Source: Auanema rhodensis (lineage: Eukaryota > Animalia > Nematoda). From it: 64,000 nt of DNA. The notes under the pieces were generated by a model. It saw nothing but the letters and a program-made list of their open reading frames with translations, did no database searches and was not told the origin of the DNA. Where the stretch lies: assembly GCA_964057225.1 (NCBI GenBank), contig OZ059900.1:6944001-7008000 (forward strand). Reading direction: 5' to 3'. A program made the translations under genes and the position numbers. This document shows, piece by piece, positions 1 to 64,000 of this stretch. Every line of letters begins with the position of its first letter. Positions within the stretch are counted from its first letter, which is position 1.

Positions 1-1068
1 GTTTCAATCATTTCAACTTCATCGGCAATAACATGAGTTTCGAGATGATTCACAGATTTAAGTATTGGAGTCTCAGAACCTGGTGATTTAATGACAAAAT
101 CATCTTCGTTTTTGAATGGAAGGGTGAACTTAACTATCGGATGGCTGGCACGTTTATAATCCCAATCCATATCCTCGTCACCTTCGGGTTCACCATCGGA
201 TGGTGGAGTTAACGTTACATTTGGCAGTTCGTTGTTCTCTGATGTCATGGTTTCCATAAAGATTACGTCTTCGTCGTTGCTTTCGCTGTTACTATCAAAA
301 CAGGAATCAAGTTCGGATTCACGATCATTAGTATACAAGTCAATGCTGACAGTATCTTCCTCACGAATAAATTCCAAGTGACGAGCAAAACCAATATTAC
401 GGTGTTCTGTGTATGTACGATGATTCAATCGGCATCCGGATTCCAAGTTATGGCTTAAGACAGGTAAATCGGTGACAGTATTGCGCCGAAAATGGTAAAG
501 CGGGTCAATACACACAAAGGGAAACAAGCTTCTCAAGATGTACATCACAGCTAATATACAAGATACAACCCAAAGGACTCCTAAGAAAATTAAAAATTAC
601 TCAAGAAAGACACGTTTCAGCTTACGAATAATGCTTCCGATAATCAGTGTAATTTCTCCCATACTGGTGTCGACAAAACCATTCCAGCCGGGAACCTCAG
701 AAGTGTCGTTCATCTTAGTTGAAAAAGAGGAGCAGATGATCTAAAGAGTATAATTGAGAAAATGCTTGATTCGCATGCCCTATTGAGCTTCAATACGAAA
801 ATCGTTTATAAAAATCTCATTTTATAGCTCAATTAGATGAAATTTAACAAGAAAAAATATCTCTTCAACACTTATTTGATTTGTCTAAAAGCAATGAAGC
901 TAACGAAGAAGAATACTATTATAGTTTTCTAATAAATAAGAAATACATTTAAGCAGTTTAGAGTGTTTTGAGATACTCACCGACAACAAAATGAAGGTAA
1001 TTTGCACAAGATGCATCCTGACCGCACACCAAAATTAATGAGACACAAATGCCGAACGTTCAAAACTC
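1..1068 (-). CDS. Spliced gene truncated at the left window edge; one predicted TM helix followed by an acidic, disordered tail; function unknown
   Basis: Minus-strand exon 580->1 is open to the edge (VLWVVSCILAVMYILRSLFPFVCID...SDGEPEGDEDMDWDY...). Acceptor TTTTCTTAG lies just above 580. Further candidate exons at ~625-740 (GTAAG donor, TCTTTAG acceptor) and ~981-1068 (GTGAG donor). The start codon was not located. Confidence 0.6.
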
Positions 1069-2721
1069 TATAGTTTATGTAAGTAAGCATAAGAAACTAA
1101 TTGAAAATAGGAAAAAGGAGAAGTATGAAATGCTCTGTCAACTAAAGATTATTCATAATTTAGATGAAGAGCATGCTATTTTCAGATAAGCAAAGGGTAG
1201 TTGATTTATATTTCTCTCATTAACAAAATATTTCTTCAAATTTCGATGCAACTCAGGCATAATAGCATGTGTATACTTAGTTTACACGCATGATTTGAAA
1301 GTTGTTGTCATTTTGATTGAAATAATAAAAAAACCTAAAAAGAATTGAAACTGCGAAATCAAAGCAAAAGAAATGTAAACAATTTATAAAATGTGAAATT
1401 TTCTTTTTTTCAATAATATTTCGGCATAAGGCACAAACCCCAAAAATTAGAGATATACCGACAAATGATGGATAGCTGCTTAATAATCATTTTCTTCTTT
1501 TCCTCAAAAAAAATATTTATTTATGCCTTGTTAATAAACAATATGAAATAAAATAATGAATATTCCAATTTATAAATATTTACATCTGTCAATAATTAAT
1601 CTTTGCTTATTTCATTCATTATTTTCAAATATGTTAACAGAATTTAAAGAGAATAGATATTCATAGATTTATGAAAAATGATTATTAATTAATTATCACA
1701 ATATCTATAAGATATTAGAATAATTATATTATCTGGAGAAATAATATGATAACTATAATTTTAGATAACTATTATCTTAAATGAAATATTATATATTTAT
1801 TTCAGTTTTGACTTTTGTTTGAAGAATAAGTCAGTTTTCATAATTTTTTGTGATAAAAGAAGAATGTAACAATATTTTCAATTATATACGATTCATACAG
1901 AAAAAGAACAAAAAAATAGTTTTCGTTTTAAAAATTAAAATAAAATAATTATTGTCATGGGAAGGGCCACTAACTGCTTCACCATAAAGAGTAATCTATG
2001 CATTGTGTTCATGTTCCTCATGATGCGTCGCAAAAGAAAGAAGAAGATGAAGACGACTGAGAGATGGCAAGATGATAGAAAGTACTGAGAAATAGGCTAA
2101 TTGTAAAAGGAAAGGCTTTAAGCCTATATTCTTTCTTTTTTCATTCGAGTGAAAAAATTATGTCATAATGATTTCTTTCAGCAATATATTCTCAATATGT
2201 CTAACCTCTTAGTAGACTATGTATACAACAAGATCTCGTAATTGAAAAATAGCTAAAAGAAAAGTTAGAGGAAGTATATCAAGACTTCAAACGTATAAAT
2301 TGGAATTCCCATACACCATTTGTTCATATCGAAATATTTTTCTGTATTTTCAAGTTTATTGATTCAAACTATAATATTATAGATATGGCATATATGCAGT
2401 GCATATTACACACATATAAATAATATGAAAATGAAAAGATTGCATACATTTCATCATCTCATCCCTTCATATACACTAAAGTTAGACGTGATAGATTTCG
2501 TCAAGTAAACATATCTAGCAAGTCTTATTGTCGTATCACATTTCACTTGGTGGCATAATTTCTTTACATCCTAGCTTGATGCTCCAATTATCGAGATATT
2601 TGACATTCCCCGCCTACCACAACCAATTATCAGCTTATTTTAATTGCTGACGGAGTGTTGTGCTCTAATCCGTGAATTAATATTTTGTTGGTCTACAATC
2701 AGCCACTGTCTACAACCAACC

Positions 2722-3050
2722 ATGGCTGAATACGAGGATTCCCCATTTATAATCGGTCTAGCTGTATTCTTCCGCGTTTTCAGTAAGTTTTTTTTTAAAA
2801 TTACTTCTTATCATGTACAAAAAGCTGCAAAATGGATCAGTAACAAGATGAAAATCAACAACACGTGATTTCAGAATATGTTGTGACCGTTGGTCTCTCA
2901 CTTGGTTACATCATAGCTATCGCTCACTGTATCTACAGCTGTATCCAAGCTCGAAATCACATTGTTAATCGTGTTGCTCCCATAAATGTTCCTATGGGAA
3001 ACATTCCACAAGTACCACAGGCAACACAAGAATGTCCCGTAGTCTCTTGA
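2722..3050 (+). CDS. Small 78-aa membrane protein with two exons (2722-2782, 2875-3050)
   Basis: An intron GTAAG...ATTTCAG joins two ORF-track ORFs in frame: MAEYEDSPFIIGLAVFFRVFKYVVTVGLSLGYIIAIAHCIYSCIQARNH...PVVS. AATAAA follows at ~3153. Confidence 0.65.
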
Positions 3051-5219
3051 TTACGAGCTCTCAAATGAGAGTCAACTAATTAAACAAATTCATTCAATAA
3101 CAATGTATAATCAATTATATGTATATTGATGTTTGTAATACTATTTTTTACAAATAAATAATAAAATAATTAGCTATTTCTCAAATATTTCATCAAAAAA
3201 AGCATTATGTAATGTATGAAAGATAAATAAAATAAACAAAGTTGAAAACAAAAAGTATCTAAATTTCTCGAGATTCTCTGATCACGTTCACTCTATTGAA
3301 TGATACATTATAACAAGTTATGTTGTGTTATGTAAAGCATACTGTATTATCTGCTTTCTACCAGCATAAGAGCAAAGGGGATTTTTCTCTAAATGTAATC
3401 TCATATCACCATATTAGATTGTTGGTTCATGGTATTTTGATAGATGCATCATTTTCTACTAAACCTTCATTCCCTCATTTGTATATAAATTTAATATACA
3501 TACATATAAAATATATAATATAATATACGTTTATGTCTGCAACATCAGTTATGCATAATTTGGCTAACTATAAGAATCTATCAACACATAATTTGGATAT
3601 CGAAAAGTTAACTACTTCCTTTTACTTCATCATCTCATGTTCAATGCTTTCTTATTTCAGTAATGTGAGTATATGTTTGTAATTTGAGGACATCTAACAT
3701 CTTTCACTCATTATATCCTTTCTAATTACAATTTCGTATAAACTTTTATTCTCAAACTTATCATTTAAGTTATTTTACAGCAAGAGTGATCAGATTAATT
3801 TTTGGTCTCAAGATTAACCTATACTCTTGAAAATATTGAGAATATTTCCTGCTTTTTGCAACTTATGAAAACTAAGATTTCAATTACTCAACCCTATTAA
3901 AAACTTTCAATATTCTATACATTTTTGAAATCCCTACAATTCTTATTGTTCTGGTTACCCCGTAGTTAAGTCAATGTTCCGCCTATGCTCCGCCCCTTTT
4001 GCCATCAGTCAGTTAACTGCCACGAGATGATCACATCTTTTCTAATTCTGTCAGTATGGTTCCTTTCTCTGTTTTTGATTCTGATTCCCTTATTTGTTTT
4101 TTTTAACTTCCCCGAAACGATGACTTATTCATACAGCATCCTCTTTACAAAACATTTTTTACACTCCAACACTTAGAATCTGTCTTGGTAGGGCAATGTA
4201 ATAAATAATCATTACCATGTACCTATCCAGACAGATTTTTCGTGTTGTTTTTATTTTTGCCAGCTGCTTTACTTAGACAAGCAATTCAGGATATTTTGAA
4301 ACTGTATCGAGAGATAGTATGATTTACTATTCATCTTCGGATATTCATTTTTGGAGGATTCGAATTCTTAATAACCATTTATCAATCGAACATATCTCAC
4401 TTTTTGCATAAATAAAATGTTCTGAACATCTCAGACAGCCAATAATATATCAAATTTTATCGCAAGTGCTAGAGGAAATCATTGAATAAATTTATTTTAT
4501 TTCACCTATTCATTATACATGCCATTCCCAATTTCCTCCTCATCCTTCCGTTTTCCAAATATACGGCTTTTTAGGTCATTCTCCGCTTAGCACTGATATT
4601 CAGTAAGCTATCTCATTGTTTTGTCGAGACAGATCCTCCCAGCGAATTATAACCTGATCATAGAAGTCCAAACCAAACTTTTCATTTTTTTAGCTTAGAC
4701 GATATATCTGAGTTTCGGCATGAGCTGCATTTAGAGCTATCTCAAACCTTTGCTCAGTTAGATCCTCCAAGCTATCATGTTTTTTTTCTTTTTTTTTGTA
4801 TGATAGCTTGCAGGAATATTCTGTTTTAATGAAAAACACATGGAAATCTTCATGTGAGCGCTAATCGGATCTTCTGAGCGACTAATGATGAATGTAATAA
4901 GCTCAATAAGTCTTTCTTTAAGCACTACCTAAGAACGTCTCCAATTAATTGTTGTCTCTAATTAATAGCTTGGAGGAACATTCTTGAAATTTAGTGTATC
5001 TTGTGATCCACAAATCTTTTCATTATAATCATAACTATGGTAATTAACAACATTTACACAACTAAACAGACATATATAAGGTCACAAACCAAATGATATT
5101 CATTCATTTTAAAATTTTCTCTCTCATTCAGCCCATATTTTCGTGTCTTATTCTCTTACGATTACATAAATATACAAAAATCAAATTGTTTTATTTGTAA
5201 CAGAGAGCGATCAGAAAAA

Positions 5220-6900
5220 GAAAATAGATTAGAAGAGAAAGAGAAAGAGAGAGAGAGATAGAGAGAGAGAGAATGAGCAAGACAGACAGAAAAAAAAACA
5301 AAATATCAAAAACATTACAAAGAAAACGCATTCTCATTCACTTTTTGAAGTTTTCTGTCATCCAGCCTATCTTTTTTTTTTTTAAAAACGATATTTTTTC
5401 TTTATCATTTCTACAATCAACAATATTTCGTCATGTAAAGCCAAACGTTAATACCATTCTTGAATTATCTACTTTTATCCTTCACTCTCTTTATATCAAA
5501 TGAATATGAAAGAGCTGAGTCATTTTCAACTTCGCGACGTTTCCAATGCTGCCTTTTGTTTAAATTTCATGTGTGACTGTTTCTCAACTAACTTCTTTTT
5601 TAATTCATATTAGTTTCTTTTTTATCTCAAGAATTTTTCCTATATCATAAAAAGCGCCAAAAGTTCTCTGAAAGCATCCAATCTGTTTCGGTTTTTGCAC
5701 TTTTGAATGCAACAATGCGTTTTCATCTAACTACTACAAAATAACGCAATCTTCATCTCTCTCGCTTCTGATTTTTTTTCTTCCTCTTTGGTATATATCC
5801 TTTTCGTTTTTTTTAAATCTCTCACACTCTTATCTGTCACACCTTATTTGCATCTCTCTCTCTCTTTAACTCTCTCTCTCTTCTACTACCCTTTCTTCTT
5901 GTAGTCCGCTTCTCCCTTCGAGTGTCTCTTTTGCTTTCTATTATAAAGTCTTTTTTCTTTTCCTAATAGTTCTCTCTTCTTTTTTCAAATATTTCTCATA
6001 TTCTGAACTCTGTCTTAACGTTTCTGAATATATTCCTTCCTTCAACTCTTTCTCTTTTCTAACCCTCTTTCCCGTTCTAATCATTCTCTTTTTTTTTCTT
6101 TCTCTTTTTCTACTCACCTCTCTCTTCCTTCAACCTTTCTCTATATTTATTGAAATACCTCTTTCTTTTCTTATACATCGCTCTCTCTCTCTTTCTCTCT
6201 CTCTCTCTCACTCTCTCTCTCTCCAACTCTCTATCCAATTCTTCATCCAATTCTCTCTCTATCCCTTGCTTACTCTTTTTTCTCTTCTTATATTCATAAA
6301 AAATTATATATATATATAATTTTTTCTTATACCGTTTTTCACTTCCAATGCCGATTTCCTCTACCCCTCCTCTCTCTCTTTTTGTCTCTTTCTCTTTTTC
6401 GCTCTCTCATTTTTAATGTATTTCTTGCTTTTTTCTGATATATTTTCTCTTGTTATACTTTTTCCTATTTCACTCTGCCTCTTCTTTTTCTATATACTCA
6501 TTCTCATTTTCAATTTTTTTTTCTTCAATTGCCCCATATCCTTTCATGAAATTTCTTTTTTTGAGCTTATATGTATATTTTCTGATCACCCTCCCCTCTT
6601 TTTCATCGCACTTTCTCGTTCTAGTTCTCAAGGATATCGCTCAGAACCTATTTCTATATTTTTAATTTCTTTCCTTTTTTTTCAGAATTTAGTTAACATG
6701 CTTTCTATCTCAAAATCTATCATAATTCATTTTCGTTTTTCCTCTTTCTGTGCTCAGTCTCTCTTTCATATCTTTTAATTTAAAACCTTTTCTAATGAGT
6801 CTCTCTATATATTTTCGCTTTCTTTGATCCTCTGGCTTTTTAACTTTCTTTGTTCTTCTCTCTATTTCTCTAGCTAAACTTATTCACTCCCTCATATGAG
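5220..6900. repeat. (AG)n / (CT)n microsatellites and pyrimidine-rich low-complexity tract
   Basis: AG runs at ~5240-5272 and many CT runs from 5750 to 6900. Confidence 0.8.
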
Positions 6901-8083
6901 CAATCTTATAACCAAAAATGTATAATTCTCTTATCTAGCTATTATCCCCCAGCATCTTCAGCGCCTGTCTCGACTCTCTTAGCAATACTTCATATCTTCT
7001 AGCATTATCATCTAACCTAATTCTCTCAACAAGCCTGCATTCTTAAAAAATCTATCAAGATGCCCTTTTGCGCCAAATTATCTTTTATTCGTTGTATTTC
7101 CATTTTGCTCACCACATGTATACATGCCAAACTCTCTACCTTCTTCTTCCTCTTGTGCCATGTTTTCTCCGCACGAACACCATCTGCTTAATCTTCTCCT
7201 TTCGTTGTCTTTTTGGGTTTTTGGTATCCATGACATCATATTAACGATTTCTTATAATAAAATTACTATTGGTTTAATACACCACTTTAATACATTTATC
7301 AATTTGCCATTCGATTCTACCTTTTCACATTTTTCTTATTAAGCCGATACTTTTCAGCTTATATATCGAATGTCTAGTCAAAATCCTTCCATTTGTATGT
7401 TATTACCTCGATATTTCTCAACATATTTTCATTCATTAACTCTATAGTCTTTAACTATTATAACAAATACAGATATAGATAACTTTTTCAACTTTGGATA
7501 TTTGCAAAACCAGGACATCTTTTTCAAATATTTAATCGATCATTTTCATATAATAAACACCTAGACAACATTGTTTAATTCAATTGTCATTAACATCTTA
7601 TTTGTTTTGTAAAGCGATCTACTTATGTATTAAATATCTCGATATACCTTAAAAAACCTTCCTTCCACTAATCATGCGAATACTTTCAATTTAATATTTT
7701 CTTAATTATTACACCATCAATATCCAGAATATAGATGTTTTACTATTTCATATAATTATGAACTATCTTTCAACTTTTATAAGTCTAGTCCCCCTCTCTA
7801 CTTCAGAACAATTGGTTTCTACCAGAATATTCGTAATCCTTTTGGCAAAATCGGTTTCTAGGTAAAAAGAGGCTTGTGCCAGCTTATATTGGTTAATACT
7901 TTGCTACTCTTTATATTGATGCTCACTACGTCAGTTGTCTACCGACTACACATTACATTCACATATATTCTTTTCAATTAGTATTCTCTTGATAATTCAT
8001 ATTGAATTCTATAATATGAGCTTTTTTTTCTTTTTTTTCTCTCGTTATATAATGAAATTATCATTCGTTATTATATATTTTAG

Positions 8084-11000
8084 TGTATAATAGCTTCGTT
8101 CAAGAATCGTTAGCAGACAAACTTGAATATAAACCAGTCCAGTTAAAAAAGGAAAACGTGCAATATAATCGGCTTCAGCGTGATATAGAAGTAATCAAAA
8201 AACCTCTAACAGAGGAGGAAATAGCTTCTTCTGATACTTTGGCATTTGCCATACTTCATCAGAGAAGGAAGAAAGAGCAACAAAACCGAAAAGCCATACT
8301 AAATAGTATGAATTCACACCAGGCTTCAATTCAGGACTCTAAAGTTCAATCAGCAACACGTCATACCTCTAGATTATCGGAAGAACGAGAAGAACAACAC
8401 ACGGTATGTTTCAGTTGTAAAATACATAACATCCATTCATAACATGTAGACTGACGTAGTAAATCATCAAACCGACAGCAGCAAGAATGTCAATAAGGAA
8501 AAAAATCTTAACGTTCAACCTGAGGATTGTGCTTTGTCTGATAATAATTCTCAATTTGTAAAAAAAGCTGATATTCCTAAAAATCAAAGAAAAACCTTCC
8601 GTCGTGTAAGTAGAAAAGTTCATTCCTCCCTATTTAATTTGTTTCTTATAGACGTCAAGATATCAAGACTATGATAAAAAAGCTCGAAAGGTATTAACAT
8701 CTATAATGTAATCATGCATTGCATCATTTTTAGAATAATCGTTATATTACCGAAGATTATCATGAAGTTCTCCTTCGCCGTGCAGCACTTGCTTTAAGCT
8801 CTGATCGATCACGATCACCACTAAAGAAATATAACAGCCTGCTCTCCTCAGTATCATCTAGTGATGGAATAGAAGTTAGAATTTGTGAACTTTATTTTCT
8901 ATACGTTATTCTTACAGAGTGTTTATGATTATGTACCTACAAATAGCCCGCAACCAGATGACAGCTTTGTCGCTGATGACACAATGGAAATGGAAGATTC
9001 TTTAAAAGAACTTCAAGTAACTGATACCGAGGTTGAAGAAAATTTATCACACGATAGAAATACTTTTCAACAGGTTGGTGAAACATTTATGCGTATAAAA
9101 TCAATCTTTCTATATTCAGAAACATACTTTGCATAACGTGAGTTCACAAAGAAAAAGGAATAATGCTCTCCAATATCACAAAGAGAAGAATAGGTCATCG
9201 GTTCCTAGCGGGATTAGTGGAAAATCACTAGACAAAGAGCCTTTGGTGCATAGTCTTGCACAGAATCCCAACAACCATAAGGAATTGCTCTCTCAATTTC
9301 GAACACCAGAATATTACTTGGACGATCTTCAACAAGGAGGGTACGATAAGACTATTATATCGTTGTTTATGAAACATGCAAAAGAACTAGATCAAAGAAT
9401 GCGATCCACTTATTATAGAGTGATGAAGCAAGTGCCAAACACCATGCCAGAGAAAGAAACACAACCATTTGTCGACTCTCATGGAAATCAGCAGCTACAA
9501 GAACCAAACGTTTTACCAGTGCAAGAACAAAAGAAAGGAACGCCGCGATCAGTACGTTTGATTACCAATGGAAACCAACAATCGGGAAAATCAAGTTTTA
9601 TGTCGGACCAAGCAAGAAAGAAATCAACAGTTTTTGCTGCGCATAAAAATCCCAAAATAAATGACCCAAAACAAAAATCACAATTAACCTCACAGAATCC
9701 ATTACCTTGGTCAACCTGCCAAACAAAAAATGCAAGAAAATCAAACACTGTTCCAGAGATTAGAAAACTGTCTTCTATGGATCGCGAAACTCTTAAAAAT
9801 CAAGAATTAGAAAATTCAAGTCCCATATCAGAACAAGAAGACGAGTTTTATAGGTATTTGATCACGCATGGCAGCATACAGCCAACAAAATCAAACAGTA
9901 TGGCTATACGAGAAAAACGGTTTCGAGCGGATGTCGCAGTTTCTCAAAGCTCCCAGTCGAATGAATCAAGTACTACGATCGAACAAGAAGAAGAGCTTTT
10001 TATGTATTTAGCAACCCATGCCAGTTCACAGCAAAAAGAAACAAACACTACGCCAAAGCAAGACCAAAAATCAATGAATTTTGCTACTAAAGTGAGCTCA
10101 ACAATAACGGAATCCAACCGTTCGGAAGATCAAAAACACTTAGATTTGCCAATCCTTCGAAGCTCTCACACTGAAAAGCTGAAGGATAGGCCGAACCAAA
10201 ATCCGATTCGTACGAATTTGGTCAGCCACAGAAGCTTGCAATCATTTGGATCAAGTTGTTCACATAAACGAGGAAAAAAAGGAACGGATTCGGCAATTAC
10301 TCGAAGCACTCACTCAAACGTATCAGATGCTATTCAAAAAAAAGAACAGCTTGGGATAATTGTTCCCAAACGCAAAAATTTGCCATCAGCTAAAGCAAGC
10401 AATACAGAAAAGCAAGAACAAAAGAAAATTGGTTTAGATATTCCTCAAAACTGTCATTCAGACTTATCAAAGGATATGCCGACACCAGCGCATGTTTCAA
10501 TGAATTCTAATAACTACACTATGTCACAAAATACAACATTAAACACAGCGCTAAAACTCCATGGACAGAAGATTCTGGAATATTTTAAAAATCAAGTCTT
10601 TGATCCACAAATATCTATCACCAGCAAAACACAAGATCAAGTTATGGAAGGTTCGCCCACTCCCGGAATTCAACACCCTAAAGCAGCAAACAGTACGCCA
10701 CAACAAGAAAGACTATTGAGGGCGGAAGTGACAACACCTGGAAATTTACAAATTCAAAGATCAAACACTGTGTCAGAGGAAGAGCAGAACCAAATAAATT
10801 TTAATACTCTGAAACGTTCCTGCTCAGAAGAAATCAACGCTCTGCAAAAGTCTGAACAACTAGTTAAGAATTTATCCAGTGATGCAATCATACAACCCGG
10901 TTTGATTTCTAGACCAGGACAAGAGCAACATTTGCGAAGTTATTCTCCTCAAGGTATGTTGCAGCATAGAGCATTGGGCTCTATACCTAGCCTTGAGAGA

Positions 11001-14000
11001 CGGGTTCCAATAAATTTTACAACCCCTAGAAGAATACAGCCTACTGGACCAATTTCTATGTTAGGAGAAGAAGAGTTATATATCAACGAATCAAATGAAG
11101 GTATATCGCAACCAAGAGAATACAATGCTGTATCAAGGCTTGAAAGAGAATTTCCAACAAATACGGCACAAAATGCATACTTACAACCAGCAAGAGCAAT
11201 TCCTATGTCAGAACAAGAGCAGGCGCTAATCAACTTATCCGCTCAAGGTGTGCAACCTGGACCAAATACAATGTCAAGACTCGAGAGACAGCGCCTTATG
11301 GAGTTATTAGGATATGCAGCCTTGCAACAAGAGAGATCAAATACCAGATTTGCGCAAGAACAGCTTCTTATAAGGTTGTTATCGCCCGTTGAATCTAATC
11401 AAACAGCAGGCGAAGATCAGGCTCAGTTGAACTTAGCGAACACCACGAACTCTGAACGAGAGAAATCAACATTCAAGCCAGATCAACAACAACAGTTATG
11501 TATGTGTTTGAAACACTTTAAAAACTCAAAACCAGGAGTTTCAAGTTCTTTACCAATGCAAAATGAACAACCTAAAATTGGTTTGGATACATCTAGAGAG
11601 TTACCAGCAGCTGAATTAAACACAAGGTCAGGGCAAGAACACCTTCTAATGAATATGGTTCCAAACAGAGCTCAGCGATCAGATGAACTTAATACAGTAT
11701 CCCAACAGGAAAGACAACTTCAAATAAATTCTGCAAATCCTGAAAACTTACAACCTTTTAGATCACCTTCTATGCTATCACAAGAACAACTGCTTATGCG
11801 AACTTATGGTTATTTACAGCCTACACTATTAAACCCTATACCAAGGCTTGATGGACAATTTCCAATAAACATTGCTACTTCTGGAAGCTTACAACCATAC
11901 AGATCAATTCCAATGCCAGGATATGAAAATTTTCTTCTGAATTCAACAAATAATATGGCACTGGGAGGATCAAACACTCTGTCGCACTCAAACGCCCAAG
12001 GAGAGCTTCGAATGAATTTAGCAAATAACATACAGCAAACCAGATCAATTGCTACGTCAGGACAACAACCTTTTTTTCTGAATTTTCCCACCCATAATAC
12101 TTTGCAACCAGAACCACTAAATGCTGTTTCAAGATTTGAAGAGCAGTTTCGAATAAATATGTCAACCAATACATACTTACAACAATCAAGAGCAATCTCC
12201 ATGTCAGCACAACAGCAGGCGCTAATCAACTTATCCGCTCAAGGTGTGCAACATGGACCAAACACGATACCAATGCTCCAAGGGCAATTTCAAATGAATA
12301 TGGCACACAATGCATACTTACAACCAGCAAGAGCTATTCCTCAGCCAGGACAAGAGCAGGCACTAATCAACTTATCCGCTCAAGGTGTGCAACCTGGATT
12401 AAATACAATGTCAAGACTGGAAACGCAGTTTCAAATGAATATGGCTGCCACTGCATACCTACAACAAGCCAGAGCAATCTCTATGCCAGGACAACATCAG
12501 GCTCTTATCAACTTATCCGCTCAAGGTGTGCAACCCGGACAAAGCACGATGCCAATGCTCCAAGGGCAGTTTCAAATGAATACGGCACAAAATGCATACT
12601 TACAACCAGCAAGAGCTATTCCTATGCCAGGACAGGAGCAGGCACTAATCAACTTATCCGCTCAAGGTGTGCAACCTGGATCAAATACAATGTCAAGACT
12701 AGAAACGCAGTTTCGAATGAATATGGCAACCAATTCATACTTAGAATCAGCTAGAGTAATCCCTATGACAGGACAAGAACAGTTTTCTCAGAACTTGTCA
12801 CAACAAGGCATGCTCCAAACTAGAACTTCAAACACTATGGCAAAAAACGAAAAAGAGGTTCAAATAAATATGGCAACTTTTACAAACCTACAGTCAAATA
12901 GATTTTCACCTAAACGCGAGCAACAACAGTTTTTTCTGAATTCGACAGGCCGAGAAAATATACAGCTTGAAAGATCAGAAGATATGGAAGTGGAAGAAGA
13001 GCATCATAAAATGCATTTGGAAGACGTTGTAAGTACACAGGCAGAAGAACCCAACAAAAGTCCAGTGAAAAACCAGTTATTTCCGAATCAGCTAACTGTA
13101 GCAAATGTACAAACTGAACAACGAAAAACAATGCCAAGGCAAGAAAATCAACTTTTTCTGGAATTACCAAGAAATGGCCAAAAATGCCAACAGACAGAAT
13201 CGTCCAACAGAGTAGTTCATGAAGAAGAGCAACAAATAATGCCTACAACAACCGAAGAAAATATAGATTCGACTGTATCGAATGTGGTAGTGAAAGAAGA
13301 AGAACAAGATTCACCTCCTTTTTTTGGTGCTCGTGAGAGTCCTGATCCAGGAGGATCAAGATACATAACAAATAATGGAACCCAAGAAGCAAAACAAGTA
13401 GTTAAACATATAAAACCAGTAACACGTCTTGATCCCACAAGTTCAGCAGTTGAAGATACACCGCAAAATATTGAAAAAGAGAATCGGAAATCTCGGTTCA
13501 CAGAAAGACACGCAAAGCTTGTTAACAGTCTTTTATGTAGAACCATAGAAACTAGCCCAGAACCGGTGGTAATATTCCGAACTTTGCCGTTATTATGTAT
13601 ATCATTTAATTCGAGACAAATCCAAGTTCCGCCTCTGTATCCATATCGAGTTTCTGCTCATTTACACAAAATAAATGGTGTCCTATCAGGAATACCTGCA
13701 GTTCTCGGAATTCATCGTCCACGAATGATTAAAGATATAGATATTACAAATACGCCAAGTAATCCACCTAATTGTGATATGAATGCTTTAGTTAAAGAAA
13801 AAGTATTTCAAATACGGAACCCTCCAATAGAATTGGACACTCAGTCTCAACAAGAGAAAAAGCAATCGGAAGCATATCGTCATGAGCAAATCTGGCAAGA
13901 ATATTTGGATGAATGTACCAAAACTTGTGAAAAATCATCATTTACCCCTCGCGCTATTAAACGCTCAATGTGCATACCTTATAATCCGGAGTCTAATAAT

Positions 14001-14972
14001 ACCTCTCCGGATATTTGTTCAGAGCCTCATCACCCTTCAGCAGAACCAGAACAACGGGAACTTCATAGTGTTAAAAAGCAGAAGACATGCCATAGCGAAT
14101 CAAATGCAAATAGGATCGATACTCTATCTTTCAAGAAGCAACTTTCAAATCTCAAAAGTTATAGCACAATCAAATACACACTCAAACAAAATATACCTTT
14201 TCGTCTTCCTTTTAACATCAAATGTGAAAAATTAGAAACACAAAAGGAATTAAGACATACCAACTTTGCAGAAAAGGTGATAAGAGAAATATATTTTGCC
14301 GAACCTGAATATGGCACCTATATGGATTACACGCGAAATGATCCAGATGCAGAAAACGATTCAATTTATCAGAAGAATAAAGCAGAGAAACGGGCAGCTT
14401 TCACACGCACAGTTCAAAAAAGATACCAACCTTCATCCTTCAGTAAATACAATGAACCGATCGCAATGATGGAGCAGTATGATGAGAAGACAGCAAAACT
14501 TATTCCAACTCGACAACATAAATCACTAGAAGAATTTAGAGATAAGGAAGCAAAACGTATTGTCGTTGACATACACCGAGCCTTTTTTATCGAGCATTTG
14601 GATTATATTAAATGGTTGCATCAAGTAAGCCTTGTACCAAATACGTTTGTTCATCCAATCTATCAGCCTTTCTTTAACGTCAATTTCAAGTTCCGAACGG
14701 TTTTCCGAAGAAATAAAGAATTACCTGAAGAAAAACTCCGAATCGTAATCGGATACGATCATTCAATTAACAAAAAAATTGAAATCTTTTTCACGCCTGA
14801 TGGGAATGGCGCTTATGAAGAAGCACGTCAACCTAAAAATCTACTGTGCTTACAAAATGCATACGACAACCGGGTTGATCAAACCCCATCTCCGCTAATG
14901 TCAGACACTCTTTTGGATTCTGTTGAAATGCCTGCAGGTCTACGAGCAGAACTGAGAACCTATTTGAAGTAG
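8084..14972 (+). CDS. Large (~2,200 aa) largely disordered Q/N/S/M-rich protein with 47-aa internal repeats and a probably globular C-terminal region; function unknown
   Basis: In-frame GT-AG exons at ~8084-8403, 8450-8605, 8652-8690, 8734-8874 and 8918-9073, then a 5.85-kb terminal exon 9120-14972 (the 1947-aa ORF). The first exon and start codon are unresolved. Confidence 0.85.
12160..12760 (+). repeat. Coding tandem repeat with a 141-bp (47-aa) period: 4 copies, plus a dispersed copy at ~11160-11285
   Basis: ATCAACTTATCCGCTCAAGGTGTGCAAC recurs at ~12225, 12366, 12507, 12648 and ~11228 (peptide QALINLSAQGVQPG). Confidence 0.9.
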
Positions 14973-16083
14973 AATACCACAACTTCTCAAGTTATGCTGC
15001 ATGGTTTAGCATATAATACCTATATTTCTCGTCTCTTGCATTGCATTCAATATTTCGCAACGAACGTTTCAAATCACTAATTGAGTAGATTCCATCTCTG
15101 TAATTGTTTTTCATTTTAGTGGTTAATACTAATTCCACTAATAGATTAAAAACAATAATACAAGACTATGTTCTTTGATTGATATTCAATCTAATATAAC
15201 ATAAAAATTTTGAAAAATACAAAAAAAAATTGTAATTAGCAAAACATGAATGAAGGACCACATCAACAATAATTTGTTTATTAACACAAAATAAAGCAAC
15301 TATTACATTTCTCTGAAATGACAAGTTTTTCTCAGAAAACTCGAGAGCAAAAAGTAACAAATCATCACATAAAATCAATAATTGTTCCTTCCCCTACTCA
15401 TTATTTGTACTTTGTATAATTCTTTAGTATCTCTTGTTCTACTGAAAATAGATGCTTTTCTTTCTATTTCTATAATTATTTACGTTGTGTCCATGTTCTA
15501 AACTTCCACCACTTTCATCATATATGAATAAATTACCTATAAGTTATTTCATCTTTTATACCTAAATATTTATTTCTAATAATATTTTATATAATGTTCT
15601 CTTGTAGTATGCTTCCTTAATACTGAATGTATGTATCATGAATATTTTACAAATCTTTCGGCATTCTACAAGTAAAAACAGACTAAATTCTTTTTTTTTC
15701 CAATTATTGGTCTCATATGATTGTTAAATACATTCGCGATTCTAATTTTAATACTAACTAATAAACTTTGTAAACAATGAAATATGTTTTATTGTGAGAG
15801 GAATGAATTATTTCAACATTTCCTAATAGAATTAAACAAAAACTAAACCTCATCGCTGCATGAATTTCTTAAGATGAATGAATAAAGAAGTATATCCAGA
15901 TGAGTGGACCATACGTTTCAATCCAACTCAATGGACCACACATTGCTCAGATCACGAACAATCGAAGAGTTTTTCATCTTCTTTTCAAATGTTCGCTTTT
16001 ATTGCGTTTAGCCGCCTGGAAACTCCAGATGAAGGACCTGAACTGTGTGACTGTCATATGAGAATTTTGGAAATATCTCAGCA

Positions 16084-16669
16084 ATGATCAAGGTTTTCAA
16101 GTTCTTTTTAATGCTCATTTCTCTGTTTTTCAATCTTTTTCTTGATAAAATGTAATTATTCCAGATACTCAGTAGACAAATGCAAAGGTTTGAAACAGTG
16201 AAAGAATATCATTTCAAGAATCATAGCGATGATGTGATTGCCATGGTATGTTTTATCAAATAGTTAAATTATAATATCTATTTCGTTTTCCGGTGTCTTG
16301 TGATCGTTCACCATATGCAAGACTTCATAATATAATATTTCATAATGTTGAAACTATAGAAGATAAATCAATCAATATATATCGAATGGGTAAATTATAT
16401 TTAAATAATTATATTTTATAACTTTATCGATAGATTTCATTGGACGTTTATTGCCAGTCTATACAGATGATCAAGTTATTGCATGCATAAATGCTATGCC
16501 ACAAGAGGTTCTTGTAGTTTGCGTTTGTCGTGATTACGATGAGCAAGATAAAGAAAATGTATCACCAACAGTAAGTATTCCTAGAACGATTGCGAATTCA
16601 GCATACAATCGTTCATCAGTTTTGATGCAAAAAATGGAAAATTTTAATAAGTACAACATACCAATATGA
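16084..16669 (+). CDS. Small protein P1 with a PB1/ubiquitin-fold-like motif; paralog of 18138-18746; exons 16084-16092, 16165-16245, 16293-16389, 16434-16669
   Basis: Spliced product MIKILSRQMQRFETVKEYHF...VSCDRSPY...DFIGRLLPVYTDDQVIACINAMPQEVLVV...KENVSP. Exon 3 requires a non-canonical TTTTCCG acceptor. The start codon is inferred. Confidence 0.55.
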
Positions 16670-18137
16670 TATTCTAGTTGGTTTGATACATTTACATTTC
16701 ACAACTTGCTAATCTTCTTCAAGGTTTAAATTTTGTTTGTTTTTTTGTTGTTTTGGTTATTGTCTACTCTGTGTTTTTGTTTACGTTCTGTATAAAGGTC
16801 AACATGTTGGCATGTCTCTCGTCAGAAGAAACCTTGGAACATGTTCAATTAAAAATAAAACCACAGAATAAAAAAATTCAATTTCGAAGTAGATAAATGT
16901 TTCGGCTTATATCCAAGCTATCAGGTGCCTGGCACCAATGCACTATGTGATACTCACATGACTTTCACCGATACCCTTTCGCAAAAATAGAAATAGATGC
17001 ATAGCATTTTGCACGTATACAAATAAGTTATAGACACACAATTCAAAGGTTTATAGTCTATGAGCAAATGTAATAAACTGATCTTTCAAAAAAGCGAAAG
17101 GCTAAAGACTCAAATTTTAATAAGATATATGATATGATTTACAAGAGCTCAACGCTTTTCATAATGGAAATCGGAACTGAATAATGCTTTTAATCAAAAA
17201 TTAAGTCAAAATAATAAAATCTTCGAGAGGTATTGAAACGCTTGTCAATTACACAGATATAATAAATCTATTATAGACAAATAAAAATTTTCAATGATTC
17301 TGAATGCATCTGATGAAGTTCTGATAAATGATTTTTCAAAAATCAATATTCAATTACTTAAAATAATAAAACATTCCTGAGTTCACATGCAAAATGCCTT
17401 CACTGTCCTGTTCGGAAAAGAAATGATAAATCTTTTTACCCAATATTTTCTCAAAAACCTGTTGAGATTTTTTCATTTTTCACGTTATTCGCTTATTCAC
17501 TATTTGAATATTGTTTCACATTTATCATATGTATATTGTCATTTTCATGGTTGTATGTGAAATGTCACAAAATTATTTTTTCTAACCTTTTCAACACGAG
17601 AAAAATATGAAGAATGATGAAATTTTGATGTGCCTAAATTGTTTCACCTTTTCACCAAATCTACGCTCATAAATATAGATTTTATTAGTCATCGCAATAT
17701 TTCGATAATTATTTCCAATTATTTAGATTTCAATTAATATTTAAGCCTTTCCATTAATATCCTCAAATTCTATAGTAACCTATACCTACATAATCTGCTG
17801 TTCGAGGATAGCAGAAATGAAATGTTTGATGCTAATTCAATCTATTCATTTATATATATCAACGTTATCATGATGATTTATTTTCATTCTCTTTTTAACC
17901 CATGTGATATTCATATAAGCTGAATCTTCAATGTAAGATTTAACCCAAATGATGACGTATTCGTTTACTTTTTTACAATTTTCATTTGTTCTGAACTGTG
18001 AACGATGAACAATATATTTCCGAAAGGAAATAGTTTGCTTTTGTTCGTATTAATTATTTTCTTTATAACCTTTTCGCTTAGTATGTTTCACATCTAGTTT
18101 TACAGGGATTTTGATCATTCAACTACTTTTATAGAAC

Positions 18138-18746
18138 ATGGACATCTCCATCTTCCAAAATTTCAGATTTGACTTATCCGAACAATATTTGTTTGATGAC
18201 AAAAATTCTTTTCTGATGCGTGAGGTTTGTAGATATCTTTAGTTTTCTCTTTCAAATATTATTCATGCTCTTGATTGATTGAGTATATGTTAACTATAAA
18301 TATAAATATTAATTTGGCTTTTTGCCTTCTCTATGCTTTATCCATTTGGCTAATGCAGCTTAAGCTTAATCCTCTGTTAGTGAAATAAAATTATCTTGCA
18401 GGTTTATGCATCTGATAGGCCACTGAATTTTCTAATGGAAACACTTTATGATATATATTTCGATTCAGATCCATATACCTTATATCCATATAAATTTGGT
18501 ATGAAACACAAATAATTATTTCATTTAAGCTCACCTTTAGATAAAACAAAACGTCTATTACCATTAAAAAGCAATAATGATGTAAGAGCAGTAATTGAAC
18601 ATATGCCAGAAGAGCTACTTGTTGTTACAGCTATCGAAGAAGGTCCATTCGACAATTTAGAAAACATTTCACCTTTGTCTCATGTTCCTCGAACTGTTTA
18701 TTCGGATCCAAACCGTCATATCCGTGTTTTAAAGAATAAGAATTGA
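18138..18746 (+). CDS. Small protein P2 with a PB1/ubiquitin-fold-like motif; exons 18138-18224, 18402-18498, 18541-18746
   Basis: Canonical introns give MDISIFQNFRFDLSEQYLF...VYASDRPL...DKTKRLLPLKSNNDVRAVIEHMPEELLVV...ENISPLSHVPRT. AATAAA at ~18759. Confidence 0.7.
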
Positions 18747-19391
18747 TCTCTTTTATTGAATAAAAGCCAAATAAAATATCAAGTTTTCAATCTCATTTCA
18801 GAATTGTATGTAAATTTTTGTGATTGCTTGTCTTCTCCATGTTTGTAATTATTATTTTCTAGTGCTGTTGTATTCCTAATAAACAAAACAAAACACTCAA
18901 TCAGTTGACACAAAACTATGCCAGCTGTTTGTAACATGAAAGTAAAATATATTTTTTGATAAATGAAAACTATAAGCAGTGATAAAACAGCTGAGAAATG
19001 GCAAAATCGAGAGAGAGGGAGAGAAAGATATAATGAAAGAGAAAGAAATAAGGAGAGAAAGAAAGAAAGTTATTTCTAAACAGATATTATTAAGAAGATA
19101 AAAAATGAATTTAAAGAAATATTCTAGAAGTTAAAACTAGCAATGACTAGTAGCATCAGCTATGAAAAAAACAAGAGACTATTTCAATCTGAAATAAAAT
19201 ATCACCAAGTGATAAGACTGATAGCAATTATGCGAAATGCAAAACTTTCAGAAGTCGGAATACACAAAAAGTTTTCTCAATTTGAAGTAAAAAAAAAAGA
19301 TGACCATGACGTATATATATATAATATAGTATATTTATATATATATATAGCTTATAAAGATAAAATATGAAAAAAATTATAAATCTATAGC

Positions 19392-21594
19392 TTATAATCT
19401 ATTGTATAGACACCGGAAAGCATAGTACATAACAGGGACAACTAGTGACCATTGTGAGAATGTAGAAGTTGCATGATTCTGTCGTGAAGTCGGCCGATCT
19501 TCCCAGCCCTTAGTCATCATCTCACCAATATTATCCCATGTTCCATTATGATCATGATCAGGCTCAACTCCCAAAATATTCAAAAAACACTAAATAAGGT
19601 TTTTTCATTAAGGTTCGAGAAAGCTTCCAGTATGTAACATACTTGATATAAGTCAACCAATTCCAATGGTCCTCCTTTTTCATTAACTTTGAATGCTGTA
19701 ATAATAATTATTTAAAATTAATGCTGATTGTAATAAGTACCTGGTCCACGAGCAACAAATATTCCTTGCATATCTGTATATTCAGGCTCCCATCCACTAG
19801 CCATTTTTAGCTCTCGTTGATTTTCAGCGGGAGTGGGAATAGAAGACAATTCGCGCTGAAACGTCACAAATAATATAAATTAAGTAACTGTTTAGTTAAA
19901 AAATTACCGTAATAACGCTTGTTCCGGGTTTGGTAATAAGTACGACTCCACTCATGAATCGTGATTGTTTCCAGTGTAATTCTTCAGGGAGTTCAGACAT
20001 TTTGTAAACTTTTACCATTGGCACTTCATTATCATCATAATCTCCTGTAGGTGCCCATTGATCACAGACACGGAGTTCAAAATGAATCTAAACCTCAATG
20101 TGTATCACAAAAATACATTGTATAACATACTGGTCCTTCATCTTCTGGTTCAGTATAAATCATCATCATAGAGTGTGAGTTGACTACTTTCTTGATCTGA
20201 AAATGCATTAAAAATGTGCAAACTATTCATATGTAAGTATTAACCTTAGAGTAATCAGATAAGCATTCCTCAACATAGAATTGCTCTTCTTCTAGCATAG
20301 GAGCCATACCATGATCGGAATAAACAATAAGATTGGTAGTCTCCCAAAGATCAGCATCAGCAATATGCTTCTGTAAAATCATTTTTTATTATTTTTATAC
20401 TTATAAAATTCTCGTTAACCTGCAGTTCATGAAGATATAGATCAATTCGTGTTAAAGCTTGATCAGCTTCGTCAGAATTAACTCCATACATCTTTTGAGC
20501 ATGACTAAGCCCAGCAAAATGAACCAAGAACATCTAAAGTATTTTTATAATACAATCATTTTAAAAATGAAGTTATTTTTTTGTTTCTTCTGTTTGATTT
20601 TTAAAGCTTCAATCTTTGGACAACTAACACAAACGGAAGTGAACATTTTTGTTGTTCTTCTTTTTCAATGAAAGATGAAACTTCAACATTGCAATTGAAC
20701 CACAAACTGATGATAACAACGATACAACAGTAATTTGATTACAAACCTGTTGTCTGTATACTTCGTACTTCTTAATTCGATTAATCATTTCAGGGAAAAT
20801 TTCTGATAAGCGGTCAGATTGCGATGGATTGTTCACATCAATGACGCGCTTTGGTGGAACTTGTACTACAAGGTCTTGATGTGGTAACTAAAAGAATAAT
20901 TACTTTGAAACACAATATAAACGTCAACATTATTCAAAAGAAAGGATTAAAAATTCTGAGGACAGATTTAACGACACTTACATGACAATGTGCATACCAA
21001 TAGCAATGAATATCAACATTTTGTTTTCCAGCTGTGTACCAGAAAGGTGATGGTCTGCCTGACCACCAAGTAAAATATGAATCATTTGAAGCTAAACGAA
21101 TAAAGTTAAATGCTCAGTTTGGTTGAGTCTGTCGACAGTTGACAGATTAATTCAACTCACCAACACCCTGTTGAAAGTTTTCACCAGATTTAGCATCCCA
21201 TATATAATCAGCAACAATTCCATGATTTTCAGTGTACAAGCCTTAATATGGTTATTGATAGCTTTATAACTTAAACCGTTTTGATTATAAAACTGATACC
21301 TGTAGAAATACTGAGCCATGTTGGCCAATTTTGTGTGGGAAACACTGATTTCAAATGTTCGGCATGAGCTCCATTTTCAATAATTTCGCGAATTCCTTAA
21401 GAAGTTGTGATTAATGTTTTAAATTAGATTATTTTTTAACCTATAGTGGACTCTGCTTTTGAATTATTTAGAATACTGGCACCATAGCCATCAATTTGGA
21501 TAATAATAATATTCTGTCCAACGGGAAGACGAGCTTGTGTAGTATACCAGCATAACAGCGTTAATGCTGCAGTGAGCATCCAAGAACACGACAT
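19392..21594 (-). CDS. ENPP / type I phosphodiesterase (alkaline phosphatase superfamily) protein; signal peptide and hydrophobic C-terminus; probably catalytically impaired
   Basis: Multi-exon gene with motifs IQIDG, SVFPTQNWP, TGLYTENHGIVADYMWD, YSDHGM and MQGIFVARGP. Confidence 0.9.
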
Positions 21595-24500
21595 TGCCGT
21601 GATAATGGAGCTGAATCTAAAACTAAAAGATGAGAATAACCACTGAAACACATTGATAATAATAAAAAAGAAAGAATAAAAAAGAAGGCATGTTGAAATA
21701 TAAAATTATAAAAAATTACAACAAAGACAGCTATTGAGCGGAGTTAAAGACGTTTTGTGAGTGGGTAGTGAAATGAAAAGCATTTCATTGTTTCAAGCAC
21801 ATTATGCGGTTAACGTTGAGAACTCTGTGAATTGTGAAAAGAGCTCGGAAAAATCAATTAGATGAGTAATGGAATTCATAATATTCAAATAGAAAAACAA
21901 AACATTTTTATGATGTGTATGTATAACATGGTCATCTTCGAGAAGAAAGAACTGAAAAACATATAAAAGCAATTGATTATAAGATTTTTATAAATTAAGA
22001 GGCCTTGAGAGAATTAGAATAATCCTTTTACAAGGAATTCATTAGAAATATATGTAAATGTAAATTATATGCATATAGTTAAAAGAATTTAAAATAATAA
22101 ACAATGTAATATTGAACTCATAATTTTGAATATTCAAAACATGTTATTGTTATGATGAGTGCCGCTAGATGGTTGTATGTTGACCTGCCAAATCGGTGGT
22201 AATTGCTGTGAACAGTTACACGATCATCAAACGATTGGTACAAGGCCGCCAGATTTGAGATCTATTTAGAGGAACAATTCAATGAACCATATGCGTGAAA
22301 TGACAAAACAAATGAATTTGTATATGAGGTGAGAAGAGATGAACACGGGTAATAAAGTAATTAGCTAGATCTAACATGTATATAACTTTGAACACATAGT
22401 AAAGAACAATATTGCAAATTTAGAGCAAAACAATGAATTTGAGAGATATATAATGGGATTGTTGATTATTATCACCAATCACCTCTAAACTATATGTTCT
22501 GAAAAACGAAGAAGTGAATTGAAAAAATGCATCAAAATGAATTTGCAATAATAAAGTGTAATATCTGAATAATTGGAAGAAGATATCGAAATGAAGCAAT
22601 ATCAATTCAGATAACAATATTGCGTCTGGTCGGGCTGTAAATGAATTAGATGAGCTTGTTAGATATGTTGTACAACATATACTCTGTCAAGTTGTTGGTG
22701 GTCTATGTAATATCTTCTATGCTAATTTCTCTTATGTCATCTATCTTCAACTTTCTGTTCACAGCAATAATCTATTTTAAAATCTTCTTTTTCTATTACT
22801 CTTATACTTTATCTCTCTTGTCGTCTCATCTCTCTTTTTTCTCTCAATTCAAGCCTATCTCTCAACAGAATACGAAAGTTAAGATGATATGAGTGCAAGG
22901 ACAAAGTAGAAAATGAGAACTGCCATTGCGAACAGAAGCTATCAACATTGCAATGATGGCACACAAAAATTTATCTCATTTCTTTGATTCACGCTGTTGT
23001 CTACTATTCGACAGCCCTCCTCTCTTTGTCTTTCTGTCTCTCTATTCTGTTATATCTTCTTTATTCGTACTAGATCTCCAGCTATCTGTCACATATTGTC
23101 CGTATATATCTTAATCTTTCTAATTTTTGTTAAATTAAGCAAAAGATCTTCTATCATTCAGTCATTTTCAAAATCATTGTTTTAATAGAATCTTGAATCT
23201 CGCTTCTGCTATGTGTGACCAGAAAATTGCAGTAGTCTTTTACAACAGCAGGCATAGCTGAAGGGTATTGGTATAGAAAATAACTCAAGCTGAATACAAG
23301 ATGCAAATAAAAATAAAAGAAAACGATAAAAAGAAAAATATTGGAGAGGAAGAAAAAGATAAAAAAAGAAAATAAAGATAAAAAATAATGGAAACTTCGC
23401 GATTTGTGATCGGGAAAATAGCTATAGAACAAAATAGAGACAACAATCTGACAAGCAAAATATCTAAACGACAGTGAGATATTGGCACATAGGCATGTTG
23501 AGAATAAGCTAACTAAAACAGAGAAGATGAAAAAAAAGAAGAAAGAATTCAAAGCAATATATCTGAGCAAACGTTTTGTCTATTGATTCAAAGCTGCTGT
23601 TAAAGCATTTTTTGTGTCATTGTGCTCGAATCAAATTCTCCAGCAATTTTTTTCATGCAACATCATTAAGCATGATATATAGCATCCGTTTGGCATATCA
23701 CAAAGTGCTTCTTGATCTTCCCCTAACTTTATGCTCAAGTACTTAATTCTAGGAACACAAATCTCAAAAGTTGAAAAAAATTGCATTTCTCATGAAAAGA
23801 AAAACAGAAAGAGCACGAAATACAAGACTTTTAGTTTAAATTGTTCTAAGACAAGAAAAAACACGTGTAGGAGGATAAGAGTATAAAATTCTATAGTTGT
23901 TCTTTTAAAGTTTTAACTATGTAATTCTAGTCAAAATTCTCAGATTCTTTAACATCATACAGAAACCATATTGCATGTTATTAGCTAAGTATAAGAATGT
24001 TTAAATTAAAATTTAATTCAATTATTCACAGAAATCTTATGTTATTATTTAATTAAAATTAGAGCATATATGTATGTATATATACGTATAGTTATGAAGA
24101 ATATGTATTAATACACATAGTAGTACACTTATATAATACTCAAAGGAATGAGCACAATTACAAAGTTCAGTGAAAAAAAAGTTCAAAAGATATATGACAA
24201 CCTCGCAAAATAAACGATACTCGAGAAAAATGAGCTAGCTGGTGAATATCTCAAATCAAAGAGTAAAGTAAAAGTGTCAAGAAACCTTAGAATGTTATGA
24301 AAAAAGTTGATAGAAAATAATTCATTTGTGATATTTATAAAAGACAAAGTAGTTATATATATAAAGAAAGTGGACACACTCGTATAAAATAAAAACTACA
24401 AATCAGTAGTATGATGTGCGATGTAATGCCTAATTGCTATGTCAGTTCATTAGTATGACATATGTAATGAGATTATCAACAACAATGAATACAAGAAAAA

Positions 24501-27051
24501 AGTAATTGATTATACAATATGTGGCATGGTTGACAATCAACTCAATCCTGAGATGTTTCTTGTTAAATACCACTTTTTAAATGAACAATTTGAAATAATG
24601 CTTAGAGATTCTGCATAACAGATGTTTTTATCGTTTCGAATTGAAATATGAACGATTTTGCAATAAAATTCATATTATAAATGCGTAATTGGATTACAAA
24701 ATGAAGGAGGCGATTAGCTCTAGATAGGATTCACATCTACTTTGATTGATCTCTATAAAGTGCTGACAAAAGAGAACCACAATATGTGTAATATAATGCT
24801 TTTAATTTGAAATATCAAGTGAATATGAGGGAACAAATCGGTCATACATGAAAATGGAGTTAAAACGAACATCATCTACGTCTTCTTGCAGAATTCTTTA
24901 TCGTATCAAGGCAAATGATATGACAGCAATGAGAAGTTGAAGAAGATAACGAGAAAGATGAAGCACGAATTGTCTTCAGTGCTATGCATGTGTCACTATC
25001 TCTCAATTCAGATTTGAGTTGAGCAGAAGATAGCTGTGTAGGCATTCATAGTAGCAATTGCCACAATATCAGTAGCTATAGAATTGCAGGATATGCTATG
25101 TCGGCATGAAATGACTACGCAGCTGTAAAGCCTATCTTCTATTCATCCTTAAGGTTTCAAACAATATGATAAAGTACAGCATATGTTGAAGAGTATGCTT
25201 GAAGAGAAAGACAATATCGTGATAGAGAGATAAGGTATTATTGAAATATGCTCTAAGCAGTAAGATATAGGATCAGGTTCTAATACATTTCAAGAGATTA
25301 TGAGTGCAAAAGAGAGAGGAAAAGTGAGAAAATAAGGAAATCATAACATACAAATATAACAAATATTTACCTTCACCATATCATTTTGATTACAAACAGT
25401 TCTATCAATGTGATATTAGTTAAAATATTCTTACATAGTTATGATTACAAGGAGCTATATAAATAGTAAAATAAATAGAATCCTGCATATTAACAAGTCA
25501 ACAAAATATAAACTGACTACATTGATATCAAAAGGTCAAATATAATATATAATATATAATTTACACTTATATCTCGCGTTCTACCACAAGCCTAAGAGAA
25601 AAAAAAGAAGTTATAGTGAAAATGAAGTAACTTATTCAAGAACATATGTTAACAATGATTAGTTTATTTATTTACTACTTGTTCTTTCAGGAAAATAAAG
25701 AAAACGTAATAAAAAATAATTTTCTGTTATTATGATGACTGAAAACTAATCAATAGATCAAAATAATAATAATAAGGAGTATGCATTGAAAAGTATTAAA
25801 ACATAAAATAAACATTACAAATACTTTTTCATTAAATATGAGTCAGCTGTGCATAGATTTGTGGGAAGTTTGCCAAAAGATGATGTATTACAATACTACA
25901 GTTTGACACTCTTTTGCATAAACTGGACTGACTATTGTTATCTAGTACAACATACATAGTCAGAGATATCTTGAGAAAACAATTAACATTTTGAAAAAAA
26001 AGCTATAATTGCATTATATTTATTTATTTTTTTCGAAAGAAAAGCTGAGAAAATAAGCATAAAGAGCTAAAAAATTGCAAGAGAGTTGCGTAATCAACAA
26101 GAAAAAAATAAGATAGTTAGAGATAGAAAGAATAAAGAATGTTTGAAATGCCACCTGACAGCACATAAATCCTGAGAAGAAAATTCCTATTCGTTCATCG
26201 TATATTATCAGCAAAAACTCAAATTGTGTCTCAACCAAATCTCCAACGAACAAATCAGCAAAATCAGAATCGTTTTTAATCAATTATGGGTAAGTACTTG
26301 AATGCCCGAATCAAGTTGACATATTTAGATGTAACATACGAGGTAAAGAAAGAAGATCTTCTCTCAATTAAGTTTATGACAACTGCTCATTCTTCTTCGC
26401 TCAACGCCTGCTGCTGTTTTGGACGAAGAAAGATGGCTGTCATCAAAAAGAGTATACAATTGAGTAAAATTCTCAAATTAATGTATTTTGAAAACAAAAG
26501 TTATAATATTAGTTTGTGAATGACAATATATAATTACAAGTACTATACAAGAAAATAGATAATTTTAATAAAAAATTAATATTCTTAAAGAATAAAAAGA
26601 AGTAATTGATTTCATTTACATTATAACAAATTTTTGGTATTAAATTAAGAATTTAGCTTGATTTCAAATAATTGTTAATTAATTATAGCTAAATTTTGAA
26701 GAATATAGATTATAGAAAAAATTGAGAAATGAGAAAAAAAGACAGATATATGCACATATTAGATTAGAATAGCTTGTACTATTTACTATTTTAACAATTA
26801 GTTTAGTATAATATCATCTAATATAGAGATATACTTCTCATAATAAATAGATTAATCATATTTCTAAGTGTACAAGTAGACTACAAACTGAAACATAGTA
26901 TATGGAAAAGATAAGAATTTGAAATAGATTATACACCCGTTAAGTATTGAACAGTTTTAGTATACAACAGAAAATTAGCAGCAAAAAAGAAAAGTAGAAA
27001 ACTGGAGTTTCATGTCTCTTTCATCTTGTTTTTTTTTCTATTGATCTTGAT

Positions 27052-30000
27052 TTATATTGTCACTTCATCACTGTCCAACACATGTTTTCGACCATTGATA
27101 TCAACATACGACATGCTATGGAGATTTGAGAAATTCGATCCAGATATACGCGAATCAGTGTGTGGTAGGTCCCTACAACTGATACATATACGCAAATATT
27201 AAAAGTATATAAAATGTAAATAAAGTTTATTAAGTAAACTAACTGAGGTGTAAACCATGAAGCTCTTGATGATATTCGTCTTTGAATGTAACATATTGAA
27301 ACCAACATCACTACAAAGGATGATAGAACAGCCCAGCTAAGTATGCCATACTCTAAGTATGTCCAACAACACTTCTGAAACAAAATAAATTGAAAACATA
27401 TTCTGTATGTCAATTAATACTCCTCCACGTCCACATGCCTGACGTCTATCAGCTCCTACTTCAGTATCATTAATAGTCCGATCATCTAGACGCCAATCGC
27501 GAAGAACCACAAAATCTCCATCTGCTAAGAAAAATCATGCAAACATTCATGTCCTATACTCATAAATCTTTCAACAAACTTTTCTGTATAACTCGTTTAA
27601 TTAACTTTTCTTTCTGTGTGAAAGGCTTATCCCCATCAGATGAAGATTCATTTCCTCGCTAAAATTGAATTTATAAATTTTTGAAGACAAAAGGCATTTT
27701 GATTAAACACCGATTTTGATCTTAGAAATTAATATACAAATAATAGGGAAATAGTGACCGGTTTACCTCTTCAACTTCTTTTTCTGATTTGTTTTCCTGA
27801 CTTAAAAAAAATATTTAGAAAATAACCATAAACAAACACAAATCTGTCAAACCTTTTTGAAAGTGTTGGTGTTACTGCTTGTATTGTATCCGTGAGAAAA
27901 TGCAATGTAGCTGGTGATTTTGCTTTGTGTTTCATTGTTGGGGTATTTGTTGTTTTTGTCCTAAAAATGTTAAACTGCAACTGAATCAAACAATCATCAT
28001 GAATACATTCGGCTTGATGTAGTTGAATGTGAAGCTGTTGGTCGGGTTGATAAAGGAGTAGTGACAGCTTCTGTCATGGTTGTTGTTATGACTAATGGTC
28101 GTTCAGTCGTGAATACTGATTTCTTGTTTGGTATAGGAAATTCAAATTGATTTGAAAGGACGGCATTTGACGCTGATACTTCTTGTAAAAGTCTACTAGC
28201 ACTTTCAATTTCTTCAGCTTCTGATGAAATCTGTGATTAGCATAAATAAATTAGAAAAAAATGTAAAATATGAAACTACGATTTCTGGACTTAGCAATGA
28301 ATTGATTGAATGAGCTATTGCCGAATTCATTGCAATCATTTTGCCTGCTGTCGTGGTTGGACTGACTGAGGTGTTTTCAGGATCTCTGATATGAATATAT
28401 TAAAAAAACACTTATATTCACTGAATGATTAACCTATATGATATTGATTTCAAAAAATGAGTCATTGGATTTGGTATTGACATATTCTTGATTGAACGAT
28501 CCATATAAGTTGAAATGAAATAACCTAGAAGATAAATGTAAAAGAAAACATTATTTCTAGTAAAGAAAACATGTTATACATACGTGATTGTAATTGATCC
28601 ACATTTGTATATTGATTATGCAATACAGTAAGCCATTCACTACTTACTTTAATTTGATGATCAAAATTGTGATTTGATAAGCCTGAAATAACATTTATGT
28701 GAATATTTTAAACCATTATTAAGCGATTACCTGGAAGATAATTAGAATTTTCAATATGATTATTGTTGAGTTTTGCTTTTTCTTGCTCAATCAACTCTTC
28801 TTTGGAAAAAGAGCATTTTGGTGGCTGAACGTTTTATATTAAGTTGATTTAAAATCTCAAAACTCTTACAAACAGATGACTTCCACATAACCCATCACTT
28901 TTACATAAAAGTAATACACATTCAATTCGATATCTTGAACCAAAAAAATATTAATTCGATTTTAATTTCAACAATTATACTTCTCTCGACTCAATAATTT
29001 AAACATTTTAGCCCTCGAATATGCTTTGGTCATGAAGTTATTATAAACTAGTTCACCCATAAGTTCAGAATCAACGATACATCTAAATACAAATACAATA
29101 TGTAGAATAGGTTTGTTATTTAACACTAATTACCCATTTTCATCAATTAAATGAATTAGTTGACCACTTTCAGATACAGCATTACAAGAAGTAACATGCG
29201 TGGTTGTAAATCCAATTTCTTAAATATGTTATATTTTTATTTACTCCAGTACTGTTATATCGAAAGTTGTGTTATTTTATTTGAAAAATGGAAATGATAC
29301 CAGTTGAATTCATTGCGCATGTCCACTCATGCACTATCGAATCACCAATATGGAATATAGTTATGCCGGTTTGTCCATTCGCCAGTCGAACCACATGTGA
29401 ACAATCACTTGAAAGTAAATTTAAGAGAAAAATCAATATGACATTGAGTAATTGACATGAATTTGCTTCGATATCTTGATGAAATACAAAAGAAAGTGTA
29501 TTCTATACTAAATCTGAAAAGAAAACGTTCAAAAACATACTAATGCTCATTCTTGACTAGAGCACGCTCCGCATTTGTGTTATCAATGCATTTCAAAGAA
29601 AACACACGGCCACTATTAGTAGTTACTAGTGGATGAAAGCTTATTTCTACATTAGCTATTAGAACTCTTGTACCATTCTGAACAAAAACTTCATCATCGT
29701 AGTTTTTAATGCATTTGTGTATATTGAACAAGTTGTAATTGTACTGACCATCATGTATGTAATATCGGTACATGTGGGTATAGCTAAATGGAAGGTAGCA
29801 TTCTTATGGCTATTAGATGAAAAGTCTTGATTGCATTCCGGAATATACATCTTTTTAAGAACCTAAAGATTCAGCTTGCTTGAATTGTGACTTCAAAGGC
29901 AATTAGCTTCAGCCTGTTACCGAGATTCGTCCTTGAAATTGTATGTTTGATTCAAAATATAGCGACATGGCTTGAGAAGAACAACTTAATCTCGGAACAC

Positions 30001-30202
30001 CTGAACAAAATATAATTTTCACACTATATAAATATATTTGGGTATAATCTTTGTGAAAATTACAATGAAAGTTCAAAATATTTAATTGCTGGTGTGTTAT
30101 TGTATTGAACTGACCTAAGATTCGTGCATTTTCAAAGTCAGTAATGGAATAAGAGGTATTAATAAAAAACGGAAGAATGGAAATTATTATACGTAGACTC
30201 AT
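27052..30202 (-). CDS. Cuticlin-like ZP-domain protein with signal peptide, S/T-rich stalk and C-terminal TM helix
   Basis: Motifs GVPRLSC...FQGRI, ISFHPLVTT...FSLKC, IGDSIVHEWTC, LIDENGCIVD and KMFK...IEC...C...C...PPKC; TM segment GILSWAVLSSFVVMLVSICYI. Confidence 0.92.
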
Positions 30203-31499
30203 TGAATTTGTTATTTGACCTGAAAAAAAAATTACAAAACGGAAAGGACTGGGGGAAATCAAGTAGAAAAATCAAAAATTGAAGAATAGGTCAACGAGAT
30301 AAACTGTGGATCATAGTGTGAATAATACAAAAATTAAAATAATAGTATTAGTTATCAAATAATATTCATCAGCTTTTTTCTCTGCGTTGTAGTTAGAACA
30401 GATTATGTGAGTAGGCTTCACATTTCAGATGTGACTCTTCATAATCCGGCCAAACTTGTTTTCATGAATTACAAGAAAATCAAGCAAGTATGTGCTTTTG
30501 GTTAAGTGTGCTAGTCAATCGCTCGAATTGGTCGATGAAAAACAACAAAAACACAGATATGGAGACAACACACAAAACGTATACTCGTGTATTCGATGGC
30601 TTGCCTCAGTTGTTATAGACGAGATCAAGCAAGTTCTTTAGATCACATACTTCAAATGATTGAGAAAACCATATGAAGCTTCTTGATGATCGTTCTAATC
30701 ACGAGAGAACTACTTATCGTTAGTCAAAGTGAGCAAGATGAGAAACTAACTAGGAAAGCATAAAACACTTTATTCTGCTGAACAAGTTTCAATACTTGAT
30801 AATGAGGAACTATAGATGAGTAGAGCAATGGCATCATACTTGTTTACAAAGATTTTTTCGTTTATCTTCATTACAACAATGTTTTTCAAATATTTATAGA
30901 CAAAAAAAATGAGAAAACGGAAAGGTAACCCTACAAATATGGAAACAATTCACACCGTATTCGTATATGGAGACTGATTTCAGCAAAATCAAGTTTTTTT
31001 TTAAATTGTAAAAAAAAACATAAAAACATATAAAATTTTGATTCAATCATTTCTAAACTTTTTCTTCTTTTGCTCTGAAAATGGAGAAAAATAAACAAAT
31101 GTACAATAATGAAGGAACATGAGCAAATCATAATGAGCGAAAAAATATAATTACACATTACATAATGGGAAAAAACAATTTTCAACATTCTATTTGATTT
31201 TATTCTGTATATTGCTTCATTTTGGCATAACAGATGAGATGTTGTAACAACCGGAGGCATTTTTGGAGTGTTTGAACCAACCTGACTGTCTTGTTTGAAA
31301 CATTATTTGTCAAAAAATTAGAGGCTATTATGGAGAAGGAGAGAAAGAAAAAAAATAAATTATGCATATATCTATCAAATATATATATATATAAATTTCT
31401 AGCATATCAAATTAATTTTATAGCATTCAGTAACAGTTTTTCGTATTTTTTAAATTTTAAAACGTTAAATCGTTTCAATTCTTTTTTAGTTATCAAAAC

Positions 31500-34400
31500 T
31501 TATTGCTGTTTTATGAATGTCATTTTGGCAAATCGGGCTAAAGTAAAGAAGCTATAACACATAAGAGCTTGATAGATGAAGATCAAAGTGAAGATCACTA
31601 CACTGCTGCCGTTTAGTGGCGTATTCCGAATGGTTTTGATGATATTCCGAATAGTATTAGTAATAGTTTTCCAGATATTTAGTCGACTTTTTGAAAAACT
31701 ATTAACAATTTCCTGCAAAAAAAACAAGGAAAATAAAATAAATGTAATTGAGATACTGGCTATAAGTTGTAGGTTGCAACTACTATGATCATGAAGCCAG
31801 TTCTACTTACCATATTGGATTTTCCCTGAGTTTCGGGAACACACACGCCAACAATGACACAATACGTTGAAGTGGTTACAATGGACAGTACCAGACAGAA
31901 AACAATTCCCTTGCGTAATAGGTTCGGAACGAAGACAGTAAGAATACTACCGAATACATTCTGTGAAAAAGGTAATTGACTGTTTTAATAAGAAATAAAA
32001 AAAAGAAAAAAAAAGAAATAAGTAATAAAGTAAGAATAACTGGTTCGATAAAAGAATTTAATTACCTGGGCAACAGTTGCAATAGCCGTACCGCGTGAAG
32101 CATCACGTGGATCAAACAATTCTGGAACTATTGTAAAGGCTCCTTCCGATGCAACAGCACCTAATGCCACATCAATAGTTGCCACAATAGGTACCATATA
32201 CTTGGAAAGAAATTGACTCATCTCTGAATTACAAGCATATATTGCAAATAGCGTATGTTCAATATCTCACCATGATACGTTAACATATATCCTAAAAGAA
32301 AGAGACATATAAGGGAGCTAGCAGCCGTACTGCTAATTAGTAAAGTTTTACGCTTGAATAAATCGAAATAGCTGAAGAATCTCGAGTGATGCAAGAAGTA
32401 GTCTGACAACTCACAAAACAAGTATTACGCTCACCAACACCATTGGTAAACACATGAATATTGAAGATACTTGCGCTTCTTTTTCCGGGAGACCACCCAC
32501 ATCAGTGAAAATCTGTGTAGAAAAGCTAATCCAAACCTGAAAAATAAACATTGTTATAATTGCCTTCAACCTACAATTTTTTTTTAATTTAAAGAAAAAA
32601 GAAAAAAAACACTGAGTAATTGAACATTGATAATCTTTTTGTACTGCTCACCCAATCATTCAGATGCACCAAAGATAGCACAAATACTCCACAACAGAGT
32701 GCACGAACAAATCTCATGTCCTTAATTCAACAGAAAATTAGTTCACTACAAGAATGTGAAATGAAATTACATGGAATATTTCACTAAGTTGTGGCAAACC
32801 ATCCTTATGTTTTGGTCGATTGTCCTTCTAAATAAGTGTAAAGTAAGAATTGATTATACATCTGAATACGAAACGAAATCATAGGATGAGTTTCGAAGAG
32901 TAATTGAAAAGCACAAGCTTTACCAGGCTATTCTCTTCCAGCATTGTGTTGTATGTCAGCTCAGCTTCAACTACGTTCTGATAGAATGCAAGCGATTTTT
33001 TTGCTCCTTCAGGATTGTTGAAATCAAAAAGAAATCTGTAACAAAAAATGAAAAAAACATATTTCATTCTCTTCAGAATATCCATAAAAGAATTTGTTTT
33101 TGCACGCTCGTTGTCTTTCTCGGTTATCGTCTCACTCGTATTTTTATATCGTATTCTTTGATCTTCAACCAAAAAGAAAACCGATAAAACGCCTATATCG
33201 GGTATTGACAAGAAAGATAATTATGCTCTCTCATCAATAAGAAAATTTTAATAACATCGGCTAGCTCAAAAAGAGAGCGATTATTACGTGGAAAAAAATT
33301 GTGCAATGTGATGTTATATATTAATAATTCGAATATATTCCTGTATAGATTTATAATTGTTTCTTTTTTTTTACTTCGTATATTCCATTACCCATTCTAA
33401 TTTCAAATGGCTCACCTCGGAGAATCAGGTGCTTGAAGAATAAAAATAAATGCCGGAACTAGAACTACTAGTGGTAAGTACATGGGAACGAACCAGCTAT
33501 CGCCATCGCTCATAAACGTGGGAATGAGCATTCCTAGCGCCTCTCCGATGCATGCGAGACAAGCCTTAAACAAGATTTCTAAGATGTATTTTCAGTTTTC
33601 TGTCCGCCGTAATACATAGATACGAGCTTTAGGACAACCTGGGTTGCTGAGATAACTCATTTTGCATAAAAACGTAAGCAAAATCTTAAATCGCAACTAA
33701 GAATGTTTGAAACTGACCAATAAAGCAAGAAAAGATCCACGCGTGCTGACTGGCGCAATTTCTGAAACCATTGTACTACCGAAAACCTAAAAAGCATATA
33801 TTTCTATAAGCTGATATATTATACTTTTCATACAAGACTATAGATTATAATCTGAACTTACTAATGTGATTGATGTACCAATACCATTGAGTAATCGGCC
33901 AATAATAGAGAGTTCAACGCCCATAACACTTTCAGTTTCAATAAGATATGTTGTTAAAATACCAAGAATACTGATGAGAATTCCTAAATTACATGCGAAT
34001 TGATGATATATAAGGAAATTCAAGAATAATGAAGTGAAATATGATGCACAGCTTGGAGAAAAAAAGCATTTTGCTGCCGATTTCAATAAAACATTCTCAT
34101 TCAAAAAATATGATTCTTCAATATACTGCACTGTTTACCTTGTAACACGGGTTTTTTACGTCCGAATGAGTTAGGTATCATTATCGAAAACACACTACCG
34201 AATGCCATGCCTAATGTTCTAGCAGCAATAAAACGAGCCCATGTTCGCTCAGCTGTAATTAATAAAACATGATCAAATTTATAAAAATAATAGAACTAAC
34301 CATCTTCTGAATTACCATATATGGATAAGAGATATTTGTGGGCAGGCGGTTGTAAGTTGTCAACAACTGAATCTAAGTAAAGCTAGAAAAGATATAAAAA

Positions 34401-34520
34401 TGCCGAAAAGAAACTAAAATAACTCTAAGATACCTGAAAATGACTTCCTAAAGAACAGCAAAATGATATAATGAATAGATGTGTTTTCGGTGAGGCATAA
34501 TGCCTGCCATAAAAACGCAT
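31500..34520 (-). CDS. MFS sugar-porter (GLUT/SLC2A-like) transporter
   Basis: Multi-exon gene with motifs FGRK, IIGRLLNGIG, VSEIAPVSTRG, PDSP, KRKTLL, VPELF and PETQGK, and many hydrophobic helices. Confidence 0.92.
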
Positions 34521-36371
34521 CTGAGATCTAGAAAAATCAAATAAGTGAAATGCTTTTTAAAAATTGAGAGTGAAAATAAAAAAAAGGATCAAATTATTCT
34601 CAAATATTTATAATATTGATGAAATAATAGTTGGAATCAAGTAAAAACTTTGTAAAATGTTTAAACATCAAATATATAAGAGGAAAATGTTGGAAAAATA
34701 AACGAATACCGGAGATGAATCTTTAACGTATTTGTTCTCATTATCTGTTCAAAACTGTGGATTAGAAAAAGGGTAAAACTTTACGTATTGCGATAAAAAG
34801 AATGAGGAAATAAGATTTGAAGAGAAAAAAAAGAAAACGATAAAGATAGAGAAGAAAGGAGAGACAGCGCAAAAATAAAGGGAGGAGCCAATCAGGCATT
34901 GGCTTTCACTCTGAAAAAAGAAAAGACAAGATCGCATTGATCAGAAATGAAAATAGGTACTCCATGTAAAGAGCGAAAATTGGTTGTCGAGGAAAATGAA
35001 TATGAGATATTCACGACAGAAACTAGGAAGAACTTAAGTCCAGTGTCTGCATAAACGATAAACATCTGCAGATATCAATCGCATGTTCAGCCAAATCGTC
35101 TTCAAGCCAGCATTCACATCTTCAAATCGTCTATCGCTTTTTCTCTTTCAGGCAATAGATATTGATAGATTTTTATATGAACATGTTGATATATTCTAAA
35201 AAAAAATATAAATTAATTAGTAATGAGGTTAATGAGAAGATATTATGATAGCACGTATTCGTTATTCACATTCATGAACTTTTAATGAGAACCATGAACG
35301 TTAATACAGAATATAAGCTACAAATGATCTGAATACCATTTCTAAAAAAACTTTTCATGCTAAATTAAAAAATTTCAAAGTTTTTATAACTTTTCATTAT
35401 TATATATAATATACACATACTATAATATACATATATGTATATGTATGTATGTATATACATATAGTTTATATATCGAAAACAGATGCATGATTCAGATAAG
35501 TAGATAGACAGAGAGCGAAATGAAAGTTATTTTAATAACCAAAGAAAAACATGCGTATTGCAATAGAGAAAAGAATTTTTTTCGTTCAAAAACTAGATTA
35601 ATAATCGTTTAAAGATTAGGTCATTTATACTATGTGTAAATATATATATATGTAGTATATATAAATGAGAAAAAATATATATGAGAAATTATTGAAATAA
35701 TTATAAGCAAGAGAACAGAGAACAAAGTAATCTGGTTATCAATCTGTTCTTCATATTAAAAAAAAATAATCATTATTGAAACAGTAATTTTTTTTATTAT
35801 TTTGGAATAAATAATTTGTAGGAATATTTAAATTATTAAATTAAAAATATATTTAACTTATGAAAGGAATAATATGTAATTAACTTGGTATTAATAGATT
35901 TCACTATGCTTTATACAATGATAGTTGAATCTGCTAAATGGATGGCATATAAGAGAGCAATGCCATACTATGAATGTGTTAACTATATAAATTTTATGAT
36001 TATCAGTAAGTTAATAAAAGTTTCTATTTCTTAGTTTCAGCTACAATTTTCAAAATGTTAATTCAAATTAAGAGTATAACATGACTAATAGGTCAAAAAG
36101 ATATAAAGTTGTAGTAAGAATATGGTTTTGTATTATGAATTGTTAATTGTACTATACTACTTGCTCTAATTTTTCATATTTAAGTTCAAAAACTAATCAA
36201 GAACATTTTCTCGATTTCTTTATGTGAAAATTATATTTTTTTTTTGAAAAACAATTCTTTACATCAACAAATATTGCATAGAACATTATAAACAAAGAAA
36301 AACAACGTTGTATTAACAAGGGGATTGACAAAAGCTGCGGACATACAAGTGCTAACAGCACTGGCAGATAA

Positions 36372-36409
36372 ATCATCATCATCATCATCATCATCGTCAT
36401 CATCATCAT
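36372..36409. repeat. (ATC)n microsatellite
   Basis: About 12 ATC units with one GTC interruption. Confidence 0.85.
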
Positions 36410-39008
36410 ATTCAATACTTTAATAGACTTGTTTCCGCTTCGTTTGAAACGCAAGTTTTCAGTAACCACAAGGCAATTTGGAAAAATTGATATGGCTTAG
36501 GCTATATATGCACAAGAACATTTAGAGAGAAAAGCGACACGAAAAACGAAATTGTGGCTTAGCAGCTGTGTGCATAGAATGTAAAATAGAAGATTGTGAA
36601 TATTCATCGAGTTGGCATAATGATTAAGCAATGTTTTTTTTGTGCAAAATACAGATATATGATATACATTACTTGATCATTTATTTATATATTCAAAGAC
36701 ATTGCTTATGCGTTTCCGAAAGTTTCAGGAAAAGACAAACAATGAAAGAGAATGATTGTTTCACACGTACTTAACTATATTACTTCTTTATGTAAATAAT
36801 GATATGAAAAAGAGTGTTATAAAAAAAATAATTTTATAAAAGAGTTATGGTTATGAAAAAAAACTATTAATAAGAAAAATATTAAATTAAAAGTTTAAAT
36901 TTAATGATGATGTTGTTGACATTGATGAAGGCAGCATTATTTGGTATAAATTGAGATAGGTCCATTAAATTGTGTGGATATAAACAGAGCGCTCGATGTT
37001 GCTGACGTAGAGGTGTGTTATGGATGAATAGGAGGTCTGAGGGGAGAAAGAGAAGATACGTATAGATATGCGATATAATCGTTCATGTTATGTAGATCAT
37101 GTTATGATTCCGAATTATACACCAAAGGTTAATGTGTGAAAATACATTATTATCTATTTTATTTCGAGAAACAAAAATTATAGTTAGAAAAGCGAAACGA
37201 GCACAAATTGCAACAGATTTATAGAGAAAATTATGAATAGTGTAGATATTGGCAAAAACTTAGATTAATGTTCATAAAATAAATATTAATTCGCTCTAAT
37301 TGAGTGAGAAAATACGTTTGGAGGTTTACAAATTTTCTATCATATCAATCTCTAAATTTTTTTTTCTGGTTCAAAACAATTTGTTCATATCTAAACATTC
37401 CTTTATCATTTTTTTTATCAACATCTATTACTTTCTTCCTCTTTCGTGTTGTATTGTTGTGGATTATCATTTGTTATTTTTCTTTTTTTTTGTTGATTAA
37501 TTACATGTGCACTCAAATTAATTTCTATTTACTAATTAATTTTGAAATTTTTTATATTCATTTTATAATATTATTGATAGCTTCTAGCCTTATAATGAAA
37601 AAAGTAGGTTTTATGTCTTAAATACTTAATTTTTTATTTATTTCTTAATTTGAGAACAAACCAATCTCATATTAAGGCTCATATATATATATAAAATAGG
37701 CTTATTACAGATATTTGGCATGTTGGAAAACCGATAAATCATTCACATTTACTAAACTATTTCACTATTATATACTTATGATACTAGACTGAAGATTATC
37801 TAAAAATAGTTATCTCATTCATGAAACCATGAGACTTACTCTAGTTGAATAAACCTTTGAAAACATTTAATTTTTCCACTAGTGCCTTAATAAACTTGCA
37901 CTTGCATGCTAGGTTCTGTTATATATTACACATTATATTTAAAAATTAGTTTCATTTCGCAGACTCTCATCCATATCTCAGTATATCATTCAAATTAACA
38001 GTTTTCCAGAGAGATGTGCCATCGTTTTCATGACAGATTAACTAGCTATAGAGTTTCATGTCCATTCTCATCTACCGAAGGGGGTACAACGTGAAGTTAA
38101 AACCGGTCTATACGTGGCCTATCTATTCAAATCGGAGAACCATGTGGACATCCACAAATGCATACATATACACGAAAATCATGTGTGAAGAAGAATATGA
38201 TAGGAAATTTAGATACTAAATGTAGAGAGAACTGAAGAAAAGTATGCGAGAAGATAAAGCAAACAGCTAACTACCGGAGTTCTAGAAAGAACTCAGCAAT
38301 TATGGCAAAGGAAATAAGATGAGATCAAAGATATTGAAGTGGCCTGAAAACAACGTTTTATATTATACCATCTGTTCTACAACAACCTATGACCGAAACT
38401 GTAAAAAGAATGTATAGAGCCAATTGTTTCCAGTTTTCTCACTCATGAGAAATCAATAGCATCTTTCTTAAATTTGAGATCAATTAAATTTTTTAGGTTT
38501 AAATAGTTACAAGTTTGCTGTTTTTTGTGGAACAACTTCATATGCTTTCAATATTTTCCGATAGAAAATATTAAAAGACGTCTCTCATGTACACTTTTTT
38601 ATAATGTTTATCTATATACTTATAGAAAACTATAAAATAATATTAATTATATATACATATATATAATATATTATGGGAATAGGAAGGACGCGATAGACGC
38701 GATGTCAAAGAGTAGTACTGACATGACTTCATGAAGGCTATAATCACTTACTCGAAAAAAAAAATTTTTTAAATTTTTTTGTGATTATTATAAAAAAAAA
38801 TTTTTACTATTATATATATATATATAGAATACAGAAGAAATAATTAATAAGAAATCAACGAATTGTCTATATCTGGCACTTATTCGAAGGCACCAATGAA
38901 CGGTACACCCAAAATAATCAAATCAGATTTTTTTATCAAATGAGTGTGTGCACTAGTATGAAGTACGACGCAGATTTTTAATGTTTAGGGTTCTGACGAC
39001 ATTGCAGT

Positions 39009-39192
39009 ATCGCTTCTCGGCCTTTTGGCTAAGATCAAAGTGTAGTAATCGTTCTTATCGAATTAACCTTCGATATGTGTTCCATTGGTTCACAATAAGG
39101 TTAACCGATTTTTGAGACCTGAGGTAGATGCTGGCTTGCTAGCTCCATCTCACGGGTCGACCCGCTCTTGCACTGCTGGCGGGAACGGCCCA
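39009..39192 (+). ncRNA. U2: U2 spliceosomal snRNA, full length, variant just 3' of the branch-point recognition sequence
   Basis: Begins ATCGCTTCTCGGCCTTTTGGCTAAGATCAAAGTGTAGTA; stem IIa ATCGAA...TTCGAT; Sm site GATTTTTG; stem IV loop TTGCACTGC; ends GGCCCA. Confidence 0.95.
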
Positions 39193-39209
39193 TCCCCTTT
39201 GGGGGAGAA

Positions 39210-39356
39210 TAATCGTTCTTATCGAATTAACCTTCGATATGTGTTCCATTGGTTCACAATAAGGTTAACCGATTTTTGAGACTTGAGGTAGATGCTGGCT
39301 TGCTAGCTCCATGTCACGGGTTGACCCGCTCTTGCACTGCAGGCGGGAACGGCCCA
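39210..39356 (+). pseudogene. 5'-truncated tandem U2 copy lacking stem I and the branch-point recognition sequence
   Basis: Near-identical to 39046-39192 with a few substitutions. Confidence 0.9.
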
Positions 39357-39378
39357 TCCCCCCTAGGGGGAGAATAGT

Positions 39379-39477
39379 TGTTCTTATCGAATTAACCTTC
39401 GATATGTGTTCCATTGGTTAACCGATTTTTGAGACTTGAGGTAGATGCTGGCTTGCTAGCTCCATCTCACGGGTCGA
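39379..39477 (+). pseudogene. Third U2 fragment, truncated at both ends, with a 12-nt internal deletion, fused to the 5S repeat unit
   Basis: GTTCTTATCGAATT...CCATTGGTT^AACCGATTTTTG...GGGTCGA, then joins AAGCATGAGCG (same as 42163 onward). Confidence 0.88.
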
Positions 39478-40030
39478 ATAGAAAGCATGAGCGAAGGAAG
39501 TCATGTCTCTTCTGATGAATTGACAGAGTTTAAGTACCAAAAGTAAAGGAATCAGGAGATTAAATGACAGTTTGAAGATGAAAACGTGAATGTTGTAATT
39601 CTGATTTGTATTATTGTTTCTTTTGAGCACCGAGAATTTCAGTGATCATGAATAAAACTTAACAACTGACAGACATCTACTTGGGATTTTATTTATTCGA
39701 TATTTAACTATAAATTTGTTTTTTGTTATAATAAACAATTATTATACTTTGTTTATATTTTTTATTTTATTTATAAATAAATACCTGATAGTACTTGTGG
39801 ATATATTAATGATCATGGAAAAGTTATTTAATATATCATTTCATGTAAACGAAATGAGCAATAGAATATTCATTTCACGATGTAAAAATATAAATGACGG
39901 TTTTTCCTTCATGAGACAATGAATAAAAGAGTATAACGCAGATGTTTTATTTCTGCCAAACGTTGTGCACTTTCTGCTACCACATACAACGAAGTTCACA
40001 ATTATAAGCGGTCAACTAAACTCTAACTTC

Positions 40031-40149
40031 GCTTACGACCATACCACGTTGAAAGTACGCCATCCCGTCCGATCTGGCAAGTCAAGCAACGTTGGGCCCG
40101 GTTAGTACTTGGATCGGAGACGGCTTGGGAATCCCGGGTGCCGTAAGCT
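40031..40149 (+). rRNA. 5S rRNA (copy 1)
   Basis: 119 nt, GCTTACGACCATACCACGTTGAAAG...GTAAGCT, with internal A and C boxes and a TTTT/TTTTT Pol III terminator. Confidence 0.97.
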
Positions 40150-40207
40150 TTTCATTTTTCATTTAAAAAAAAGTATCAGAAAATAGTTATTGACAATGGG
40201 ATATACG

Positions 40208-40226
40208 CTCTATTGATACGCGGGAA
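40208..40226 (+). promoter_or_regulatory. Conserved motif CTCTATTGATACGCGGGAA containing an E2F-like TTCCCGCG site, between 5S and gene A
   Basis: Present in all four units, with diverged versions at ~41818-41836 (+) and ~56880-56899 (-). Confidence 0.45.
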
Positions 40227-40396
40227 TATATTATATTTTAAATAAAAAATGCTCCAAATGTCATAATGATTCTATTTCCAATTATTATTTTTTCTTACAT
40301 ATATAGCTTGTTAAATACTTTTTTTTAATTTAATTCTTTTATTTTTCAGTAAATTCAATTGTCTTAGTTTAACCAAGTAGGTCATCGAAAATCAAA

Positions 40397-40969
40397 ATGG
40401 TTAGTAAATCTTGTTATGTTATTTCCAATTTATATTGTTGTAGAATTTTGTTGATGAATCATTTGTTAATGAAGGAAAAGTTGTGAGAAAAGAGTCAAAG
40501 AGACAATCACAAAATATTCGGCAGAGTAGAAGAAGAAGCGTGATGTCAACTGAGAATAGTAGTAACAAGGTTAGGATATTATATAGTTTATCAATCTATT
40601 AATCGTTTATAATAGAATGCACTGAATCAGAACAACGGAATTATTTCCGACGACGAAGAAATGAATAATCGTATGCTCTTTGATTTTGGTCTACTGACAG
40701 ACGAAACAAAGATGCATAAGAAAATTGAACAAGTTTTAAGGAAAATAGAAATAGCTGAAGAGGAAAACTATAGAAGAGAACGAGAGCATAAGAATAACAT
40801 GTGCAGAGAATATCAAAAGCTTCAATCCCTTATGACTCAACATCTTCGATTTCTTGCCAGTGAAATCGAAGTTTATTTTGATAATAGCATGACAGTTCCA
40901 AAGCCATTGATGACAGAATATGAGGAGACTAGAAGATATTTCAAAGAAATTATGAATAACATGGATTAA
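40397..40969 (+). CDS. 5S-spacer gene A, copy 1: 160-aa protein with a basic disordered N-terminus and a helical/coiled-coil C-terminus; exons 40397-40399, 40444-40569, 40616-40969
   Basis: Upstream TTTTTCAG (trans-splice-like acceptor), an ATG-only first coding exon and two phase-0 GT-AG introns give MNFVDESF...RQSRRRSVMS...SDDEEMNNRMLF...EIMNNMD. Confidence 0.8.
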
Positions 40970-41716
40970 CCATAGCGAGTTGTAAACTATATGCTATATT
41001 CTTTTAAATTATGAATTTTCCCCTTTGCCTTGTAAAATATGTTATTTGTATTCAAATACTTGCTTCTATTCTGTGAATATGCTGTGATTTGTTGTTTTAT
41101 TTTTAAATTAGAATTTGTTTAAGGTTATGATGATTGCAAGACTTTTCACAATTTTTCAATCTTGTACTATTATACAGAATATAAAAATATTATGAATGAT
41201 TAAACCTTTTATATGTTTGACATACCAATATCATCATTTGAACTGACATGGTAGAAATTATTTCGAAAACTACAATTGGTGTAAACTTGAAGCAACATTT
41301 TCATTCACTTCTCAAAAAAAAACTTTAAATTTTGTGTTCATTTTCTCAATAGCATATTAAATGAGTTTAAAGGGCAAATTTGAGGATTAACCTGAAAATG
41401 TTTTCTAGAGAGTCTGGAGAGTACGGTATATTATACTTTTTTCAAATAATTATCTTCTAATGTTTCTCTTTATCTACATATTCATGGCGAACTATGTAAT
41501 GAAAATATATTTGTATATAAATTGAAGAACATGAAGGAAAGAGCCTCAAGGGGTAAAAGTGACATGAATTCATGAAGGTCACAGTTACTCGAAATTGTTT
41601 TGTGACTTTTAAATAAAAAATTTATGTTTATTTCATATTTATATACACCTATATTCAGTAGTTTTTGAGAGAAAAAATGCGAAATCCACCAATTGAACAA
41701 ATCTGACCCCTCACGT

Positions 41717-41740
41717 AAGTCATCCCGGGTGCCGCAAGCC
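41717..41740 (+). pseudogene. Remnant of a 5S rRNA 3' end (mirror copies at ~50842-50865 and ~53101-53124)
   Basis: ATCCCGGGTGCCGCAAGC versus 5S ATCCCGGGTGCCGTAAGC (17/18), followed by flank resembling the 5S downstream flank. Confidence 0.7.
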
Positions 41741-41989
41741 AATTTATCTTTTGCTAAAAGTCTTTGAAGAATTAACAAATCTTTCTAAAAAAATGTTTAT
41801 CGGCAACCACTTGTGTGCTCTAATGATACGCGGGGGATAGTTCGATACTGTGAGCAATTCAAACATTGTATGGATTTAATTAATTTTCTGTACAACTAAT
41901 TTAAGTATTTATTTAATGTTTTTGATCATTTTATTGTAATTGCAGTTGTTTTTAATCTTAAATTCTAATTTCCAGTTGAAGAGGTGACT

Positions 41990-42267
41990 ATGGACAACGA
42001 AAACGATCTCAGTGATGAACAACTTGTGAACAGAAATCAACCGAGTTTGCTTCTCATGCTAGAGCAGAAGAACGGTTAATTCATACCAAACAAGTGAAAC
42101 ATCTCAAACTTCATTGTATGATTATTGATAAAATGAGCGAAATGCTTGAGGAAATAAAAGTAAGCATGAGCGAAGGAAGTCATGTCTCTTCTGATGAATT
42201 GACAGAGTTTAAGTACCAAAAGTAAAGGAATCAGGAGATTAAATGACAGTTTGAAGATGAAAACGTG
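41990..42267 (+). pseudogene. Gene B: frameshifted, diverged paralog of gene A
   Basis: TTTCCAG acceptor, then ATG MDNENDLSDEQ... stopping at 42079. A second frame reads RAEERL...EIKVSMSEGSHVSSDELTEF, which aligns without gaps to gene A EIEVYFDNSMTVPKPLMTEY. Confidence 0.55.
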
Positions 42268-42709
42268 AATGTTGTAATTCTGATTTGTATTATTGTTTCT
42301 TTTGAGCACCGAGAATTTCAGTGATCCTGAATAAAACTTAACAACTGACAGACATCTACTTGAGATTTTATTTATTCGATATTTAACTATAAATTTGTTT
42401 TTTGTTATAATAAACAATTATTATACTTTGTTTATATTTTTTATTTTATTTATAAATAAATACCTGATAGTACTTGTGGATATATTAATGATCATGGAAA
42501 AGTTATTTAATATATCATTTCATGTAAACGAAATGAGCAATAGAATATTCATTTCACGATGTAAAAATATAAATGACGGTTTTCCCTTCATAAGACAATG
42601 AATAAAAGAGTATAACGCAGATGTTTTATTTCTGCCAAACGTTGTGCACTTTCTGCTACCACATACAACGAAGTTCACAATTATAAGCGGTCAACTAAAC
42701 TCTAACTTC

Positions 42710-42828
42710 GCTTACGACCATACCAAGTTGAAAGTACGCCATCCCGTCCGATCTGGCAAGTCAAGCAACGTTGGGCCCGGTTAGTACTTGGATCGGAGAC
42801 GGCTTGGGAATCCCGGGTGCCGTAAGCT
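42710..42828 (+). rRNA. 5S rRNA (copy 2, C17A variant)
   Basis: Identical to copy 1 except C>A at 42726. Confidence 0.93.
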
Positions 42829-43075
42829 TTTCATTTTTCATTTAAAAAAAAGTTTCAGAAAATAGTTATTGACAATGGGATATACGCTCTATTGATACGC
42901 GGGAATATATTATATTTTAAATAAAAAATGCTCCAAATGTCATAATGATTCTATTTCCAATTATTATTTTTTCTTACATATATAGCTTGTTAAATACTTT
43001 TTTTTAATTTAATTCTTTTATTTTTCAGTAAATTCAATTGTCTTAGTTTAACCAAGTAGGTCATCGAAAATCAAA

Positions 43076-43648
43076 ATGGTTAGTAAATCTTGTTATGTTA
43101 TTTCCAATTTATATTGTTGTAGAATTTTGTTGATGAATCATTTGTTAATGAAGGAAAAGTTGTGAGAAAAGAGTCAAAGAGACAATCACAAAATATTCGG
43201 CAGAGTAGAAGAAGAAGCGTGATGTCAACTGAGAATAGTAGTAACAAGGTTAGGATATTATATAGTTTATCAATCTATTAATCGTTTATAATAGAATGCA
43301 CTGAATCAGAACAACGGAATTATTTCCGACGACGAAGAAATGAATAATCGTATGCTCTTTGATTTTGGTCTACTGACAGACGAAACAAAGATGCATCGGA
43401 AAATTGAACAAGTTTTAAGGAAAATAGAAATAGCTGAAGAGGAAAACTATAGAAGAGAACGAGAGCATAAGAATAACATGTGCAGAGAATATCAAAAGCT
43501 TCAATCCCTTATGACTCAACATCTTCGATTTCTTGCCAGTGAAATCGAAGTTTATTTTGATAATAGCATGACAGTTCCAAAGCCATTGATGACAGAATAT
43601 GAGGAGACTAGAAGATATTTCAAAGAAATTATGAATAACATGGATTAA
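43076..43648 (+). CDS. 5S-spacer gene A, copy 2
   Basis: Same structure, offset 2679 bp; MHRK instead of MHKK. Confidence 0.8.
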
Positions 43649-44571
43649 CCATAGCGAGTTGTAAACTATATGCTATATTCTTTTAAATTATGAATTTTCC
43701 CCTTTGCCTTGTAAAATATGTTATTTGTATTCAAATACTTGCTTCTATTCTGTGAATATGCTGTGATTTGTTGTTTTATTTTTAAATTAGAATTTGTTTA
43801 AGGTTATGATGATTGCAAGACTTTTCACAATTTTTCAATCTTGTACTATTATACAGAATATAAAAATATTATGAATGATTAAACCTTTTATATGTTTGAC
43901 ATACCAATATCATCATTTGAACTGACATGGTAGAAATTATTTCGAAAACTACAATTGGTGTAAACTTGAAGCAACATTTTCATTCACTTCTCAAAAAAAA
44001 ACTTTAAATTTTGTGTTCATTTTCTCAATAGCATATTAAATGAGTTTAAAGGGCAAATTTGAGGATTAACCTGAAAATGTTTTCTAGAGAGTCTGGAGAG
44101 TACGGTATATTATACTTTTTTCAAATAATTATCTTCTAATGTTTCTCTTTATCTACATATTCATGGCGAACTATGTAATGAAAATATATTTGTATATAAA
44201 TTGAAGAACATGAAGGAAAGAGCCTCAAGGGGTAAAAGTGACATGAATTCATGAAGGTCACAGTTACGCTTTCTAGCAAACCACAAAGATAGAATATAAT
44301 GTAAATGAATGCACATTGATATGTTCGAAATGAAGGTAAAAATATAAAAATACTTAATTTTTAAACTTTACGACTGATGAATTATAATAGAAAAACAAAA
44401 AATTAGACATCCTTCAGTTATAGTGTAACATGACTTCATTGATTGGATATTGGCATATTTGTATTTTAGATTGAGTGTATATAACATCTTAGTCTAAATG
44501 ATATGTTCTAGGTACAACGCATACATTCAGTGGATCGGATCCTCTACAGGTTAGTTTCAAAAATAAAAAAA

Positions 44572-44653
44572 TCTCTCTCTCTATACATCTCTCTCTCTCT
44601 ATACATCTCTCTCTCTCTCTATACATCTCTCTCTCTCTATACATCTCTCTCTC
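44572..44653 (+). repeat. Compound (CT)n-ATACAT microsatellite: 4 units here, 5 units in the mirror copy at ~48333-48433
   Basis: Read directly from both arms. Confidence 0.9.
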
Positions 44654-44825
44654 ACTTGCTTACTTTCTCACCTACTCTCTCATCAGTTCTTCTCTGAATA
44701 TCTGTAATCAACTGTGAATGTTTCTGAAATTCTGGAGAAATTGTGAACTATTTACTGATATTTCAATGTTTTTTTACATTTCTGTCGAAACTGTAGATCC
44801 TAAATTATTTGTCAACTCTAAGAGT

Positions 44826-44899
44826 ATTGGCGTGATGACCAAGTGGTTATGCATGAAGTCTTTCCCACTATCATCGAAAGTTCGATTCCTTCAATGAAT
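44826..44899 (+). pseudogene. tRNA-like relic with Pol III A and B boxes
   Basis: A-box-like TGACCAAGTGG within a D-arm hairpin (ATGACC/GGTTAT) and T-arm GAAAG-TTCGATT-CCTTC. The anticodon and acceptor stems do not pair. Confidence 0.55.
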
Positions 44900-45629
44900 T
44901 TTGAAAAAATCAATACTAATTCTAAAATCTAAAAAACGTTTGGATGGATTTGGCTTGTAAAAAATGATATCTTTTGATGTTTATAGACGTATAAAACTTG
45001 TTCCACGCCGTTTTTTTGAATTCTCTTTCTTCGTATGAACAGCGAATGAATATATCTAGTCCAATGCAAAAATTCATAACGATATCTCTGTTGGCACAAA
45101 AGTTATAACTTTCTAAAAATAAGACAAAAAGCAAAAACATTGACTTTGAACGGCTTTATCTTCTTAACCAATGAGTTTTCTCAAAATTTTTCAAAAGATT
45201 CGAGCTCTACTCGTAAAGATCTTTCGAATGAGTTGTTGATCTAAAGGATTAGAGCATTTTGAAATTTTAAGAAATAAAGAATTTGACCAATTTAGAATTA
45301 ATAAAATAAAATTTTTCAGTTTTCTAACATTTAAGTATTGCATTTGAATAAACTAAACACGCTGATTTTAAATTTGAAAACCGAATTTCTCAATTCTCAC
45401 GCTGAAAGGAGTTGTGAGACTTTGAAATTTTTGGCGTTAATCATTCAGAAGGCTATAACTTCGTTAAAATGGAATTTCAGAGACTCCCACTTAGTTTAAT
45501 CGTCTTCTCCGTCTTTCATTCATTTTGAATGTTGTTTTCACAACTTTTCTACAAAATTTTTATTTTTTGTTAAAATTGTTCAATTCCATGTACTCCCCCC
45601 TTACCTACTTTTCGGTCATAACAATCGAT

Positions 45630-47260
45630 ATCATTGGAATTCTCAAAGCATTTTCTAATTTCTTTGTTAACTATGTGGTACAATCTAGACTCAATAACGC
45701 TCAGATATGAAACTTTCATTGGAATTCTTAAAACATTTTCTACTTTTCTTGTTAACTCTGTGGTATAATCAAGACTCAATAACGCTCAGATATGAGTCTT
45801 TCATTGGAATTCTCAAAACATTTTCTAATTTGTTCGTTAACTATGTGGTATAATCAAAACTCAAAAACGCTTAGATATATCATATAAGATGAGTCTTTCA
45901 ATGGAATTCTCAAAGCATTTTCTAATTTCTTTGTTAACTATGTGGTACAATCTAGACTCAATAACGCTTAGATATGAAACTTTCATTGGAATTCTTAAAA
46001 CATTTTCTACTTTTCTTGTTAACTCTGTGGTATAATCAAGACTCAATAACGCTCAGATATGAGTCTTTCATTGGAATTCTCAAAACATTTTCTAATTTGT
46101 TCGTTAACTATGTGGTATAATCAAAACTCAAAAACGCTTAGATATATCATATAAGATGAGTCTTTCAATGGAATTCTCAAAGCATTTTCCAATTTCTTTG
46201 TTAACTATGTTGTAATCAAGACTCAAAAACGCTTAGATATATCATATAAGATGAGTCTTTCAATGGAATTCTCAAAGCATTTTCCAATTTCTTTGTTAAC
46301 TATGTGGTATAATCAAGACTCAATAACGCTTAGATATATCATATAAGATGAGTCTTTCAATGGAATTCTCAAAGCCTTTTCCAATTTCTTTGTTAACTAT
46401 GTGGTATAATCAAGACTCAAAAACGCTTAGATATATCATATAAGATGAGTCTTTCAATGGAATTTTCAAAGCATTTTCCAATTTCTTTGTTAACTATGTG
46501 GTATAATCAAGACTCAATAACGCTTAGATATATCATATAAGATGAGTCTTTCAATGGAATTCTCAAAGCATTTTCCAATTTCTTTGTTAACTATGTGGTA
46601 TAATCAAGACTCAAAAACGCTTAGATATATCATATAAGATGAGTCTTTCAATGGAATTTTCAAAGCATTTTCCAATTTCTTTGTTAACTCTGTGGTATAA
46701 TCAAGACTCAATAACGCTCAGATATGAGTCTTTCAATGGAATTCTCAAAGCATTTTCCAATTTCTTTGTTAACTATGTGGTATAATCAAGACTCAATAAC
46801 GCTTAGATATATCATATAAGATGAGTCTTTCAATGGAATTCTCAAAGCCTTTTCCAATTTCTTTGTTAACTATGTGGTATAATCAAGACTCAAAAACGCT
46901 TAGATATATCATATAAGATGAGTCTTTCAATGGAATTTTCAAAGCATTTTCCAATTTCTTTGTTAACTATGTGGTATAATCAAGACTCAATAACGCTTAG
47001 ATATATCATATAAGATGAGTCTTTCAATGGAATTCTCAAAGCATTTTCCAATTTCTTTGTTAACTATGTGGTATAATCAAGACTCAAAAACGCTTAGATA
47101 TATCATATAAGATGAGTCTTTCAATGGAATTTTCAAAGCATTTTCCAATTTCTTTGTTAACTATGTGGTATAATCAAGACTCAATAACGCTTAGATATAT
47201 CATATAAGATGAGTTTTTCATTTGATTTCTAAAAATATTCACTAATTTCCTTGTGTTGTT
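45630..47260 (+). repeat. Satellite of ~17-18 monomers of 85 or 97 bp
   Basis: TTAACT(A/C)TGT starts at 45667, 45752, 45837, 45934, 46019, 46104, 46201, 46296, 46393 and on to 47157. The long form carries a 12-bp insert (ATCATATAAGAT). Confidence 0.97.
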
Positions 47261-48086
47261 ACTATGTGTTGTATGATACATCTAAGCGTTATTGAGTCTA
47301 GATTGTACCACATAGTTAACGAAGAAATTAGAAAACGTTTTGAGAATTCCAATGATATCGATTGTTATGACCGAAAAGTAGGTAAGGGGGGAGTACATGG
47401 AATTGAACAATTTTAACAAAAAATAAAAATTTTGTAGAAAAGTTGTGAAAACAACATTCAAAATGAATGAAAGACGGAGAAGACGATTAAACTAAGTGGG
47501 AGTCTCTGAAATTCCATTTTAACGAAGTTATAGCCTTCTGAATGATTAACGCCAAAAATTTCAAAGTCTCACAACTCCTTTCAGCGTGAGAATTGAGAAA
47601 TTCGGTTTTCAAATTTAAAATCAGCGTGTTTAGTTTATTCAAATACAATACTTAAATGTTAGAAAACTGAAAAATTTTATTTTATTAATTCTAAATTGGT
47701 CAAATTCTTTATTTCTTAAAATTTCAAAATGCTCTAATCCTTTAGATCAACAACTCATTCGAAAGATCTTTACGAGTAGAGCTCGAATCTTTTGAAAAAT
47801 TTTGAGAAAACTCATTGGTTAAGAAGATAAAGCCGTTTAAAGTCAAAGTTTTAGCTTTTTGTCTTATCTTTAGAAAGTTATAACTTTTGTGCCAACAGAG
47901 ATATCGTTATGAATTTTTGCATTGGACTAGATATATTCATTCGCTGTTCATACGAAGAAAGAGAATTCAAAAAAACGGCGTGGAACAAGTTTTATACGTC
48001 TATAAACATCAAAAGATATCATTTTTTACATGCCAAATCCATCCAAACGTTTTTTAGATTTTAGAATTAGTATTGATTTTTTCAAA

Positions 48087-48160
48087 ATTCATTGAAGGAA
48101 TCGAACTTTCGATGATAGTGGGAAAGACTTCATGCATAACCACTTGGTCATCACGCCAAT
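48087..48160 (-). pseudogene. tRNA-like relic, mirror copy
   Basis: Reverse complement of 44826-44899. Confidence 0.55.
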
Positions 48161-49355
48161 ACTCTTAGAGTTGACAAATAATTTAGGATCTACAGTTTCG
48201 ACAGAAATGTAAAAAAACATTGAAATATCAGTAAATAATTCACAATTTCTCCAGAATTTCAGAAACATTCACAGTTGATTACAGATATTCAGAGAAGAAC
48301 TGATGAGAGAGTAGGTGAGAAAGTAAGCAAGTGAGAGAGAGATGTATAGAGAGAGAGAGATGTATAGAGAGAGAGAGAGATGTATAGAGAGAGAGAGATG
48401 TATAGAGAGAGAGAGATGTATAGAGAGAGAGATTTTTTTATTTTTGAAACTAACCTGTAGAGGATCCGATCCACTGAATGTATGCGTTGTACCTAGAACA
48501 TATCATTTAGACTAAGATGTTATATACACTCAATCTAAAATACAAATATGCCAATATCCAATCAATGAAGTCATGTTACACTATAACTGAAGGATGTCTA
48601 ATTTTTTGTTTTTCTATTATAATTCATCAGTCGTAAAGTTTAAAAATTAAGTATTTTTATATTTTTACCTTCATTTCGAACATATCAATGTGCATTCATT
48701 TACATTATATTCTATCTTTGTGGTTTGCTAGAAAGCGTAACTGTGACCTTCATGAATTCATGTCACTTTTACCCCTTGAGGCTCTTTCCTTCATGTTCTT
48801 CAATTTATATACAAATATATTTTCATTACATAGTTCGCCATGAATATGTAGATAAAGAGAAACATTAGAAGATAATTATTTGAAAAAAGTATAATATACC
48901 GTACTCTCCAGACTCTCTAGAAAACATTTTCAGGTTAATCCTCAAATTTGCCCTTTAAACTCATTTAATATGCTATTGAGAAAATGAACACAAAATTTAA
49001 AGTTTTTTTTTGAGAAGTGAATGAAAATGTTGCTTCAAGTTTACACCAATTGTAGTTTTCGAAATAATTTCTACCATGTCAGTTCAAATGATGATATTGG
49101 TATGTCAAACATATAAAAGGTTTAATCATTCATAATATTTTTATATTCTGTATAATAGTACAAGATTGAAAAATTGTGAAAAGTCTTGCAATCATCATAA
49201 CCTTAAACAAATTCTAATTTAAAAATAAAACAACAAATCACAGCATATTCACAGAATAGAAGCAAGTATTTGAATACAAATAACATATTTTACAAGGCAA
49301 AGGGGAAAATTCATAATTTAAAAGAATATAGCATATAGTTTACAACTCGCTATGG

Positions 49356-49928
49356 TTAATCCATGTTATTCATAATTTCTTTGAAATATCTTCTAGTCTC
49401 CTCATATTCTGTCATCAATGGCTTTGGAACTGTCATGCTATTATCAAAATAAACTTCGATTTCACTGGCAAGAAATCGAAGATGTTGAGTCATAAGGGAT
49501 TGAAGCTTTTGATATTCTCTGCACATGTTATTCTTATGCTCTCGTTCTCTTCTATAGTTTTCCTCTTCAGCTATTTCTATTTTCCTTAAAACTTGTTCAA
49601 TTTTCCGATGCATCTTTGTTTCGTCTGTCAGTAGACCAAAATCAAAGAGCATACGATTATTCATTTCTTCGTCGTCGGAAATAATTCCGTTGTTCTGATT
49701 CAGTGCATTCTATTATAAACGATTAATAGATTGATAAACTATATAATATCCTAACCTTGTTACTACTATTCTCAGTTGACATCACGCTTCTTCTTCTACT
49801 CTGCCGAATATTTTGTGATTGTCTCTTTGACTCTTTTCTCACAACTTTTCCTTCATTAACAAATGATTCATCAACAAAATTCTACAACAATATAAATTGG
49901 AAATAACATAACAAGATTTACTAACCAT
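49356..49928 (-). CDS. 5S-spacer gene A, copy 3
   Basis: Inverted copy with intact ORF and splice sites. Confidence 0.8.
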
Positions 49929-50175
49929 TTTGATTTTCGATGACCTACTTGGTTAAACTAAGACAATTGAATTTACTGAAAAATAAAAGAATTAAATTAA
50001 AAAAAAGTATTTAACAAGCTATATATGTAAGAAAAAATAATAATTGGAAATAGAATCATTATGACATTTGGAGCATTTTTTATTTAAAATATAATATATT
50101 CCCGCGTATCAATAGAGCGTATATCACATTGTCAATAACTATTTTCTGATACTTTTTTTTAAATGAAAAATGAAA

Positions 50176-50294
50176 AGCTTACGGCACCCGGGATTCCCAA
50201 GCCGTCTCCGATCCAAGTACTAACCGGGCCCAACGTTGCTTGACTTGCCAGATCGGACGGGATGGCGTACTTTCAACGTGGTATGGTCGTAAGC
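50176..50294 (-). rRNA. 5S rRNA (copy 3)
   Basis: Reverse complement of copy 1. Confidence 0.97.
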
Positions 50295-51613
50295 GAAGTT
50301 AGAGTTTAGTTGACCGCTTATAATTGTGAACTTCGTTGTATGTGGTAGCAGAAAGTGCACAACGTTTGGCAGAAATAAAACATCTGCGTTATACTCTTTT
50401 ATTCATTGTCTCATGAAGGAAAAACCGTCATTTATATTTTTACATCGTGAAATGAATATTCTATTGCTCATTTCGTTTACATGAAATGATATATTAAATA
50501 ACTTTTCCATGATCATTAATATATCCACAAGTACTATCAGGTATTTATTTATAAATAAAATAAAAAATATAAACAAAGTATAATAATTGTTTATTATAAC
50601 AAAAAACAAATATCGAATAAATAAAATCCCAAGTAGATGTCTGTCAATAAATTGATCAAAAACATTAAATAAATACTTAAATTAGTTGTACAGAAAATTA
50701 ATTAAATCGATACAATGTTTGAATTGCTCACAGTATCGAACTATCCCCCGCGTATCATTAGAGCACACAAGTGGTTACCGATAAACATTTTTTTTTAGAA
50801 AAATTTGTTAGTTCTTCAAAGACTTTTAGCAAAAGATAAATTGGCTTGCGGCACCCGGGATGACTTACGTGAGGGGTCAGATTTGTTCAATTGGTGGATT
50901 TCACATTTTTTCTCTCAAAAACTACTGAATATAGGTGTATATAAATATGAAATAAACATAAATTTTTTATTTAAAAGTCACAAAACAATTTCGAGTAACT
51001 GTGACCTTCATGAATTCATGTCACTTTTACCCCTTGAGGCTCTTTCCTTCATGTTCTTCAATTTATATACAAATATATTTTCATTACATAGTTCGCCATG
51101 AATATGTAGATAAAGAGAAACATTAGAAGATAATTATTTGAAAAAAGTATAATATACCGTACTCTCCAGACTCTCTAGAAAGCATTTTCAGGTTAATCCT
51201 CAAATTTGCCCTTTAAACTCATTTAATATGCTATTGAGAAAATGAACACAAAATTTAAAGTTTTTTTTTGAGAAGTGAATGAAAATGTTGCTTCAAGTTT
51301 ACACCAATTGTAGTTTTCGAAATAATTTCTACCATGTCAGTTCAAATGATGATATTGGTATGTCAAACATATAAAAGGTTTAATCATTCATAATATTTTT
51401 ATATTCTGTATAATAGTACAAGATTGAAAAATTGTGAAAAGTCTTGCAATCATCATAACCTTAAACAAATTCTAATTTAAAAATAAAACAACAAATCACA
51501 GCATATTCACAGAATAGAAGCAAGTATTTGAATACAAATAACATATTTTACAAGGCAAAGGGGAAAATTCATAATTTAAAAGAATATAGCATATAGTTTA
51601 CAACTCGCTATGG

Positions 51614-52186
51614 TTAATCCATGTTATTCATAATTTCTTTGAAATATCTTCTAGTCTCCTCATATTCTGTCATCAATGGCTTTGGAACTGTCATGCTATT
51701 ATCAAAATAAACTTCGATTTCACTGGCAAGAAATCGAAGATGTTGAGTCATAAGGGATTGAAGCTTTTGATATTCTCTGCACATGTTATTCTTATGCTCT
51801 CGTTCTCTTCTATAGTTTTCCTCTTCAGCTATTTCTATTTTCCTTAAAACTTGTTCAATTTTCCGATGCATCTTTGTTTCGTCTGTCAGTAGACCAAAAT
51901 CAAAGAGCATACGATTATTCATTTCTTCGTCGTCGGAAATAATTCCGTTGTTCTGATTCAGTGCATTCTATTATAAACGATTAATAGATTGATAAACTAT
52001 ATAATATCCTAACCTTGTTACTACTATTCTCAGTTGACATCACGCTTCTTCTTCTACTCTGCCGAATATTTTGTGATTGTCTCTTTGACTCTTTTCTCAC
52101 AACTTTTCCTTCATTAACAAATGATTCATCAACAAAATTCTACAACAATATAAATTGGAAATAACATAACAAGATTTACTAACCAT
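51614..52186 (-). CDS. 5S-spacer gene A, copy 4
   Basis: Inverted copy offset 2258 bp from copy 3. Confidence 0.8.
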
Positions 52187-52433
52187 TTTGATTTTCGATG
52201 ACCTACTTGGTTAAACTAAGACAATTGAATTTACTGAAAAATAAAAGAATTAAATTAAAAAAAAGTATTTAACAAGCTATATATGTAAGAAAAAATAATA
52301 ATTGGAAATAGAATCATTATGACATTTGGAGCATTTTTTATTTAAAATATAATATATTCCCGCGTATCAATAGAGCGTATATCCCATTGTCAATAACTAT
52401 TTTCTGATACTTTTTTTTAAATGAAAAATGAAA

Positions 52434-52552
52434 AGCTTACGGCACCCGGGATTCCCAAGCCGTCTCCGATCCAAGTACTAACCGGGCCCAACGTTGCTTG
52501 ACTTGCCAGATCGGACGGGATGGCGTACTTTCAACGTGGTATGGTCGTAAGC
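52434..52552 (-). rRNA. 5S rRNA (copy 4)
   Basis: Reverse complement of copy 1. Confidence 0.97.
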
Positions 52553-53455
52553 GAAGTTAGAGTTTAGTTGACCGCTTATAATTGTGAACTTCGTTGTATG
52601 TGGTAGCAGAAAGTGCACAACGTTTGGCAGAAATAAAACATCTGCGTTATACTCTTTTATTCATTGTCTCATGAAGGAAAAACCGTCATTTATATTTTTA
52701 CATCGTGAAATGAATATTCTATTGCTCATTTCGTTTACATGAAATGATATATTAAATAACTTTTCCATGATCATTAATATATCCACAAGTACTATCAGGT
52801 ATTTATTTATAAATAAAATAAAAAATATAAACAAAGTATAATAATTGTTTATTATAACAAAAAACAAATATCGAATAAATAAAATCCCAAGTAGATGTCT
52901 GTCAATAAATTGATCAAAAACATTAAATAAATACTTAAATTAGTTGTACAGAAAATTAATTAAATCGATACAATGTTTGAATTGCTCACAGTATCGAACT
53001 ATCCCCCGCGTATCATTAGAGCACACAAGTGGTTACCGATAAACATTTTTTTTTAGAAAAATTTGTTAGTTCTTCAAAGACTTTTAGCAAAAGATAAATT
53101 GGCTTGCGGCACGCGGGATGACTTACGTTAAAAGATCTCTTTGAAGATGTGCAACAAATTCTTATAGATTGTTTTGAAACGGTAATGAGCTCTATATTAG
53201 TTATCAGATTTTGATTGTTTATATTGAATTCTCAAACAGAAGAGAATTATCAAATCAAAGAATTATCACTCAGGAACGGTTATAAATTTTTTATAAAAAA
53301 AAAAGAAAAAGTTCAAATACATATACGTTTTCTTACATCACAATACGAATTTACTAATATTTTCTTTCAGCTCTCTTTGGAAATCAGTAGAATGTTGTTT
53401 TCGCGTTTTCGGCAGCCTACAATGTTTATTGATTAAAAAAATTTAATGAAAATTT

Positions 53456-56408
53456 TTAGAACTTGTTGATATTATATTGTATAGAAGTTTCCCATCTATT
53501 GATTATCAGTAAGAAAGGGATATAGTCTCTTGCTACATCATCAGAACAGAGGTTATAAAGCAAGTTCATGATAGCGCGTAAAGTTTTGTAATTTTGGGGA
53601 CGATACGTTTTCCGCTGAAATGCGACAATATAGGATAACGAAGTAAAGTTTGAACTAACAACAAACTTTTGAATAATTGGGTGGTAGTCGATTTTTTGAG
53701 ATTTTTTAAGTGCCTTGTTATAAGGATAATCATCGCAAGGTTCATAGTTCAGATCGCCAATCCTCTTATAATATCTATTCTCGATCAATATAGGCAAGGA
53801 CTAGTAGAAAGAATGTATACTTTAGAACTTCAATATTATTAGATACCGTGCTAATGAGATCAAATTGCAATTGATTCAGAAGACCTCGAATATCCTGCTT
53901 CAATACATGGTTTTGCAAAATATTCATCAAATCTATCTCATCAATGTATTTTTCGGTGAAAGCAAAAACACAAACCTGAATAAAAAAGTGGATAATTGCT
54001 TCAAGTATAGTAAACTTACTGATGCGTACAATGCCACAACCTTTTTGTTAAACTTATCCAAAGAAATTGTTTTATAATTCCATAACTTTATATATTCTTG
54101 TGGTATCTTTGTACAGGTTAATATTACAGGTTGATCAGATTGGGCAATTAAATTTTCTAATTTACGGTAAAAACCTTGATCGTACTTTTTAAAATAGATG
54201 TCAATCTGTAAAAAAAAGCTAATCTACTGAATAAACTTAAAGTTCCATCTTAAATTTACATAAACTTACATCTTCAACTAAAAGTATTGCGTTTTTTGTG
54301 GATTTATTTCGTAGGCCTATTGATTTTGGAAAAAAACATCTTTTGGAAAGTGTCGAGTGTTCTATACCTACATCCACGTTCTGTATTATACAGTCGAAGT
54401 CAGCAGCTATAGAATGAACCTACGTGAAGAAAATACATATTCTAAATATCAACAAACTATACTAACTAATGATGTTTTTCCTGAGCCGGTTGGCCCTTCA
54501 ATTATGAAAGGAATTGGAGAAAATGTCTTCTCATTCTTGTTGCGATACGATTCTGATGAATATACATCTATACGTTTCATCTATGTTTCTTACAAACTTT
54601 TGTTTCGTTGCTTCCATCTCTCTTCAACAAAGTTCTTGACTTGATCGCAAGCACTTTTGCTTCCTAACCAGAGGGCTGATGCAGTAGGCTGTAATGCTTG
54701 TGGCCATGCAAGAGTCTTAGCTTTTTGGCGACTGTTCAAAGCATGATTATACCAGATAGCTCGAATATCCTGATTAAATCTGTTGCCATTTTATTTGACT
54801 GAATTCAACTGAAAGCTTACACATTGATCACTTCTTTCATAGTTTTAGAACTTATAACAGGTAGAAAATGAGCTTTACTTTTTGTTGAATCCACCTTTTT
54901 ATAAAATGAGATTGGAGTTCTCTTTGGAGGTAACGTCCATGTCTGAACATTTTTTACATTAATTTATGATTTAAAAAGTCAGAAAATCTTACTGGATCTA
55001 TTACAGGCTCGATATATGTAGGTAAAACATTGAAACGTGAAAACGGAGCGTGATCATACTTTCTGTGAACTGAATAATAAAATTTGAGCATCATCTTGAA
55101 AATATATTTCTGACCTTTCATTTTTAAGGGATGTGTAGGTAATGTTCTGCTAATTTTCTGTTCTACAAATGTTTTGTTCTCAAGAACCTAAACTAATTAA
55201 AATATGTACAAGCCTTTATAAAACTATTGCATATAGATGACATATTTCAAAAATAACTGTTCACAAACCTTTTCACACGTAACACTAATACAGTTTTCAG
55301 CTGCCGATTTAGATGATTCGAATGGTGAAACTTGCTCAGCGGGACAACTTTTATCTAGATTTGAAGATCCTTTTTTAATTGTAGAAGTTTCTGTGTTTAT
55401 AATGGGCAATTTTGCAGTATCGTTACAAATTTCCTTTTTAGAGCAAATTATTTTCTCTTCAACACTACTATTTGAAGATGCTTCACAATTATCAATAAAG
55501 CCATTTAGCTTTACAGTATTCACAGAACTAAGTCGTTTAGGATCAGAAAACTTTTTCTGAATTTAACAAAATGAATATGAAAATTGATGATGACAACTTA
55601 CAATTTGTTCTGTTTTGGTTCTTCTTGTTCTTAGTCCTGCAGTCTGCAATTATATAATTTTAGATTTCATATAATTCATTATGTAAAATCAGAGAATGTG
55701 AAACTCACAGTTGAGTTTTTCTTTCGAGGCGTTTTGTCAGCTTCGTTTTTAATATTTTTAATTTTTTCAGCAAACACACTAAAAAAGAACATAAATAATT
55801 GATTAAAAATAAGAAAATACTTTAAATATAACGGACCATTGTTACGTCGATCTAATTTTTCAATCTAAAATTAACTGAATAATAACGTTAACAACCACAA
55901 TTTTTACCTTTTCACGACTATTTGGAGTTAATTCCAGTTCTTTAGACACTTTAATATTATGAGTCTGAACCAACATTAAATGTTTGCAAATCAAAGAGCA
56001 ATATGGCATATTACCTCTGTACCATCGTCCTCATCAATAGGGGTATCGATTGGCATTCGAACAACGCCTTGCTTCTGTAAAATGAAAGTTAATAACTATT
56101 ACATATTACTTATAACACATACCCAACCATGCAATGGAGCTATTATACAAACTGAATTTCTATCGTGAAACTTAACGGTTCTCACATTCTATATGATGCT
56201 AAGCGTATATATCAGAAATATATTTTGTAGACGTACCTTTTCTTTTGGACCAGCAATTGAGCGAATAATGGGCTTTATATCTTCACTTAAGTGTTCTACA
56301 TCAACCTAAAAACAACTTTACTTTTAAAATAAATTATCAAAGAATAACCAAAATATTCTGTTTATTTGCAGCATTTTCTCTTAATGCAAGTGATCTTCTC
56401 GTAATCAT
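53456..56408 (-). CDS. ATAD5/ELG1-like RFC large subunit (AAA+ PCNA unloader)
   Basis: WPQALQP...LG (resembles the WTEKYQP box), Walker A IEGPTGSGKTSLV, Walker B region LLVEDIDIYF...GFYRKLENLIAQSDQPVILTC, and C-terminal DYIPFL. Multi-exon; ATG at 56408. Confidence 0.8.
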
Positions 56409-56971
56409 TTTAGCCAAATTCTGAAATTTCTTAGTAGTACAGCATGAAAACGAATGTTCATTTTCAAACATATGAACAGAAAAAAGTTTAACATATTTTA
56501 ATTATTTTGATGAATCTCACTGTATATTACAGAAAAAAAACACGAACACAAAATTCGTATAACAATTGCAAAATACCATTTCGAAAATGTAGAAAAAGCA
56601 GTATTTATCAAATGAAAGGTGTTTATTTGCAAAATTGCATATCATCACTAAGTATCCTTTTGTTTTGTGGTTTGGCTACTTGATTCACACCTTGGGTTGT
56701 ACAATGCATCGAATACTCCTTCATTCCAATTTGAAAACAAATAAATAACAAGAAATAATAGAAATTGTTGAATTCACTAAAGAAAAAAAAAGAAAAAAAA
56801 AGATGTCACGTGAAGAAAATCAATATATTATATAGTATAATATAATACTAACCATTTAAATGGCTCATAATACATAATTTACCCGCATCACAATAGATCA
56901 CGTACGTAACAAATAGTTATAATATCAATTTACCGTAATTTTTTGCTTTGCTCTACAAATAAAAGAATAAA

Positions 56972-57043
56972 GGTACCCAGTATTTTTACGCCATCTCTGA
57001 TTCAAGTACTACCAGAGCCCAACGTTAGTCGGCTGTTGTAAGC
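56972..57043 (-). pseudogene. Decayed 5S rRNA with an internal deletion
   Basis: Minus strand GCTTACAACA...AACGTTGGGCTCTGGTAGTACTTGAATCAGAGATGGCGTAAAAATACTGGGTACC is collinear with 5S nt 1-10 and ~58-112. Confidence 0.75.
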
Positions 57044-57184
57044 AACAACTTTGCTCTGTTACATTCTTTTTAATTTTTGTAATTTCATTTTATTCTTAAA
57101 GACAGTTTGAATATGAAGTCGAGAATCTTTATTATAGTCAACAGTTTAATTAGAGAACGAACTGAATAAATTCAATTGCTAATG

Positions 57185-57549
57185 TCATTCAATTCTAAAT
57201 TTCACTTTCATCTCCTCAAACTTTTCATTTATTTCATCCAGTGCTTCCAGAATGCTTTCTGGCAATGGCGTACCAGCGTCATCATTAGTTCGAATCAGAT
57301 CCTCAAAGGAGGTAATAGTTGTTACAAGAAGAGGTTGAAACTCGCGATACTCAACCAATAACAATGCACGTTTTTCTTTTTCTTTTGTAATGACATTGTC
57401 TATTACATCAAGTAGCTGTTTGAATTGTGTCATTGAAGCGTACATCTGTAAATCCATTGTATAAGTTATAAGTCATGAATGTTTTAACTTACCCTTCTTA
57501 ATTCAAAAGGTGAGGATGGGTTAACATTCTGTAAATATTGGCTGAACAT
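57185..57549 (-). CDS. Gene C: intact ~105-aa helical protein, diverged paralog of gene A; exons 57549-57493 and 57445-57185
   Basis: CTCTTCAG acceptor upstream and a phase-0 GTAAG...TTTACAG intron. Aligns without gaps to gene A at 12/59 identities (manual count). The N-terminus could extend further. Confidence 0.7.
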
Positions 57550-58199
57550 AATCTCAATTCTGTAAGAACTATGCAAAGTTGAGCAATCCTGAAGAGAGCA
57601 GAATCAATGAATTGAAAAAACTTTTTGAAAATTTTAGTGTTAAAAATAACTTTATTTCAGATGAAATAGATTGTTTTTCTTTTTCTTTGTTTCAAATAAT
57701 GAAAATTATTTTCTCGATTTCAGTAAAAATCAATTAGGACAGAAAAATTTTAGTAAAGTATAGTTCGAATTCGATGTTTTTGGGTAAAATGAAAATTTTC
57801 GAGCTTTTAAGAATTTCTAAAATTGAAAAACTATTAAAAAACTCAGACGCAATTGACTCTACTCAGTAAACTTTAAACCTACTAATAGGACCCTGCGTCC
57901 TTTATGAGCAATACTGCGAAAAACACGATCAGATTTCAAATTCAGCGGGGATCATATAAAAATTGGTCAAATTTCTGCTCATAATTAGTGAAGTTCGTTT
58001 ATTTATGTTATGTATAGAGTTTTCGTGATTTTTAGTGTGTAGTTCTAACTTGTTCAAAAATGTACAAATCATTCTCAAATCACCCATTCTGTTTCGAGAT
58101 TTTCAATTAATCTACCCCTGTCAATCTGTAGAGATCCATATGCAACTTATAACGTTCGAGAACGGTCCACTGAAATTTTTTACAAAAACTTATCGTATA

Positions 58200-60726
58200 T
58201 TGATACAACTCTCAATTACTATGTACAAACAATAGCAATGTTATTAAGCTTCAAATTAATAAAAGTGAAAAACATGTTCCTATTGCCTATTCAAATCCTC
58301 ATGTGTTCTTCATGTTTGCCTATCCCGGAGTGTGAACCTTTTTTCATTTGAGAAAACTAAAAAAAACTTTCTTTGCCTATGAAATGGAAAGTTCAAGTGT
58401 GTTTTTCATTTAATTGAAATGTGATTGGATCACTTTGCATATGTGTTCAATCACAAGGTGTCACATAAACATAGGTATAATGGAAAAAACATGCTTCACT
58501 TCCCTAATCAACTTTAACCATGCCACAACTGTTTTATCTCGAAAGCTTTATGCGTCTGCAACTTCTTTCTCTCAGCGTCATGACTTATCTTAACGTCTCT
58601 AACCACTTCTATTCTCTATCATCATTAGCCATTTCGATGTTTCTCTTCCTTGTGAAGAAACCATACTTGATTTCTCTATCCGTCAACTCATCCAACAGCC
58701 CCTCCCCGATTGTCTAGTTCTCTCTTATCTACCTCTCAAAGTCTTATAGTCCTCACCAATTTCTTTTCTTTTTGACTCTTTTTGTATCATCATATTATCA
58801 TCTCGTCTCTTTTCGGTATTTTTTCTTTTTCTTTCAGCTATCTCATCCTTCTCCTAGTTGTCCTCGCTGGAAGCAGAATCGGGGCACAAGTGATGGGCAT
58901 GTCGCTATACATGGACCACACCCCTGCTTGGGAACAAAACGGTAGTAAATCAAGAAAAAGAAAACGTTAAGAAAAAATGCAAAAAGAACACGCATAGTTC
59001 CTATGATACAACAACAAGCCGCCAAAATAGTCGAAATGACCACCCAGAACTTTAAGTTTAAAAAACAAATACACAACAAGCTAAAAAAATACAAAGCATG
59101 TTATGAATTAATGCATAGAAGAGATGATCAAACAAGAGAAATCTCAGAAAGACTCTTTTTTTTTCAAAAGTTTTATATAGCTAATATTTACTTTTTGTTT
59201 ATTTAATGAAACTAACTTTTTTTGGATCTAAATAATTATGATGCAAATGCTAAATTTCACAGAAAAAATTTAGGTCCTATTACCCATATTGATGAATTCA
59301 TATTTCATTAGAAAATATTTGCTTCTTACAATAATAAAGAGAGTAAACTAGGTAAAAGTTAATGAGAATGGTGTACAACGTGTTTGTTCATTACCATTTT
59401 ACCGTTTTTGTTAATATATGCTCAAACATTTGAATAATAATATTTGATAAGTATCATTTTATTTACAACTAAACCGGGTCTCACATTTCGCAAAACTTAC
59501 TTGAAAATAGAAACAATTGATATAAAATTATTAGTCGTATTACATCCTTTGTGAAATATAATTGCCTGAGCTTCATGTCTCCGGATTCATCAATTTCTTC
59601 ACTTCGACAGTTTTTTCAAAAATGCCAAATATGCTAATCAGTCATAAAATTCACTTTTTAACAGTAGGAATATGAAATACAACATACGTATTATGCTTAA
59701 TTATAGTTTTACAAACAGATATTTCATTTATTTTGTTCAAACATTTCTAACTATATACATATAGGATATTCGATAATGTTTGTAAATTTAACTACAAAGT
59801 TATATATGCGTGACATTTATGTGTTCAATTTCAACTCATGATATGCTAGTTTTTGCCTTTCACAAAGAATCGGCGTGTATTGACACAACTCTCAATTACT
59901 ATGTACAAACAATAGCAATGTTATTAAGCTTCAAATTAATAAAAGTGAAAAACATGTTCCTATTGCCTATTCAAATCCTCATGTGTTCTTCATGTTTGCC
60001 TATCCCGGAGTGTGAACCTTTTTTCATTTGAGAAAACTAAAAAAAACTTTCTTTGCCTATGAAATGGAAAGTTCAAGTGTGTTTTTCATTTAATTGAAAT
60101 GTGATTGGATCACTTTGCATATGTGTTCAATCACAAGGTGTCACATAAACATAGGTATAATGGAAAAAACATGCTTCACTTCCCTAATCAACTTTAACCA
60201 TGCCACAACTGTTTTATCTCGAAAGCTTTATGCGTCTGCAACTTCTTTCTCTCAGCGTCATGACTTATCTTAACGTCTCTAACCTCTTCTATTCTCTATC
60301 ATCATTAGCCATTTCGATGTTTCTCTTCCTTGTGAAGAAACCATACTTGATTTCTCTATCCGTCAACTCATCCAACAGCCCCTCCCCGATTGTCTAGTTC
60401 TCTCTTATCTACCTCTCAAAGTCTTATAGTCCTCACCAATTTCTTTTCTTTTTGACTCTTTTTGTATCATCATATTATCATCTCGTCTCTTTTCGGTATT
60501 TTTTCTTTTTCTTTCAGCTATCTCATCCTTCTCCTAGTTGTCCTCGCTAGAAGCAGAATCGGGGCACAAGTGATGGGCATGTCGCTATACATGGACCACA
60601 CCCCTGCTTGGGAACAAAACGGTAGTAAATCAAGAAAAAGAAAACGTTAAGAAAAAATGCAAAAAGAACACGCATAGTTCCTATGATACAACATCAAGCC
60701 GCCAAAATAGTCAAAACGACCACCCA
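58200..60726 (+). repeat. Recent direct duplication of ~850 bp (58200-59046 and 59880-60726, offset 1680)
   Basis: The copies differ at only a few positions. Confidence 0.95.
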
Positions 60727-62816
60727 AACAATGATAACTTTATTACGTCAACCACTTATGTATTTTCAATCTAGAAATAGTTGTAATTAAAATCATTTAA
60801 ATTAACTTAGATCGTGATCAAAAAACTGTTTAAACAAGGATAAACAAACGAGTTGAATAAACGTCGCTGTAGCAGACACAATAAGTATTGCCGAAATCGA
60901 TTTAAGACACGTTCAATGCATCTTTTCAAATTTAATTGTCCGGCTCAAACTACAGTGACCATGATCAATAACGTGTGTACTTGTTAAGGTTATCTTCAGA
61001 TAGGTCACTCATTCATATCCTGGTCGATTTAATATATTTTTTTGATTAAACAGGTAATTCATGAAAAAATAATTATTATGCCCAATTGCAATTCAAAACT
61101 TTTCAATAACAGCTTGTCAATCATTCGTGTTTGACCGTATATTAATACTACAATTAATATAACAACGTCAGATATGATGACTAAGTATGATTTTTCAGGC
61201 GCAAAATGTATGTGATTTAATCGGAAATGCGACTAGGTCATAGCGTCAGTTCAAACGTATGCATGAATATATCTTGATTTGTCTAGCGTGATAGCGTGTT
61301 AAGAGAAAAGGATCAATGATTACACGTGAATAAAATTTTCTTTCTTTTTTTAGCGATGATTTAAAGAAATTTAGAGAAAAAGAGATTGAGAGAAAGAGGA
61401 AGAATTCAATCACGAAGAACGTGAAATAGGATTCAAAAGAAGTAAAATAAAAATACTCCATATTTATCGGTATAAATCTGTTCTTGCTTTACACATGACA
61501 ATTGATAATCAGTCAAGATAGACATACCCGCTTAATCAAATCTGTTGAAAGCGTCGGATCTCCGTTTTTGTCTCCTCTTTTATCATCTGATCAATCAATT
61601 TAATTAAATATCATATGGTCAATCACTCTCGTACATGATCACTTCGTTTTTAAACCTATTTCTCTGATTTCTCTCACTTTGTTCACATAATTGATATTAT
61701 TTTATGTCATATCTTTCTATTTTCAACGTTTTTCATTTTGTAACCCCTTATTCGTTTCAGAAATATCATTATTCATTTTGACCTTTTTAACATTTTTTAT
61801 CTTTTTCTCCCTACTTTTAACACATAGAAAAAGACTTATAGATTGTCTCTTGTTATCGATACTGTTAGTTGAATTCCAATTATACTTGGAAAAAACATTA
61901 GATCCCCCCACCCTCCGTCTAACAAATTTATATATCAAAGGGCAATTGTGTTCACACAGCGTATCTAGTGCAGCAGCCTGGTTGTAGCCTATACCAATTT
62001 CATCTCATATTTACCTATACATATACATACATACGCATCCATACAGCCTGCATCTACCATCATTCCTCTTCCGTTTTTGCTTGTTTGTCAAATTCGTTTT
62101 CATCTTTCTCTTTCATTTCTGCAATTGTACTCTCCCTCTCCCCCGTCATCTTTTTCGATCATCAGCCATCATCATTTTCTTCAGGCCACTACCACCATCA
62201 GCGTCGTCAACAGCTACCACCTTTCTACAACTTTCCACTGTTTAACACTCAACGCCCCTCCCTGCATACATACATATACATCTAGAGATTAGAGAGCGAG
62301 TAGCAATATAGCAATTCGAAGAGAAGTAGAAAGCACGAGACATCGAAAGAACGAGAAAAAAACGAAAATACAGAAAAGGAAGAGAAAGACAGAGTTAGAT
62401 ACCGAGACAGATAGAGTCATTACGAATTGTCTATTGCATCTGACGCCCACTAAACGTCCGTCCTCTCTCTTCTTCCACAGTTAGGGGCAGCTAGCTAGCT
62501 AGAGGTTTCAATTAATTGCCTATCCTACATACATAAGCAACTTCAGTGAGGATCGAAGGCATCTCAATCAGCCAGTTTTTCATAACGTAAGCTCATATTT
62601 AGCACAAGCCAATTATAATTCATGCTATAATTTCAGTGATAACAGTCGCAAATTTCATTTCTCTATTCATTGTTGATATTCAGCTATATCATATAACTTC
62701 TATTTGTTGTTGTTAACAGCTATTATTACATTACTTAGGAAACAGTCTACATTATTTCTGCCGTTATCCACTAGAATTATACAGAATACTATTATATTAC
62801 TTTAATATTCAATATA

Positions 62817-64000
62817 ATGTATGATTCATCACCACGTCAAAAACAGTCATCGGAAGCGTATGGCTATCAAGATTCATACTATACAACAGCTCCTCGACAG
62901 CCTCGTACTCGATCGCAAACACGTTTAAATTCCGAATTTGCACCAAATGCTAACGACTATCCAGTGTATAGCCAATCATCTAAGTCATTAGATAAATCAC
63001 AAAGGTAGTTCCGTTTCAATCTTTCTAAACAGTTATTTTTCAATATTTTTTCAAAAAAATTTCGATTTGCGTTTCTTTCAAGTCTACCGCTTTATTGTAT
63101 CGAAATTAATTTAAACAAAAGCTTCTTTGCTGCCTATCATCGCAAAGTTTTCATGATCATTTTATGGAAGAAAGTATAATAATTTATGATAGAATATCAT
63201 TGATAATTATACTCATTTACATTGAACTGTCGGTGTTTATTTATTGCTTTTTCTTTTTTATGAAGAATTTTATGCCAGCATCCTAGTTTTTTCTTCTATT
63301 GTTTGTCGCAAACTGGAAAACTATATATACGATGTATGTTATTCTCTCGTAGAGAAAATGAAAAAATCGTAGAGTTCATTATCTTTTGTCTCTAAGTATC
63401 ATTGATTATACTTTCAATATGAAGAAATTCGTAACAAAAATGAGAAAAAATTTGCAATTACTCGCTGAATTTTACTTTTTATTTTAATTTTAGAGCTCGT
63501 TCTCTAGATGCAGTACGTGGAGCAGCTTCACAAGAAGATATAGGCAGACAGATTAGTGGGCCACGTGGTAATAATGGACCACAAGGTGGTGTAACTATTC
63601 CAATTCGCATTGAACGTGGACCGGCAAGAACATTCGACCAAGATCGTGAGCGTGATCACCGCAGAGTTGAAAACAGTCAAAACTATAATGCTGGATATAA
63701 TATTGGATCAAGACGTCCAACTGCTGAAAATAATCCATACCAGCGACAAGGTCATCGTGCATATGATGATCCTTCTCCAAGAAGCTATGATGATTCTATG
63801 ATCATGAAATCGTCAAGAAATTATGATTCACCTTCGATGCCAAGAATACAAAGACCTCATCCAGATGACACAGCTATTCTGAAGCCGCGAGGTTTTGAAG
63901 AATCCGCAGTTCAATCACATGGTCGCTACTATGAAGATGATGTTGCTATGAGAGCACCAAGAGGATATGATGATGGATATATACCACGTAGCCAACGGAA
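62817..64000 (+). CDS. 5' part of a gene truncated by the window edge; disordered R/D/Y/S/P-rich N-terminus; exons 62817-63004 and 63494->64000
   Basis: A phase-2 intron GTAGTT...TTTTAG joins MYDSSPRQ...DKSQR to ARSLDAVRG...GVTIPIRIERGP..., open to the edge. Confidence 0.75.

Follow-up and report, generated by a model that had tools for sequence, protein, structure and literature searches.

The window analysed here is a 64-kb stretch of the Auanema rhodensis genome (contig OZ059900.1, positions 6,944,001 to 7,008,000 of the forward strand), and all features are given in window positions. Four 5S rRNA genes were called with the Rfam RF00001 covariance model at a threshold of 38 bits, and model positions 1–120 were covered in all of them. 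Units 1 (40031–40149) and 2 (42710–42828) lie on the plus strand, and units 3 (50176–50294) and 4 (52434–52552) on the minus strand; units 1, 3, and 4 each scored 107.5 bits, and unit 2, which carries a private C-to-A change at 5S position 17, scored 103.5 bits. The T-run GCTTTTCATTTTTC directly after position 40149 in unit 1 represents an RNA polymerase III terminator. An earlier note on this DNA had placed an intact gene about 250 bp behind each of four intact 5S genes on the same strand. In agreement with this, a three-exon reading frame of 160 aa, named gene A, starts 248 bp past the 5S gene on the same strand in all four units and is intact in each. Copy 1 (40397–40969, plus strand; exons 40397–40399, 40444–40569, and 40616–40969) was delineated from translation, codon score, and predicted structure, and copies 2 (43076–43648, plus strand), 3 (49356–49928, minus strand), and 4 (51614–52186, minus strand) were located with tblastn. 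The only coding difference is a change of AAG to CGG (K to R) at 40718–40719, which separates copy 1 from the other three.

In the assembled sequence, the units are arranged as a 13.4-kb palindrome (39667–53128) with two tandem 5S and gene A units in each arm. Arm pairs of 2,264, 2,080, and 1,135 nt were 99–100% complementary, with the first two at approximately 100%. The palindrome is centred on a 1.6-kb array of about 15 direct copies of a 97-bp satellite (45695–47314, strand unassigned), delimited by repeat analyses including TRF. The inner left arm (44268–45706, plus strand) is an array of 18-mer repeats without a convincing gene, mirrored at 47280–48736 (inverted pairs I1 and I5). Long, near-identical inverted arms and a spacer are thus present, as in a palindromic segmental duplication. 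The tandem spacing was 2,679 bp in the left arm versus 2,258 bp in the right arm, and the arms differ by a 12-bp indel and a 421-bp deletion that removes gene B, a broken gene described below. Across the 1,875 bp that they share, the four units differ by no more than eight substitution events and a single 12-bp indel, and their pairwise identity is 99.6–99.9%. These few differences and the palindromic layout indicate, at the level of sequence, that the four modules of 5S and gene A are a single evolutionary unit that was copied recently. The earlier note, which took no account of the palindrome or of this identity, had instead described an old alternating array of 5S and protein genes. The distribution of variants among the units fits no simple tree, a pattern that allows homogenisation by gene conversion, and gene conversion may keep the four units alike. 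The earlier proposal that gene A is homogenised together with 5S is therefore allowed by the variants, the gene conversion itself being what we infer.

The ends of the duplicated segment were read at 39484 and 53128. The left arm is broken off inside gene B by U2 repeats. A full-length U2 snRNA gene stands at the left edge of the palindrome (39009–39198, plus strand; Rfam RF00004, 146.7 bits), followed by two partial tandem U2 pseudo-copies (39199–39483, plus strand; direct repeat D4, TRF period 164 bp) that truncate the arm; a weak U2 match at 39356–39516 scored 28.6 bits, under the threshold. The outer end of the arm (39484–39546, plus strand) holds the tail of gene B, with its last 21 codons and stop (tblastn identity of 100% over 21 aa; repeat D3). 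The right arm continues via a 5S remnant into a P-loop gene. These ends bear on the possibility that the palindrome is a wrong inverted join in the assembly, with two haplotypes, for instance, fused at the 97-bp satellite, and that the true locus has one arm with two units. The symmetry centre is a satellite array, which is a typical place for wrong joins, and the arm divergence of about 0.1–0.3% plus indels is within the range between alleles. However, the two arm ends are unlike, and gene B, of which there is one full copy only, lies in the left arm and is absent at both right-arm junctions. The 12-bp indel and the gene B deletion are evidence against a simple fold-back error. We regard such an artefact as quite improbable, and it would still leave a two-unit tandem duplication.

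Relics of two independent old 5S lineages accompany the four genes. The first is a 3′-tail remnant in three copies (nhmmer E-values of 1.3e-5, 9.2e-5, and 5.5e-4), each with a B-type box: one ahead of gene B (41713–41834, plus strand, with the remnant at 41713–41740) and two on the minus strand (50746–50863 and 53004–53128), all identified by nhmmer and alignment. The second is an internally deleted pseudo-5S with the variant box TCTATTGTGATGCGGG (56866–57045, minus strand; 5S part approximately 57045–56975; nhmmer E-value of 1.2e-8, alignment). Judged from these old relics, 5S copies are born and decay locally. The birth-and-death evolution proposed earlier thus holds for the 5S copies, with their two relic lineages, but is not supported for genes A, B, and C, whose membership in one family could not be established.

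Every 5S gene and 5S relic in the window is followed by an 18-nt box. The A-type box GCTCTATTGATACGCGGG lies 58 nt past the 5S end in unit 1 (40207–40224, plus strand), and its other copies are at 42886–42903 (plus strand), 50101–50118, and 52359–52376 (both minus strand), as determined by sequence search and alignment. The box core TGATACGCGGG occurred exactly seven times versus 0.26 expected by chance, always past a 5S gene or relic, and these seven copies represent only two independent lineages. In the old tail remnant, 17 of the 18 nt of the box and 18 of 20 nt of the 5S tail are kept, whereas the spacer between them has diverged, with indels. This pattern would be expected if box and tail were both constrained in a working 5S unit until recent truncation. 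Because it is conserved about equally to the 5S tail in the relics, the box probably belongs to the 5S unit and not to gene A, which undercuts its earlier description as the promoter motif of a gene family. It may be a binding site that aids 5S transcription, or a boundary mark. The box also stands ahead of the P-loop gene, which had no tblastn match to gene A. An identity as an snRNA-type proximal promoter element (SNAPc site) was rejected by comparison with the U2 upstream region of this genome: the A-type and C-type boxes gave z below 0, and only the B-type box reached a z of 2.8. The conserved box, which lies roughly 60 nt beyond the terminator of the 5S gene, is a loose end that may merit further study.

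The remaining genes are associated with the relics. Gene B (41990–42225, plus strand; translation and alignment) starts with an ATG at 41990 and runs for 29 codons to a stop; it resumes in a different frame at 42043. Gene C (57185–57549, minus strand; exons 57549–57493 and 57445–57185; translation, codon score, and predicted structure) is intact, encodes 105 aa, and has AATAAA about 50 nt past its stop. As the earlier note had observed, the frameshifted gene B follows a 5S 3′-end remnant and the intact gene C precedes the internally deleted 5S, which therefore lies downstream of gene C. The multi-exon P-loop gene with a Walker A motif (approximately 53430–56409, minus strand; reading frames), flanked by the pseudo-5S and box on one side and by the outermost 5S remnant on the other, was presumed to be ATAD5-like in the first reading and gives only generic P-loop matches in Pfam.

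According to the first reading, genes A, B, and C are a family of small helical proteins that alternates with 5S in an old array under birth-and-death evolution, uses the box as its promoter, and rides on 5S amplification and homogenisation. Part of the comparison between the proteins agrees with this. Shuffle tests gave a z of 3.8–4.1 for A and C (p of 0.002–0.006) and of 2.1–2.8 for C and B, and the local alignment of A and C (score 53) is collinear with one gap and stops near both C-termini. Exon 3 of gene A and exon 2 of gene C were reciprocal best matches among 73 open frames, and three-way profile tests of A, B, and C gave p of 0.02–0.07. In the predicted structures of A and C, the latter from a poor model (pLDDT 60), a long helix is followed by a loop with proline and a second helix at the C-terminus, and the two loops align. 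The reciprocal best match and the coinciding helix-breaking loops leave room for an older gene family. In addition, each of the three genes has a good acceptor 10–50 nt ahead of its ATG, and B and C are flanked by old 5S relics.

However, tblastn with gene A within the window found neither B nor C, BLASTP gave an E-value of 5.1 for gene A against gene C and no match between A and B, and the shuffle test of A and B gave a z of 0.6. Proteins that are helical and rich in E, K, and L readily outscore shuffled controls, and no homologue was found outside the window. On these sequence comparisons, the kinship of the three genes is marginal, with that of A and B not significant, and they establish neither B and C as diverged relatives of gene A nor the three genes as one family. 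The layout also disagrees: the four gene A units are a young duplication without array members of differing age, gene C has neither 5S nor box upstream in an nhmmer search, and the gene that follows the pseudo-5S and box is the unrelated P-loop gene. Since the latter has no match to gene A, the order of 5S, box, and gene implies no kinship among the genes downstream. We did not find many head-to-tail units of differing age with a partner family, which characterise a 5S-linked multigene array. An old array of this kind appears unlikely. A wider version seems improbable to us, in which A, B, and C are true paralogs, dispersed 5S genes with a box are paired genome-wide with same-strand genes for small helical proteins, and the box puts the RNA polymerase III gene and the RNA polymerase II gene that follows under shared control. 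If such paralogy and pairing were true, 5S duplication would carry a protein family along, both spreading it and keeping it uniform.

An alternative for gene A, and perhaps for gene C, is that no gene exists and the reading frame arose by chance in the spacer of the duplicated 5S unit. In Markov-shuffled sequence matched in composition, the mean number of open frames per 64 kb was 1.0 for lengths of 117 codons or more and 13.8 for 86 codons or more; as a 117-codon frame is expected about once per AT-rich 64 kb, the length of the gene A frame alone is at chance level. Exon 1 of gene A is the ATG alone, no AATAAA was seen near its stop codon, and Pfam and PDB searches gave no match for the reading frames. 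Among 1.84 billion representative proteins, no homologue of gene A or C was found, bar one seemingly spurious repeat protein; this database also missed another large protein of the window and perhaps covers neither this genome nor its close relatives. In contrast, the codon model scored exons 2 and 3 of gene A positive, and the true frame of gene A scored far above the five other frames, with negative values for control frames. Exon 3 of gene A ranked 7th–10th of 198 open frames and was, like exon 2 of gene C, in the top 6%. The gene A introns are of the GT-AG type (44 and 46 nt), exons 2 and 3 join in frame across the 46-nt one, and a TTTTCAG acceptor of the trans-splice type ends at 40349, 48 nt ahead of the ATG. 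The single coding change alters two bases and replaces K by R, and the predicted structure of exon 3 is helical with a mean pLDDT of 82.8. Codon usage, splice sites, and the trans-splice-like acceptor suggest that gene A is probably coding. It is probably a genuine gene, restricted to this lineage, whose predicted product is small and all-helical. We consider an origin as chance frames doubtful, while giving it real weight.

The explanation that we favour, with moderate confidence, is a minor dispersed-5S locus that underwent recent palindromic copying, with gene A as a passenger and the box as part of 5S. The relics next to genes B and C and the P-loop gene would date from previous cycles in which 5S copies arose by duplication and decayed at this minor site of dispersed 5S rRNA genes. 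A unit of about 2.3–2.7 kb, which comprised 5S, the downstream box, gene A, the old tail relic of 5S, and at first also the broken gene B, would have undergone very recent copying, both tandem and inverted, that generated the palindrome around the 97-bp satellite with two units per arm. Because it adjoins 5S inside the duplicated segment, gene A would have gained copy number passively; the earlier claim that it multiplies with 5S is borne out, as both do so in the duplicated unit. The four copies within 13 kb could also suggest a mobile or selfish cassette in which 5S, box, and gene A move and copy themselves as a unit. But tandem and inverted duplication accounts for the copies, all of which share one locus, and the unit has no reading frame of more than 113 codons able to encode a transposase or reverse transcriptase. 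Such a cassette is very improbable, and nothing tested speaks for the selfish element or the dosage-sensitive germline gene suggested earlier.

One observation counts against the dispersed-5S explanation. Each of three independent 5S lineages (A-type, tail remnant, and pseudo-5S) has a same-strand start codon behind it, which a pure bystander model does not predict: that of gene A stands 175 nt past the box, that of gene B about 160 nt, and that of the P-loop gene about 480 nt. Start codons a few hundred bases past three 5S lineages could hint at a rule for the sites where 5S genes settle; alternatively, 5S could influence neighbouring genes. Should the ordinary reading be right, the site illustrates, clearly and on a small scale, the local multiplication and decay of dispersed 5S genes that take a young gene along to four copies, which would help to annotate this genome without a new principle.

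According to a review (PMC10946416, citing Drouin and de Sa 1995), linkage of 5S to histone or trans-spliced-leader genes occurs, and very occasionally 5S is dispersed. In nematode-like metagenome loci used as controls, SL1 lay beside 5S in four of six (L001, L003, L005, and L006). A search of the window for the SL1 leader with up to 3 mismatches found none, and the regions downstream of 5S did not resemble SL1 genes (z below 1); the nematode 5S-SL1 repeat unit was rejected, as the window has no SL1 RNA gene. Like other 5S-linked gene units, the locus has 5S and another gene duplicated as one unit on the same strand. Unlike in 5S-SL1 units and arrays, the partner is small, contains introns, and has no relatives found, and there are four young copies only, without a long head-to-tail array and without SL1.

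Dispersed 5S genes are known in fungi, such as Neurospora and Schizosaccharomyces. The locus resembles these in its single 5S genes among protein-coding genes, each with its own flanking sequence, and in small clusters formed by local duplication; it differs in its palindromic duplication and in the two kinds of old relic beside young copies. Arms homogenised by gene conversion are known from palindromic amplicons such as those of the human Y chromosome. The present palindrome is far smaller, with 6-kb arms, contains an RNA polymerase III gene and a satellite spacer, and involves gene conversion that we infer here. It shares with the Y palindromes arms of more than 99.6% identity, a spacer, a multi-copy small gene, and variants without a simple tree. 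The locus looks like an ordinary local duplication rather than an old protein family among 5S genes.

Four full-length 5S rRNA genes were identified with Rfam at 40031-40149 (+), 42710-42828 (+), 50176-50294 (-) and 52434-52552 (-), heading units 1 to 4, respectively. The whole 64 kb was also scanned by nhmmer with a query composed of 5S plus 85 nt downstream, which returned exactly eight 5S-related pieces: the four intact genes, one pseudo-5S with an internal deletion (~57045-56866, -, E 1.2e-8) and three 3'-tail remnants (41713-41834, +; 50863-50746, -; 53128-53004, -). On the same strand, 248 bp downstream of each of the four 5S genes, lies the reading frame of the small putative gene A. 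The earlier note had listed the four 5S genes, a 3'-end remnant and the internally deleted copy together with genes A, B and C, and all of them were found again, its coordinates and sequence facts being right; its proposal that 5S copies arise and decay locally also holds. Its observation is thus largely confirmed, and its interpretation only partly.

Self-comparison of the window revealed a palindrome at 39667-53128, with two tandem units in each arm (units 1 and 2 on the left, units 3 and 4 on the right). Three inverted arm pairs, 42393-44656 with 48348-50611 (2,264 nt), 39714-41793 with 50790-52869 (2,080 nt) and 44572-45706 with 47280-48414 (1,135 nt), showed complementarity of 99-100%. 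Between the arms lies a satellite composed of about 15 direct 97-bp repeats (45695-47314), none of which is inverted. The spacing of the tandem units is 2,679 bp in the left arm and 2,258 bp in the right arm, a difference of 421 bp due to a deletion that takes gene B out of both right-arm junctions. Over the 1,875 bp common to the four units, the only differences were one 12-bp indel and 8 substitution events, of which five occur in unit 2 alone (among them C to A at 5S position 17) and one each in units 1, 3 and 4. The 12-bp indel splits the left arm from the right. In sequence, unit 1 is nearer to unit 4, which mirrors it, than to unit 2, which adjoins it in tandem.

The old array of gene A modules put forward earlier is therefore not borne out, as the four units represent one young unit multiplied in one event. 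The idea that gene A gains copies together with 5S survives as passive co-amplification. Homogenisation, the other part of that proposal, is possible: no simple duplication tree fits the unit variants, making exchange between the copies plausible. The two arm ends differ, the left being cut inside gene B by U2 repeats and the right running via a 5S remnant into a multi-exon P-loop gene (~53430-56409, -), and these unlike ends, together with the indels, would argue against a fold-back artefact.

Several further features of the palindrome were observed. The 97-bp satellite has a 473-bp higher-order period, and the inner part of each arm contains an 18-mer array (TCTCTCTCTCTATACATC), with 4.4 copies at 44572-44653 (+) and 5.4 copies at 48333-48432. 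By eye, a tRNA-like stretch with a B-box-like AGTTCGATTCC lies at 44829-44895 (+) and is mirrored in the right arm; ARAGORN called no tRNA anywhere in the window, and the stretch may be what is left of a tRNA gene or a fragment of a SINE. To the left of the palindrome lies the U2 snRNA gene (39009-39198, Rfam), behind which two incomplete pseudo-copies, repeated in tandem at a 164-bp period, extend to 39483. These partial copies, part of the repeat region 39046-39483 (+), correspond to the 3' two-thirds of U2 itself, with 91% matches, and stop exactly at the start of the left arm, inside gene B.

Copy 1 of gene A (+) consists of an ATG at 40397-40399, exon 2 at 40444-40569 and exon 3 at 40616-40969, encoding 160 aa, and its introns of 44 and 46 nt are both GT-AG. 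The frame is intact in all four copies, and copy 1 is set apart from the rest by a single two-base change at 40718-40719 (AAG to CGG, K to R). With no other change in the coding sequence, dN/dS among the copies is impossible to compute. Gene B (+), behind the first remnant, is broken: it starts with the ATG at 41990, meets a stop after 29 codons and picks up in another frame from 42043 to 42225. Gene C (57549-57493 plus 57445-57185, -) is intact, encodes 105 aa and lies just before the pseudo-5S.

Frame length was rejected as coding evidence, since Markov-shuffled controls at 30% G+C gave comparable open frames by chance, averaging, per 64 kb, 1.0 frame of 117 or more codons and 13.8 frames of 86 or more. 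A codon log-odds model, trained on a 1,957-codon open frame elsewhere in the window and the P-loop gene exons, gave positive scores for exons 2 and 3 of gene A, both exons of gene C and the initial piece of gene B. Among 198 open frames, A exon 3 and C exon 2 ranked 7th to 12th, and in both the true frame scored far above the five other frames, while three control frames scored -0.17 to -0.22. Trans-spliced nematode genes have a T-rich CAG acceptor shortly before the ATG, and one is present 10-50 nt upstream of the ATG in each of A, B and C. The single-sequence AlphaFold model of A exon 3 was confident (mean pLDDT 82.8) and all-helical, with helices at 12-23, 29-89 and 96-116. The evidence other than length is modestly positive, and gene A is probably a real coding gene.

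A word-indexed search of 5.8 billion proteins found no match for gene A exon 3 or gene C exon 2. With A exon 3, phmmer against 1.84 billion representatives returned one match, a 788-aa protein with seven coiled-coil repeats (E 5e-7), which was rejected as spurious because this E value sums seven weak stretches. Pfam, the PDB sequence search and Foldseek against PDB yielded nothing specific. When the 102-aa reading frame was looked up by exact match, public assemblies returned no record. A single reading frame of 1,947 aa, open over 1,957 codons and rich in Q, S and N, also runs without interruption at 9129-14972 (+) in the window; it has internal repeats of ~38 aa ('QALINLSAQGVQPG...' type) and a less repetitive C-terminal part. 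It had no Pfam match, and its C-terminal 498 residues as the query found no homologue. As no homologue turned up for this frame either, the searched databases may lack the species and its close relatives, and the designation of gene A as an orphan is weak.

The earlier note treated A, B and C as relatives. With gene A as the query, tblastn matched neither gene B nor gene C, and BLASTP of gene A against gene C gave E 5.1. In Smith-Waterman comparisons against shuffled sequences, A-C reached z 3.8-4.1 (p 0.002-0.006), C-B z 2.1-2.8 and A-B z 0.6; for A-C, the true alignment scored 53 and its reversed-sequence control 31. Exon 3 of A and exon 2 of C were reciprocal best matches among the 73 open frames of the window, by a narrow margin (55 vs 46, 51 vs 42), and two-sequence profiles against the third gene gave p 0.02-0.07. 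The predicted model of gene C was weak (pLDDT 60.2), with a helix-loop-helix layout whose loop coincides with the proline loop of gene A in the A-C alignment. Kinship of A and C is thus possible, with the chances about evenly balanced, and that of gene B with either is unproven.

Next to the 5S sequences lies a conserved 18-nt box. Its core, TGATACGCGGG, has seven exact copies in the window versus 0.26 expected by chance, all lying ~58-77 nt beyond a 5S gene or remnant, and the variant TCTATTGTGATGCGGG occurs downstream of the pseudo-5S. Four of the seven are A-type and three B-type, so only two independent lineages are represented; the pseudo-5S variant adds a third. The old remnant has kept two islands, the 5S tail (18/20 nt) and the box (17/18 nt), and the spacer between them has diverged, with indels. 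On the simplest reading, tail and box would have been jointly constrained within a working 5S unit until a fairly recent truncation of the remnant copy, and no separate function of the box for the downstream gene is then needed. The box was rejected as a U2-type promoter element, as the A-type and C-type gave z below 0 against the U2 promoter region and only the B-type reached z 2.8. Upstream of both U2 and 5S we observed AGTAyrACGCAGAT(G)TTTTA (z 4.1, p 0.003), at 38961-38981 (U2) and 39929-39949 (5S), both +, at different offsets (~-50 to -30 for U2 versus ~-100 to -84 for 5S); it may be an upstream promoter element that small-RNA genes share in this species.

Gene order bears directly on the proposed protein family living in the 5S spacer. 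On the minus strand, the outer part reads gene C, pseudo-5S with box, P-loop gene, and remnant with box, followed by 5S with box, gene A, remnant with box, 5S with box, gene A, inner arm and satellite. Behind the pseudo-5S with its box thus stands the 3-kb multi-exon P-loop ATPase gene, which has no tblastn match to gene A, and an upstream 5S with box is no mark of family membership. Only generic P-loop matches were found for this gene, and the more specific name ATAD5-like was not supported. The nhmmer scan of the 64 kb placed no 5S gene or box upstream of gene C. With the gene A modules being one event as well, the family claim falls short. A protein family that is truly coupled to 5S, and in which the box would act as a shared control element, is a more novel reading and an unlikely one. 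As a separate observation, the intact, remnant and pseudo-5S sequences each lie 250-570 bp upstream of a protein start codon on the same strand (40150-40397, gene A; 41741-41990, gene B; 56409-56975, P-loop gene), a pattern of three lineages only and without significance.

SL1 was not found anywhere in the window. The possibility that a decayed SL1 gene separates 5S from gene A was rejected: GTTTAACCAAGTAGGT at 40367-40382 looked SL1-like by eye, but alignment gave z below 1. A metagenome scan with the pattern of 5S tail plus box had no match, whereas the 5S tail alone recovered six nematode-like loci, four of them with SL1; none of the six had the box or a gene A relative. In two of these loci, L003 and L006 (soil-metagenome contigs), the 5S is 98.3% identical to that of the window. 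Their units of ~680-820 bp, with 42-43% G+C, have a canonical SL1 gene encoded on the opposite strand and follow the classical nematode 5S-SL1 layout, unlike the window.

According to PMC10946416 (citing Drouin and de Sa 1995), 5S genes can occur in linkage with those for SL1, histones or snRNAs, and occasionally as dispersed copies. The present locus falls outside the linked class, having neither SL1 nor a long array, and its partner gene is no known multigene family. The description that suits it best is a young palindromic segmental duplication that arose where 5S is dispersed; the example is new and the processes are already known.

Follow-up and report, generated by a model that had tools for sequence, protein, structure and literature searches.

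A 5S-bearing palindrome of Auanema rhodensis as a probable member of a C8 palindrome family with mutually recombining arms

The ~13.4-kb palindrome described here is, in our reading (probability roughly 0.7), a genuine member of a family of ~29 palindromes on contig C8, in which recombination between the two arms maintains their similarity. It lies in a 64,000-nucleotide stretch of Auanema rhodensis DNA (contig OZ059900.1, positions 6,944,001 to 7,008,000; hereafter the window, whose own numbering we use). C8 is probably the X chromosome, and its layout fits that of the X as described in the A. rhodense paper.

Anatomy of the palindrome and its cargo

The self-comparison proposed by the earlier note, which we performed by inverted-repeat search and self-BLAST, revealed a left arm at 39667-45706 (6.0 kb) mirrored by a right arm at 47280-53128 (5.8 kb), reproducing nearly to the base the 13.4-kb imperfect palindrome with 5S and gene A in both arms that the note had described. 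The inner symmetry, first placed at 42395-~45706 versus ~47280-50609, was recovered as 42346-45706 versus 50646-47280 (98.6% identity over 3379 aligned columns), and the outer symmetry, first placed at 39716-41928 versus ~50655-52867, as 39667-41936 versus 52904-50645 (99.0% over 2272 columns). Arm-to-arm identity is thus 98.6-99.0% counting indels and 99.5-99.9% counting substitutions only. Comparison of the sequence beyond 39667 with that beyond 53128 showed flanks without mirror symmetry.

Each arm carries two 5S genes and two copies of gene A in tandem units, whose periods (2679 bp in the left arm and 2258 bp in the right one) are the same as those given previously. On the left (+ strand), outer unit L1 (39667-41936) contains a 5S gene at 40031-40149 and gene A at 40397-40969, and inner unit L2 (42346-44267) contains a 5S gene at 42710-42828 and gene A at 43076-43648. 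The 409-bp segment X (41937-42345, +) separates them; it occurs in the left arm only and is absent at the corresponding right-arm positions 50645/50646 and 52903/52904. A partial segment X copy (39477-39666, +), likewise without a right-arm counterpart, is part of the left tandem unit (direct repeat 39477-41588 = 42156-44267). On the right (- strand), inner unit R1 (48737-50994) contains a 5S gene at 50176-50294, gene A at 49356-49928 and a tail at 50645-50994, while outer unit R2 (50995-52904) contains a 5S gene at 52434-52552 and gene A at 51614-52186. The outer end of the right arm is a 226-bp fragment of a third unit (52903-53128, -), which forms a third mirror pair with 41713-41936 (96.5%).

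All four 5S genes were full-length Rfam matches (RF00001, 103.5-107.5 bits against a gathering cut-off of 38); three are identical and the fourth, that of L2, carries C17A. A U2 snRNA gene (39009-39198, +; RF00004, 146.7 bits) lies close to the outer end of the left arm, with a 5S gene 833 bp downstream, and is followed by truncated U2 repeats with a period of 164 bp (39199-39476, +) that match 164-bp arrays in both arms of a palindrome at C8:10.187 Mb. A permissive Rfam search of 38000-54500 returned 5S, U2 and one chance hairpin match, and nothing else, and no tRNA genes were found. Gene A, with exons in L1 at 40397-40399, 40444-40569 and 40616-40969 and GT..AG boundaries at both introns, is intact in 10 copies with dN/dS of 0.15-0.43. 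Its largest exon, used as a query, gave no Pfam match, no word-search match and no usable Atlas match, and we regard gene A as a predicted small orphan gene.

Inward of the units, both arms continue as non-coding segment C, on the left at 44268-45630 (+; 18-bp microsatellite at 44572-44653, invariant motif at 45586-45608) and on the right at 47356-48736 (-; motif at 47378-47400, microsatellite at 48333-48432). The left arm then enters a tandem array of 85/97-bp monomers (45631-47205, +) comprising ~17 copies in a single orientation, with a 473-bp higher-order repeat whose copies are 100% identical; repeat searches found a lone monomer in the right arm (47280-47355, -). The true palindrome loop is the 74-bp spacer D (47206-47279, strand unassigned), a degenerate monomer cut at ~position 62 and joined to an inverted monomer end, with a TAGAT/ATCTA dyad at the join that can be read directly from the sequence. 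The turn-around previously placed inside a degenerate monomer at ~47240-47280 is therefore confirmed and located, but, contrary to what had been proposed, the satellite does not occupy the centre of the palindrome: the array lies entirely on the left side.

The arms are not exact copies. Single-base differences at 45118, 45133, 45139 and 45148 fall where the earlier note had seen them (around 45115-45150), and the microsatellite, reported as 4 versus 5 units, measured 4.4 copies on the left and 5.4 on the right. Overall, the two copies of segment C differ by 7 single bases and one 18-bp unit, the adjoining monomer (45648-45702, mirrored at 47280-47355) differs at 4 positions, and the four 5S/gene A units differ from one another at 2-7 of 1922 positions. 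Arm divergence declines from the centre outward, from ~5% in the monomer through 0.5% in segment C to 0.1-0.3% in the units.

The palindrome family on C8

Two sister loci, C8:7.118 Mb and 6.872 Mb, have counterparts of the 74-bp spacer, of the 85-bp monomers beside it and of the innermost ~1.2 kb of both arms, and match the centre (core, monomers and spacer D) at 92-97%. They match this locus only from 44442 inward and have 130 bp more outward in common with each other, and the flanks around this ~2.9-kb palindromic module are unrelated at all three loci. The core, in a more divergent form (~70% identity), occurs at ~29 loci, all on C8 between 5.65 and 10.33 Mb, and matches to segment C were restricted to C8, always as facing + and - copies. 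Searching 181 Mb for the 23-nt motif gave 28 forward and 28 reverse matches, every one in the same C8 interval and nearly all in facing pairs 284-2470 bp apart; as a control, the reversed pattern had zero matches in the same 181 Mb. Among the family loci that we fetched, 23/28 have arms of 0.5 kb to >5 kb with 86-99.8% identity (22 besides this locus), and the arms of two members extend beyond the 10 kb fetched. The family core comprises ~0.6-1.2 kb of non-coding DNA per arm and ends in the invariant motif, the two copies of which face each other over a short, asymmetric spacer.

That so many other loci have such arms speaks against an assembly artefact, in which a chimeric or misjoined contig would have created a false inverted duplication. 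The assembly was made with hifiasm from HiFi reads of an inbred line, with coverage of 146-236x in gene-rich regions. The earlier note had argued from the differences between the arms that a read chimera was improbable, and this argument was upheld: they differ by single bases, by 12-bp, 18-bp and 421-bp indels, and in extent. A false duplication would also call for two precise misjoins, since each flank is unique and the two are unrelated. We consider an artefact very unlikely.

The earlier note attributed the palindrome to fold-back repair, breakage-fusion or template switching at the satellite. The spacer lends this idea some support, since a truncated monomer followed directly by an inverted one is the geometry expected of a template switch in a tandem array, and it fits an old event inside a short monomer array; the arms, moreover, are 98.6-99.9% identical. 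However, a local and recent event at this satellite is not supported, because the centre is common to the sister loci, and the core palindrome recurs at ~29 loci. Monomers of 85/97 bp were found genome-wide at this locus and its two sisters only, and the array nowhere else; it is a one-sided and young amplification of the innermost left-arm monomer. Nor is arm identity uniform, being lowest at the centre. A single recent event that made the whole 13.4 kb here at a pre-existing satellite is therefore improbable, and for the inner 1.3 kb it is already contradicted.

The cargo also follows a family pattern. Nine other family palindromes have 5S genes at most 5 kb away, U2 and 5S were found together at four further C8 loci, and all 16 palindrome-adjacent 5S genes (4 here, 12 elsewhere) face the centre. 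Gene order is U2 U2 5S | 5S U2 U2 at one locus (L012), 5S | 5S at another (L022), and geneA U2 5S ... 5S U2 geneA at two more (L009 and L010), the centre being marked by the bar or dots. The converging 5S arrays that the earlier note had thought unusual are real, for gene A as well as 5S, but convergence of 5S is the family norm. We conclude that 5S is ancestral cargo of the palindrome family.

Many copies of a non-coding core, and a ~2.9-kb module in unrelated flanks, might also be produced by transposition of a foldback-type mobile element whose inverted terminal repeats were very long and which had taken on 5S, U2 and gene A. Against this, the outer ends of 17 loci had neither a common terminus nor target-site duplications, the arm ends varying by locus; every copy lies within 4.7 Mb of one contig; and inspection by eye of the spacers and ORF lists examined disclosed no transposase-like ORF. 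Transposition of this kind is accordingly a doubtful account of the family.

Within the core, a motif of 23-29 nt is invariant amid DNA that is otherwise ~70% identical, and core copies differ by 180-196 substitutions (~33%) versus only 0-2 indel columns over ~575 bp. The invariance of the motif and the near-absence of indels point to a function, which, as judged from sequence comparison, may be that of a hairpin or small-RNA source or of a chromosome-specific protein-binding element, with the 5S genes as bystanders. The confinement of the motif to one chromosome, at a mean spacing of ~80-120 kb, would suit such a unit, but there was no conserved RNA fold and no coding signal, and segment C, searched against the genome, matched the palindrome family alone, with no target gene elsewhere of the kind expected for a hairpin RNA. 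We view a functional core as a minority possibility, and one compatible with our preferred reading of recombining family palindromes.

Several specific identities for the core were rejected. As coding sequence it lacks three-base periodicity (variable sites number 106, 108 and 108 in the three codon phases), has stops in six of six frames, and gives pN/pS of 0.6-1.2 in nearly every frame. As structured RNA, its inward-reading strand folded at only -8.9 kcal/mol over 585 columns in RNAalifold with almost no covariation; as a known RNA family, it had no match in the permissive Rfam search of 38000-54500; and SL1 spliced-leader genes sit in separate arrays elsewhere. More speculatively, the ~29 cores, which are spread over the gene-bearing part of the putative X, could be chromosome-specific cis-acting docking sites that mark it for a chromosome-wide process, with 5S, U2 and gene A as passengers. 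We think this improbable; if true, the process could be dosage compensation or the unusual X segregation of Auanema. A search for DNA-elimination break sites with a guessed pattern, a telomere seed plus its mirror copy, gave three sites, none of them on C8.

Recombination between arms and history of the locus

A tree of 56 core copies placed both arms of a locus as sisters at most loci, and arms were reciprocal nearest neighbours in 13 of 27 pairs, several of the non-reciprocal pairs coming from recently duplicated or decayed loci. At this locus the cores of the two arms are 99.1% identical, compared with 97.1-97.6% for the best other locus. Spacer D copies that are 97% identical are inverted at one sister locus (L001) and in the same orientation at the other (L002), and another subfamily has a 207-bp spacer that is found in either orientation among 7 loci at 96-99% identity. 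Because arms are sisters within most loci and spacers are flipped between sister loci, we conclude that the arms recombine. Gene conversion would homogenise the two arms of a locus and crossovers would flip its spacer, while separate loci would meanwhile have diverged to ~70% identity, with 5S, U2 and gene A carried as cargo beside the core and facing the centre as at other loci. Repeated independent formation of palindromes, which might likewise yield sister arms, is unlikely and is disfavoured by the shared centre and orientation.

The outer arms, which bear the 5S genes, represent growth peculiar to this locus, and we infer the following order of events and copying mechanism for it. The inner palindrome (44442-45706, spacer D and 47280-48562) would have been inherited from an ancestor common with the 6.872 and 7.118 Mb loci. 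Its arms would then have been extended, or replaced outward, by sequence from a tandem 5S/gene A array, either by arm-to-arm conversion beyond the old boundary or by snap-back synthesis primed by the inner palindrome. The template was probably the left arm, since it retains the ancestral 2679-bp unit beside U2; the presence of segment X, which the 2676-bp tandem units at C8:9.33 Mb also contain, is the ancestral state. Relative to that array, the 12-bp and 421-bp deletions, which the two right-arm units have in common, are derived. The right arm would thus have lost 421 bp and 12 bp in a third step, with units reshuffled by unequal exchange, and finally the innermost 85-bp monomer of the left arm would have been amplified to 1.6 kb. 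The arms of L001 and L002 also slightly overrun their shared unit, and some outward growth is an assumption.

Comparison with known systems

In nematodes and other animals, 5S rDNA is linked to small-RNA genes (SL1, U1, U2 or U4), and the U2 gene adjoining 5S at this locus resembles such arrangements. Unlike long head-to-tail 5S arrays, each arm here has 1-2 copies in mirror pairs, and unlike in 5S-SL1 linkage, the SL1 genes occupy very large arrays of their own. 5S gene arrays are among the tandem repeats eliminated from body cells (A. rhodense paper). If elimination covers the majority of 5S genes, small clusters of this kind may be important to the somatic 5S supply, provided that they are retained in body cells.

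Like foldback transposons and palindromic MITEs of nematodes, the family consists of a multi-copy, non-coding, nearly fully palindromic module in unrelated flanks, but it differs from them in its lack of conserved termini or target-site duplications, its variable arm extent and its restriction to a single chromosome. The Tetrahymena rDNA palindrome and yeast models provide examples of snap-back inverted duplication and of palindromic amplification with short inverted repeats as primers, and the spacer here is similar, with a truncated repeat unit next to an inverted one. In contrast to those systems, the centre is old and inherited, both flanks run on as normal unique sequence, and nothing indicates a terminal deletion, a dicentric chromosome or telomere healing. 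The 5S-bearing outer arms are explained most economically if the palindrome grew outward from an inner inverted repeat that already existed.

The closest parallels are the large sex-chromosome palindromes with arm-to-arm gene conversion, namely human Y P1-P8 and those of the primate and mouse X (PMC8327919, PMC8600007, bioRxiv 10.1101/800185), with a convergent case in willow (PMC7023750). As in these, inverted arms ~99% identical surround a unique spacer, the arms are nearer to each other than to paralogous copies, the spacers are unstable and invert, and the cargo consists of multi-copy lineage-specific genes; if C8 is the X, restricted recombination of the chromosome is a further likeness, as the A. 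rhodense X recombines in females only (A. rhodense paper) and segregates abnormally. In contrast to these palindromes, the arms here, at ~6 kb, fall short of the mammalian working definition (8-10 kb or more), and Pol III and snRNA genes (5S, U2) form part of the cargo. A further difference is that ~29 palindromes share one non-coding core and invariant motif, and therefore the palindromic module itself multiplied. Our model covers the upkeep of the arms; the spread of the module to ~29 places with unrelated flanks lies outside it. This locus would retain stages both of outward palindrome growth and of the birth of a satellite from its innermost 85 bp. Gene-conversion palindromes being best known from mammalian sex chromosomes, a ~29-member family with one common core and frequent spacer flips in Auanema, a cultivable and genetically crossable nematode, would provide a compact and tractable parallel to them.

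Architecture of the window palindrome

Self-comparison of the window bore out the coordinates of the ~13.4-kb imperfect palindrome described in the earlier note, with a left arm at 39667-45706 and a right arm at 47280-53128. Each arm carries two units, each made up of one 5S rRNA gene (Rfam scores 103.5-107.5 bits) and one copy of the small gene A, and inward of these units lies segment C, 1.36 kb of non-coding sequence. The tandem period is 2679 bp in the left arm versus 2258 bp in the right because segment X (409-421 bp) is missing from the right arm. Between the arms we found a satellite of ~17 monomers of 85/97 bp in a single orientation (45631-47205) and the spacer D (47206-47279), a 74-bp degenerate monomer, and then one inverted monomer. 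The left arm is adjoined by a U2 gene and truncated U2 repeats of 164 bp each, and the flanks outside the two arms, when compared, showed no relation to each other. Elsewhere in the window, a single 1947-aa ORF at 9129-14972 (+) with internal direct repeats offset by ~141 bp (11124-12782) had no Pfam match, and an 857-bp direct repeat (58194-59050 versus 59874-60729, 99% identity) lies in a region that the earlier note had named ATAD5-like.

The assembly holding the window comprises 180,911,798 bases in 112 contigs. The germline assembly of the A. rhodense inbred line APS4 (180.9 Mb) was built from PacBio HiFi reads with hifiasm and Hi-C, and coverage in gene-rich regions is 146-236x (bioRxiv 10.64898/2026.08.27.747507). 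Because the line is inbred and coverage is at this level, the palindrome is unlikely to stem from misjoined haplotypes or from one chimeric read. Contig C8, which contains the window, may be the X chromosome, and the window segment may be kept in somatic cells, as judged from the layout of C8, which fits the description of the X in the same preprint. The text of that preprint does not mention the C8 palindromes; it applies "palindromic" only to a 29-bp break motif, and "inverted repeat" is absent (bioRxiv 10.64898/2026.08.27.747507).

A palindrome family on contig C8

In a genome-wide comparison, copies of segment C were confined to C8, each plus-strand copy facing a minus-strand copy. Alignment of their homologous cores, which in the window span 45066-45640 and the mirror 47346-47920, revealed an invariant 23-nt motif, CCATGTACTCCCCCCTTACCTAC. 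Genome-wide, this motif is matched 28 times in forward and 28 times in reverse orientation, all at C8 5.65-10.33 Mb and nearly all in facing pairs 284-2470 bp apart; a reversed control pattern gave 0 matches genome-wide. The family comprises ~29 loci on C8, one block of them at 5.66-7.12 Mb and another at 9.14-10.33 Mb, with a mean spacing of 80-120 kb. We fetched 30 loci, consisting of 28 family loci and two of a tandem array at 9.33 Mb, and inverted arms, seen at 23 of the 28, ranged from 0.5 kb to >5 kb with 86-99.8% identity. Satellite monomers occur at three loci only: the window and its sister palindromes L001 (C8:7.118 Mb) and L002 (C8:6.872 Mb), where one or two monomers per arm are mirrored about the centre. 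When outer arm ends were compared across 17 loci, they varied between loci, with no common terminus and no target-site duplication; the family therefore looks unlike a transposon with defined ends.

At two loci, L021 (C8:9136777-9146776, 97.4% identity) and L025 (C8:9423177-9433176, 99.7% identity), the arms extend beyond the 10 kb fetched, and these palindromes may exceed that of the window in size. Two others, L014 (C8:5996879-6006878) and L015 (C8:6007940-6017939), lie 11 kb apart within one larger inverted duplication, their left and right flanks swapped between them.

A tree of 56 core copies resolved four subfamilies with ~30% difference between them. Between subfamilies, the core differed by 180-196 substitutions (~33%) versus 0-2 indel columns over ~575 positions, and tests of the core found no coding signal and, for the inward-reading strand, no conserved RNA fold. 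The core appears to be under a length constraint that neither kind of signal explains. On the reverse strand, the motif resembles a strong 5' splice site (AG/GTAAGG), a likeness in sequence alone.

5S, U2 and gene A cargo

Nine further family palindromes have 5S genes at <5 kb. Counting the window's four, all 16 of the 16 5S genes adjoining palindromes are oriented to the centre, and the order is mirrored at L012 (U2 U2 5S core, core 5S U2 U2; arms 99.66% identical), L022 (5S on either side; arms 99.8% identical) and L009/L010 (geneA U2 5S core, core 5S U2 geneA). The earlier note had taken converging 5S genes to be a departure from the usual arrangement; given these results, convergence is normal for this family, of which 5S genes are habitual cargo.

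Other arrangements were also seen. L006 (C8:10183001-10191000) has on both arms an array of 6-7 repeats, U2 and truncated U2, with a 164-bp period, an intact 5S gene being left only on the right arm. L003/L004 (C8:9325461-9335446) holds four tandem 2676-bp units of 5S and gene A in a plain head-to-tail array, and the fetched units are 99.97-100% identical among themselves and 90% identical to the window units. In the main 5S arrays on contig C3 (12.09-13.47 Mb), the strand switches in large blocks, plus then minus then plus, and inverted 5S blocks therefore exist at megabase scale too. For the SL1 spliced-leader genes, the leader plus GTA had 3665 matches genome-wide; among the matches listed, those on C3 (6.74 Mb and 14.13 Mb) lie in tandem, the periods being 252 and 341 bp.

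The gene A model has three exons, 160 codons and introns of 44 and 46 nt with GT..AG ends. Ten close copies remain intact; their dN/dS is 0.15-0.43, and dS between loci is ~0.16. Gene A and its distant relatives are found on C8 only. Searches for homologues with the largest exon as query returned no Pfam match, no word-search match and no usable Atlas match. We regard gene A as genuine, albeit an orphan in these searches. Outside the palindrome, a 55-bp 5S gene relic (56972-57026, minus strand) sits beside a 90-aa ORF, which we call gene C (57185-57457, minus strand). This ORF matches ORFs at two loci also matched by gene A, yet not gene A itself, and gene C may be kin to the gene A family by this indirect route.

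Proposed history of the locus and probable exchange between arms

The window has sequence in common with L001 and L002 only from 44442 inward. Because L001 and L002 share with each other 130 bp more outward, a stretch in place of which both window arms carry 5S-unit sequence, we infer that in each arm the outer 4.8 kb with the 5S genes is specific to the window locus and later than its split from L001/L002. Arm-to-arm differences decrease outward, from 4/75 positions in the monomer to 7/1363 in segment C and 2-7/1922 in the units, which fits younger outer arms. Each of the four tandem units of 2676 bp at C8:9.33 Mb contains segment X and a stretch of 12 bp, suggesting that the left arm retained the ancestral unit; both are deleted from the two right-arm units, and the right arm terminates in 226 bp of a third unit. 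In the simplest reading, the left arm would have served as the template: conversion running beyond the old boundary, or snap-back synthesis started from the inner palindrome, would have copied it into the right arm, which deletion and unequal exchange would then have altered. Within the satellite, 300-nt stretches are 100% identical at 473-bp spacing, and it appears to have been amplified recently, as a higher-order repeat, on one arm. The mechanism proposed in the earlier note may apply to the centre, as an old event, and perhaps also to the outward extension, but it does not hold for a recent origin at the satellite.

In the core tree, arms of the same locus pair as sisters at most loci. They are reciprocal nearest neighbours in 13/27 pairs; of the pairs that do not fit, several involve a recent duplication of the locus or an arm that has decayed. 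A copy of the window's spacer D lies inverted in L001 (97% identical), and another, in L002, is oriented as in the window. Similarly, the 207-bp spacer of the 354-bp-spaced subfamily occurs both ways round, three loci having one orientation and four the other, with 96-99% identity. In primate and mouse sex-chromosome palindromes, crossover between arms flips the spacer and gene conversion keeps the arms alike (PMC8327919, PMC8600007, bioRxiv 10.1101/800185). As judged from these comparisons, the arms of the family palindromes appear to recombine with each other, and the window structure appears to be a palindrome of a known kind, maintained by gene conversion. Unusually for such palindromes, here the palindromic module itself has become multicopy on a single chromosome, and its cargo includes 5S and U2 genes.
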